A stretch of 64,000 nucleotides of DNA from Proteromonas lacertae (Eukaryota): NCBI GenBank assembly GCA_002245135.1, contig NGBS01000002.1, positions 1 to 64,000 of the forward strand. Reading direction: 5' to 3'. Made by a program: the position numbers and the translations under genes. A model generated the notes under the pieces. That model had not been told where the DNA came from and did not search any database. It saw nothing but the letters and a program-made list of their open reading frames with translations. Below are positions 1 to 64,000 of the stretch, one piece after another; the stretch's first letter is position 1; each line of letters begins with the position of its first letter.

Positions 1-54
1 AATTGTTGTTGATAAGTCAAATTTAGTATTATGCAATATATAATTGATTTCTAG

Positions 55-331
55 AATGTTGTTGTTAATGATTTCAATTATGATGTTCCTTCAAGAAGAA
101 GGGGAAAGAAAAGTATATCAACTCCTTAAATTATCGATATATAGAGCTCAGGTAACAAAAAATGGATGATAAAGAAACAAAACTATTTTACAAAGTATTA
201 AGACAATGTGGAACTTTTTCACTAATGGAGACATTTCTGCCTGGTCGAACGAGAAAGAAATAAAAAATAAATATAGGAAGGAGGAAAGGCTGCATAAAGA
301 GCTAATTGAAGAAACATTGTCTATTCGTTAA
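55..331 (+). CDS. 3' end of a Bdp1 (TFIIIB B'' subunit)-like SANT/Myb-domain gene; partial, with small indels
   Basis: Joining frames gives KKW-DDKETKLFYKVLRQCGT-FSLMETFLPGRTR-KEIKNKYRKEERLHKELIEETLSIR*, which resembles the Bdp1 Myb pattern W..eET..FY.aL...GTDF..i...fP.RtR..iK.KfkkEE. It needs +1 corrections near 165 and 255. Short GT..AG intron at ~113-144; TAA at 329-331. Confidence 0.6.
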
Positions 332-489
332 TTTATTTAGTTTTTTTAAGTAGTGTTTGTTTAATTACAATTAATAAAAAATTCTGAAAGAATAAAATGT
401 GTATAAGATATGTATTTTAAAATGTTTTATAATTAGTTGAAATAATATGCCTATAAGCGTCTATCAAGATATATTATTTTTATGATTGT

Positions 490-1262
490 GCATCTAGCTA
501 GGATTTACGGATACTCGTCCCTATTATTGTTCCTTCTCAAACCTTCCTTTTTTATCAGTTTCATCCTTCTTGATTTGCTTTTTTGGAGGTATTCGAACCT
601 TTTTACATTTCTGCAGTATATGCACAGCTTTCCTACCTCGTATTGGTTTCGTTTATAAGAATAACGGATGTAGGAATACATATCTTTTAGGTGTTTAAGT
701 CTGTCACAAGGGTATAGCTTTTTTGCCTTGTCTTTCTTTGCCTTTGACTTACTTCTTGTACTAACGGAACCTAGCGATGATTCACTTTTCTCCCAGTCTA
801 CTAATTGGCTAACACTGTCATATTTAGCAATAGCACAGTCTATGCATAGAAAACCATCACAGCCATCTCCAAAGCATTCGACTATTGACGAGCTGTTGTA
901 GCACTTTGTACAATTTACTCTTTCTTCTAAAGTCTGATATTTTTATTGATTTCTCTAGATTCGATATACCATCGTTTTCTTTATCTATAATTATTTCGTC
1001 TCTTATGTCATTGATTTTTTTGGTTCCGTTTCTCTTTCCGGCTTCTTACATTTATAGTGATTGTTGGTAGTAATTCTGGAGTTAGCGTATGCATATATAC
1101 TCTCGAATTGATAGGTATAATAGGATTTTGCAATCCGTCACTGGTTTGTCATCTACTGAAATGGAATTTGGTTATTAGTGACATTGCTTGAGTCGTTACT
1201 AAGCAGGGGGTATACCACACATTCCTATCATTAACCTTGTAGAATGCTGATGTGTGTTGCAT
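490..1262 (-). CDS. Hypothetical Cys-rich (zinc-finger/PHD-like) protein, frameshifted or pseudogenised
   Basis: Minus strand reads NCTKCYNSSSIVECFGDGCDGFLCIDCAIAKY... (~915-820) and, after a frame change, PCDRLKHLKDMY...GKLCIYCRNVKRF (~712-595). Candidate ATG at 1262. Boundaries are uncertain. Confidence 0.35.
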
Positions 1263-2261
1263 TTCAAAACTGAAAAAAGATACAATGTCGAGCTTTCATC
1301 AAGCAAATGAAAAATTTTCTATACTATAATATCATCATAATTTTCTTCTAAAAAATTCTTTCAATCACATATATTAATTATTTATCATCATTTTGCTACA
1401 CAAATAAAGAAAATATTAGTTATCATAAATGTTTATAATTTTTCAACTACTTAATTCATAAAAAATATCAATGTCCAGCATCTCTACTAATATCATGAAA
1501 TGCTTGACAAAATTTTTCATTTTTACATGTTAAAATGAGTTAGAACAAAATCAAGCATTTTAAGCTTAAATAAGTAAGCATTAATAATATAATATAGTCA
1601 ACATGCCTATAATCTGCTTTCATAATCGTCATCGCTATATAATTCACTTCTCTTACGCTTACCTCTTCTATGTCTCTTCTTAAGTCATTGCCGCTATATG
1701 CAATAAAAATTATACAATTCTCCTAAGTGCTTCTTAACTCTCATTCCATTCAGTTATCGTTAGAGAATCAACATAACTCCTATCATCAACTCGTAGAAGC
1801 AGTAACCTTCCTTTTTCATTGATTTGATCCAGAGGATATGGAAGATGACTTCTATTATCTTTGTCACTCCTTGAAATATTTAATTTGGAAAAAAATACAA
1901 TCACATCTAACCCATCAAACTATATATAAGACATAATAATAATACACTTCCTAAGTATTTTGGCTGACCTTTCAAGTATCTTACAATATCTTCCTCACTC
2001 TTCATTTCTGTTAAAGATTTTACTATAAACATAACCATATTAAAAAGATATCTTAATAAATTTCTGCTTCATTTCACCTGTTTCTTATATACTATACCTT
2101 TGCATAACGCATTATTAGTGAATTTTAGGAGAGGTAACATATTATAATTCTGTGGCATAATCATTGGAAAATATTCTCTAAAAGTAGGGTAAAAATAATA
2201 AACATAGGAAATATATAAGTATACTCTAAAATAAGATAATTTTAAATGCTGTTGTTGTGTG

Positions 2262-4762
2262 GTGGTAGTAGTGCTTCACTAGTCTTCTTAACCTTCTTAC
2301 TTTCATCATCAGATTCATCTTCTTTTCCTTTCACTTTCTTATGTCTATGATATGGTCTCTCTTTGGTTTGACATAATTATATTCTTCATCTGCTTCATCT
2401 TCAATAGCTCCATCATCTTTTTCATCACCTATTTTCTCTTTCTTGTGACTATTAAGTCTGTAAGGACGTCTGCTATAATGACGGCCTCTATGTGGCTTTT
2501 TATTGCTACAAAAAATAATGCAATAAGGAATTAAATATACTTGTCGATTTTTAAAGTCAGGGTTTTTCTAAAAAGAATATATATATATAGTAAAAATATA
2601 CTTGTTAATAACTCGTTTTAGTGGAATTGTAATTGTATATGTTCTTGGTTGAGGATTTGAAGTACTAAAAGCAAATAAATAGATAGTGTAAATACTCAAC
2701 AATACGAAATGCCATTGTTCTATGTTGTTTACAAAATGTTTTGAATAAACTTCTATTTAAATATATAAATACATATATATTCGTTATAAAAATACAAATC
2801 TTCATCTGTAACTGTATCAGAATAGTCATCTTCATCTTCATAGTCATTTTCATCATCTTCCTTGTCAACATCTTTTTCACCTTCTTTACTTTCATCATCA
2901 CTTTCATCATCATCATCATCTACATCTTTCATATTCTTCTTTTTCTCATCATTATTTTCTTCATCTTCTTCTACTTTTGCTTTTGTTTATTTCCACTACT
3001 TCTTCAACTCTTTTTCCTCTTTTTTATCTATTCTCACAACTCTATTCTTACTTTCTCTTTTATTCTCTATTTCTTCATCTTCTTCTTCATTATACTCTTC
3101 ATCTTCTATTTTCTTCCTTTTTAATCTTCTTCTTTCATTTTCTTCTTCCTCATCTTCTTCCATTTGTCTTAATCTCTCAGCTTTTATCTTCTCCTCTATC
3201 TCTCTTTCAGCTTTCTCTTCTTTTTCTTTTCTTTTTCTTTCTTTTTCTTCCTCTCTTTTCAATTTCTCCATTCTCCTTCTCATCTTTTCTTCCTGTTTTA
3301 TTCTTTCTTGTTTGATTCTTTCTTCTCTTTTTTCTTCTTCTCTTTTCAAGTATTGTTCTTCAGTCAAATCATCACTACTACTACTATCACTCTCAGGTCT
3401 ATATCCTGAAACATCAATTTCTTTACTATATATATATACAAATATATATATAATATACTATGGTTTTCTTAATGGAATTTTTCCTCTTGGTGACACTGAT
3501 GTTGCAACACTTCTGGAACGTCTGAAATAAATATCATTGGAAGGTCTATTAGATTTACTTCTTCCTCTATAACTTCTCATTGGAATATGATAACTAATAT
3601 TATATAATAATAATAATAATATACTAACATTTAGGATCTCTTCTATATCTGTCTTTCTCTCCATAATATATAGATGTTGGATAATTACAGTTTTCACCTA
3701 ATTTAGGTGATGTTTGAACTTCATGTTCTGATCTTGAAGATGGAGATAATGGTCTAATATTTGGTGAAGAAATATTTAAGTCAATCTCAGGAATAGAATC
3801 ATTATCATCATCATACTTACTTGTGTTGATGTAATCCAAACTTAAATCCATAGATGATTCATCTAAATAATTAGTTTGAAAACTACTATTTTTACTTTCA
3901 TTAACACTACTACCTGTGCTTATTCTAGTACTATGTCTTGTTTGGATTTGATATGTTCTTGGTCTTGGAGAGTCAGTCTTTATATGATCAAAACTATTAC
4001 TATTCTCATTTCTCAGAGACGATGAGAATGATAAATCTGCTATCGAAGAAGAAGAAGAAGAAGAAGTATTTGGTGTAAATGTAGAAGTATTAACATCAAC
4101 TGAATCATTGACAGAAGATGTGGATGACCTTAATGTTGTTGGTGCTGTTGTAATTGATGGTGGTGTTGGTGAATTATTCATGAATGATGAAGTACTGGAT
4201 GAAAGTAATTTCTGCTCTGTTGTTGTAATTGATGGAGGTATTTGTTGTTGATGTTGTTGTTGTAATAATGATAAATTATTCATTAATACTTTTCTTTTCT
4301 TTATTTTCTCTCTATAATAAGCAGCTGGATTTAATGGAGAATAACCTTTTGGCCTACCACGTTTTCTAACTTCAGGTTGTTGTACTATTATATTTGATGA
4401 TGCTGCTGCTGTTATCATATGTGGATTAGATATATTATCCATTAATCTAACACTGCTAAAAGATACTGAACTATTTTCAGCATTAACCTTAGTCGGTTGG
4501 TTTTGTTTATCATAATTTGTTTTCCTATTTTTTTAAATAAAAAATAAATTATTTATACGTAATTAGAGTATTATTATTATTCAATGAAGAATAGAAACTA
4601 TAAAAAAACAATTATTAAAAAATACATATCAGGAGGAGTTGGTAAACTAACTGCACTAGTAGAATTTTGATTATTTGTTTTATTATCTGTATTAAGTACT
4701 TTTGGTTGATGATTGTCTTCTTCTTTATCTCTTTTTATTTCAGTTGCATTCGATTCTGCCAT
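2262..4762 (-). CDS. Multi-exon hypothetical low-complexity nuclear protein with an AT-hook and Glu/Lys/Arg-rich coiled-coil
   Basis: ORF 4442-3624 has RKRGRPKG (AT-hook) and Ser/Thr/Gln-rich tracts. ORF 3367-2996 is E/K/R-rich, and 2919-2800 is acidic. These are separated by AT-rich GT..AG intron-like gaps (e.g. ~3594-3623, ~3427-3458). Candidate ATG at 4762 (MAESNATEIKRDKEED). Exact exon structure and 3' end are not resolved. Confidence 0.45.
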
Positions 4763-4957
4763 ATTAGTACAGGTTCTTTTAAAAGTTTGATTAATTTTCT
4801 AATTGTATTTCAATGTTTAAAAAAAATATTTTCAATGATAGATTCCACGATCTGAGTTTTTAATCGCATTATTTCAAAAATGTAATTTAAAATATCCCTT
4901 TTCCAAACAAAAAAATATAGCAATAATAACCAATCATAATTATATTGTTAGTTTTCT

Positions 4958-6775
4958 TTATACTCCTATATGAATAGAGTCATCCTGAAATTCTACTTTA
5001 TCTTTCAACTCTGCCAAGAATTTATCAGTTCTTTCATTGTCGAGTCCACACTCCTTCAAATTAGCAGGAGTAAACCAAGCAGGATCGATACACTTCTCAC
5101 ATATCACTCTAACCAACAATTGACTAGAAAAATCATGTATTCTAGGTATATCCACACTCAAATCATTATAACATTCGAAGAATTTCTTCAAGCCATCAAA
5201 GAAATTCTCAGGTGTGACTAATTTGCTTTTCACACAATCACAAAGTAACACATCTAACTTTTCAATCTTATCATCTTTCTCAGTACCATACATCATAGTC
5301 TCTTTAATAAATAAAGATTGGTAATTGACATTAGTTTTACATAACTTTGTTATATTGGTAAGATTACCATCTTCTATATAATAGTTGACAGCATCTATTA
5401 TCTCTTCTTTAGCTTTATTCTCATCAACTGGTAAGTTGCTATTATTATTATTGTCTTTTGCATTATTATTATTATCTTTCTTATCCTTCTTATTCTTATT
5501 CTGTTTCTTAAAGTTCTTCTTTTTATTGTTGTTTTTATTAGATTTAGCTTTCTTATTTGCACTTAAATCTATCCAATCATCTTTATCAGCTGTATCATCA
5601 TCATCATAAACTGTTCTTACAAACTCAGATCGACTATAATGTAAGTTATGTCTCATATCATCATCAGTAATCTGTGGTGCACTTGCTTCTAAATCACTTA
5701 ATAATTTCATTTGATCTTTTATTTTACTTTTAGAAATTACCCAATCAGCTTCTTCTAAATCTAAAATATCTTTTATTAAATAGATTATTCTACTATGGTA
5801 TTTAGTTTCATCTTTTTCTTCAGCTATTTTCTTCAAGAATTGATGTGCATCATTTACTATTTTCTCAGCTTCAGTGATCTTCAATAATGGTAAGGCTGTA
5901 ATGGTTAATATATTACATAAAGACTCTACATTTAGTTCATTTGGCTCTGTCATTATATCACTAATTAACAAAGTAATTAATCGCTTTGGTACTACTTTAA
6001 CAATACAGAGATAAGATATAAATATGGATAAATTAATATGATTCTTATTATATAAATCAGTTCGATATTCAATCTCTTCTTTATTTGCATCTTTGAATGA
6101 TGATGTATCTAATTCAGTGTAATATTCTGATTTACATTCATTCAATAACATTGTTCTGAAACTTTCTGCTATCTTTGGATGAGTGGCTTTACAGTAATTA
6201 ATTGTCTTGAAACATAAATGTGCATACATTACTACGAAATCTGGATCATCAATTGCTTTGGTTACTAACAGGTAAACTATCTCTTTTAATTCATTCTCTC
6301 CTTTAATACATGTTACTACGAAATCTAATGATAGATCTGGATAGTTATCCTTTGTTATTTTGTTCAAAATACTTCGAATTTGACTGCATGGTCCTTCTTT
6401 TTCTCCTTGACCTTTCATCCACTTTCTTTCTGCATTGTGTAATTCGTGACTTACTTTAGCACGAATGACTGGCATTAAATCTTTGGGTAAATCTGGTTTT
6501 TCTTGGTATTTTTCTTTCAACTATTTGAATTAAATAATAATATTAAAGAATACTGCAAGTGTCATTTCAATGTAATTGCTAAGAGCATTGTTTCTCTCTT
6601 CTAAGTGATAAGGTGAATTAGTGATATCCTATAAAAAATAATAAACAAAAGTAATACAATTTGAGGTAAGGAAGATTCTTCTGCAACTTGTGGTGCTATA
6701 ACAACATAAAACGAGTGACATACCTGCTGGTGCATCAGTTTTAGCTGTCTTTGTGTTCTTATTTTTTCCTGGCAT
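4958..6775 (-). CDS. eIF4G-family protein (MIF4G + MA3/W2-like HEAT domains), 4 exons
   Basis: QIRSILNKITKDNY...KAIDDPDFVVMYAHLC...FRTMLLNECK...SRIIYLIKDILDL is the MIF4G signature. The C-terminal FFDGLKKFFECYNDLSVDIPR is MA3-like. ATG 6775 (MPGKNKNTKTAK) is joined by three ~28-33 nt GT-AG introns to ORF 6520-4958. Confidence 0.8.
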
Positions 6776-6935
6776 TGCTATTTAGCATAATACAATACAA
6801 ATATACTTTCTAGTTTCTAATGAAATGCAACAATCCCAATTAGGGGTACGAAAATATTATGAGGCCTAAAAAAGTATACTTTAGCAATTAAATTGCAGGA
6901 ACTAAATTTTATTCATTATTTCTTTATTATTTCTG

Positions 6936-9432
6936 ATGGCAAGTGAAGAAGCAAAGAATTTAATCACAAAAATCAATCTTGAGCCTAAAACTGTGGATAA
7001 TATCTTGAGAAATCAGAAAGTTACAAGTATATTGAAGTGATTAATCTTTAGCTGATCTCGTAAATACCATCAAAGAAGCTGGTGCAACTGAAGGATGTGA
7101 AAAAGCAATTGGTAATCTATTGTATGTCTATGAATAATATTTCCGTAGATACGCAGTATCAACAAAAGTCCCAGATTCTGCTGTATCTCATCGTGCAACC
7201 TTAGCAAAATACGTTTATGAAGGAAAAATTAAAACCAACTTTCAATTGGAAAGTGCAGTTTCTTATGTTAAAAGTTTACCAAGCGGAGATGCCGTATATT
7301 TACATATATTTATTCAATTATAGATTGATATACCAACCTTAGAAGAAAAAGCTGGTGTAGGAATCGATATAACCAAAGAAGAATTAGAAAAAACAGTAAA
7401 TGATTCAATTGAAAGTGTAAAAGATGAATTGATCAAACAAAGATATCAATATAACCTTGGTTCTATTCTATTCAAATTGAAAGAAGGCAGAATGAAGTGG
7501 GCAGATGGTAAACAAATGAAAGATTTAGTTGATGCAAAGATATTATCATTGTTGGGTCCAAAGAATGATGAAGATGTTAAAATAGCCAATGAAGCTAAAG
7601 CCAATAAGAAGAAAGCCTCTAAAGCAGCAGCAGGTAGTGGTAATAGTAATACAGAAGCCACAAAAACTGAAGAAAATCCAATTGATACAGTATTTGCAGC
7701 AAGAGATATGGCCAGTGCAAAGAATAGTGCCAAATTATTAGCAGAACATCAGAAAGTAACTGGTGGATTAATCTATACACGTTTTCCACCAGAACCTAAT
7801 GGATATATTCATATAGGTCATGCTAAATCAATGTATTTAAACTTCAAAGCTGCCTTTGAGTTTGCTAAGAAGAAAGGAGGTTGTATATTTAGATATGATG
7901 ATACAAATCCAGAAGCTGAAAGTAAAGAATATATTGATAGTATATGGGAAGATGTAAAATGGATGGGTTGGACTCCAATGAAAGTCACTTACTCCTCAGA
8001 TTACTTTGATCAATTATATGAATATGCTATTCAATTGATCAAAATGGGTAAAGCTTATGTTTGTCATCAGAATAAAGAAGAAATGAGAAGATCTAGAGAA
8101 ATGGCTCGAGAATTAAATACACCAGGAGGTAGAAGGGATTTAGTACCAGAAAGTCCATGGAGAAATCGAACAGTTGAAGAAAACTTGAAATTATTCAATG
8201 ATATGAGAATGGGAATGTATGAAGAAGGAGCTGCCACTTTAAGATTAAAAATGGATATGAGAAATGTCAATCCTTGTATGTGGGATCCAGTAGCTTATCG
8301 TATTAAATACGTAACCCATCCACATGTTGGTGATAAGTGGTGTATATATCCATCATACGATTTCTCACATTGCATTATCGATTCACTCGAAAATATTGAT
8401 TATTCATTATGTACATTAGAGTTTGAGACTAGAAGACAGACTTATTATTGGGTATTAGAACAATTGAATATATGGAGAGCTTATGTATGGGAATTTGGTA
8501 GATTGAATATCACTAATACTGTTATGTCTAAGAGAAAGTTGAGATATTTGGTATTTAACCATTATGTTAGAGGATGGGATGATCCAAGTATATATATATT
8601 ATGTATTTATTTATTTAATTTGTATATAGGAATGCCTACAGTGAAAGCATATCGTCGTTTAGGTTTTACACCTGAATCAATTAATAGTTTCTGTAATGAA
8701 GTCAGTATCACTAGAACTACAACCACCAATACAGAACATTCATTATTAGATCATCATTGTAGATTACATTTAGATGAAATTGCACCAAGAGGTTTTGCTG
8801 TATTAGAACCAATTAAATTGATTATTACTAATTATCCAGAGGATAAGATCGATACTATTGAAGTACCCAATCATCCAAGACATCCTGAGATGGGAAAACA
8901 TACAATTTATATACAAAAGACATGTTATATTGATAGTAGTGATTTTAAGAAAGAAGATGAAAAGAAGTTTTTAGGTTTAGCTCCAGGTAAAATTGCTGCT
9001 TTGAAATATGCATTTGATGTGAAATGTACTAAATATGACACTGATGATAAAGGCAATGTCACATGTGTGTATGTTGAAAAAGTCAATGATTCTATTGATA
9101 CATCCAACAAAGATGCAAATAAGAAGAAAGGCGCTATTCATTGGGTATGTGCTTCTACATTAAATGGTATGCCTCATACTGCTGAAGCTAGATTGTATGA
9201 ACATTTGTTCTTAGATGAAAATCCAGGTGAATTAGGAGATGATTGGTTAGAACATCTTAATCCAAACAGTGAAAGAATATTACCAGCCATATATCTTGAT
9301 GATTATGTTGCTAAAGCCAAGAAGGGTGATAGATATCAATTTGAACGTGTTGGATATTTCATAATAGATCAAGATACAACCTCTGATCACCTTGTTTTCA
9401 ATAGAACAATCCGATTAAAAACTCAAAAGTAA
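6936..9432 (+). CDS. QARS1: Glutaminyl-tRNA synthetase (eukaryotic type with N-terminal extension), 5 exons
   Basis: TRFPPEPNGYIHIGHAK (HIGH motif), DDTNP, VMSKRK (KMSKS equivalent) and QFERVGYF. ATG 6936 plus short introns at 7027-7051, ~7123-7148 and ~7294-7323, and an in-frame intron at 8588-8629. Confidence 0.95.
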
Positions 9433-9640
9433 GAATTTAAAGAAAACTAATGAAAATGTTTTATTTTGATTATTTTGTTTTATATGAGAGAGATAAATCA
9501 AACAGAATGAGAAATCTAAACCAGATTATTATTTTTTAAAATAGTCTTTATTACAAGATATGCGAATATCAACATTAAATGTGAGGATGTTAAGTATATA
9601 TCATGTTAATTAACGAATATAAAATTTGAAACAAAAACAA

Positions 9641-9659
9641 CCAATAATATTGAACCAAG
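9641..9659 (+). promoter_or_regulatory. ERSE-like element (CCAAT-N9-CCAAG) upstream of GRP94
   Basis: ccaat aatattgaa ccaag: exact CCAAT-N9 spacing and one mismatch to the ER stress element CCAAT-N9-CCACG, ~130 bp before the GRP94 ATG. Confidence 0.45.
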
Positions 9660-9664
9660 TGTTT

Positions 9665-9679
9665 AGAAAGTTCTAGAAG
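9665..9679 (+). promoter_or_regulatory. Perfect heat-shock element nGAAnnTTCnnGAAn upstream of GRP94
   Basis: aGAAagTTCtaGAAg at 9665-9679. A second partial aGAAgaTTCc at 9700-9709 is directly followed by TATATAAAAA (9710-9719). Confidence 0.6.
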
Positions 9680-9785
9680 GTGAAAAATGAACTTTATATA
9701 GAAGATTCCTATATAAAAATATTTTAAGTTCATTACCCCTTAATTATAGTTTTTTTTTTGTTTTATCAAATATTAGATTAGAATT

Positions 9786-12311
9786 ATGGCTAATCGACTT
9801 CCAATTATCCTCTTTGCAACATTTGTTGCATTTGCTTTCTTATTACCAGCTATTACACCAGTTGCAATGGCTGAGGATGATGTAAATGGTCAAGCAGACT
9901 TCAAAACACCCTCTCAAACCGATACTGAAACTGCCAAAAAGGAAGCTGAATCAATTAGCAGTGATGACGCTGGAAACGGCGACTTATCAGCTGATGAAGA
10001 GAAGAAATTAGAAGGTGCTATGGAACAGTTCGAATTTCAAGCAGAAGTAAATCGTATGATGGATATTTTGATCAACTCATTATACCAAAATAAAGATATC
10101 TTCTTAAGAGAATTGATTTCAAATGGTTCCGATGCTTTGGATAAAATCCGTTTACAATCAGTAAAAGATGACTCAGTTCTTGGTGAACAAAGAGAATTAG
10201 AAATCAGAATTTCATATGATGAAGAAGCAAAGACAATTACACTCCGTGATACAGGTTGTGGTATGACAAAGAAGGAACTTATTGAAAATCTTGGTACTGT
10301 TGCCAAATCAGGAACTTCCGCTTTCATTGAACAAATGCAAGCTGCCAATGATATTTCCTTAATTGGTCAATTTGGTGTAGGTTTCTATTCAGTTTATTTA
10401 GTAGCTGATAAAGTCAGAGTTATCTCCAAACACAACGATGATGCTCAATACATCTGGGAATCAACTGCTGATAGTACTTTCAGTATTGCTGAAGATCCAA
10501 GAGGTGATACATTAGGAAGAGGTACAATGATCATCTTAACCTTAAAAGAAGATGCTAAAGAATTCTTAAACCAATACAGATTAGAAACTTTATTAAAGAA
10601 ATATTCTGAATTTATTAACTTCCCAATCTATTTAAGAGAATCACACGAAGAAGAAGTAGATGCTGAAGAAACAACTAGTGATGATAAAGAAGAAGAAACC
10701 ACAAAAGAAGATGAAGAAAAGAGTGAAGATGATTTAGAAACAAAAGACGAAGATAAGAAAGACAAAAAAGAAGAAAAGAAGAAAGTAAAGAAAACTGTCT
10801 ATGATTGGAAATTAATCAATGAACAAAAAGCCATTTGGACAAGAGATAAGAGTGAAATTACTGATGAAGAATACAGATCATTCTACAAGAGTTTAACAAA
10901 GGATTATCAAGATCCAAGAACATGGATTCACTTCAAAGCTGAAGGTGATGTTGAATTTAAAGGTATTTTATACTTACCACAAGAAGCTCCAAGAGATATG
11001 TTTGATAATTATTATTCTAAAAGTACTTCAGTTAGATTATATGTAAGAAAAGTATTAGTGTCTGATAAATTTGAAGATTTATTACCAAGATATTTGAACT
11101 TCATTAAGGGTGTTTTAGATAGTGATGATTTACCACTGAATGTATCAAGAGAAACATTACAACAAGATAAAGTATTGAAAGTCATCTCAAAGAAAGTGGT
11201 AAGAAAAGTATTAGAAATGTTAAAGAAATTAGCTGCTGAAGAAGAAGAAGAAAAAGAAGATTCTGAAAAGAAGGAGGAAGAAACTGAAAAGAAAGAAGGT
11301 GAAGAAGAAGAAGCAAAAGACAAGAAAGAAGATAAGAAAGAAAAGAATGAATATATGGAATTCTGGAAACAATTTGGTAAAAACATCAAATTAGGTGTAA
11401 TTGAAGATGCATCAAACAGAAACAAATTAACAAAATTATTAAGATATCAAACCAACAAATCAAAGGGTGAATATATCTCAATTGATCAATACATTAAGAG
11501 AATGAAGGAATGGCAAGATACAGTCTATTACATCGCTGGTGATAGCTTAGAAGCTGTAGAAAAGAGTATCTTCTTAGAAAAATTCAATAAGAAAGATGTT
11601 GAAGTATTATATATGACTGATCCAATGGATGAATATGCTGTACAACATATGAATGAATATGATGGTAAGAAATTACAAAGTATTACCAAAGAAGGTGTTA
11701 AATTCGGAGATGAAGGTAAAACAGAAGAAAAGAGATTAAAGATGTATGAAGAAAACTTCTCCACATTAACAAGATGGATGAAAGAACAATTTGGTAATAA
11801 AGTAGAAAAAGTTGAAGTATCAACCAATTTAGAAAATTCACCAGCTGTTATGGTTACATCCTCCACTGGTTACTCTGCTAATATGGAAAGAATTGTAAAG
11901 AGTCAAGCCTTTGCTAATCAACAAGAAATTAAATACAACTTAGCTAAGAGAATTGTCCAAATCAACCCAAGACATCCAATTATTGTAAGATTAAATGATT
12001 TAGTAACTCAAGATGAAAGCTCAACTGAAGCTAAAGATATAGCATGGTATATTCATGATAGTTGTGTAATGAATGCTGGTTTTATTGTTGATGAACCAAA
12101 AGATATTTCTGAAAGAATGTACAGACTTATTCAAAAATCATTAGAATTAGAGAGCTTAGAATTAGAACCAGAAATTGAAGTACCAGAAGATGAACCAGAA
12201 GAAGAAGATACTGGTGAAGAAAACAATGAAGAAAGTGGTGACGAGAATAAGGAGGAAGAAGAGAAGAAAGAAGAAGAATCTGAAGAAGAAAAGAAGGAAG
12301 ATGAACTTTAA
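9786..12311 (+). CDS. HSP90B1: Endoplasmin / GRP94 (ER HSP90), intronless
   Basis: Hydrophobic signal peptide, FEFQAEVNRMMDILINSLYQNKDIFLRELISNGSDALDKIR, LIGQFGVGFYS and LPLNVSRETLQ motifs, and a C-terminal ER-retention-like EDEL. Confidence 0.97.
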   Translation: MANRLPIILFATFVAFAFLLPAITPVAMAEDDVNGQADFKTPSQTDTETAKKEAESISSDDAGNGDLSADEEKKLEGAMEQFEFQAEVNRMMDILINSLYQNKDIFLRELISNGSDALDKIRLQSVKDDSVLGEQRELEIRISYDEEAKTITLRDTGCGMTKKELIENLGTVAKSGTSAFIEQMQAANDISLIGQFGVGFYSVYLVADKVRVISKHNDDAQYIWESTADSTFSIAEDPRGDTLGRGTMIILTLKEDAKEFLNQYRLETLLKKYSEFINFPIYLRESHEEEVDAEETTSDDKEEETTKEDEEKSEDDLETKDEDKKDKKEEKKKVKKTVYDWKLINEQKAIWTRDKSEITDEEYRSFYKSLTKDYQDPRTWIHFKAEGDVEFKGILYLPQEAPRDMFDNYYSKSTSVRLYVRKVLVSDKFEDLLPRYLNFIKGVLDSDDLPLNVSRETLQQDKVLKVISKKVVRKVLEMLKKLAAEEEEEKEDSEKKEEETEKKEGEEEEAKDKKEDKKEKNEYMEFWKQFGKNIKLGVIEDASNRNKLTKLLRYQTNKSKGEYISIDQYIKRMKEWQDTVYYIAGDSLEAVEKSIFLEKFNKKDVEVLYMTDPMDEYAVQHMNEYDGKKLQSITKEGVKFGDEGKTEEKRLKMYEENFSTLTRWMKEQFGNKVEKVEVSTNLENSPAVMVTSSTGYSANMERIVKSQAFANQQEIKYNLAKRIVQINPRHPIIVRLNDLVTQDESSTEAKDIAWYIHDSCVMNAGFIVDEPKDISERMYRLIQKSLELESLELEPEIEVPEDEPEEEDTGEENNEESGDENKEEEEKKEEESEEEKKEDEL

Positions 12312-12481
12312 TTTTCGACTATTTTTGTTTTTAACGATTTTATTTTTTTAGTAATGATTTGTTTTTTTGTTGGGATTGATTTATTGAATGATAATACAGA
12401 AAATGATTGATTTAAATTTTAAATAAAAAAAAAAAGGAAATGTGTTTGATTCTGGTTTGAATTTTTATTTCTGTTTTTGTT

Positions 12482-15400
12482 ATGAACTTTCAAATAGCTT
12501 ATCCTAGGCAAGGGTATTATATTTTAAAATGTTATGTAGTATAGAATGCTGCGAATTGCAAGGCATTATGGGATTGTAGATATTCAATTTCAAGTTGGTC
12601 AAAAAATAATAGATGGATTAATACTTCCAATATGTATTAACAATTCTTGTCTGAGGATCAATTATAATTGATCATTTTAGAGGACCAAAAGCCTAAGGAG
12701 AGGCTAATTCCTATTTACGAAAATGATAGCAATGCCTTTCGTATTTTTATTGCATATTTGTGTTATGAAAAAGTATTTATCCCATTTTATTTATTGGTGT
12801 AGATAAGAATTACAGAGAAAAATGTACTTCCTCTTCTGACAATAGCTGATCATTTTATTGAAGGTGATTTGGTTATAAGATGTAAACAATTCATATCAGA
12901 ACATATGAACCCTTTTTTTGCTAGTAAATTATATTTATCAATTCATTTACCGATATTACAGTCGTTCGCTTATACAATCCTTTCTACAATATTTGATAAT
13001 GTCTATCAACTAATATTGCCTCAAAATATAAAAAAACTACCAATAGAAACAGTTGAATATATATATAGACAAGATAATATAATAATAGGAAGTGAATATT
13101 TGTTATTAGAATCATTAGTTGTTTATTATCAGCATGTAAATACAAATAAAGAGACAGAGAATAGATTAAATAATATATTCTATCATATACAGTGGAATAA
13201 TATTACCTATGATGATTTTCTATCTGCAATTAACATGTTTGATATTCCAAACTCATTGAATGAATTAATAAACCATATTAAATTATATTATGAAGGAGAA
13301 TCTGCATTATCAGAAGAATTTTTAACACATACAAGAATATATACCAGTAAATATAGATATTAATGTATTTATTTAGATTATAAACCAACTGATATAGAAA
13401 TATTTGATCTAATTATGAATAGAAGTATAGTAAAATCAGAATGTTCTTCTTTTACTTTAACAAATGATGAAAAAGATTTAATTATGAAGAATTACAATGA
13501 TATTCCATTCAATGATTGTTTGAATGATGAAATGGATTGGATTAGAGAAAGTGTTGTTCAACTTATTTACATCATTTCAGGTATAAATTCTTATTTTTGA
13601 ATATATTTTTATATAGATAAATTGGATATTTCAATGGTTAATATAGATATTATACTGTATTGTTATACCCTTTGGACAATGAAAACACCTGAAACAACAG
13701 AGAAAACACAGCTAATTCTACAGAATATATTTAGTAATAGTAAAATCATTAACAATGAAGTATTAACGAATTGTAACTCATTTATTATCTATTATTATTA
13801 CAATTGTGACAAAATGCTAATAAATAAATCATTAGAGAAGGCAGATGGTATATTTTCTATTTTGTCATCTATTTATAGAAGATACAATAACATTACTGAG
13901 TAGATTGAAAGATGGAGATAAGATGTTGATAGATTTATATCACTCAATAGAGAATAAAGAATGTAAAATAAAGATAATCAATGCATTAGGGTTGTTTTAT
14001 GATAGAGAAGAGAAAATAGAAGAATTGAGTTTATCAAAAGATTATCTTTTGTTGAGTGATTTATTCTATAACATACCAAATGACTCAGTAAAAACTCTAA
14101 TTATTCAGCACATACAGAAAATGAAACTAAATGAAATGGAATTGGAGGAAATAAAGATACATAATGAGAATAGTGATTTATATGATATTCTAACCAATAA
14201 TTATGGTTCAAATTATTCACAATTTGTAGAAGAATTGTTGAGTGAAAATATTCAAATACAATTAAATCGCAATTCAGCAGTTAATTCCTCATGTTAATCA
14301 AGTTGTTTTATCAAAGTATTTACTATCTCATCCATCATTGCCTGGTTATATTCTATTGCTCTATTCAAATAGTGACAGTAATATAATGTTTGGTTTGTCA
14401 AATATTTTACCCATTTCTAAAAGTGCTGATAAATGTAGTTTAATCTATAAACTGAATGCAACAAATATTGTGTTTAAACTTTTGCTTGAAGATTTGAATA
14501 ATGAATCAGTAGTAGTAATTACAATTGAGATTCTATATAATATATCATTTTGTATAAATATATATATATGCATTTTCATTTATATATTAAATAAAAAATA
14601 GATGTTGAAGAAAGTAAAACATGTTTTATTGAGAATAGTTATGTAAATATAGCCAATGATATAATCCAAATATACACTAATAAGAATCAAGAAATAGTAA
14701 GACTTGCTTTAGGAATAATATATAACTTATCTTCAGATAAAAACTTTATAGAAAAAATAAAAAGAAACGAAATAATGAAATATTTGTTGAATGATATTTT
14801 AAATGATAATCCAAAAATTCAGAAACAAATCACTCTTATTCTAACATCACTTTCTCAAGATAAAGATATAAGCAATAAGATGGTGAATAATCCTTCATTC
14901 ATTGATGAATTATTTATATTGATTAAGAACAAAATATCAACAAACCAAAAAGATTTCTTTATTCTCCTCCATTCAATTATCAAATGTATATATATATTCT
15001 ATATCTTATATTTTGATTAGATAATCCAAATAGCACAGAAATAATGGTTCAAAATCAGATTGTTTCAACAATGGTAAATTCAATTAAAGACACAAGAAAT
15101 GAGATAATCATGTTGAATTGTTTGAATATCATAAATGAATTAATGACTAGAAACAATAATATCATTCAAGAGTTAAATCAAAACAGTTTTATGAAATTGT
15201 TGACAATATTATTAAAAACAAAGAATAATAATAATCTAATTGTTTTATCAATATTGAAGATTATTAAATCAATAATTCAAGATGAAATACAAAAGAACAA
15301 CATACAGAATGATGATATAGTTTATCAACTTCGAGTATTATCAAATTCAAAGAATAAAGAAATAAAACAATTGTCAGAAGAAATAATGAAAGTAATTTAA
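12482..15400 (+). CDS. Multi-exon BTB/POZ-BACK protein with C-terminal ARM/HEAT-like helical repeats
   Basis: Exons read VDIQFQVGQKIIDG...AFRIFIAYLCYEK/IRITEKNVLPLLTIADHFIEGDLVIRCKQFI (BTB) and IKKLPIETVEYIYRQDNIIIGSEYLLLESLVVY...IFYHIQW (BACK-like). Later exons have ARM-like Leu/Ile helices (LALGIIYNLS, ITLILTSLS). Several short GT-AG introns and at least one apparent frameshift. Confidence 0.6.
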
Positions 15401-15457
15401 TAATATTTTATAATTATTTATTATATATTTTTCATTCTTTTTCATAAAAAACAATAA

Positions 15458-15465
15458 AACAAACA
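15458..15465 (-). promoter_or_regulatory. TGTTTGTT putative polyadenylation-associated motif
   Basis: Lies exactly 5 nt downstream of the PP2C TAA on the minus strand. The same 8-mer occurs at 354-361 (+) after the Bdp1-like stop. Confidence 0.5.
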
Positions 15466-15470
15466 AATAT

Positions 15471-16776
15471 TTAATTATTAATTCTATTTAAATCAATTAT
15501 CATCACAGTCATATCATCATGAATTGCTTTTCTCATTCCAACACTCAATCTATTATACTGTTCAGCAGCTAAATCACCAAATATTCTTCTTCGAGTTGTT
15601 GTAATAATTGAATTAGCAATATCTTTCACATTACCATCATTATCTTTCAATATATTTTGAAAATCATCTTTTTTTATAAAATCACTCACTGTATTTGTGT
15701 ATATAATCAAATATTCATCATTACTTTGTGGTGTATAATCTATTACCTCAGGTTGACTAGTGATATAAGGACAAGTTATCAACGTATCTAACACATTTGG
15801 AGATATCACAGCTCTATAAACTTCAGAAATCTTATTCTGTGGACATTTCATATAAAAATCACCTAAACTTCTTGTGGTTGATAATATACCTTTTATTCTC
15901 ATTTCTGATTCTTCATTATATTTTGTTATTAAGTCTTTTTCTTCATCAATATTGTGACTTTGCAACAATTTCAACTGTTCTGTTGGATTTGAGATATTAT
16001 GAATAGCATTCATTGGTAGAGATATATATTGAGGTAATTTCTGATTATTATTATTATTATCTTTTCTAATCAAAACACAGTGAATATCACCACAATTGGC
16101 TATATATAAATGCTTATTGAAAAATGTAACTGTTAAAGCACTTGTACCACTTATATATTTCTCATTATTATCTGATTCTATTCTATTTTCATTTAATAGA
16201 CTTGTGTAATATCTATCAAATGATAAATAACTCAATTCAAGGATTCTTTTCATGTCAATTTCTTCTTTTTGTTCTTTACTGTGATTTATTCCACTTTCTA
16301 TAAATCGATAGATTATGTATTTTGCTACTAATGATGCAGCTGGTGAAAAGTGACCATCAAATAATCCATAAAACTTCATATCACTGTTTGACTCAACTAA
16401 AAATTGATCTTCATTTGGATCATTTGCCTATTTATATGATTATGTAAAAATTAATACATGTGCTTGAGAAACTGCTACTTCTGGATGATTTTCTAAACAT
16501 TTGAAGTCTTCACCTTCACATTCATATAAAGGACCAGGATTCTTAACTTCACTTTTGAGTATATCAAAATCTTCTTGGTAATATTTCAACACTTCGGAAT
16601 TATCATTTTCTTCAGCATAATACTTTTTAATTCCATAAATGCTGAATGCAGCAACAGTTCCGACACAAAAATATGGTAAATAATTTAAACTATCATTTTA
16701 TATATTAATAATTGGTATTTGCATACGTTTTATGGGTGGACGAAGAAGAATATCTTCGAAATGAGTTATAAACCAT
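15471..16776 (-). CDS. PP2C/PPM phosphatase, pyruvate-dehydrogenase-phosphatase-like, probably mitochondrial/MRO; 3 exons
   Basis: ANDPNEDQF, FYGLFDGH, LYIANCGD, TRSLGDFYMK, PYITSQPEV and RKAIHDDMTVMII motifs. The N-terminus MVYNSFRRYSSSSTHK (ATG 16776) is Arg/Ser-rich with no acidic residues, like a targeting peptide. Confidence 0.8.
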
Positions 16777-16961
16777 CAAATTATTCTTTAAATGCATCTA
16801 TGCAATAAATAAAATTAAAAATACACATCTTTTGAACTGTTTAATGGACCACATCTTGAAATACAGAAGAAATTATAAATTATAATGCAGGATTGATCAG
16901 ATCATGGATAAAATAAAAAAAAGCAAAACAAATCATATATCAATTATTTTTAATTAATAGT

Positions 16962-17881
16962 TTACACTTGCGAATCTGGAGAAGAAACAACTGATGGTAA
17001 AATGTCGATCTTATCATACTTACTCTTCATTTTCATTTTAAATGTAAAATACGAAACAAAAGTACCTAACAAAGCGCCAGCAATTATATCACTATAATGA
17101 TGCATATTATCTCTCTATTTAGCATTAATAAGGATGATAACAATATACTGTTCTTGTTCCACAGATTAACAATGCTCCAATATAAGGAATACTTGAGATA
17201 ATGAATATTAAATAATTGTGTTGTTCTCCAAATCTATTAACTAATACAACATATAAATATAAAGATAAATAACCCATTCCAGCTGTAGATGTTGCAGAAT
17301 GACCAGATGGAAAACTCTTTCTTACATCTTTTAATATATGTTCGTCCTTCATCTGACATTTTGAATAATCACCTAAAACTCCAACAGTTCCATAAGTTTT
17401 GGTTATTTCATTGTAGGGATATAAACATCTACTGAAGAAGACTGGTCTTAATCTACCACAAAACTTTTTCATACATTCAGTTATTGTATAAGTGAATAAC
17501 AAAGCAGCTGCAAAGGTCAATATTGTTTTTTGAAATGACTAACAATCATATCATTATTATATTTAATTTATACAGGATATGAATTAGTACCAGTTTTTCT
17601 TTGCTTACAATACAACCAACTTGAAATTATAACAATTATAACCAACGGAGCAACAATTGCTATTATCACATCAACAGCTGTACTAAGCAGAATATAAACA
17701 ATATATACGAAATAGTCTCTCCTCTGTATGGCAAGGATAAAGCTGGATCACCCTCATAAAACACTGGTTTATTAGGTTCAATGAATAGAGTTATGATCAG
17801 TATTATGCCTGAAACTATAATACTAATCCAATCTGTTATGGTTGTGTCGTTTAATAAACAACTTAAAGTCAAGCTTACCAT
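16962..17881 (-). CDS. PAP2-family lipid phosphate phosphatase, multi-exon
   Basis: All three PAP2 motifs are present: KKFCGRLRP, SFPSGHS and GTR...DNMHHYSDI (across an intron), with transmembrane stretches. TAA at 16964-16962. The start codon is uncertain. Confidence 0.85.
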
Positions 17882-17954
17882 TTGGTTTGAGTAGGTTTTT
17901 GAGAAAAATAAACACAATCTATAAAAAGTCTACATTGAAATTACTTTATTCTAT

Positions 17955-19636
17955 TTATCCCAATATGGATTTAGCGGCAGCCATAACATCTTGAGCTAAT
18001 TTATCAGCATTTTCTTGTGTATCAGCTTCAGCATAGATACGAACAACATCTTCAGTTCCACTAGGTCTAACAAACGCTCTACCACATTTTACAGCTTTGC
18101 ACAAATCATTGATTTTATTCTGTAATTCAATTGGTTTAACACAAGCAGTTTCACTATCATTACATACAACATCATAACGTGATGGTACTTTCAATACAGA
18201 TTGACGACTAGGTAATGAAGTATACATTTTATCCCAATCCATATGAGTTATTTTTCTTTGTATTAATATACATTCAACCATTAAAGCATCAGTCATAGCA
18301 TCACCAGTTGCTTGATTGATTAATTGATAAGCAGATAATAAATCTCTTACAGCTCTCTTCTGAGTATCATCTTTACATTCAAATGATCGTAATAAATCTA
18401 AAGTCTTTTGATTGAATATAGCAGTACCATGTCCATTAGCTTCAAAGTAAATACCAATATCATATTTCTGAGCTTCATGATGTACAAATTTTACTCCTGT
18501 CTTAGCGAAGGATAATGGGATATTGTTTTTACGTAAGAATTCAGAAGCACTTCCATTAGCATAAGATGTTTCAACTACTCCCATATTTATTTTATCAGTT
18601 AATTTCAATACTTCTAATTTAGAGTGAATCCATGAACCAATTAGTGCTGCTACTTTATCACCATCTAATAAACAGAATTTCTCGTCGTTATTGGAGTAGA
18701 AATATACTAATCTATCAGCATCTCCATCCATACAACAACATCTTTCTAATTTATCATTATGTGCACAATAATTATCTGGGAATGTTTGTTGCTTTTGAGT
18801 AAATTCACTTCCACAATGATAATTTAATACACCATCACCTGTATTTCTTAATTCAATAGGTATATATTCTTTTAATAATCTAGCTAAAGGTGTCCAACCA
18901 ATGAAACCTACTCCATTTGCACAATCAACATGTAATGTTCCTCTATTCTTATATTCATGACCTTCAATTAATTCTTTTACACTTCTTACTACTAATTGAT
19001 TATAACCTTCTACAGAGGCTAATGCTTTGTTATCTTTATTGATCATTCTTACACAGTGATGTAATTGAGGTGTAGGTTAAAACACCATAATCAGTGTGTA
19101 ATGAACCAATAGCATCACGTCCAGCGATAGCTGTTTCTATCAATGCTTTTGAGGTAATACGTGTATCACAACCGAAGAAAACGTGTGAAAATTCATCCAT
19201 GTTGATTTTCTCAGTTTCAATGATCTGATCTAATTTGGAAATTACTTGATCATCGGGTGAATTGGCTAAATCCGCTGCATACTATTTATATGAAATAAAA
19301 GTAAAAAGATTTAAATTATACTCCTTCCCATTCACGAGCAAGCATACCTCCATCTGGATCAATAATTTTAACACCATTATCAACCATAGGGTTGTGTGAA
19401 GCTGTAACCATAACTCCAATAACCTAAATTAAGAACAGTTACATTAGATTATATACTGATGCGGTTTTTCTAGATCTTAATGATGCTAATAAAGCTGTTC
19501 TAAACATTGTAGAGAACAACAATCCACCATTAGTTCTAAATCCAGCAGTTCCATAAGAAAACTTCACACCAGCTGGAATAGGGAAGCAGTTGATTGATTC
19601 AGCTAATTTTGGGAATTTATCTGAAACAGAGGGCAT
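17955..19636 (-). CDS. PGM3: Phosphoacetylglucosamine mutase (PGM3/AGM1), multi-exon
   Basis: [19 protein letters not shown] (catalytic Ser), [17 protein letters not shown] and [17 protein letters not shown] motifs. Confidence 0.93.
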
Positions 19637-19796
19637 GATTTATGGGAAAGATACAAATTAGAATGTTCTTTAGGCTTGATAGATTTGACTTTTTTTTTCT
19701 TAAAAATATGCTGTTTATCAAATCAAAAACAATTTAATTATAGACTCAAGGATAATTTCATTATTTAGAGAATAATAATATAATTAACAATTATAT

Positions 19797-22700
19797 TTAT
19801 GCAAATGCACTTTCAATAACATGTGCTTGTTCTAATTGATGGACTTTACCATACCCTGTAGCAGGTGCTGATGCAGCTCTTCTTCCAGCATATAACTATT
19901 TCAATAATAAATAACAAATCATAATATAAATATAAATATAAATACAAGTTCAATTTCTTTTCCATTGATCATTCTTGCAGCTGTATGAATATGTGGTCTA
20001 ACATAATTATAACAGCCCATATTCTTATGTTCTTCTTGACACCAGACAATCTTAGCTTGCGGATATGAGCTGATTTGATTAGCAACTGCATCAAATGGGA
20101 ATGGTGAAATTTGTTCTATTCTAACAATAGCAACATCATCTATCTTCTTATCCAAACGATAATTATTTAGTTCATAATAGATTTTTCCACTACAGAATAT
20201 CAATTTTCGTATTTTATCATATCTTTGTAATTGATTAGCTAATGGATCTTTAAGAATTCTTAAAAACTTCTTACCTCTGCCAAAATCATCAATATTTGAT
20301 GCACATAATTTATATTTCAATAAGAATTTTGGTGAAGCAACTACTAATGGTTTACGGAAATCACGATGTAACTATTTAATAAAATTTAAATATTTAAAAC
20401 ATACTTGTCTTCTAATAACATGGAAGAAATTAGCCGGTGTTGTACAATTCACAACTTGCCAATTGGATCTTTGAATTTGCATAGTTTGACTTTCATCCAT
20501 ATTTGGTACATCATCAGGATCATCATTACATAATGATAAATATCTTTCAATTCTACAGGAACTATGTTCTGCACCTTGACCATCATGACCATGTGGTAAT
20601 AACAATGTTAAACCACTTTGACTTAACCATTTGCTTTCAGCAGATGAAATGATATTATCAATCATAACTTGAGCACCATTGGAAAAATCTCCAAATTGAG
20701 CTTCCCATATATTTAATTGATTTGGATGTTCAATACTGTAAAAAAATCATAAATTAAAGAAAATACTAATAATAATTATTATATATATTAAATCATTAAA
20801 AAAAAGATATATGACCATATTCATATCCTAACACTGCATTTTCAGATAAAATTGAATTGCAAGCCATAAATGGAGCTGGTTTATAATAATTACCTTTATA
20901 AGGAGTATCACCAATGTGATTCAATGGTATGTATGTATTATTTGTGTTTTGATCATGCAATACACAATGTCTATGTGAGAAAGTACCTCTTTGACAATCT
21001 TGACCACTTATTCTAACTAAATTACCTTCTAGCATTAACTATTTAAATAATAAAGAATAATAAGTAATATATATACTGAACCATAACTCATTAATTCAGC
21101 CATACCCCAATCTATGTCTTTACCAGTTGTAATCATCTTCATACGATTATCATATATCTTCTTCACATTCTTATGTAATACAAATCCATCTGGAACTGTT
21201 GCTATTCTTTTTCCTAATTCTACTAGTAAATCTTTTTCCATTCCTGTTTCTCGAATTGGTGAATATTGATTGGGTGTTTTTAATTTAGCCCAATTGGAGA
21301 CTAACCATTCATCTTTTGGTTTATATTCATTTCTAGTATCATAGGCAGTTTGGAAGACTTTATCTACTTCTTTTTCAATTGCATCACATTCTTCTTTGGT
21401 TATTAATTTATCATCTAATAATTTCTGTTCATATATTTTAAGTAGATTTGGTTTTTTATCAACTACTTTATAAATAGTTGGTTGTGTAAAATAGGGAGAA
21501 TCAATTTCATTATGTCCATGTTTACGATAACCAATCAAATCAATTATCACATCTCTCTTAAATGTCTGTCTATATTCAGCAGCCATTAAGAATACTTTAT
21601 TTACACCAGGAATATCTTCACTATTGACGTGGAATATTGGACAATCAAAACCTCTTCCTAAATCAGAACAATGTATTGTAGATCTTCCATCTACTGGATC
21701 TGTAGTAAATCCAACTTGATTATTAACAATTACATGAATAGTACCACCTACACCATAATTTGGAACTTGAGCCATTTGCATTGATTCATAAACAACTCCT
21801 TGACCACAGAAAGCAGCATCTCCATGCATTAATACACTGGCAACTTTGCTTTTATCTTTATCATTTCTGAAGAATTGTTGTGCTCTTGCAGTTCCTAATA
21901 CTAATGGATCTACAGCTTCTAAATGGGATGGATTACATAATAAAGCTAAATTAATAATCTTTCCATTTGGACATTTTCTATCATGAGTTGTACCTAAGTG
22001 ATATTTAACATCTCCTGAACTATAATATTCAATATTCAGTGGATCTGTTGGATAAGCTGAGTTCTTATAAGCTTCAAAGAATTCTTGGAATATATGTTGT
22101 AATGGTTTTCTAATCACATTTCCTAATACATTTAATCTACCTCTATGAGGCATACCAATAACTAATGATTCACAGCCCATATCAGTCAATTTATCAATCA
22201 TACATTTTAAACCTGGAATTAAGGATTCAGCACCTTCTAAACCGAATCTTTTATGTGTACTGAAATGCTTTTGACAGAATGTTTCGAATTTTACTGCATA
22301 AGCTAATCTTTCTAAATAATATTTTGAAGTTTCTTTTGTGATTTGTTCTTTGGGTGATTCTATCCTTGATCTTAACCATTCTATTTCTTCTGGTCTTCTT
22401 ATATGTGTATATTCTGTAGCTACAGTGGATGTGTAACACCTCTTTAATTCATTAACCATTTGTTTTAATGTGCAAGTTCCACTTGGGAAATTATTCAATA
22501 AACCACCTTTTACTACTTGACCATCTAATTGGATTGGTTGGTCCAAATCTGCATCTGTAAATCCATAATAATGATAATCCAATTCAGGTACATTTGCTGG
22601 CTTACTTAGTTTTAAAGGATCTAAATCAGCAACTAAATGACCTTTGCTTTGGTATGCTTGAATTAGTTGATACAATCGTAATAACTGGGGTGAACTACCA

Positions 22701-23193
22701 CCTCCACTTCCACCAGCAGCAGATGGAAGCCATTCTATTTTAAATTATATAATTATATATAAACAATACACTGAGTACGGTTGATATGCGTTTTGTGGAT
22801 CTTTACCTTCATCTAAATTCTTGAAGTAAGTTTGCCAAGAAGCATCAACTCTATAAAGTAATTAGAATCTTTTCAAAATACGAATTTGGATCAGCTTTCC
22901 ATTGTCTATACAATTCTTCTATAAATATAACACTACTTCCACTTAAGAAAGACTCAGATGGATTGATCTTGGTGGTAATGCTTCTCATCAACATTGCTGA
23001 CATAGATGGAGCAAACTATGGACTAATAAAAAGATAAACTGATACATGGATGGAATTAACTTTGCATCCTAACCTTCCTAGTGCATTAATTGCCTCTAAA
23101 TAAAATATATCAAAATATATTGGAATTAATAATATGTAATTTGATAGTTATACTATTTGTTCTATTCAAGCCACAGAACACTTTATTTAGCAT
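19797..23193 (-). CDS. OGDH: 2-oxoglutarate dehydrogenase E1 component, multi-exon
   Basis: [40 protein letters not shown] (ThDP motif), [24 protein letters not shown] and [10 protein letters not shown] motifs. ATG 23193 ([13 protein letters not shown], presequence-like) is joined through short introns; TAA at 19799-19797. Confidence 0.93.
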
Positions 23194-23596
23194 TATAAAA
23201 TACTCGTAGAAACCGTAGAACTAAGATATTTAAACGGATATATTTCTATTATATAGTAAAAGTGAATATAAATCGCAAATTCCATATCAAAGATAAAAAA
23301 TAAAGTATTTGAAATAGTTTAAAAGCACATTCTGATTTTTTAAATTATACTATTAACAAATGAATGAAATTCACTTTTAAACAATATAATTCTACATTAA
23401 TATTACATCAATTAATATCCTTTTATTATTTATACAAATAATTGATGAAAAAACAACAAAAATAGAAGTGGCTTTTCTGACAAACGTTGTTTGAGTATGT
23501 GGGATTTCTGCAAAGACCTAAGACTAAAGCTTGTTAAAATACAAGCCCAACATAACTATTGTCAAGCTTTTACTCTCTCAAACTTATTTTTTTAAG

Positions 23597-26500
23597 ATGA
23601 GTTTAATTTGCGGAGTATTGAAGGGTCAATCTTGGCTCTTATTGTTCTCAATTGTTTTTGTGTGCGGAGTTGTAGCTGAAGATGATGCTTGTACCGAGTA
23701 CAGCAGTAACAATCAAGAATCTTACTGGTATTACCATCTTTAAATATTTCACTGCTATAGGGTTGATGTACAACAGTGTAGTAATTGTACAAGTCATGTA
23801 GGATGCGGATATTGTTTATCTACTATGACATGTATTTCTGGAAGTGAAGAAGGACCTGCCGGAGGAACTCCTTGCCCCCAGTTTATATATGAAAGTAGTA
23901 GTTGTCCAGGTATATATTTATATTTTATCATATATATTTATATAAATAGTAAAACCTGATTGTGGGATATATGATCAGTTGTGACAAATGTGCTGCTGAT
24001 ACTGAGTGTGCATGGTGTGCTAGTGAGAAGATATGTATGGTTCAATCAGAGGTTGACGGAAAAGGATGTAGAAATCCAATTTACAATACACCATGTCCAT
24101 CCAGTTTTGTTGAGAATAATCGAGTAGTGGGTAATTTGAATACATCTGTAGATCCGATGTATAAGACAGGAGGTGAATTTCACGTAGTAGGTGAAAATAA
24201 TTCTTTTACTATGGATATTGACAAAGAATTTAAAGTTCAATCTGCTAGTAATATTACACTAGAAGCAGGTAATTCAACAATACTTAATTTACCAGGAGGT
24301 AATGTGTCAATAACAGCTGAAAGTGTTGAATTCTATGGTGGTAACAGTAAAGCAGAAAATCCATATGAAAAGAATAATGGTGGTGAAATTGATATTAAAG
24401 GAGGTGATTCTGACTATTCTAAAGGCGGAAATATCAATATGAATGCTGGTAATAGTATTAATAATGTTGGTGGTAGTGTAATATTTGAAAGTGGATCTAG
24501 TAATACCAGTATATCAGGCAATGTGAATATATCAACTGGAGTTGGAAGTATTGAATCAGGAAATACAACACTTCAAACAGGTGAAGCTTATAATGAGACT
24601 GGTTCAATGAAGATTATTACAGGAGATAGTGATAATAAAGCTGGTAATATTAATATACATCCTGGTACGTCATCATCTGCTGAGAGTGGTTCAGTAATTG
24701 GTAATGCAGGTGATGGTATTGATACAACAGAAGGTGGTAGAATTGAGATGAAATCAGGAGGTAGTACTGTTGGTAAGAGTGGTGATATTAACATCAAAAC
24801 TGCAGAATCAGTTAGTCAAAGTGGTGATGCTGTTATTGGAACAGGTGATTCTGTAGATGGTAAAGCTGGAGATGTTAAAGTCAATACTGGTAGTACTAAG
24901 ATAGAGAAATCAGGTGATGTTAAATTTACATCTGGTAATGTTACTGAAAGTGATGGTAAAGTAGGAGATGTGAAATTAGAAGGTGGTGATTCTGCAGGTA
25001 ATGAAAAGACTGTGAGTGGTGAAATTGTATTATTATCTGGCACTACAGAAGCAACTAAACAATCATACTCAAGTATATTTGAGTTAATTGCTGGTTTTAC
25101 ATCCTCATCCTCTCATTTCAGTGCAGGTGGTTCTACTAATGTGAAGACTGGTAAAAGTATGATTAATTCAGGTTCAATCAATATGACTGGAGGTTATGGA
25201 AGATTGAATTCAGGAGGTGTTGTGATAAAGACTAACAACTCAACAATGCAAAGTGGAAATATAGTTATTGGATCTGGAAATAGTACCAATACAACCAGTG
25301 GAAATACCAATATGAAAGGTGGATATGGTCCAGATAAACCATCATTATTAGATTACAGTGTAGGCAAAAGTAGTAAAGAAAAAGGAGGTGATCTTAATAT
25401 GTATTCTGGTATGACATTGATAGAAGCAGCACCGTTGATATTGGCTAATAGAGGCAGTAGAGTTGGTATTAGATCAAGTAAGAGCAAGAATTCTGACAGT
25501 GGAGATGTGAAGTTTAAAACTGCTAATGCCAATAATGGTAATTCTGGTAGAATTAATATTTATACTGGATATACAAGCGAGTATTTATCAGGAGTATATA
25601 ATATATTATTGAAGGAAGCATATGAAGCAGGGCAAATTAAGATGAAAGCTGGTCAAAGTGAGAAGAAAGCTGGAGGAATCAATGCTAAGGCAGGCAAATC
25701 ACTAACAGCTGAAGGTGGTGATGCAAAAATAGAAAGTGGAAATGGTGATGTGATGGGTGGAGATGTTACTATTGTCGGTGGAAAAGGTAATATGACAGGA
25801 GGAAATGTATTATTTGAAGGAGGTAATTCCACTTATATGAAAGGAGGTGATACTTATATTATCGGTGCTAATGTTACTAAAGATGGTTTAGGTGGTAATA
25901 TTGATATGGTTTCTGGTAAAGGTAAATATTTAAGTGGAGATTTAACCATTATCACAGCAAAAGGTGGTTTATTAGGTAAGAGCGGTGATATTCTTATTGC
26001 TACAGCCAATGCAACATTAGCCAGTGGATGGATTGAAATTAATACTGGTGCTGGTTTGAATGGAACTGGTGGAAATATCATATTACATGTTGGTGAAACA
26101 GATTCAGGTTCTGGAGGACATATTGAAATGTTTTCTGGCTCTACAGAAGCAGTTGGTATTGATGGTGGTTATATCTATGTTAGAGCTGGTAATGTTGGTG
26201 ATAATCATAGTTTAGGTAAAGCTGGATCTATTATTATGCAAGGTGGAATCTCAAGAGGTACAAGTCTTATCTCAAGAGGTGGAGATTCTATTATACTTGC
26301 AGGATCAGCTTTCTCTGGAATTGGAGGTAATGTTATTCTTACTGCTAGAAAAGGTAATATCAAGAGTGGTGATGTGATTGTTAAGACACCTAATTCTGGT
26401 ACTGAAGGTCATAGTGGTAATATATTAATGAGAACTGGTCCAGCAACAGCAGAAACATCAGGTACAATCATATTCAACATTAAAGGTGGAAATTTAATCA

Positions 26501-29500
26501 GTGGAAGTATTATCATCAATATTGGTACTGGATATGCTGATAAAGGTGGAGATGTTAAACTTATCAGTGGTGATACTACATCCAAAGATGGAACTGGTGG
26601 TAATATATTATTTCAATCAGGTTCTGGTACTAATACATCATCTACAAGTGGATCTGGTGGTGATATTGAAGTGATTGGTGGTACTGGATATGGTATTAGC
26701 CCTAATAATACTGGAGGTAATGTTACGTTGAAAGCTGGTTATGGTATTGGTGGTCCAGGTGGAGCTATTGAGTTTATTTCTGGACAAGGAAGAATTCAAA
26801 GTGGTTCTATTAAGTTAAGTACTGCTGATTCTGGTTTATTAGGTAGTAGTGGTGCTATTTATATTGAAACTGGTAATACTCAATTATCTCCATCAGGTAA
26901 TATTTCATTTATTACTGGTAAAGCAATAGGTCAAAGTGGTAATATAACAATACATGGTGGTAATTCTGTTAATAAATTAGGTGGTGATATTAATATGACT
27001 GCTGGTAGTACAGTAGATGCAAGTCAATTAGGAGGTAATGTCACAATAACTTCTGGTGATTCTGAGAATGGTGATAGTGGTAATATTTATGTTGCTTCAA
27101 CTAGTTCTGAGAATACTGAACAATCTGGTTCTTTGTCATTTAAGACAGGAAATAGTGATTCTTATAGTGGATCTATTAAATTACATACTGGTAATACTAA
27201 GGATGGTTTGCCTGGATCTATTGTATTATCAAATGGTAAGAGTAATGCTGAAGTATCAGGCAGTATTGATATTAAAGCTGGAGATACTTTAGGTGAAGAA
27301 AAATCAGGAGGAGATATTGCAGTTCATGGTGGTAAAGGTAGTAATACTGATTTCTATTATGGATCAACTGGTGGAGATGTTGAATTTGTTGGTGGAGATT
27401 CACTAGGTCAAAGTCCTAATAATAAAGGAGGAGATGTTGCAATGAAAGGAGGTAAAGCTAATTATGGTGCTGGTGGTAGAATATTGATTGATACTGGCTA
27501 TTCTACTAGATACAATAGTGGTTATATTGAAATGTCTACTGCTAACTCAGGAACTAAAGGAAAGAGTGGTTCAATTGATATGCATACTGGAAATACAAGA
27601 TATGGTTCTTCTGGTTCAATAGCATTTAAGACTGGTGATTCATCAAAACATCAAGCTGGTGTTATTAATATAGATATTGGTTATTCCAATACTGATGGAG
27701 GTAGTATTAGATTTATTGCTGGTGCATCATTGATTGATAATGGTGGAGGTATTTCTTTAATCAGTGGTGAATCTGGTTACAGTAGTGGTGATATTAAGAT
27801 GAAAACAGCTGATTCTAATACAGTTGGTAGATTTGATATTAAAACAGGTGATTCAAAGAATGTTGAAAGTGGAAATATCAATTTAAAAACTGGTGAAGCA
27901 ATGACTTCAAGTGGTAATATAACAGTTGCTAGTGAAATAACAAATGTACATGATGGTGGTAAAATTGATATTAAAACAGGTGATTCAGAAAGTTCAAACG
28001 CTGGTAATATCACTATTCAAGGTGGTAATGCTGATGGTAATTTAGATACAAATGGTGCATCTGTTAGAATGAGAGCTGGTCATAGTTATGGATTGAATGA
28101 ATCTTATTCAGCTGGATCGTTTGTTATGGAAAGTGGTAATTCTACAAATGGATTACCTGGTGTTATTAATATTAAGACTGGAAGTGGTTATGAAGGTACT
28201 GGTTCAATTAATGTAGAAACAACACAATCTGGTGTAATTGGTACTTCAGGAAGTATTGGATTAAAGACTGGTAATGTTACTGAAGTTGGTAAAGCTGGAT
28301 ATATAGTAATTAACACTGGATCATCCAAAACACAAAGTGCTGGTAATATTTCGTTTGTAACTGGTAGTACTACAGTTGGTGAAAGTGGATCTATTACAAT
28401 GAAATCTGATAAGATTGAAATTAATGCTGGTAATGGTGTTAAATATCAAAAAGGAAGTCCAGGTAAAGGAGGCGATTTATCAATGAAATCAGGAAGTAGT
28501 ACTAATGGAACTAGTGGATCAATAGAATTCAAAACAGGAAGTTCAAAAGATAACAGTGGTTCTATTATATTAGAATCTGGCGCAAGCGAAAAACTATCTG
28601 GAAGTATTGCTATAAAGAGTGGTGAAGCTGGTAGTGATGGATATAGTGGTAATATCAATATGAAAACAGGAAAATCAGCGATTAGAGAGACAGGATCTGC
28701 TTTATTTAAGACTGGAGATTCCCATGATGAATTGTCTGGTAGTTTAACCATTAAAGGAGGTAATTCAAAAACATCAACTGGAAGTACAATCAAATTTGAA
28801 AGTGGTAGTACTTTATTAGGTAAAGAAGCTGGTGTAATTGAAATAAAATCAGGAAAAAGTAAATTTGGTAAAAGTGGAGATATTCAAATGTCAACTGCTA
28901 ACTCAAAATCAATTAAATCTGGTGATATGATGTTTAATACTGGAGATGCTGATAAAGAATCAGGTAAATTTACAATGAAAACTGGAAATAGTAAACAAAG
29001 TGGATCAATTGTTGGTAAAGCTGGAGATTCTAGTGATGGAAATGGAGGATCAGTTCATTTTGAATCTGGTTCTACAACAGGAGAAGATGCTAATGGCGGT
29101 AAAATTAATATTAAAGGTGGTGATGTAGAATCTGAAAAAGCTAATAGTGGTGTTGCTGGATCAGTATATTTTGAAGCTGGATCTACTAATAGTGTATTAA
29201 GTAATAGTACAGGTGGTTCTATTGATATTAATGCTGGTAATACAGCATATGGAAAAGGTGGTTCTGCAATTATTGAGTCTGGTTCAAGTAAAAGATCAGA
29301 TTCAGGTTATATTAAATTCGAAACTGGTAGTAATGATAATAACAAGATTACTGGTTCAATCAATATCACTACAGCTACAAGTACAAACACATCTGGTATT
29401 ATCACTATTGAAACAGGTAATTCAACCAAACAAGCTGGAAATATTGATTTTGTTGCTGGTAAATCCAATCATCAACAAGGAGGAAATGTATCTGTTAATA

Positions 29501-32500
29501 CTGGTTCAGGGAATGAAAGTGGTAATATAATGTTTAAAGCTGGAAAGAGTAATACAACAAGTGGAAATATTGATATTAAAACACCATCTTCTGTTGAACA
29601 ATCTGGATCAATCAAATTCAATACTGGAGATGGTAATAAAGCTGGTGATATAAAGATTATATCTGATTCAAACTCTTCTTATGTTGAAATTAATATGATT
29701 GCAGGAAATAGTAAAATTGAAGAAGGTGGTTATATTAAGATCAATGCTGGTGCATCTGAGAATAAACAAGGAGGATCTGTTGAATTGATTAGTAAAGATG
29801 GAATGAATGTTAAAACATCATCTTCAAAACAACATAGTGGATCAATGAACTTCAATACTGGTGATTCAAAAGATAGTAACTCTGGTGATATTAATATACA
29901 AACTGGATCTTATGGTGATTCAAAAGTAGGTGATATAAATATTCAAACAGGAGACGGTGATAGAAATAAAGGTGGTGATATTAAGTTTTCTGCTTCAAAT
30001 ACAACATCAAAAGATGGTAAAGCTGGTGATATATCCATCAAATCAGGAAGTAATGAAGATGGAGGAATTGCAGGAAATATGACTTTTGAATCTGGTTCAA
30101 GTTTAGATAAATCATCAACTGGCGGAAATATAGAAGTATCTGGAGGTAATAGTTTATCTGGAAATGGTGGTGATGTTGAAATGCAATCTGGTAATGGTAC
30201 ATCTAAAACAGGTGATATTACATTAGAAACTGGTTCATCTCAAAAAATAAGTGGTAATATCTCGATCACTACAAGTAATGCTAGATTTGAATCAGGTAAT
30301 ATTACAATAGAAACAAAAGAATCAAATAATACTTCAGGATCTATTTCATTCAATATTAATAAAGCCAATAAAGTAGGTGGAAATATTACTGTTACAGCAG
30401 GTAAAGGAACTTATAGTCAAGGTGGAAATATTGATGTAAAAGGAAACAATGTTGATTTTGTTGGTAATCAAGGAATTGAACAAAGTGGAAATATTAATAT
30501 TAATACTGGTGATTCTATATCATCTCCATCAGGTAGTATTAAAGTTCATACAGGTGAAAGTAATGGTGAAGGTGGTAATATTGGTTTTAAAGCTGGAAAT
30601 ACTTTATCTGAAGAAGGAAGTAAAATAGTTTTTTCAAGTGGTAATTCAACTGCCTATGATGGAATTGGAGGAGATTTAATAGTTGAATCTGGATCAGGAA
30701 CAAGTAAAGGAGGTGATCTATTAATGTCAAGTGGAGATAGTAATACAACTAAACCAACCATTGCAGTAAATATTAATACAGGTTCATCTACTACAGAGAA
30801 TAGTGGATCTCTTAGATTTAAGAGTGGAGAAGCTGGAAATAATGGTATTTCTGGTGATATAAACATACAAACAAGTGATTCATTACTATCATCTGGTGAT
30901 ATGATTATTAATTCAGGAAAAAGTAAAGATAATAGTGGTGCTATAAATATGAAAACTGGAGATGGTAAAATAACAGGTAGTTTAGATATTACAACAGGTG
31001 ATAGTGAATCAAAGAAATCTGGAACTATAAAGTTTGAAACTGGTTCATCTAATTTAATTGCTGGTTCTATTAAGATAGAAACTGGTAAATCTGATAATCA
31101 ATCAGGAGATATAAAGATGAATGCTGGTAAAGGATTAGGAGATTCAACTGATGGTGGAAAGATCGAAATGATTTCTGGAAGTAGTTTAAAAGGTGAAAGT
31201 GGTAAAATAAATATTAATACTGGTAAAGGAAAAGAATCTGGTTCTATTTTAATAGAAACTGGAGAATCAAAGAAGGATAATAGTGGAAATATTAGATTTG
31301 AAACTGGATCATCTGTGAATAATGCTGCTGGTTCTATGTTTATTGAAATTGGAGAATCTATTAATAGTGAAGGTGGAAGAATAGTTATTAATTCAGGTTC
31401 TTCAAATGGTAATAAAGGTGGAGATATTAATGTAAGAACTGGTAAAAGTTTACAAAGTGGAAGTGGAACAATTAAGTTAATATCTGGTGAAGGTAAGAAA
31501 TCTGGAAACATTCAATTAAAATCAGGAAATGGTGAAATAATAAGTGGTAATGTTGAATTTAAATCAGGTGATGCTAAAGATATTGCTGGTTCAATAGTCA
31601 TTGAAACCGGTTATTCTGAAAGTGGTGAAACTGGTAGTTTAGAATTTAAAGGTGGATCTTCAAAAGGTACAAAAGCTGGAGATGTAAATCTATCATCTTC
31701 TAATAATGTTAATATTGAAACTGGTAAAACTAATGGATATGCTAAATCTGGTAATATTGATATAGAAACAGCTTATTCATCTCAAGTTACAGGAAATGTA
31801 GAAATTGTGACAGGTGATTCTCGTATATTGAAAGCTGGAGATTTACATGTTAAAGTCGGTGATGCTAAGAATGTAGGTGGCGATGTTAATTTCAAAGCAG
31901 GAAATGTTATTCCAGATGTTGATAATACTAAAACTGTAGGTGGAAAAATATCATTAAGTACTTCCAAAAAGATTAATACATCCAGTGGAAAAATAGTGAT
32001 TAACACCAATGATGGAGGTGCAAGTGGATCAATAAAGTTAGAAACAGGTGATAGTGAGAAAGGATCATCTGGTGATATAAATATTGATGTTGGTTCAAGC
32101 AATTCTTCTGAAAGTGGTTCAATGGAAATAAAAGCTGGTTCAAGTTTAAGTGGGAAAGGAGGTAAGATTTTAATAAATGCCGAAAGTGGTAAAATCGAAT
32201 TATTGAGTAATGATGGTATGAAAGGAAGTGGTTCAATCAATATGAGTAGTTATGGTGAAATCTTAATTGAAAGTGGTTACAATAACAGTAAATCTAACAG
32301 TAGTATAATTTCGTTTAAGACAGGTGATAGTTCAAAGATGGGAAGTGGTTCAATTTCTATTGAAGGTGGAAACAATACTAAAAGTACAGGAAGTTCAATT
32401 CGAATGATTGGTGGTGAATCAATAAATGGAAATGGAGGCAATATTAGTTTATCAAGTGGAAATTCTGAAGAGGATCAAGGTGGAAATCTAATAATCGAAA

Positions 32501-35500
32501 GTGAGAAATCTTTGAATGGAACAAGTGGTTCAATATTGATAAGTAGCTCCAAAGGCAAAGACAGTGGTGATATTGAAATCGAGAGTGAAGAAAGTGAATT
32601 ATCGTCAAGTGGTTCAATCAATGTGAAAATTGGTTCTAGTTCTGGTGAAAGTGGAAATATAACCTTTATGAGTGGAATAAGTGAAGAAAGTGATGGAAGT
32701 GAAATTTTAATCGAAAGTGGTAAAAGTAAATCTACAAGTGGTTCAATAAAATTCGAGAGTGGAAATGGTGTAACCAGTGGATCAATAACGTTGAAGAGTT
32801 CTGATTCCTTATCAAGTGGTGAATTATTGATGGAAAGTGGATCTAGTAATTCCAGTTCTGGCGATGTGAATGTGAAGAGTGGAAGTGGAAAAGAGATGAG
32901 TGGATCAATCTTATTGAAAGGAGGAAACAGTACAAATGTAGGTGGATCAATAAATTTTGAAGCTGGAAATGGAGATGAAAAAGGTGGAAATTTGACTTTA
33001 AGAAGTGGATCAAGTCAAAAAGAAAGTGGAAATATAAAACTGTCAAGTGGAAATGGTTTAATAAGTGGATCAATCATATTAGAAAGTAAATCTTCTCAAA
33101 ATATTTCATTGAAGAGTGGATCTGGAAATTACAGTGGAATAATCTCATTTAAGAGTGGTGAAGAAGGTGGTTCAATCTCAATGCGAGGAGGTAAATCAGA
33201 AGTAAATAGTGGTTCAATCAAATTATCTAGTGGTTCAAGTGATGATAAGAGTGGATCAATTGATATAAAGAGTGGATCTGGAATAGAGAGTGGTTCAATA
33301 AAGATTGAGAGTGGTATAAGTGAAGAAAAGAGTGGTTCAATATCTTTGAAAAGTGGAGATAGTTCTAAATCTCAAAGTGGTGATATAATATTTGAGAATG
33401 GTAAAAGTATGAAAGAAGGAAGTTCAATCTTATTAAGTAGTGGAAACAGTAGTTTATCTGATGGTGGTAATATTTTAATGGAAAGTGGTGAAAGTATGAA
33501 AAATGAAAGTGGACTAATCTCTATTCGTAGTTCTGATAGTGATCTAGGTGAAAGTGGAAAGATCTCCTTGACAACAGGTGTAAGTGATAAAGAAAGTGGC
33601 AATATCAGTATCAGTAGTAGTGGTAATTTCAATGAAAGTGGTTCAATTGAATTTGAGAGTGGTTCCATGAAGAATGGAGGAATAAGTGGTTCAATAAAAT
33701 TAAAGAGTGGAATGAATAAAGGTAGTAATATCGAAATAAGTGAAAGTAATGAAATTGCTGGAAGTAATATAACAATGTCCAGTGGAGTAGGTGATAGTTT
33801 AGGAGGAGATTTGTTAATATCTAGTGGAAATTCCTCAATGATAGGTGGTAATATAACAATTCATTCTGGTTCTAAAAATGAAAGTGGTTCAATAAAGATA
33901 TCTAGTAAATCTAGTTCCTATATAAGTGGATCAGTGGAATTAAGAAGTGGTATATCAAAATCTGGAAATAGTGGATCAATCGATATAGAAGGAGGTGATG
34001 TAAAAAATAAGAATGGTGGATCAGGTGGTTCCGTTGAATTCGTAGGAGGTAATTCCAAATCTTTATACAGTAGTGGAGGTAATATTGAAATGAATGGAGG
34101 TGAAAGTGAAAATGGAGTTGGAGGTAGTGTTCATTTGAAAAGTGGAAAGAATGGTGGAATAATTGAGATTGAAAGTGGTTCAAGTAAAGGTAATACAAAT
34201 CGTGAATCTAATAGTGGTTCAATTCGACTATCGAGTAGTGGAAGTGAGATGGGAATAGGAGGAAATTTAAATATCCGAAGTGGAGATGGTTTATCTAGTG
34301 GTAAAATCTCAATTGAAAGTGGTAAATCTGATTTAAAATCTGGAAATCTAAACATCAATGTTGGAAATGGAATAAATGAAGGTAAAATAGTTGTGAATAC
34401 AAAAGAAGCTGATATGAAATCTGGTTCAATAGATATTCAGACTGGTGATGCCGTTTCTACTACTGGTAGTATTGCTATTTTAACTGAAAATATTGAATTA
34501 TCAACATCAGGTGCTAAGAATATTTCAAGTGGAAGAATAGTGATAGGTACAAGTGATGGTGATATTAGTGGATCAATAAAGTTAGAAACAGGTGATAGTG
34601 AGAAAGGATCATCTGGTGATATAAATATTGATGTTGGTTCAAGCAATTCTTCTGAAAGTGGTTCAATGGAAATAAAAGCTGGTTCAAGTTTAAGTGGGAA
34701 AGGAGGTAAGATTTTAATAAATGCCGAAAGTGGTAAAATCGAATTATTGAGTAATGATGGTATGAAAGGAAGTGGTTCAATCAATATGAGTAGTTATGGT
34801 GAAATCTTAATTGAAAGTGGTTACAATAACAGTAAATCTAACAGTAGTATAATTTCGTTTAAGACAGGTGATAGTTCAAAGATGGGAAGTGGTTCAATTT
34901 CTATTGAAGGTGGAAACAATACTAAAAGTACAGGAAGTTCAATTCGAATGATTGGTGGTGAATCAATAAATGGAAATGGAGGCAATATTAGTTTATCAAG
35001 TGGAAATTCTGAAGAGGATCAAGGTGGAAATCTAATAATCGAAAGTGAGAAATCTTTGAATGGAACAAGTGGTTCAATATTGATAAGTAGCTCCAAAGGC
35101 AAAGACAGTGGTGATATTGAAATCGAGAGTGAAGAAAGTGAATTATCGTCAAGTGGTTCAATCAATGTGAAAATTGGTTCTAGTTCTGGTGAAAGTGGAA
35201 ATATAACCTTTATGAGTGGAATAAGTGAAGAAAGTGATGGAAGTGAAATTTTAATCGAAAGTGGTAAAAGTAAATCTACAAGTGGTTCAATAAAATTCGA
35301 GAGTGGAAATGGTGTAACCAGTGGATCAATAACGTTGAAGAGTTCTGATTCCTTATCAAGTGGTGAATTATTGATGGAAAGTGGATCTAGTAATTCCAGT
35401 TCTGGCGATGTGAATGTGAAGAGTGGAAGTGGAAAAGAGATGAGTGGATCAATCTTATTGAAAGGAGGAAACAGTACAAATGTAGGTGGATCAATAAATT

Positions 35501-38500
35501 TTGAAGCTGGAAATGGAGATGAAAAAGGTGGAAATTTGACTTTAAGAAGTGGATCAAGTCAAAAAGAAAGTGGAAATATAAAACTGTCAAGTGGAAATGG
35601 TTTAATAAGTGGATCAATCATATTAGAAAGTAAATCTTCTCAAAATATTTCATTGAAGAGTGGATCTGGAAATTACAGTGGAATAATCTCATTTAAGAGT
35701 GGTGAAGAAGGTGGTTCAATCTCAATGCGAGGAGGTAAATCAGAAGTAAATAGTGGTTCAATCAAATTATCTAGTGGTTCAAGTGATGATAAGAGTGGAT
35801 CAATTGATATAAAGAGTGGATCTGGAATAGAGAGTGGTTCAATAAAGATTGAGAGTGGTATAAGTGAAGAAAAGAGTGGTTCAATATCTTTGAAAAGTGG
35901 AGATAGTTCTAAATCTCAAAGTGGTGATATAATATTTGAGAATGGTAAAAGTATGAAAGAAGGAAGTTCAATCTTATTAAGTAGTGGAAACAGTAGTTTA
36001 TCTGATGGTGGTAATATTTTAATGGAAAGTGGTGAAAGTATGAAAAATGAAAGTGGACTAATCTCTATTCGTAGTTCTGATAGTGATCTAGGTGAAAGTG
36101 GAAAGATCTCCTTGACAACAGGTGTAAGTGATAAAGAAAGTGGCAATATCAGTATCAGTAGTAGTGGTAATTTCAATGAAAGTGGTTCAATTGAATTTGA
36201 GAGTGGTTCCATGAAGAATGGAGGAATAAGTGGTTCAATAAAATTAAAGAGTGGAATGAATAAAGGTAGTAATATCGAAATAAGTGAAAGTAATGAAATT
36301 GCTGGAAGTAATATAACAATGTCCAGTGGAGTAGGTGATAGTTTAGGAGGAGATTTGTTAATATCTAGTGGAAATTCCTCAATGATAGGTGGTAATATAA
36401 CAATTCATTCTGGTTCTAAAAATGAAAGTGGTTCAATAAAGATATCTAGTAAATCTAGTTCCTATATAAGTGGATCAGTGGAATTAAGAAGTGGTATATC
36501 AAAATCTGGAAATAGTGGATCAATCGATATAGAAGGAGGTGATGTAAAAAATAAGAATGGTGGATCAGGTGGTTCCGTTGAATTCGTAGGAGGTAATTCC
36601 AAATCTTTATACAGTAGTGGAGGTAATATTGAAATGAATGGAGGTGAAAGTGAAAATGGAGTTGGAGGTAGTGTTCATTTGAAAAGTGGAAAGAATGGTG
36701 GAATAATTGAGATTGAAAGTGGTTCAAGTAAAGGTAATACAAATCGTGAATCTAATAGTGGTTCAATTCGACTATCGAGTAGTGGAAGTGAGATGGGAAT
36801 AGGAGGAAATTTAAATATCCGAAGTGGAGATGGTTTATCTAGTGGTAAAATCTCAATTGAAAGTGGTAAATCTGATTTAAAATCTGGAAATCTAAATATC
36901 AAAACTGGTGGAGGTAAATCCTCTGGAAGTATTAAATTTGAATCAAAAGATGCTCCAATTACTGGATCTATAAAGATCGAAACTGGTGAAGCACTATCTA
37001 ATACTCCAATAATTGATAAAAATAATCAACAAGTCAATAGTATGTCAGGTAATATCACTGCTATTACTGGTGCTAATAAATTCAATGAAAGTGGTTCGAT
37101 ATTATTGCAATCAGGTAATTCAGATAAATCAGGTGAAGTTAATATCCGAACTGGTAATTCTGATGATAATTCTGGTTATATTAAGATGAAAGCTGGTGAT
37201 GCTAATAGAATACCAGGTAGTATTAATATTAAAACTGGTGATAGTAAAAATGGTAATGCTGGTAGTATAAATGTATTAGGAAATGCAACAGATTTAGCTG
37301 GTGCTAATATTAATTTACTATCAGGAAGTGGAAGCAATGATTCAGCAAGTGGAAGTATTTCATTCACTACAGGAAATGATAAATCTAAAATCTCAGGATC
37401 AATTGATATTGAAACTGGTAGTACAGCCAAAACCTCATCTGGTTCAATTGAATTTATTACTGGTAATGCAGCTGAAGGAAATGCTGGTTATATTTTAATA
37501 AAAGTAGGTAAATCAAAATCATCAGAAGGAAAAGAATTGTTAATCGAAAGTGGTTCATCTAAGAAAATGGGTGGTTCTATTAAATTAAAGAGTGGATCTG
37601 GTAAAATTTCAGGAGGTATTTATATCCAATCAGCTGATGGTAAACAATCAGGAAACATCAATATGAAAACAGGAAATGCTGAATACAAATCTGGAGATAT
37701 GAATTTAAAGAGTGGAAGTGGTGGTATATACGGTGGTAAATTGAATATTAAGACAGGAACAAGTACAGCAAAGAAAGGAGCTGATGTAGCAATTCATGCT
37801 GGTGATTTATATGTTGATTCAAATATGCCATATAATTTTGTATCAGGTGGTGATTTATCTGTTGAAACTGGTTCAGGAAATGAAGGAAGAAGTGGTTCAA
37901 TGTATTTTGAAACACAAAAAAGCGAAAAGAGAGGAAAAAGTGGAGATATTGTGTTTGAAACTGGTGATGTAAAAGATGCAATAGCTGGATCAATAATTAT
38001 TCAAACTGGTAATTCAACAGATGAAGGAGTCAGTGGTAATATTTCCTTGAAGGTAAATGATGGTGTTAATGGTGCTGGTTCAATTAATATGAAAGCTGGA
38101 ACTTCTCTTAGTGAAAATGGTGGTAATTTTATATTAGAAACTGGTTCAAGTGGTAATTTTAGTGGTAATATCAATTTGAAGAGTGGTGATGGAAAATCAA
38201 AAGCTGGTTCAATATTCATTGAAACTGGTGAAGGTAAAAAACAATCTGGTAATTTGACTATTAATACTGGTGATGCTGATAAAGAAAGTGGATCAATAGA
38301 AGTTCATGGTGGTAAATCAGATAATGGAATTGCTGGTTCAATTGATATGAAAGCTGGAGATAGTAGAACTAAAGAAGGTGGATCAATATTAGTTAAAAGT
38401 GGTAATGGTACAACAGGTGGAAATATAGTAATGAAAACATCCAGTAAAAAAGGATCTTCAGTATCAATGAAAATAGGAGATGGAAGAGATGGTTCTTCAT

Positions 38501-41500
38501 TCAAATTGATTGATTTCAATAGTACAGTTAGAGTGAATATTCAAGATAAAGGTGCAATGCATCTAGAAACTTTAGCCAATGAAACTATTAATGAAATAAT
38601 TGGTGGATCAAAGACAGTTGAGTTAAGTCAATTGAAATCTGAATGGAAAATTAGACATGATTATGCTGAAGGATTAGAAGGACCTCTTCGTACAGTATTT
38701 AGAGTCCAATCCAATAAAATATTCTCTCATGTTCCACATCAAATAGTTGAAGATATTTATCCATCTGATAGACGTATTAAAGAGAATATTGAAACAATCA
38801 ATGTGGATGATATGCTACAACGTTTAATGAGTTTAAAGATCAAATCTTACACTTATACACAAGAATGGATTAAAGTTCGTGAAATGAAATCTGGTGATTG
38901 GGGTACAGATCAAAGTCATCCAGTTCGTGGTGTTATAGCTCAAGAAGTAAATCAAACATTCCCTGAATATATTATTTATGATGAGAAATATGAAATTCCT
39001 GAAAAGAACTTCTCAATTTCTAGTTTCCTTGAAGTTAATAAGATTCGAATGGCTGTTGATGAACTTGCAGCATTACAAGCAATATATAAGAGATTTACAA
39101 TTGTTAAAAATACTGATCGATCAAGTGATTTAGTTGTTTCATCATCCAATGCAACTGATTATAATGTAGAATCATCAGGATCATTGACATTCAGTTCAGG
39201 TAAGACCAATACTGGTATTGTAGGTGATTTTTCTGTAAAGACTGGAAATGGTAAGATTAAAGCAGGAGATATTGTTTTCCAACCTGGAACATCTGCTGGT
39301 GAAATTGGTAGAATCATTATACAAGCTGGTGAATCATTTAGTGGTTATTATACAGGTGGTGATGTATTGATTGATTCAGGTAAATCAGAAACTGAAAATA
39401 GTGGTGATGTTTTAATAATTACTGCTGAATCAATGAATACTGGAAGTTTATCAGTTGTAAGTGGAAAAGCATATAATGGTAAGAGTGGTGATATAACAAT
39501 GAATAGTGGTAAATCATCAGAATCATCTGGCGATTTTTACTTGTCTACTGGAAATAGTATCCAAGCAACACCAGGAAAAATAGTCATTAATACAGGTACT
39601 TCATCTAATGGTGAAAGTGGTAGTATTTATATAGCTTCAGGTTCAGGAAGTCAAAGTTCTGGTGTAATTGTGATAGAAACATATACAAACAAGATAAGTG
39701 GTAGTATTAATATCAATACTGGTATTAGTAATAATGATATGTCTGGTAGTATTGATTTTATTGGATCTGAAGTGAATGTTATTCCAGGTGATTCTGTAGA
39801 GAAAGCTGGATCATTAAATGTAAAAGCAGGTAATGCAATTTATACTGGTGGAAGTATTAGAATTGAAAGTGGTGAAGGTAATGATAAATCTGGATCTACT
39901 TTAATAGCAACAGGGCAAAGTGGAGAGAAGAGTGGTTCAATAACATTTGAAACTGGAGATTCAATTACAAATGATGCTGCAAATATTCGAATTGAAACTG
40001 GTAAATCTGGTAGAGAATCAGGTCAAATAATGATTGAAAGTGGTGCAGGTGTGATTCCTGGTTCAATAGCGATTGATGCTGGTTCTTCTAATAGTATTGG
40101 TGGATCTATATCCGTTCATTCAGGTAATTCTCTAAACAAAAAGAGTGGAGATGTTTCATTAGAAACATCAGAATCAAGTAAAACAAGTGGAAATATCTTA
40201 GTTAATACTGGTAAAGGTGAATCTACAAGTGGAAATATCCTTATTAAATCAGGTGATTCTAAAGAATCTAGTGGTAATATAACAATCAATGCTGGTGATA
40301 ATAAATATGATGGTAGTTCAGTTTATTTCGAAGCTGGAAAAGGCAATAAATTAGGTGGTGGTTCAATTGACATTAAATCAGGATATTCGGATAATAAGAG
40401 TGGTTATATAAGTATTACAACTGCAGAATCTAAATTTGGAAGTGGTTCATTATCTATCAAAACAGGTGAAAGAACCACCAACTCAGGATCAATCAAATTA
40501 GCAACAGGTGAAAGTAATATGATAAGTGGTTCAATAAAGATTAAAAGTGGAAATAGTGATGAGGATACAGGTTCAATTAGTTTTACAACAGGAAAGAGTA
40601 TGAATTCTTTATCTGGAGCATCACTTGTATTAGAATCATCTACTGAATCTGGTACAATTAAATTAAAATCTGCTTCAGGATTATCAGTTGGTGGATCTAT
40701 TGATATAACATCTAAAAATACTGTAAATGGAGGTGATATTAAATTAACAACAAAAGGATTAGAAACATCAGGAAGTATTGAATTTAGAACTTCCAATAGC
40801 AGAGGTAATAGTGGTAAAATCAAAGTAGCTACAGGTGATTCGACATACAATTCTGGTAAGATTGATGTATCATCATCATCAATTGAAATAAAAGGTGGAG
40901 AATCAAATAGTGCAAAACAAGGTGGAAATGTAGAATTTGTAGCAAGTGGAAAGAGAGACGGTGTAAGTGGAAATATTGAAGTTAAAGCTGGTGATAGTAC
41001 TCATAGTAAAGGTGGATCGTTGAATATTGAAAGTGGTTTTGGTTCAGATGATGGTGGTTTATTAGCATTCTTGAATATGAATGGAGGTATTTATATCAAT
41101 ACTCCAGAATCTAAGTCAAGTGGAGATATTAAAATTAGTTTAGAAAAGAGTGAAGTTTCAGGCAATATTACATTTATGAATGAAAATAAGAGTGGTAATA
41201 AAGTATTAACTATTGAGACTGGTTCTGGTCAATCAAAATCAGGAGTTATTGATATTGAAGGTGGATCGAGTGCATTAATAGGTGGTAATGTAACTGTCAA
41301 TGTTGTTACATCAAAATCAACAAATATTGGCAATTTAAAAATTGAAAGTGGTTATTCTAAATTACAAACAGGTAGTATTAGTATTAATACTACAGATTCA
41401 AGAGTAAGTGGTAATATTAATATCAAAACAGGTGATTCTGATAAAACAGGAAATATAGTAATAAAAGCTTCTGATATTAGTATGAAATTAGGTAAATCAG

Positions 41501-44500
41501 TTAAATCAGGTTCAAATATTGAAGTAAAAGCAGGATCTAGTAGTGATTCAAGAGGTGGATCATTATTATTAAATACACAATCATCAGGAGTTAGTTCAAC
41601 CTTAGGTTCAATAGTTATAGAAACTTCCAACAATCAAGTAACTGGCGGAAAGATTGAATTAGTTAGCGGATCATCAATGAATGGCAAAGCAGGTGGATTT
41701 ATAATTGAAAGTGGTTCTTCACAAGATGGTAATGCTGGTAGTGTTAAATTTATTACTGGTGATAGTAGAGTAAGTGGTGGTATTTCAATATCATCCAGTT
41801 ATACAACTGATAAAACGAAAAGTGGAAGAATCAATATAAAGACTGATGCTTCACCATCAGAAAGTTCAGGTAAGATAGATATAAAGACTGGAGACTCATC
41901 ATCTGAATCTGGTAGTATCATATTCAATACAAAATCAGAATCTGCAAAAGCAACAGGAGGTACAATCTCATTCAATACTGGTAATTGTGAAAATGGTAAT
42001 TGTGGAGATATTGTTATATCAGCTGGTGAAAGTGAAAAATCAAGTGAATTAAGTAATGGAAATGTTGTATTTTCAGGTAATGATAATAATGATGTCAATA
42101 ATGGTGAATCTATCTTATTAAAAGCAGGTGATTCTAAATTAAACAATGGTGGATCTGTAAGATTAACTTCTGGCTTAAGTAATGAAAAAGAAAGTGGAAA
42201 TGTTAATATATTAGCATCTTCATCTGATGCAGGTGAATCTGGAACAATCTCATTTGAAACAGGACCAGCATTAGATGAATCAGGAAAGATATCAATTAAT
42301 ACAGGATACTCACAATCGAAATCTGGTAAGATTACCATGGAAACAGGTGATTCAACATCAAAAGGAGGAAATATTGAATTTAGAACTGGAAATGGTAAAT
42401 CAAAATCTGGAAGTATTATAATAAGAAATGGAAATAACCCAATAAATGGTTCAATTGTTCTAAAAGCTGGTTATTCATTAAATGGTCAATCTGGTAATGT
42501 AGAAATATCTGGTAGAAATTCAGCAGAAATAACAATTCGTACTTTAAATAGTAAAACATCAGGAAATATTGAAGTTATAACTGATGGAGAGAATAGTGGT
42601 AATATAGAAATGAAATCAACATTAGCAGGTGGTAGATCTGGTTCAATTCAATTAAACTCAAAAGATGGAAATATATCTGTGACAACAGGAGATAGTTATG
42701 GATCTAAAGCTGGTAATATTAGTTTTACATTCGACAATGAAACAATTGGAGGAGATATTTATATTCAAGGTAAAAGAAATAGTAAGAACTTACAATCTGA
42801 CTTGCTATTTACTACTGGTGTGTCTCAAAAGAATGAATCAGGAAGTATTGAAATAATCGGAGGAGATGGTAATGGTGATGGTAAAACATCATCAATAATC
42901 ATTAACTCTGGTTCAACAAATCAGACAAAATCTGAAGGAGGTAATATAACATTTATTAGTGGAGGGAGTGATTCAGGTAAAAGTGGTAATTTCACAATAG
43001 AAAGTGGTGAAAGTGTAAAAGGTAAAGCTGGTAATATATTATTCCAAAGTGGGAAGAGTGATGTAAATAGTGGTTCAATTGATATAAGCTCATCTGATGG
43101 TATAGATACAGGAAATATTGGTATGAAAACAGGATCTAGTAAATATTCTGGAAGTATATCATTTGAAACAGGAAATGGTGAAACTATATCATCATCAATT
43201 AACATAATAACAGGAAAATCTAAGATAGAGTCAGGTTCAATCAAATTATCAACTGGATTAAGAAATTCAAGTGAAATAGCAGGATCAATATTCATAGAAA
43301 GTGGTAATTCAGATTCTGTTTATCCATCAGGTAATATTGAATTGAAAGCAGGTGATAATTTAGGAAGAGGAGCTGGAGGAAATGTCACAATGAAAGGAGG
43401 TTACAGTGAAAATGGTTATGGTGGTGATATTAAATTATCAAGTGGAGATTCTGATATACAATCAGGTAATATTAAAGTAACAACACCAAATTCAGCTTAT
43501 TCTGGAAATATAAACATTCAAACTAATAGATCAAGCAATGCAACTGGTGGTATTAGTTTCAAAACAATTGGTGAAGAAGAATCTGGATCATTGGATATTA
43601 CAACAGGAGATGCTACAGCACAACAGGGTAGATTATCAATTACAAGTGGTTCAGGTAAAACAGCTGGTGATGTATATTTTGAAGGAGGTAAAATAGTAAT
43701 TAATCCAGGAAATGGTTTATCTAATAGTGGTAATGTAAAAATTGAAACAGGAAATACTGCTAAAGTATCTGGTGATATTGAATTTAATACAGGTAAGAGT
43801 AATGGAAAATCAGGTGATATTAAATTAAAGACAGGCGATTCTGATGTAATACCAGGAAGTATTAATATAGAAGGTGGAAAATCAAATTCAACAAGTGATG
43901 GAGGAAGTGTATTAATTCAAAGTGGAGATAGTAAAAAGACAAGTGGAAATATGTTTATGCAAACATCTGATTCATATTCATCAGGTAATGTGGCATTTTC
44001 AACTGGTAATTCAATCTTCAAAAGTGGTGATATTGAAGTAAAGACTGAAAGAGGTGATATAAAATCAGGAAGTATTAAACTACAACCAGGTAATGGTGAT
44101 ATTGGTGGATCAGTTCATATTGAATCAGGAAGTGGATCACAAGAGAGTGGTAGTTTGAAATTTGAAACTGGTATAGGTAATAACAGATTAGGTAATGGTA
44201 ATATTACATTAAATACAGGAGAGAGTAATGCTAATTCAGGTAGTTTAAGTCTAAAAACAGGTGATTCTACTGAAAGTGTATCTGGCTCAATTAATGTTGT
44301 AACTGGTAGTTCAACGAATGGAAATGCTGGTAGTATTTATATTAAAAATGGTAATAGTACAACAGCTGGTAGTAGTATATCTGTAATTGGAGGTAAATCT
44401 ATTAGTGCAAATGGTGATGATATTTTATTCAAAACACCGAATTCACAATCTGGAAGTGGAGATATACAGATGCAGAACTCACAGAGTGCAAAAGGTACAA

Positions 44501-47500
44501 GTGGTTCTATTTTAATGAAGACAGGATCATCTACTCAAAAATCAACAGGATCTATTATGTTTGAAATTGGATATTCTAATTCATTATCAGGATCAATAGT
44601 GTTAGAAACAGGAAGTGTTAAATCTACACCTGGTAATATTAAAATACAAACAGGATCAAGTACAAATAATGTAGGTAGTATTAAAGTTACATCAGGATCT
44701 GGATTAACTTCTGGTTCTATTGATGTAAAATCAGGTGAAGGTTTAGTAGCTTCTGGTAATATTGCAGTGTCTTCAGAAGGAAGTTTAAGATCATCAGGAA
44801 GTGTTTCATTTGTTACTGGAACTGCTGATAATACTGGTAGAATAATCATTAAAACTGGATCAAATGGTAGTAAAGGAGGTGATATATACTTCATTGCTAG
44901 TAAACATGAAGATAATAAAGGTGGATCAATCAAACTAATGACTGGTAAAGGAAATGAAGAAAGTGGTAATATCTATTTTAAAACAGATTATAGTCAGAAT
45001 TCTGGTTATATTTTAATAACAACAAAGAAGGGAACTTCTCAATCTGGAACAATCTCTGTAACAACTGGTGCATCAACAAGACAATCAGGTTCAATCTCAT
45101 TTAGTGTAGGAAGATCTCAATTACCTGATGCTATTATAATAAAGTCAGGAAATGCTAAAACAACAACTTCAGGAATTATATCAATAAGTAGTGGAGATAG
45201 TGATATGAAAGTAGGACAAGTATCATTTGAAAGTGGTAATAGTGTAAATAGTGGTGGTGATTTGAGAATGACATCAGGATCAAGTACAAAGAGAAGTGGC
45301 GATTTTACATTAGAAACAAGCAAAACAAATTCAAAATCAGGTTCAATTGCATTTTCAAGTGGTAATGCTCAACGTTCTGGTGATGTTTCTATAGCAACAG
45401 CACAATCAGATGGAAAATCAGGATTAATATTGATGAAGAGTGGTTTTGGTAAAACATTAAGTGGAAATATTGAAATAGAATCTGGTGATTCAACAACATC
45501 AAGAGGTAATAGTAGTTCAATTATAATGGAATCAGGAAATGGTAAACAATCAGGTTCAATTGAAATACATACAAATGGAAAACAAACATCAGGATCAATT
45601 GAATTATCAACTGGTGAAACAGATTTATTCAAATCTGGTGATATTAATTTCGAAACTACAGGATCAAATATTACTGTAAAAACATCTGATTCACAATATA
45701 CAGGAAGTATTAAATTAAAAGCAGGCGATTCAACTAATGAAGCACCAGGATCTGTGACTTTAGAATCAGGAAGTGGAAAAGAGAGTGGTAGAATTGTTAT
45801 AAATACATCTACATCAAGAAGTAAAAGTGGTTCTATTGACTTTATAAGTGGTGATTCTAAGAATGATATATCTGGTCAAATAGTTATAGAAACAGGAAGT
45901 TCAACATCAAAATCAGGAAATATCACATTTAAAGCAGGATTTTCAAGAACAAATGCAGCAAATATTACAATTAAAGGTGGTAATGGTGTTTTAGCTGGTG
46001 GAGCAGTAGATATTAAAGGAGGATCAGGTAAAACTTTATCTGGAGGAGTGATAATTAGAACACAAAATGCTACTGCTACAACTGGTAATATAAATGTTCA
46101 TACTGGTTATACATCTCAAGTGAATATGGCTGTCAGTGGTAGTATAAATATAACTACTGGATCTTCACCATCAAGGATAGGTAATATAACTATAAAATCG
46201 GGTGATGCTGAACAAAAAGTTGAAAATATTGAATTTATAGCTGGCAATTCAACACGTAATGCAGGTGGTAATATGAATATCAAATCTGGTAATAGTGATT
46301 ATACAAAAGGAGGAGATATTCAATTCTTTGGTGGTAATAATATAGAACAAACATCATCCAATGCTATTAATCAGGTAGGAGGATCAATCATATTGAATAC
46401 TGGATTTGGAGAGATTATATCTGGTTCAGTTCATATTAAAACATCAGATAGTACTGGTCAATCAGGTAAAATCACATTTAGTACAGGTAATAGTACTGTT
46501 AGTAGTGGAAAGATTAGAATAGAAACAGGAGCATCTGGTAAGAAAGCTGGTAATATTATAATAACAGGAGGAAGTGGTAATTTAGGTGGAAGTGTTATAT
46601 TAGCATCTGGACCAGAAGATACACCAGTAGGTGGTAAAGTATTAATACAGACACCAACAAGTGAAGCAGCTACAGGACCTGTATTTATAAACTCTGCTGA
46701 TGCATCTAATGGTAAATCTGGAGATGTTGAAGTTACAACAGGTGATTCATCCAATGATGTAACTGGATCAATATCACTTAGAACAGGTTCAAGTGTAAAT
46801 GGTCAATCTGGTAGTATTATATTAGAACCTGGTGTTGGTTTATTAGCAGGATCTGTGTATATTAAGAGTGGAGAAGGATTGAAAGATGAAGGTGGTATTA
46901 TTAGTGTTAAATCAGGCCAAGGCAAATATAATGGAGGATATGTTAGTATTCAAACAGGTAATTCTGGTGGACAAGGTGTATCTGGCTCAATTAATATTAC
47001 AACTGGTAATGATTACATTGCTGGTTCAATAGTAATTCATCCAGGAAATAGTACAACTAATAGTACTGGTGGTGATGTGTTGATTCATTCTGGTGATAGA
47101 TTGATTAATGATGGTTCAAATATTCTAATAAAATCCGGTGATGGACAAAATGATGGTGGTGATTTATATTTGAAAACACAAGGATCTTTAGATGGAAAAG
47201 GTAAATCTGGTGATATAGATATATCAGTTTCTGAAGATCAATATGGTGGTGATGTTTATATTAAAGTAGGAAAATCAACTGATAAATCAATAGATTCAAC
47301 TGGTGGTTCAATTTATATTGAAGCAACAGGTGGAGAGACAGATCCTGGTTTTATATCAATTGAAGGTGGTTATTCCGAAAGTAAAGGCACAGGTGATGTT
47401 TATATTATCACAAAGGATGATAATATAGGTGGAAGTATTCTTGTTAATTCAGGATCTGCTAGCCAAGGATCAGGTGGTGATATACTAATAAAGAGTGGAA

Positions 47501-50500
47501 CTGGTAAAGCATCAGGTGGATCAGTATCTGTTTCTACAGGTGTTGGTCAAACTTCTGGTTCGATTGAATTCTTAACAGGTTTAGCAAAACAAGCTGGAAG
47601 TATAGCAATTATATCGGGAGATTCTAACTTACAACCTGGACTTATTACTATTGCAGGTAGTGAAGGTAAAAGTAATGGAGGAGAATTATTCATTAAATCA
47701 GGTGGTGTTACTAATGGAGATGGAACAACTGGTAGTATTACAATTACCACCCATTCAGGTAGTTTTACATCTGGAGATATTATGATTAATACAGGTTCTA
47801 GTAGTATTAACAGTGGTGAGTTGTATTTGAAAGGTGGTTTTGGAAGTAGTAGCGGAGGTTCAATTTATCTATCTAGTGGAACAAGTACAAATGGTGGATC
47901 AATAATAGTAGCTACAGGTACAGCTAGTGCAACACCCGGTTCGATTTTATTTGAAACTGGTGGTGCAAATTCTGCTGGTTCTATTTCAATTTATACTGGA
48001 GATGCTACTTCAACAGTTGGAATGATTAATATAATGTCTGGTGCAGCATCAGAAAGTGGATCAATTAATGTAATAGCTGCACATGGTACAACCACTAGTG
48101 GTTCTATCTTCTTAAATACATTTTCATCTTCTGATGTAGGTAGTATTTTAATAAATGTAGGAGATGGATTAACAACAGCTGGATCTATATTCATCAAATC
48201 AGGAAGTGGCACAATTGGAGGATCTATTGAGGTAGTTACAGGAAAAGGCATAACAAGTGGAAGTGTTTTTATTCAATCAGGATCAGGTAAGAGTACTGGA
48301 GGTGAAATTAATATTATTGGTGGTTCTGGTACTAATACAGGTGGTTCACTTTTCTTTTATGGTGGAAGTGGAGTTACACATGGTGGTGACATATTAATAG
48401 AATCTGGTTCAGGTACTTCAAGTGGTGAAATAACTATTAGCAGTGGAAGTAGTTCTATAGTAGGTTCAATCATATTAGAAGGTGGTAATGGTTTAAGTGT
48501 TGGTGGAGAAATCTTTTTATCTGGAGGAAGTGGAAGTGTAGGTGGTTCAATAACCTTAGAAAGTGTAGAGAATCTATTTGTGAGTGGAAATGAAGGTGTA
48601 ACATTTGGTGGATCAATATTAATCTCAACTGGTTCATCTACATCCACAAGTGGATCAATCTTTATCGAAAGTGGAAGTGGTAGTTCAAATGAAGGAAGTT
48701 CAATAAATATTTCTAGTAAAGGTACTATTACAAGTGGATCAATATCGATAAAAACTGGTGATAGTTCAACAGCTGGTGATATAAAAGTCAAAGTAGAAAA
48801 GAGTGTAGAAATAGGTGGATCAATCAATATTGAAAGTGGAAGTGGTACATCTGGTGGTAAAATTTCTATCGAAAGTGGAACTGGTACTACAAATAGTGGT
48901 TCAATACAAATCAAAGTATCTGATGGAAATACAAGTGGTTCAATATTAGTAACTGGAGGAAGTAGTTCAACCACAGGTGGCAGTATTTTTATAAAAGGTG
49001 GTTCAAGTACAATTGGAGGAAGTATAATAATAAATTCTGCAAGTGGTTTAACAACAAGTGGAATAATAAATATCAAAAGTATTAATTCTTTAGAATCTGG
49101 ATCAATCAGTATAACAGGAGGTGATAGTACAAGTAAGATTGGAGGTGAAATCTTAATCGAAAGTGGTAGTGCTGCTATATCCTCTGGTTCCATATCAGTG
49201 AAAAGTGGCAATGGTGGAAGTGAAAGTGGTTCAATCTTAATCGAAAGTCATGGAAGTAGTGCATCTGGTTCAATAACATTATCAACTGGTGATTCTGATA
49301 AAAATAATGATAATGGTATGATAAAATTGGAAAGTGGAAGTGGAACAGAAGGTGGTTCGATAATGATAATAAGTGGAAGTGGTAATAAAACTGGAGGTTC
49401 AATCTATTTAGAAACATCTGCTGCCTCAACCAGTGGTGAAATATTAATAAATAATGGTAAATCAACAGGATCTGGATCAACTGGTGGATCATTGTTTATC
49501 GAAAGTGGAAGTGGTGGAACAAATGGTGGCTCAATATTATTGAAGAGTGGCGATAGTACTAATGAAAGTGGTTCAATCAATATAGAAATATCTGATGCTT
49601 CTAAGACAAGTGGTAGTATATTAATATCCAGTGGTAATGGTTCTGAAAAAGGTGGAGAAATCTTAATGGAAAGTGGAAGTGGTGGAAATTATGGTGGTTC
49701 AATCTTAATAAAATCAAGTTCAGGAAGTGATGCAAGTGGTGAAATCAAAATAAGAAGTAAAGACAGTTCTATAGTAGGTTCAATCATATTAGAAGGTGGT
49801 AATGGTTTAAGTGTTGGTGGAGAAATCTTTTTATCTGGAGGAAGTGGAAGTGTAGGTGGTTCAATAACCTTAGAAAGTGTAGAGAATCTATTTGTGAGTG
49901 GAAATGAAGGTGAAACATTTGGTGGATCAATATTAATCTCAACTGGTTCATCTACATCCACAAGTGGATCAATCTTTATCGAAAGTGGAAGTGGTAGTTC
50001 AAATGAAGGAAGTTCAATAAATATTTCTAGTAAAGGTACTATTACAAGTGGATCAGTTACAATTCGAACTAATGATTCTAATGACTCTGGTGATATTAAA
50101 ATTGTTAATGGTGATGCTTCATTTACTGGTGGTTCTATATTCTTTAGAGCTGGTTCTGCTAATGTTGGTGGATCAATATTGATAGAAACATCGGAAAATA
50201 ATGTAGGAGAAACTGGAGAGATATTTATTAATACAAATAATGGATCAACGGTGGGTTCTATATTAATATTTACCGGAATATCTGATTCAGTCAGTGGATC
50301 AATCTTTATAGAAAGTGGAAGTGGTTCTAGTGATGGTGGTGTAATTAGTATTTCTAGTAAAGGTACTATTACAAGTGGATCAATATCGATAAAAACTGGT
50401 GATAGTTCAACAGCTGGTGATATAAAAGTCAAAGTAGAAAAGAGTGTAGAAATAGGTGGATCAATCAATATTGAAAGTGGAAGTGGTACATCTGGTGGTA

Positions 50501-53500
50501 AAATTTCTATCGAAAGTGGAACTGGTACTACAAATAGTGGTTCAATACAAATCAAAGTATCTGATGGAAATACAAGTGGTTCAATATTAGTAACTGGAGG
50601 AAGTAGTTCAACCACAGGTGGCAGTATTTTTATAAAAGGTGGTTCAAGTACAATTGGAGGAAGTATAATAATAAATTCTGCAAGTGGTTTAACAACAAGT
50701 GGAATAATAAATATCAAAAGTATTAATTCTTTAGAATCTGGATCAATCAGTATAACAGGAGGTGATAGTACAAGTAAGATTGGAGGTGAAATCTTAATCG
50801 AAAGTGGTAGTGCTGCTATATCCTCTGGTTCCATATCAGTGAAAAGTGGCAATGGTGGAAGTGAAAGTGGTTCAATCTTAATCGAAAGTCATGGAAGTAG
50901 TGCATCTGGTTCAATAACATTATCAACTGGTGATTCTGATAAAAATAATGATGATGGTATGATAAAATTGGAAAGTGGAAGTGGAACAGAAGGTGGTTCG
51001 ATAATGATAATAAGTGGAAGTGGTAATAAAACTGGAGGTTCAATCTATTTAGAAACATCTGCTGCCTCAACCAGTGGTGAAATATTAATAAATAATGGTA
51101 AATCAACAGGATCTGGATCAACTGGTGGATCATTGTTTATCGAAAGTGGAAGTGGTGGAACAAATGGTGGCTCAATATTATTGAAGAGTGGCGATAGTAC
51201 TAATGAAAGTGGTTCAATCAATATAGAAATATCTGATGCTTCTAAGACAAGTGGTAGTATATTAATATCCAGTGGTAATGGTTCTGAAAAAGGTGGAGAA
51301 ATCTTAATGGAAAGTGGAAGTGGTGGAAATTATGGTGGTTCAATCTTAATAAAATCAAGTTCAGGAAGTGATGCAAGTGGTGAAATCAAAATAAGAAGTA
51401 AAGACAGTTCTATAGTAGGTTCAATCATATTAGAAGGTGGTAATGGTTTAAGTGTTGGTGGAGAAATCTTTTTATCTGGAGGAAGTGGAAGTGTAGGTGG
51501 TTCAATAACCTTAGAAAGTGTAGAGAATCTATTTGTGAGTGGAAATGAAGGTGTAACATTTGGTGGATCAATATTAATCTCAACTGGTTCATCTACATCC
51601 ACAAGTGGATCAATCTTTATCGAAAGTGGAAGATGGTACTGCTATTGGATCAATAAGTATACTTAGTAAAGGTACTATTACAAGTGGATCAATATTGATG
51701 AAAACTGGTGATAGTAAAAATCTTTCAGGTGACATTGAGATAAATGCCGAAAAAGAAATAGAAATATTAGGTGGAACATCTGTGATGGGTGGTTCTGCAT
51801 CTATAAAAAGTGGATCAAGTACATCAAGCAGTGGTTCAATCTTTTTATCAAGTGGTTCAATAACAATAAAAAGTGGGCAATCATCCACAACAAGTGGAAG
51901 TATCTACTTAAATGGAGGAAGTGGACCAGAAGGTGGTTCGATAATGATAATAAGTGGAAGTGGTAATAAAACTGGAGGTTCAATCTATTTAGAAACATCT
52001 GCTGCCTCAACCAGTGGTGAAATATTAATAAATAATGGTAAATCAACAGGATCTGGATCAACTGGTGGATCATTGTTTATCGAAAGTGGAAGTGGTGGAA
52101 CAAATGGTGGCTCAATATTATTGAAGAGTGGCGATAGTACTAATGAAAGTGGTTCAATCAATATAGAAATATCTGATGCTTCTAAGACAAGTGGTAGTAT
52201 ATTAATATCCAGTGGTAATGGTTCTGAAAAAGGTGGAGAAATCTTAATGGAAAGTGGAAGTGGTGGAAATTATGGTGGTTCAATCTTAATAAAATCAAGT
52301 TCAGGAAGTGATGCAAGTGGTGAAATCAAAATAAGAAGTAAAGACAGTTCTATAGTAGGTTCAATCATATTAGAAGGTGGTAATGGTTTAAGTGTTGGTG
52401 GAGAAATCTTTTTATCTGGAGGAAATGGAAGTGTAGGTGGTTCAATAACCTTAGAAAGTGTAGAGAATCTATTTGTGAGTGGAAATGAAGGTGTAACATT
52501 TGGTGGATCAATATTAATCTCAACTGGTTCATCTACATCCACAAGTGGATCAATCTTTATCGAAAGTGGAAGTGGTAGTTCAAATGAAGGAAGTTCAATA
52601 AATATTTCTAGTAAAGGTACTATTACAAGTGGATCAATATCGATAAAAACTGGTGATAGTTCAACAGCTGGTGATATAAAAGTCAAAGTAGAAAAGAGTG
52701 TAGAAATAGGTGGATCAATCAATATTGAAAGTGGAAGTGGTACATCTGGTGGTAAAATTTCTATCGAAAGTGGAACTGGTACTACAAATAGTGGTTCAAT
52801 ACAAATCAAAGTATCTGATGGAAATACAAGTGGTTCAATATTAGTAACTGGAGGAAGTAGTTCAACCACAGGTGGCAGTATTTTTATAAAAGGTGGTTCA
52901 AGTACAATTGGAGGAAGTATAATAATAAATTCTGCAAGTGGTTTAACAACAAGTGGAATAATAAATATCAAAAGTATTAATTCTGTAGAATCTGGATCAA
53001 TCAGTATAACAGGAGGTGATAGTACAAGTAAGATTGGAGGTGAAATCTTAATCGAAAGTGGTAGTGCTGCTATATCCTCTGGTTCCATATCAGTGAAAAG
53101 TGGCAATGGTGGAAGTGAAAGTGGTTCAATCTTAATCGAAAGTCATGGAAGTAGTGCATCTGGTTCAATAACATTATCAACTGGTGATTCTGATAAAAAT
53201 AATGATGATGGTATGATAAAATTGGAAAGTGGAAGTGGAACAGAAGGTGGTTCGATAATGATAATAAGTGGAAGTGGTAATAAAACTGGAGGTTCAATCT
53301 ATTTAGAAACATCTGCTGCCTCAACCAGTGGTGAAATATTAATAAATAATGGTAAATCAACAGGATCTGGATCAACTGGTGGATCATTGTTTATCGAAAG
53401 TGGAAGTGGTGGAACAAATGGTGGCTCAATATTATTGAAGAGTGGCGATAGTACTAATGAAAGTGGTTCAATCAATATAGAAATATCTGATGCTTCTAAG

Positions 53501-56500
53501 ACAAGTGGTAGTATATTAATATCCAGTGGTAATGGTTCTGAAAAAGGTGGAGAAATCTTAATGGAAAGTGGAAGTGGTGGAAATTATGGTGGTTCAATCT
53601 TAATAAAATCAAGTTCAGGAAGTGATGCAAGTGGTGAAATCAAAATAAGAAGTAAAGACAGTTCTATAGTAGGTTCAATCATATTAGAAGGTGGTAATGG
53701 TTTAAGTGTTGGTGGAGAAATCTTTTTATCTGGAGGAAGTGGAAGTGTAGGTGGTTCAATAACCTTAGAAAGTGTAGAGAATCTATTTGTGAGTGGAAAT
53801 GAAGGTGTAAACATTTGGTGGATCAATATTAATCTCAACTGGTTCATCTACATCCACAAGTGGATCAATCTTTATCGAAAGTGGAGATGGTACTGCTATT
53901 GGATCAATAAGTATACTTAGTAAAGGTACTATTACAAGTGGATCAATATTGATGAAAACTGGTGATAGTAAAAATCTTTCAGGTGACATTGAGATAAATG
54001 CCGAAAAAGAAATAGAAATATTAGGTGGAACATCTGTGATGGGTGGTTCTGTATCTATAAAAAGTGGATCAAGTACATCAAGCAGTGGTTCAATCTTTTT
54101 ATCAAGTGGTTCAATAACAATAAAAAGTGGGCAATCATCCACAACAAGTGGAAGTATCTACTTAAATGGAGGAAGTGGACCAGAAGGTGGTTCGATAATG
54201 ATAATAAACAATCAGTTGAGTATTAAAACTGGTAAAGCTGCAACTATCTCAGGTAGTGTTAATGTCATTGTTGAGAAAGGAAATACAGAGACTGGATATA
54301 TTAAATTTACTTCAGGAAATAATTCATACGGATCAATATCATTATTAACTGAAGATAGTAATAATGTAAGTGGATCAATTTATATAAGGACTACTAATAA
54401 TGATAATGCAAGTATTAATATAGTAAGCGGTAGTAGTACGGAAAAGGCTGCAGATATTGAAATAATTGCAGGTGATTCTACTATTGGAGGATCAATATCA
54501 TTTTTATCTGGAAGTAGTGAAACTACAGGAGGATCAATATTTATTAAATCTGAAGAATCAAAAACTACAGCTGGTAATATTATAATACATTCAGGAAATG
54601 GTGAGTTAGGTAGTATTATGTTGCTTACAGGATCTTCTAAAAAAGAATCTGGTAGTATATTAATTAATTCAGGAGATGGTACTACTACATCAGGATCAAT
54701 ATATTTAGATTCTAGTACAATATCATTAACTGTAGGTGACGCTGCAACAACTGTTGGAAAAATTAGTATATTAAGTGGTTCTGCATCAGTAGGTGGTTCA
54801 ATTAATATATTAAGTTCTTCAATAATAAATGTATCAACAAAAGAGAAAAATTATTCAGGATCAATAATTCTACAAGGTGGTGAAGCTAATAATAATGGAG
54901 GATCTATTCTTATTAATAGCAAAGCTATTAATATTAAATCAGGTAGTGGTAATAATGAAAGTGGATCAATTAATATTAATACAAGTGATGCAAGTCACAA
55001 CAGTGGAAATGTAATCATTACTTCAACTCGTTCAGTAACTATTAGTAGTGGTAGTTCAAGTACAAGTGGAAGTATAGAAATTAAAACAGGTACAGGAAAG
55101 ACTTCCGGTTTAATATCTATTGCAACTGAAAGTAGTGTAACTACTAGTGGAACAATAGAAATAATTACTGGAAAAGATGCTTCTAAATCTGGTGAAATTG
55201 AATTTGAAGCTGGAACAGGAACAGGAAGTGATGGAGGTGCAGTAGTAATACAAACAGTTGATTCAGAAAAAATGAGTGGATCAATTTCTATAATAAGTGG
55301 AAGTGGTTCAACAGTGGGAAGTATATTATTAAAAGGTGGAAGTGGAACAATTACAGGAGGTTCAATTGTATTAGAAAGTGAAAAAAATGGAAGTATTTCA
55401 TTATTAAGTTCCTTAATAAACTTGAAAACATCCGATTCAAGTAGTACTGTTGGTTCAATCAATATATCTGGTAAAAATGTGAAACTGGAAAGTGGTGAAA
55501 GTAAAACCATTGATATAATAAGTGGAAATGGTGTTAACGAAGGTGGTTCAATTTTGATAGGTAAAGATAGTTCAAGTGGTTCAATCGATATAATAAGTGG
55601 AAATGGATTAACGAATGGTGGTTTAATAAAAATGTCCAGTGGAAATGGTTCAACGAGTGGAATGATCGAATTAAAATCTTCAAAATATCTTGAGATATCG
55701 AGTGATGAAAATATTGCAACAAATGGAAATAATATAAAAATGTCGAGTGGAAGTGGTTCAACAAGTGGTTTGATCGAAATATCTGGAAATGAAAATGGAA
55801 TATTTATAAAAAGTGGATCTGGAAGTTCAAAGAGTGGATCAATCGAACTATCTAGTAGTACAATAAATATCTCAGTAGGTGATAGTTCCAAAACAAGTGG
55901 TTCAATATTAATAGAAAGTGGAAGTGGATTAAATAAAAGTAAAATCGAATTAAATAGTGGAACAATAAATATAGAAAGTAATGGAAATAAAGATAATAAA
56001 AATACAAGTGGATCAATAATGATAAAAAGTGGAAAAGGAAGTTCAACAGGTGGTTCAATATTTTTAAATGGTGGAAAATTAATGGAAATGTCAAGTGGTT
56101 CAAGTAGTGGCAATAGTGGAAGTATTGTAATATCAACCGAATCAAGTGGTAAAATCGACTTATTGAGTAAAAATTTAATCGAATTAAAAAGTGGTGAAAT
56201 GATAAAGATTGAAAATGGAAGTGAAGATGAAAATGGTTCAATAAGTTTAAATAGTTCGAATGAGATAAAATTATCAAGTGGAAATGGTAGTTCAACAGGT
56301 GGTTCAATCAAATTATCTGTGAGTAAAAGTGGTTCAATAATGTTATTAGGAAAAGATATACTAATAAAGAATGAAGACAATAATACAAATGGATCAGGAA
56401 TTGAAATTTTATCTAAAAGATTGAATGTAGAAAGTGGAAATGGAAAAAGTGGAAGTAATATTGAAATAAAATCTGGATCAGGTTCTGTAAAAAGTGGTTT

Positions 56501-59500
56501 AATTTTAATTGAAAGTAGTAATGGTCCAATATTAATAGAAGGTGGAAATGGTAAAACAAATGGTGGTTCTATATTTTTGAAAACTGGCAGTGCAACATAC
56601 ACTGGTTCAATAAGTATTATAACTAAAAATCACATTGATATATATCATTATAATTCAAATGAAATTGGAGGTGATGTAAATATAAAATCATCTGATAGAC
56701 TGTTGTTAAAAACAAATTATAATGATAATAGTACTACTAAATCTGGTTCTATATTTGTTCAAAGTGAAAATAAAGGTATAATAATAATAAGATCATCAAC
56801 AATATCTGTTCTACCATCTGCAGCTACAACATTATCTTCATCTTTATTCTTCAAAACTGGTAGTGGTAAAAATTCTGGATCAATATCTATTTTAAGTGAA
56901 AATATTAAATTGAATGTATTAAATGATAATAGTAATGACAGTTCTGGTAGTATTAGTTTACTAGGTAAAGGTATTAATGTAGTAACAGGAGATGCAGGTA
57001 ATAGTAGCAATAGCGGATTAATAAAAATATTATCAGGAAGTGGAAATACGTCAGGATCAATATTTTTAGATTCTGAAACAATGAACGTAAATGGTGGAAA
57101 TGGTAAGACAACTGCAGGTAGTATATTTATACAGTCATATACAGAAGGAAGTATTTCATTAATAAGTTCCTTAATAAACTTGAAAACATCCGATTCAAGT
57201 AGTACTGTTGGTTCAATCAATATATCTGGTAAAAATGTGAAACTGGAAAGTGGTGAAAGTAAAACCATTGATATAATAAGTGGAAATGGTGTTAACGAAG
57301 GTGGTTCAATTTTGATAGGTAAAGATAGTTCAAGTGGTTCAATCGATATAATAAGTGGAAATGGATTAACGAATGGTGGTTTAATAAAAATGTCCAGTGG
57401 AAATGGTTCAACGAGTGGAATGATCGAATTAAAATCTTCAAAATATCTTGAGATATCGAGTGATGTAAATAGTGCAACAAATGGAAATAATATAAAAATG
57501 TCGAGTGGAAGTGGTTCAACAAGTGGTTTGATCGAAATATCTGGAAATGAAAATGGAATATTTATAAAAAGTGGATCTGGAAGTTCAAAGAGTGGATCAA
57601 TCGAACTATCTAGTAGTACAATAAATATCTCAGTAGGTGATAGTTCCAAAACAAGTGGTTCAATATTAATAGAAAGTGGAAGTGGATTAAATAAAAGTAA
57701 AATCGAATTAAATAGTGGAACAATAAATATAGAAAGTAATGGAAATAAAGATAATAAAAATACAAGTGGATCAATAATGATAAAAAGTGGAAAAGGAAGT
57801 TCAACAGGTGGTTCAATATTTTTAAATGGTGGAAAATTAATGGAAATGTCAAGTGGTTCAAGTAGTGGCAATAGTGGAAGTATTGTAATATCAACCGAAT
57901 CAAGTGGTAAAATCGACTTATTGAGTAAAAATTTAATCGAATTAAAAAGTGGTGAAATGATAAAGATTGAAAATGGAAGTGAAGATGAAAATGGTTCAAT
58001 AAGTTTAAATAGTTCGAATGAGATAAAATTATCAAGTGGAAATGGTAGTTCAACAGGTGGTTCAATCAAATTATCTGTGAGTAAAAGTGGTTCAATAATG
58101 TTATTAGGAAAAGATATACTAATAAAGAATGAAGACAATAATACAAATGGATCAGGAATTGAAATTTTATCTAAAAGATTGAATGTAGAAAGTGGAAATG
58201 GAAAAAGTGGAAGTAATATTGAAATGAAATCTGTATCTGGAACTATCTTAATGGAAAGTAGTAATGGTATAATAAGTATAAAAGGTGGAAGTAGTGAAAA
58301 TACTGGTGGTTTAATAAAAATTGATAGTGAAAACAGATTAAAAATATCCAGTGGTTCAAGTGTTTCTACAAGTGGATCAGTTGAGATAAAAAGTGGAGAT
58401 GGAAATACTGTAGGTTCAATCTCTATATCTGGAAGTACAATATTATTGAATAGTGGAAATGGTGTAATAACAGGTGGAAGTATAGAAATCAATAGTGGAT
58501 CTGGAAGTTCAGAAGGTGGTTCAATAGAATTATCAAGTGGTTCAATAACAATATCAATAGATGGTAAAGCGGGAAGTACAAGTGGTTTTATAAAGATATC
58601 TAGTGGAAGTTCCTTAAATGGTGGATCGATAGTATTAAATGGAAATACGTTGAATATATTTAGTGTAAGTGGTGAAACAGAAAGTGGTTCAATCTCGATA
58701 ATGAGTGGAAATGGAGATAGTGAAAGTGGTTCAATAAGATTAAGTAGTGGTTCAATCAATATAAAAAGTGAAAAAGATGTAAAAATGAAAAGTGGAGATG
58801 GTTCAAAATCTATAGGTTCATTTTATGTAAGTGGAAATACAATAAATCTAAAAGGAAGTAGAATCGAAATGCGTAGTAATGATGGTTCATCTTCAAGTGG
58901 CTTAATAAAGTTATTAAGTGAAACCGAAATGAATATTGAAATGGATGGAAAAATCGAAATGACAGGAGGAAGTGGTACAAGTACAGGTGGTTCAATAAAC
59001 ATAGAAAGTGGATCAATTTCTATAATAAGTGGAAGTGGTTCAACAGTGGGAAGTATATTATTAAAAGGTGGAAGTGGAACAATTACAGGAGGTTCAATTG
59101 TATTAGAAAGTGAAAAAAATGGAAGTATTTCATTATTAAGTTCCTTAATAAACTTGAAAACATCCGATTCAAGTAGTACTGTTGGTTCAATCAATATATC
59201 TGGTAAAAATGTGAAACTGGAAAGTGGTGAAAGTAAAACCATTGATATAATAAGTGGAAATGGTGTTAACGAAGGTGGTTCAATTTTGATAGGTAAAGAT
59301 AGTTCAAGTGGTTCAATCGATATAATAAGTGGAAATGGATTAACGAATGGTGGTTTAATAAAAATGTCCAGTGGAAATGGTTCAACGAGTGGAATGATCG
59401 AATTAAAATCTTCAAAATATCTTGAGATATCGAGTGATGAAAATATTGCAACAAATGGAAATAATATAAAAATGTCGAGTGGAAGTGGTTCAACAAGTGG

Positions 59501-62500
59501 TTTGATCGAAATATCTGGAAATGAAAATGGAATATTTATAAAAAGTGGATCTGGAAGTTCAAAGAGTGGATCAATCGAACTATCTAGTAGTACAATAAAT
59601 ATCTCAGTAGGTGATAGTTCCAAAACAAGTGGTTCAATATTAATAGAAAGTGGAAGTGGATTAAATAAAAGTAAAATCGAATTAAATAGTGGAACAATAA
59701 ATATAGAAAGTAATGGAAATAAAGATAATAAAAATACAAGTGGATCAATAATGATAAAAAGTGGAAAAGGAAGTTCAACAGGTGGTTCAATATTTTTAAA
59801 TGGTGGAAAATTAATGGAAATGTCAAGTGGTTCAAGTAGTGGCAATAGTGGAAGTATTGTAATATCAACCGAATCAAGTGGTAAAATCGACTTATTGAGT
59901 AAAAATTTAATCGAATTAAAAAGTGGTGAAATGATAAAGATTGAAAATGGAAGTGAAGATGAAAATGGTTCAATAAGTTTAAATAGTTCGAATGAGATAA
60001 AATTATCAAGTGGAAATGGTAGTTCAACAGGTGGTTCAATCAAATTATCTGTGAGTAAAAGTGGTTCAATAATGTTATTAGGAAAAGATATACTAATAAA
60101 GAATGAAGACAATAATACAAATGGATCAGGAATTGAAATTTTATCTAAAAGATTGAATGTAGAAAGTGGAAATGGAAAAAGTGGAAGTAATATTGAAATG
60201 AAATCTGTATCTGGAACTATCTTAATGGAAAGTAGTAATGGTATAATAAGTATAAAAGGTGGAAGTAGTGAAAATTCTGGTGGTTTAATAAAAATTGATA
60301 GTGAAAACGGATTAAAAATATCCAGTGGTTCAAGTGTTTCTACAAGTGGATCAGTTGAGATAAAAAGTGGAGATGGAAATACTGTAGGTTCAATCTCTAT
60401 ATCTGGAAGTACAATATTATTGAATAGTGGAAATGGTGTAATAACAGGTGGAAGTATAGAAATCAATAGTGGATCTGGAAGTTCAGAAGGTGGTTCAATA
60501 GAATTATCAAGTGGTTCAATAACAATATCAATAGATGGTAAAGCGGGAAGTACAAGTGGTTTTATAAAGATATCTAGTGGAAGTTCCTTAAATGGTGGAT
60601 CGATAGTATTAAATGGAAATACGTTGAATATATTTAGTGTAAGTGGTGAAACAGAAAGTGGTTCAATCTCGATAATGAGTGGAAATGGAGATAGTGAAAG
60701 TGGTTCAATAAGATTAAGTAGTGGTTCAATCAATATAAAAAGTGAAAAAGATGTAAAAATGAAAAGTGGAGATGGTTCAAAATCTATAGGTTCATTTTAT
60801 GTAAGTGGAAATACAATAAATCTAAAAGGAAGTAGAATCGAAATGCGTAGTAATGATGGTTCATCTTCAAGTGGCTTAATAAAGTTATTAAGTGAAACCG
60901 AAATGAATATTGAAATGGATGGAAAAATCGAAATGACAGGAGGAAGTGGTACAAGTACAGGTGGTTCAATAAACATAGAAAGTGGATCAATTTCTATAAT
61001 AAGTGGAAGTGGTTCAACAGTGGGAAGTATATTATTAAAAGGTGGAAGTGGAACAATTACAGGAGGTTCAATTGTATTAGAAAGTGAAAAAAATGGAAGT
61101 ATTTCATTATTAAGTTCCTTAATAAACTTGAAAACATCCGATTCAAGTAGTACTGTTGGTTCAATCAATATATCTGGTAAAAATGTGAAACTGGAAAGTG
61201 GTGAAAGTAAAACCATTGATATAATAAGTGGAAATGGTGTTAACGAAGGTGGTTCAATTTTGATAGGTAAAGATAGTTCAAGTGGTTCAATCGATATAAT
61301 AAGTGGAAATGGATTAACGAATGGTGGTTTAATAAAAATGTCCAGTGGAAATGGTTCAACGAGTGGAATGATCGAATTAAAATCTTCAAAATATCTTGAG
61401 ATATCTAGTGATGAAAATATTGCAACAAATGGAAATAATATAAAAATGTCGAGTGGAAGTGGTTCAACAAGTGGTTTGATCGAAATATCTGGAAATGAAA
61501 ATGGAATATTTATAAAAAGTGGATCTGGAAGTTCAAAGAGTGGATCAATCGAACTATCTAGTAGTACAATAAATATCTCAGTAGGTGATAGTTCCAAAAC
61601 AAGTGGTTCAATATTAATAGAAAGTGGAAGTGGATTAAATAAAAGTAAAATCGAATTAAATAGTGGAACAATAAATATAGAAAGTAATGGAAATAAAGAT
61701 AATAAAAATACAAGTGGATCAATAATGATAAAAAGTAAAAATAATTATGTCAATAATCATGGTTTAGATAAAGTTAATATCTTAACTGGTAATAGTGAGA
61801 ATACATCCGGATCAATATTTTTAAGTGGAGGTAATCTTAATATTCGTACTAAAGATAGTGATAGTACTAGTGGAGAAATATTTATAACTACAGGTGGAGT
61901 TAAAGAAGCAGGATCTATTAATTTCAATTCTAACACACTTAATATATTTATTGGTAGTGGTAATACAGTAGGTGATATATTAATTCAAACAAAAGGTGAT
62001 AAATCTACAAGTGGTGATATTACTATTGGTAGTGATGATAAAACTTTAATTAGTTCAAATACAATTATAATAATGACAGGAAGTGGTTCAACAGTGGGAA
62101 GTATATTATTAAAAGGTGGAAGTGGAACAATTACAGGAGGTTCAATTGTATTAGAAAGTGAAAAAAATGGAAGTATTTCATTATTAAGTTCCTTAATAAA
62201 CTTGAAAACATCCGATTCAAGTAGTACTGTTGGTTCAATCAATATATCTGGTAAAAATGTGAAACTGGAAAGTGGTGAAAGTAAAACCATTGATATAATA
62301 AGTGGAAATGGTGTTAACGAAGGTGGTTCAATTTTGATAGGTAAAGATAGTTCAAGTGGTTCAATCGATATAATAAGTGGAAATGGATTAACGAATGGTG
62401 GTTTAATAAAAATGTCCAGTGGAAATGGTTCAACGAGTGGAATGATCGAATTAAAATCTTCAAAATATCTTGAGATATCTAGTGATGAAAATATTGCAAC

Positions 62501-64000
62501 AAATGGAAATAATATAAAAATGTCGAGTGGAAGTGGTTCAACAAGTGGTTTGATCGAAATATCTGGAAATGAAAATGGAATATTTATAAAAAGTGGATCT
62601 GGAAGTTCAAAGAGTGGATCAATCGAACTATCTAGTAGTACAATAAATATCTCAGTAGGTGATAGTTCCAAAACAAGTGGTTCAATATTAATAGAAAGTG
62701 GAAGTGGATTAAATAAAAGTAAAATCGAATTAAATAGTGGAACAATAAATATAGAAAGTAATGGAAATAAAGATAATAAAAATACAAGTGGATCAATAAT
62801 GATAAAAAGTGGAAATGGAAGTTCAACAGGTGGTTCAATATTTTTAAATGGTGGAAAATTAATGGAAATGTCAAGTGGTTCAAGTAGTGGCAATAGTGGA
62901 AGTATTGTAATATCAACCGAATCAAGTGGTAAAATCGACTTATTGAGTAAAAATTTAATCGAATTAAAAAGTGGTGAAATGATAAAGATTGAAAATGGAA
63001 GTGAAGATGAAAATGGTTCAATAAGTTTAAATAGTTCGAATGAGATAAAATTATCAAGTGGAAATGGTAGTTCAACAGGTGGTTCAATCAAATTATCTGT
63101 GAGTAAAAGTGGTTCAATAATGTTATTAGGAAAAGATATACTAATAAAGAATGACGAAAATAGTACAAATGGATCAGGAATTGAAATTTTATCTAAAAGA
63201 TTGAATGTAGAAAGTGGAAATGGAAAAAGTGGAAGTAATATTGAAATGAAATCTGTATCTGGAACTATCTTAATGGAAAGTAGTAATGGTATAATAAGTA
63301 TAAAAGGTGGAAGTAGTGAAAATACTGGTGGAAAAATAATAATCGAAACAGGAAATTCTTCTGAATCTGGTTCAATATTTGTTGAAGTTGTCAATGATAT
63401 AAACATTGAACAAGGTAGTTCTACAAATGCTGGTAATATTATATTTAACAGCGAAACTACTGATGGAGGAAGTATTGAAATAATTGGTGGAGTAAAAGGC
63501 GTTTCTATTGCTACTAATGTTGGAAGTAGTAAATCTGGCTCTATTTTATTATCTGGTGGAAGCAATATTAATATCAAAACTGGAGACTCTACTACTGCTG
63601 GTAGTGTCTCATTTAGTAATAGTAATGGTAATATACTACTAAATTCTAAGAAAATAGAAGTTATAACAAAATCAGGATCGGACAGTTCTGGAAGTATTTT
63701 ATTAAATAGTAATTCAATTAATATTGACAGTAATACATTAACTTTAGCTACAGGAAATAGTGAAACTAGCAGTGGATCAATATATATAAAAACTGAAGAT
63801 ACCAATACTGTTGGTAGTATATTACTACAAGGACATTCCACTTCTATTCAAGTTTCTGATACAGGAAGTATTTCATTATTAAGTTCCTTAATAAACTTGA
63901 AAACATCCGATTCGAGTAGTACTGTTGGTTCAATCAATATATCTGGTAAAAATGTGAAACTGGAAAGTGGTGAAAGTAAAACCATTGATATAATAAGTGG
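23597..64000 (+). CDS. Giant predicted secreted Gly/Ser-repeat fibre-like protein with PSI-like head and internal Peptidase_S74/ICA autocleavage domain (>13,400 aa, 3' partial)
   Basis: ATG 23597 with a signal peptide, introns 23728-23760 and 23910-23949, then ORFs 23962-51666 and 51605-53920 and a frame from 53811 with no stop seen up to 64000. The frames are joined by single extra bases at ~23965, ~51630 and ~53810. The latter two are absent from sister repeat copies. Confidence 0.8.
23689..24100 (+). other. Two PSI (plexin/semaphorin/integrin)-like Cys-rich domains
   Basis: Spliced sequence CTEYS...QCSNCTSHVGCGYCLSTMTCISG...CP...SCP and DCGYMISCDKCAADTECAWCASEKICM...GC...CP, matching the C..C.....C.(W/Y)C.....C PSI pattern. 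Confidence 0.75.
32023..36896 (+). repeat. Intragenic direct duplication: 32023-34352 and 34567-36896 (~2330 bp, period 2544 bp = 848 codons)
   Basis: Identical text in both copies where compared, and identical antisense ORFs offset by 2544 (32843/35387, 33372/35916, 33911/36455). A 214-bp unique in-frame spacer separates the copies. Confidence 0.95.
38764..39093 (+). other. Intramolecular chaperone autocleavage (ICA / Peptidase_S74) domain, MYRF-like
   Basis: YP-SDRRIKENIETINVDDMLQRLMSLKIKSYTY...RGVIAQEVNQTFPEYI...FLEVNKIRMAVDELAALQAIYKR. It carries the S-D-x-R-x-K dyad motif, the G-x-I-A-Q-E-V motif and a terminal amphipathic helix typical of S74 domains. Confidence 0.9.
48451..54207 (+). 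repeat. Mosaic intragenic repeat family with a 1314-bp (438 aa) unit and partial/shuffled copies
   Basis: The unit start agttctatagtaggttcaatc recurs at 48451, 49765, 51406, 52346 and 53660. Full units at 48451-49764 and 52346-53659. A ~300-bp sub-module recurs at ~51630 and ~53886. Confidence 0.93.
55275..64000 (+). repeat. Second mosaic intragenic repeat family (core ~1.1-1.2 kb, periods 1758 and 1974 bp), at least 6 full or partial copies
   Basis: Copies start at ~55275, 57147, 59007, 60981, 62079 and 63864. Antisense ORF twins are offset by 1758 (55534/57292) and 1974 (57292/59266, 58810/60784). Unique spacers at ~56468-57146, 61737-62078 and 63332-63863. Confidence 0.93.

Follow-up and report, generated by a model that had tools for sequence, protein, structure and literature searches.

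What would a self-cleaving chaperone of the kind carried by phage fibres do in the middle of a giant repeat protein of a protist? The question is raised by a gene in a 64,000-nt stretch of DNA from Proteromonas lacertae, the whole of which is called the window here. The initial annotation proposed that a Peptidase_S74/ICA domain buried in this gene drives the formation of a homotrimeric, phage-fibre-like filament and then cuts it in two. We argue that this mechanism is probably right. In the reading that we favour with fair confidence, the gene encodes a giant, likely secreted host protein whose repeats are predicted to wind three chains into a triple beta-helix fibre, and the internal ICA would set the register of the chains and then likely cut them before Ser 38764.

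Results

An S74/ICA domain with an intact dyad interrupts the repeats

The repeats are carried by a main plus-strand ORF of 9,237 aa (23953-51666, from the ORF list of the 64,000-nt window), and they have a single long break. Measured between consecutive repeat anchors, the gap at aa 4867-5076 is 209 aa long while the next largest is 51 aa, and no anchor gap in the later frames of the gene exceeds 55 aa, which bears out the description of this island as the only long non-repetitive one. The segments that had first drawn attention to it, YPSDRRIK, GVIAQEV and FLEVNKIRMAVDELAALQAI, all lie inside this plus-strand ORF, with the Ser codon at 38764-38766 and the Lys codon at 38779-38781 as originally placed.

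The island is a true Peptidase_S74/ICA domain with an intact Ser-Lys dyad (38764..39093, + strand). The Pfam check proposed in the initial annotation gave a match to Peptidase_S74 (PF13884) of 52 bits (E 8.5e-14) against a cut-off of 22, and of 54.7 bits for the domain alone. The identity is also supported by phmmer, AlphaFold2, Foldseek and trimer prediction. Among solved chains, phmmer found the MYRF ICA (7dc3, E 8.2e-8), with the cleavage motif, Y-x-Y, GVIAQE and FLxVNK aligned. The counterparts of MYRF S587, R590, K592, Y615, Y617, I637, Q639, F666, V669 and K671, whose roles are given in the accessible part of PMC8326128, are all present in the window ICA, and the 122 family domains described below conserve them as well; the dyad stands in an S-D-x-R-x-K motif. 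That the domain is MYRF-like thus holds for sequence and fold, 7dc3 being the best solved match in both, but not for the Pfam profile MYRF_ICA (PF13887), which gave no match at E<=0.5. MYRF is cut between P586 and S587, according to the same part of PMC8326128, and this is the same Pro-Ser site; by analogy, the window protein is predicted to be cut between Pro and Ser, that is between 38763 and 38764, and we infer that its self-cleavage would depend on the dyad. When all six frames of the window were searched with a family ICA profile, this one ICA was found (E 1.7e-44; next hit 2.7) and no second one.

The domain sits between two repeat shafts

The gene, on the plus strand throughout, starts with an exon that contains the start codon and a predicted signal peptide (23597..23727), the hydrophobic core of which ends at about residue 27. 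The call comes from 11-residue hydropathy, which reaches up to 2.9, and agrees with the earlier view that the protein is secreted. A 33-nt GT-AG intron (23728..23760) splits a Trp codon after Tyr and is followed by exon 2 (23761..23909), which encodes a first Cys-rich head module and gives tblastn matches to four metagenome loci (L022, L023, L002 and L008). After a second GT-AG intron of 40 nt (23910..23949) comes the second module (23950..24120), which is split by an apparent one-base indel near 23975. Both modules match Pfam PSI, the domain named in the initial annotation, but their scores of 17.1 and 21.6 bits lie below the cut-off of 23.1, and we therefore term them PSI-like.

The head is followed by an upstream repeat shaft of ∼4,780 aa (24160..38496; 279 anchors, from repeat-unit counts) and then by a pre-ICA beta-meander module (38497..38727; strands at residues 70-146 of the AlphaFold2 model), the last ∼30 residues of which can be aligned across the family described below. 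The ICA ends in a C-terminal helix (39040-39093, from the AlphaFold2 model), and the downstream shaft begins at 39178 and runs for at least 8,270 codons to position 64000, where it is still open. Beyond the main ORF the frame resumes in other frames, at 51578-53920 and then at 53811-63998, so that it reaches the open window end. The gene is longer than 13,000 codons and its 3' end lies beyond the window. With ∼5,030 residues upstream of the catalytic Ser and 8,412 codons from the Ser to the window end, the part lengths agree with those first estimated. We found no transmembrane helix in the window, the highest 19-residue hydropathy values in the three frames being 1.61, 1.21 and 1.39; the C-terminus of the gene, beyond the window, could carry an anchor or a further ICA.

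Three apparent one-base indels, near 23975, 51632 and 53808, interrupt the gene, and picturing it as a single protein requires reading through all of them. The breaks at ∼51632 and ∼53808 sit inside near-identical duplications, and each has one extra A in a short A-run compared with the duplicate copies. An extra base in a short A-run is a typical long-read error. The second PSI-like domain, broken near 23975 in the window, has an uninterrupted frame in the relative L023. The three breaks are probably assembly errors.

The window DNA is 32% GC. Its introns of 31-50 nt recall Blastocystis, as does one TGTTTGTT located 5 nt past a stop (1 of the 8 ORF ends listed), but motifs of the TGTTTGTT type number 5 in 64 kb, far under the 1 per 3 kb reported for Blastocystis.

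The shafts are built from a 14-residue unit

We counted 551 matches to the anchor G-x-[IVLMF]-x-[IVLMF] across the 9,237-aa ORF, and 409 of the 550 spacings measure 13-15 aa. The unit of ∼14 residues (modal period 14) reads G-[SND]-I-x-I-x-[ST]-G-x-[SG]-x-x-x-S, with Ser or Thr frequent at positions 2, 7, 10 and 14. Its composition is low in complexity (∼37% Gly+Ser), the I-x-I periodicity is maintained over 9,000 aa, and the consensus is similar in the repeats upstream and downstream of the ICA. The upstream shaft contains a 2.4-kb duplication with 99.3% identity, and the gene has several internal duplications with 97-99.8% identity. Sequence searches with the repeats found nothing similar in the PDB or in phages.

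Structure prediction suggests a trimer with repeats on both flanks

An AlphaFold2 model of window 38290-39279, based on an alignment of 78 sequences, has a mean pLDDT of 86 and shows the beta-meander followed by the ICA and its C-terminal helix. The top Foldseek matches of the ICA model are the MYRF ICA 7dc3 (E 2.8e-7), then T5 4uw8 and K1F 3gud/3gw6. The predicted helix has ∼18 residues, whereas that of the MYRF ICA (K705-N670) has about 36 according to the accessible part of PMC8326128. In this monomer model the flanking repeats have a pLDDT of ∼80 and no assigned secondary structure.

Prediction as a homotrimer scored 0.85 against 0.00 for the best control, which favours the proposed homotrimer, but since ICA trimers are already solved this pass may be a memory of them. 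In benchmarks, 21 of 30 solved homodimers but none of 23 monomers attained the same mark; among eukaryotic proteins, 17 of 29 did so overall, but 1 of 7 where no older solved relative existed. Between runs, at least 95% of the contacts are the same, and the pLDDT is >=74. The C-terminal helix (model residues 251-268) lies within the predicted interface, and confident contacts extend to the repeats on both flanks (residues 2-51 and 276-319).

A repeat-only model, for which 54 segments of the protein itself were aligned, has a mean pLDDT of 78, and DSSP assigned nothing to it. Repeats that are confidently modelled but have no secondary structure are expected if the partner strands belong to other chains. 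Foldseek found no match of this model in the PDB, and VIA, run against 48,161 chains, returned 7 rows with Z of 2.3-4.0 and none with Z >= 5. The best is the VgrG 6sjl (Z 4.0, 98 aligned, rmsd 3.2), and the seven comprise VgrG, phage or Streptomyces hyaluronidases, a tailspike and the dystrophin-glycoprotein complex. Most of these proteins are, we presume, intertwined triple beta-helices. A comparison with BFVD showed a resemblance to phage proteins that are uncharacterised (best E 1e-3, TMq 0.65), while the leads from the ESM Atlas were all below 0.9 and unnamed. For the phage-fibre-like filament of the initial annotation, then, the predicted inter-chain contacts on both flanks speak in favour and the low Z of the fold matches against; a triple-helix reading of the repeats is consistent with the models but not strongly shown by them.

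Internal and repeated ICAs form a large family

When the island region was used in word-index protein searches, no relative came up among the 67 candidates of 5,080-16,165 aa or the 7,986 proteins scored below 5,080 aa. These searches were empty because of their prefilter, as an exhaustive search of 1.84 billion representatives gave 141 matches, 79 of them at E<=1e-10, most of the 141 having repeats of the same type around the ICA. A family profile search took in proteins of 246-2,000 aa. When proteins and loci were pooled, 174 domains reached at least 100 bits on the family profile, 166 of which span the catalytic site and 133 are distinct; at 95% identity, 122 distinct related ICAs remain. 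What had looked like the peculiarity of one protist is therefore not one.

The Ser-Lys dyad is kept in 99 of the 122 domains, across distant lineages, and at the single positions Ser is found in 99, Asp in 119, Arg in 118 and Lys in 108. The 23 domains that lack the dyad retain the rest of the domain, suggesting that cleavage is dispensable in some copies. Repeats were found on both sides of the ICA in all 22 evaluable loci of the set L001-L038 (9 are near-copies) and downstream of it in 64 of 69 evaluable domains; 3 of the 5 misses show repeats by eye. Four metagenome loci (L002, L008, L022 and L023) have a PSI head upstream of the ICA gene body, and in 4/4 of them a matching first-intron donor site precedes the PSI exon. 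Since both the head and the donor are common to these loci, the whole layout appears conserved between them and the window.

Several relatives carry more than one ICA. Four lie in one frame in L004 (spacing 2,380, 590 and 590), three in P0001 (389 and 365) and two in P0002, and loci of the L013-L020 type have two in one frame, about 1,914 apart. Intact and degenerate copies are mixed within L004, P0001 and P0002.

An organism look-up covered 30 proteins, namely 29 family members and the Hsp90 of the window, and the informative names were Phytophthora infestans, Nothophytophthora, Aphanomyces astaci, A. euteiches and Achlya hypogyna. One family entry, from EukProt, carries the label Alexandrium. 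Two are labelled as archaeal MAGs; one of these is on a short contig, and its label is taken to be binning contamination. The entries from P. infestans (PITG_01491), A. astaci and A. hypogyna are annotated as 'Peptidase S74 domain-containing protein', without a function, and those from A. euteiches and Nothophytophthora are unnamed. All have an ICA of the same subfamily between the same repeats, yet they are annotated at 300-860 aa, and these short annotations probably cover only pieces of a giant gene. PITG_01489-01492 are absent from the main texts of the openly readable literature, and S74 terms are absent from the supplements of PMC3471859, PMC12223298 and PMC12221091 and from the 2026 preprints checked for a role in hairs or zoospores.

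The family ICAs group apart from MYRF

To place the window ICA, as the initial annotation had proposed, trees of 102 and 97 rows were built from 122 alignment columns, with 45 family rows picked from score and flanks; the smaller tree omits five long rows that the larger one retains, and the outcome is the same. The 45 family ICAs lie on one side of a branch with an SH-aLRT of 99 in the 102-row tree and support of 100/100 in the 97-row tree, the bootstrap being not fully settled, and the MYRF rows are separate from them in both. A joint clade of the family and MYRF is not rejected (AU p 0.61). The phylogeny thus puts the family in a group of its own outside MYRF and leaves room for a common clade; MYRF orthology is rejected.

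Discussion

How the fibre could be made

We picture the following sequence of events, largely by analogy with solved ICAs. In the ER, the ICA helix would be the meeting point of three chains, after which the ∼5,030 upstream residues would zip into a fibre. The Ser-Lys dyad would next free this upstream fibre, with the PSI-like pair at one end and the beta-meander at the new C-terminal end. As in MYRF, the ICA would be retained by the C-terminal product, capping the second shaft, which has at least 8,400 residues, and keeping it in register. Placing a folding node inside so long a chain would make sense, because its first third could fold before translation finishes. Relatives with two to four ICAs, some of them without the dyad, suggest that the nodes are folding restarts, and cut sites as well where they are intact. 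The products are most likely extracellular filaments, putatively O-glycosylated, that form a surface coat, a hair or an adhesive thread. That the fibre is tipped by the PSI modules, as first described, was an assumption: the end of a phage fibre that is freed by ICA release is the binding tip, according to the accessible part of PMC10769870, and by this analogy the PSI pair may be the base of the fibre instead.

Alternative readings

The main rival is that the ICA only folds the trimer and releases no product, either because no cut is made in the cell or because the two halves stay bound, in which case the protein would be one continuous long fibre with a kink or bead. We regard this as unlikely. 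It would explain why 23 of the 122 family ICAs have lost the dyad and kept the rest of the domain, why intact and degenerate copies are mixed in multi-ICA genes, and why repeats of similar consensus run on either side of the ICA. Against it, the dyad persists in 99 of the 122 domains, and the window ICA has every residue shown to be important in MYRF. Moreover, in the MYRF structure the ICA makes almost no contact with the upstream stalk (as described in the accessible part of PMC8326128), so that cut halves need not remain joined. Another reading is that each chain folds its repeats into a beta-solenoid of its own, or leaves them disordered and mucin-like, and that the ICA alone trimerises and bundles three independent strands. 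The low-complexity composition and the lack of a strong fold match to the repeat model would agree with this, but confident monomer models give the repeats no secondary structure, inter-chain contacts are predicted along both repeat flanks, and a periodic I-x-I pattern is kept up over 9,000 aa, and we find it improbable.

Two further readings, each less probable than these, question the gene itself. The window copy could be a decaying pseudogene, or its size could be inflated by assembly error, as its three frame breaks, one of them in the second PSI-like domain, and its highly identical internal duplications might suggest. This we consider quite improbable, since 9,237 codons stand in one unbroken frame in DNA of 32% GC, the duplicates at two of the breaks lack the extra A, and the dyad, the signal peptide and the splice sites are all intact. 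Least probable of all, to our mind, is that the gene is an endogenised fibre gene of a polinton-like or giant virus and not a cellular one. Fibres of polinton-like viruses commonly end in an S74 chaperone (according to the accessible part of PMC12220804), and the repeat model has the resemblance to uncharacterised phage proteins in BFVD noted above. The neighbours, however, are housekeeping genes (GlnRS, a GRP94-type Hsp90, PP2C and OGDH), a signal peptide is predicted, 4 other loci share an intron with the gene, and IMG/VR (5 loci), GTDB (9 loci) and INPHARED (1 record) yielded generic S74 domains only, with 24-37% identity. A viral origin of the window copy is largely refuted by these eukaryotic neighbours, introns and generic-only viral and prokaryotic matches.

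Comparison with known ICA proteins

MYRF and MrfA have the closest solved ICA by sequence and fold (7dc3), with the Pro|Ser site and supporting residues alike, and in the accessible parts of PMC8326128 and PMC3742443 their ICA is likewise internal and remains on the C-terminal product. In the same sources, MYRF combines a DNA-binding domain and a short stalk with a transmembrane helix, and it frees a transcription factor on the cytosolic side. In contrast, thousands of repeat residues flank the ICA on each side in the window protein, which is predicted to be luminal or secreted as a whole. Pfam gave no NDT80/PhoG match in 23953-33552 or 38401-39300, and 33553-38400 is unbroken repeat.

In the phage proteins K1F endosialidase (3gw6) and T5 pb1 (4uw8), an S74 chaperone-protease follows a trimeric beta-helical fibre, and the S-D-x-x-x-K motif is shared with the window. 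As far as the accessible parts of the two papers go, the same arrangement is found in the MAT fibres of Bdellovibrio, which are cellular proteins with a signal peptide (PMC10769870), and in polinton-like virus fibres (PMC12220804); both also share the motif. In all of these, S74 ends the chain, MAT fibres being typically ∼1,000 aa and polinton-like virus fibres up to 3,900 aa long by the same sources, whereas the window protein continues for at least 8,400 residues after S74 and its relatives carry up to four.

The nearest parallel is TLP-12, a trimeric glycofibril of 12-residue repeats solved in the CryoSeek preprint (10.1101/2025.09.30.679562). According to the accessible text of that preprint, its candidate genes encode Amoebophrya proteins of ∼20,000 aa with a C-terminal ICA, e.g. 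A0A8J1ZHD7. Like the window protein, these have giant Gly/Ser-rich protist repeats, a proposed three-chain beta fibre and an ICA proposed for folding. They differ, by the same text, in having a 12-residue GSxxSx7 repeat and in coming from alveolates only; their ICA is C-terminal, whereas the one seen in the window protein is internal and a further, terminal one may lie beyond the window. With no tandem GSxxSx7 match in the 9,237-aa ORF and a period of 13-15, or a unit of ∼14 residues, membership of TLP-12 is ruled out; the window protein would work like TLP-12 but is not a member. The accessible text of the preprint mentions no PSI head, no internal or repeated ICA and no cleavage products, and no description of a PSI-headed protist fibre with an internal ICA or several ICAs was found among the matches listed in the openly readable literature. 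The architecture that the initial annotation did not recognise is thus partly familiar. A published proposal already covers giant protist ICA fibres in general form, and the new part is the internal, repeated ICA together with the PSI head.

Significance

Eukaryotic ICAs had been known from MYRF-type transcription factors and, since the 2025 preprint, as predicted C-terminal domains of giant alveolate fibril proteins. If our reading is true, a third use would be added by the present family, which is conserved across oomycetes and many uncultured protists; here the ICA lies inside the chain, occurs several times in some members and is catalytically dead in some copies. The family suggests how a three-chain beta-helix of great length could fold and have that length set, an idea open to test, and a fragment of the ICA region is small enough for expression.

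More tentatively, and with lower confidence than we place in the account of the window gene, the family may be stramenopile-wide and old and may consist of giant secreted fibre polyproteins in which ICAs serve as repeated folding nodes and programmed cut sites. Each chain would then give several triple-beta-helix filaments, with lengths set by the ICA spacing. Such products could account for thin filaments on stramenopile cells that await assignment, for example the terminal filaments of tripartite flagellar hairs, the threads of zoospores or cysts, or fibrillar coats. The family also offers candidate genes for surface filaments of protists that lack an explanation and for environmental cryo-EM fibrils yet to be assigned.

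Discussion

The giant fibre-protein gene contains long internal duplications at window positions 31975-36902, 48362-54207 and 55275-63331, with identities of mostly 97-99.8%. These could reflect either recent expansion of the repeats or an assembly artefact. The frame of the gene is broken by three apparent one-base indels, at 23975 in PSI-like domain 2 and at 51632 and 53808 in the downstream repeat shaft; for two of the three, duplicate copies carry one A fewer.

Among relatives with a similar Peptidase_S74 (ICA) domain between similar repeats, a single reading frame holds two to four ICA domains in L004 (1-15145), P0001, P0002 and L013-L020. Intact copies and copies lacking the catalytic Ser-Lys dyad lie side by side in the first three, and one copy in L004 is identical to another 1,180 aa away.

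Window 4958-22744 is a compact cluster of housekeeping genes encoding a MIF4G/MA3 protein, GlnRS, a GRP94-type Hsp90 with a C-terminal KDEL-like DEL, BTB-BACK, ARM repeats, PP2C, PAP2, phosphoacetylglucosamine mutase and 2-oxoglutarate dehydrogenase E1. Introns near PP2C are 31-50 nt long. TGTTTGTT occurs at 15458-15471, five bases 3' of the PP2C stop codon; the polyadenylation motif of Blastocystis is reported to lie at this distance from the stop. The likeness is weak, since such a motif follows the stop at only one of the eight ORF ends listed in the window.

P0130 and P0032, two family members encoded on 3-kb contigs, carry the label 'tail fiber' protein and are assigned to archaeal MAGs. 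These contigs are probably eukaryotic and mis-binned.

The only stops in the coding frames of the family loci L001 (1-11334) and L003 (1-6652) are TAG, which accounts for 25 of 3,778 and 10 of 2,217 codons, respectively; TAA and TGA were absent from all codons counted along both frames. Since TAG is the sole stop, sits mid-repeat and is followed by a continuing frame, it is probably decoded as an amino acid in the hosts of both loci.
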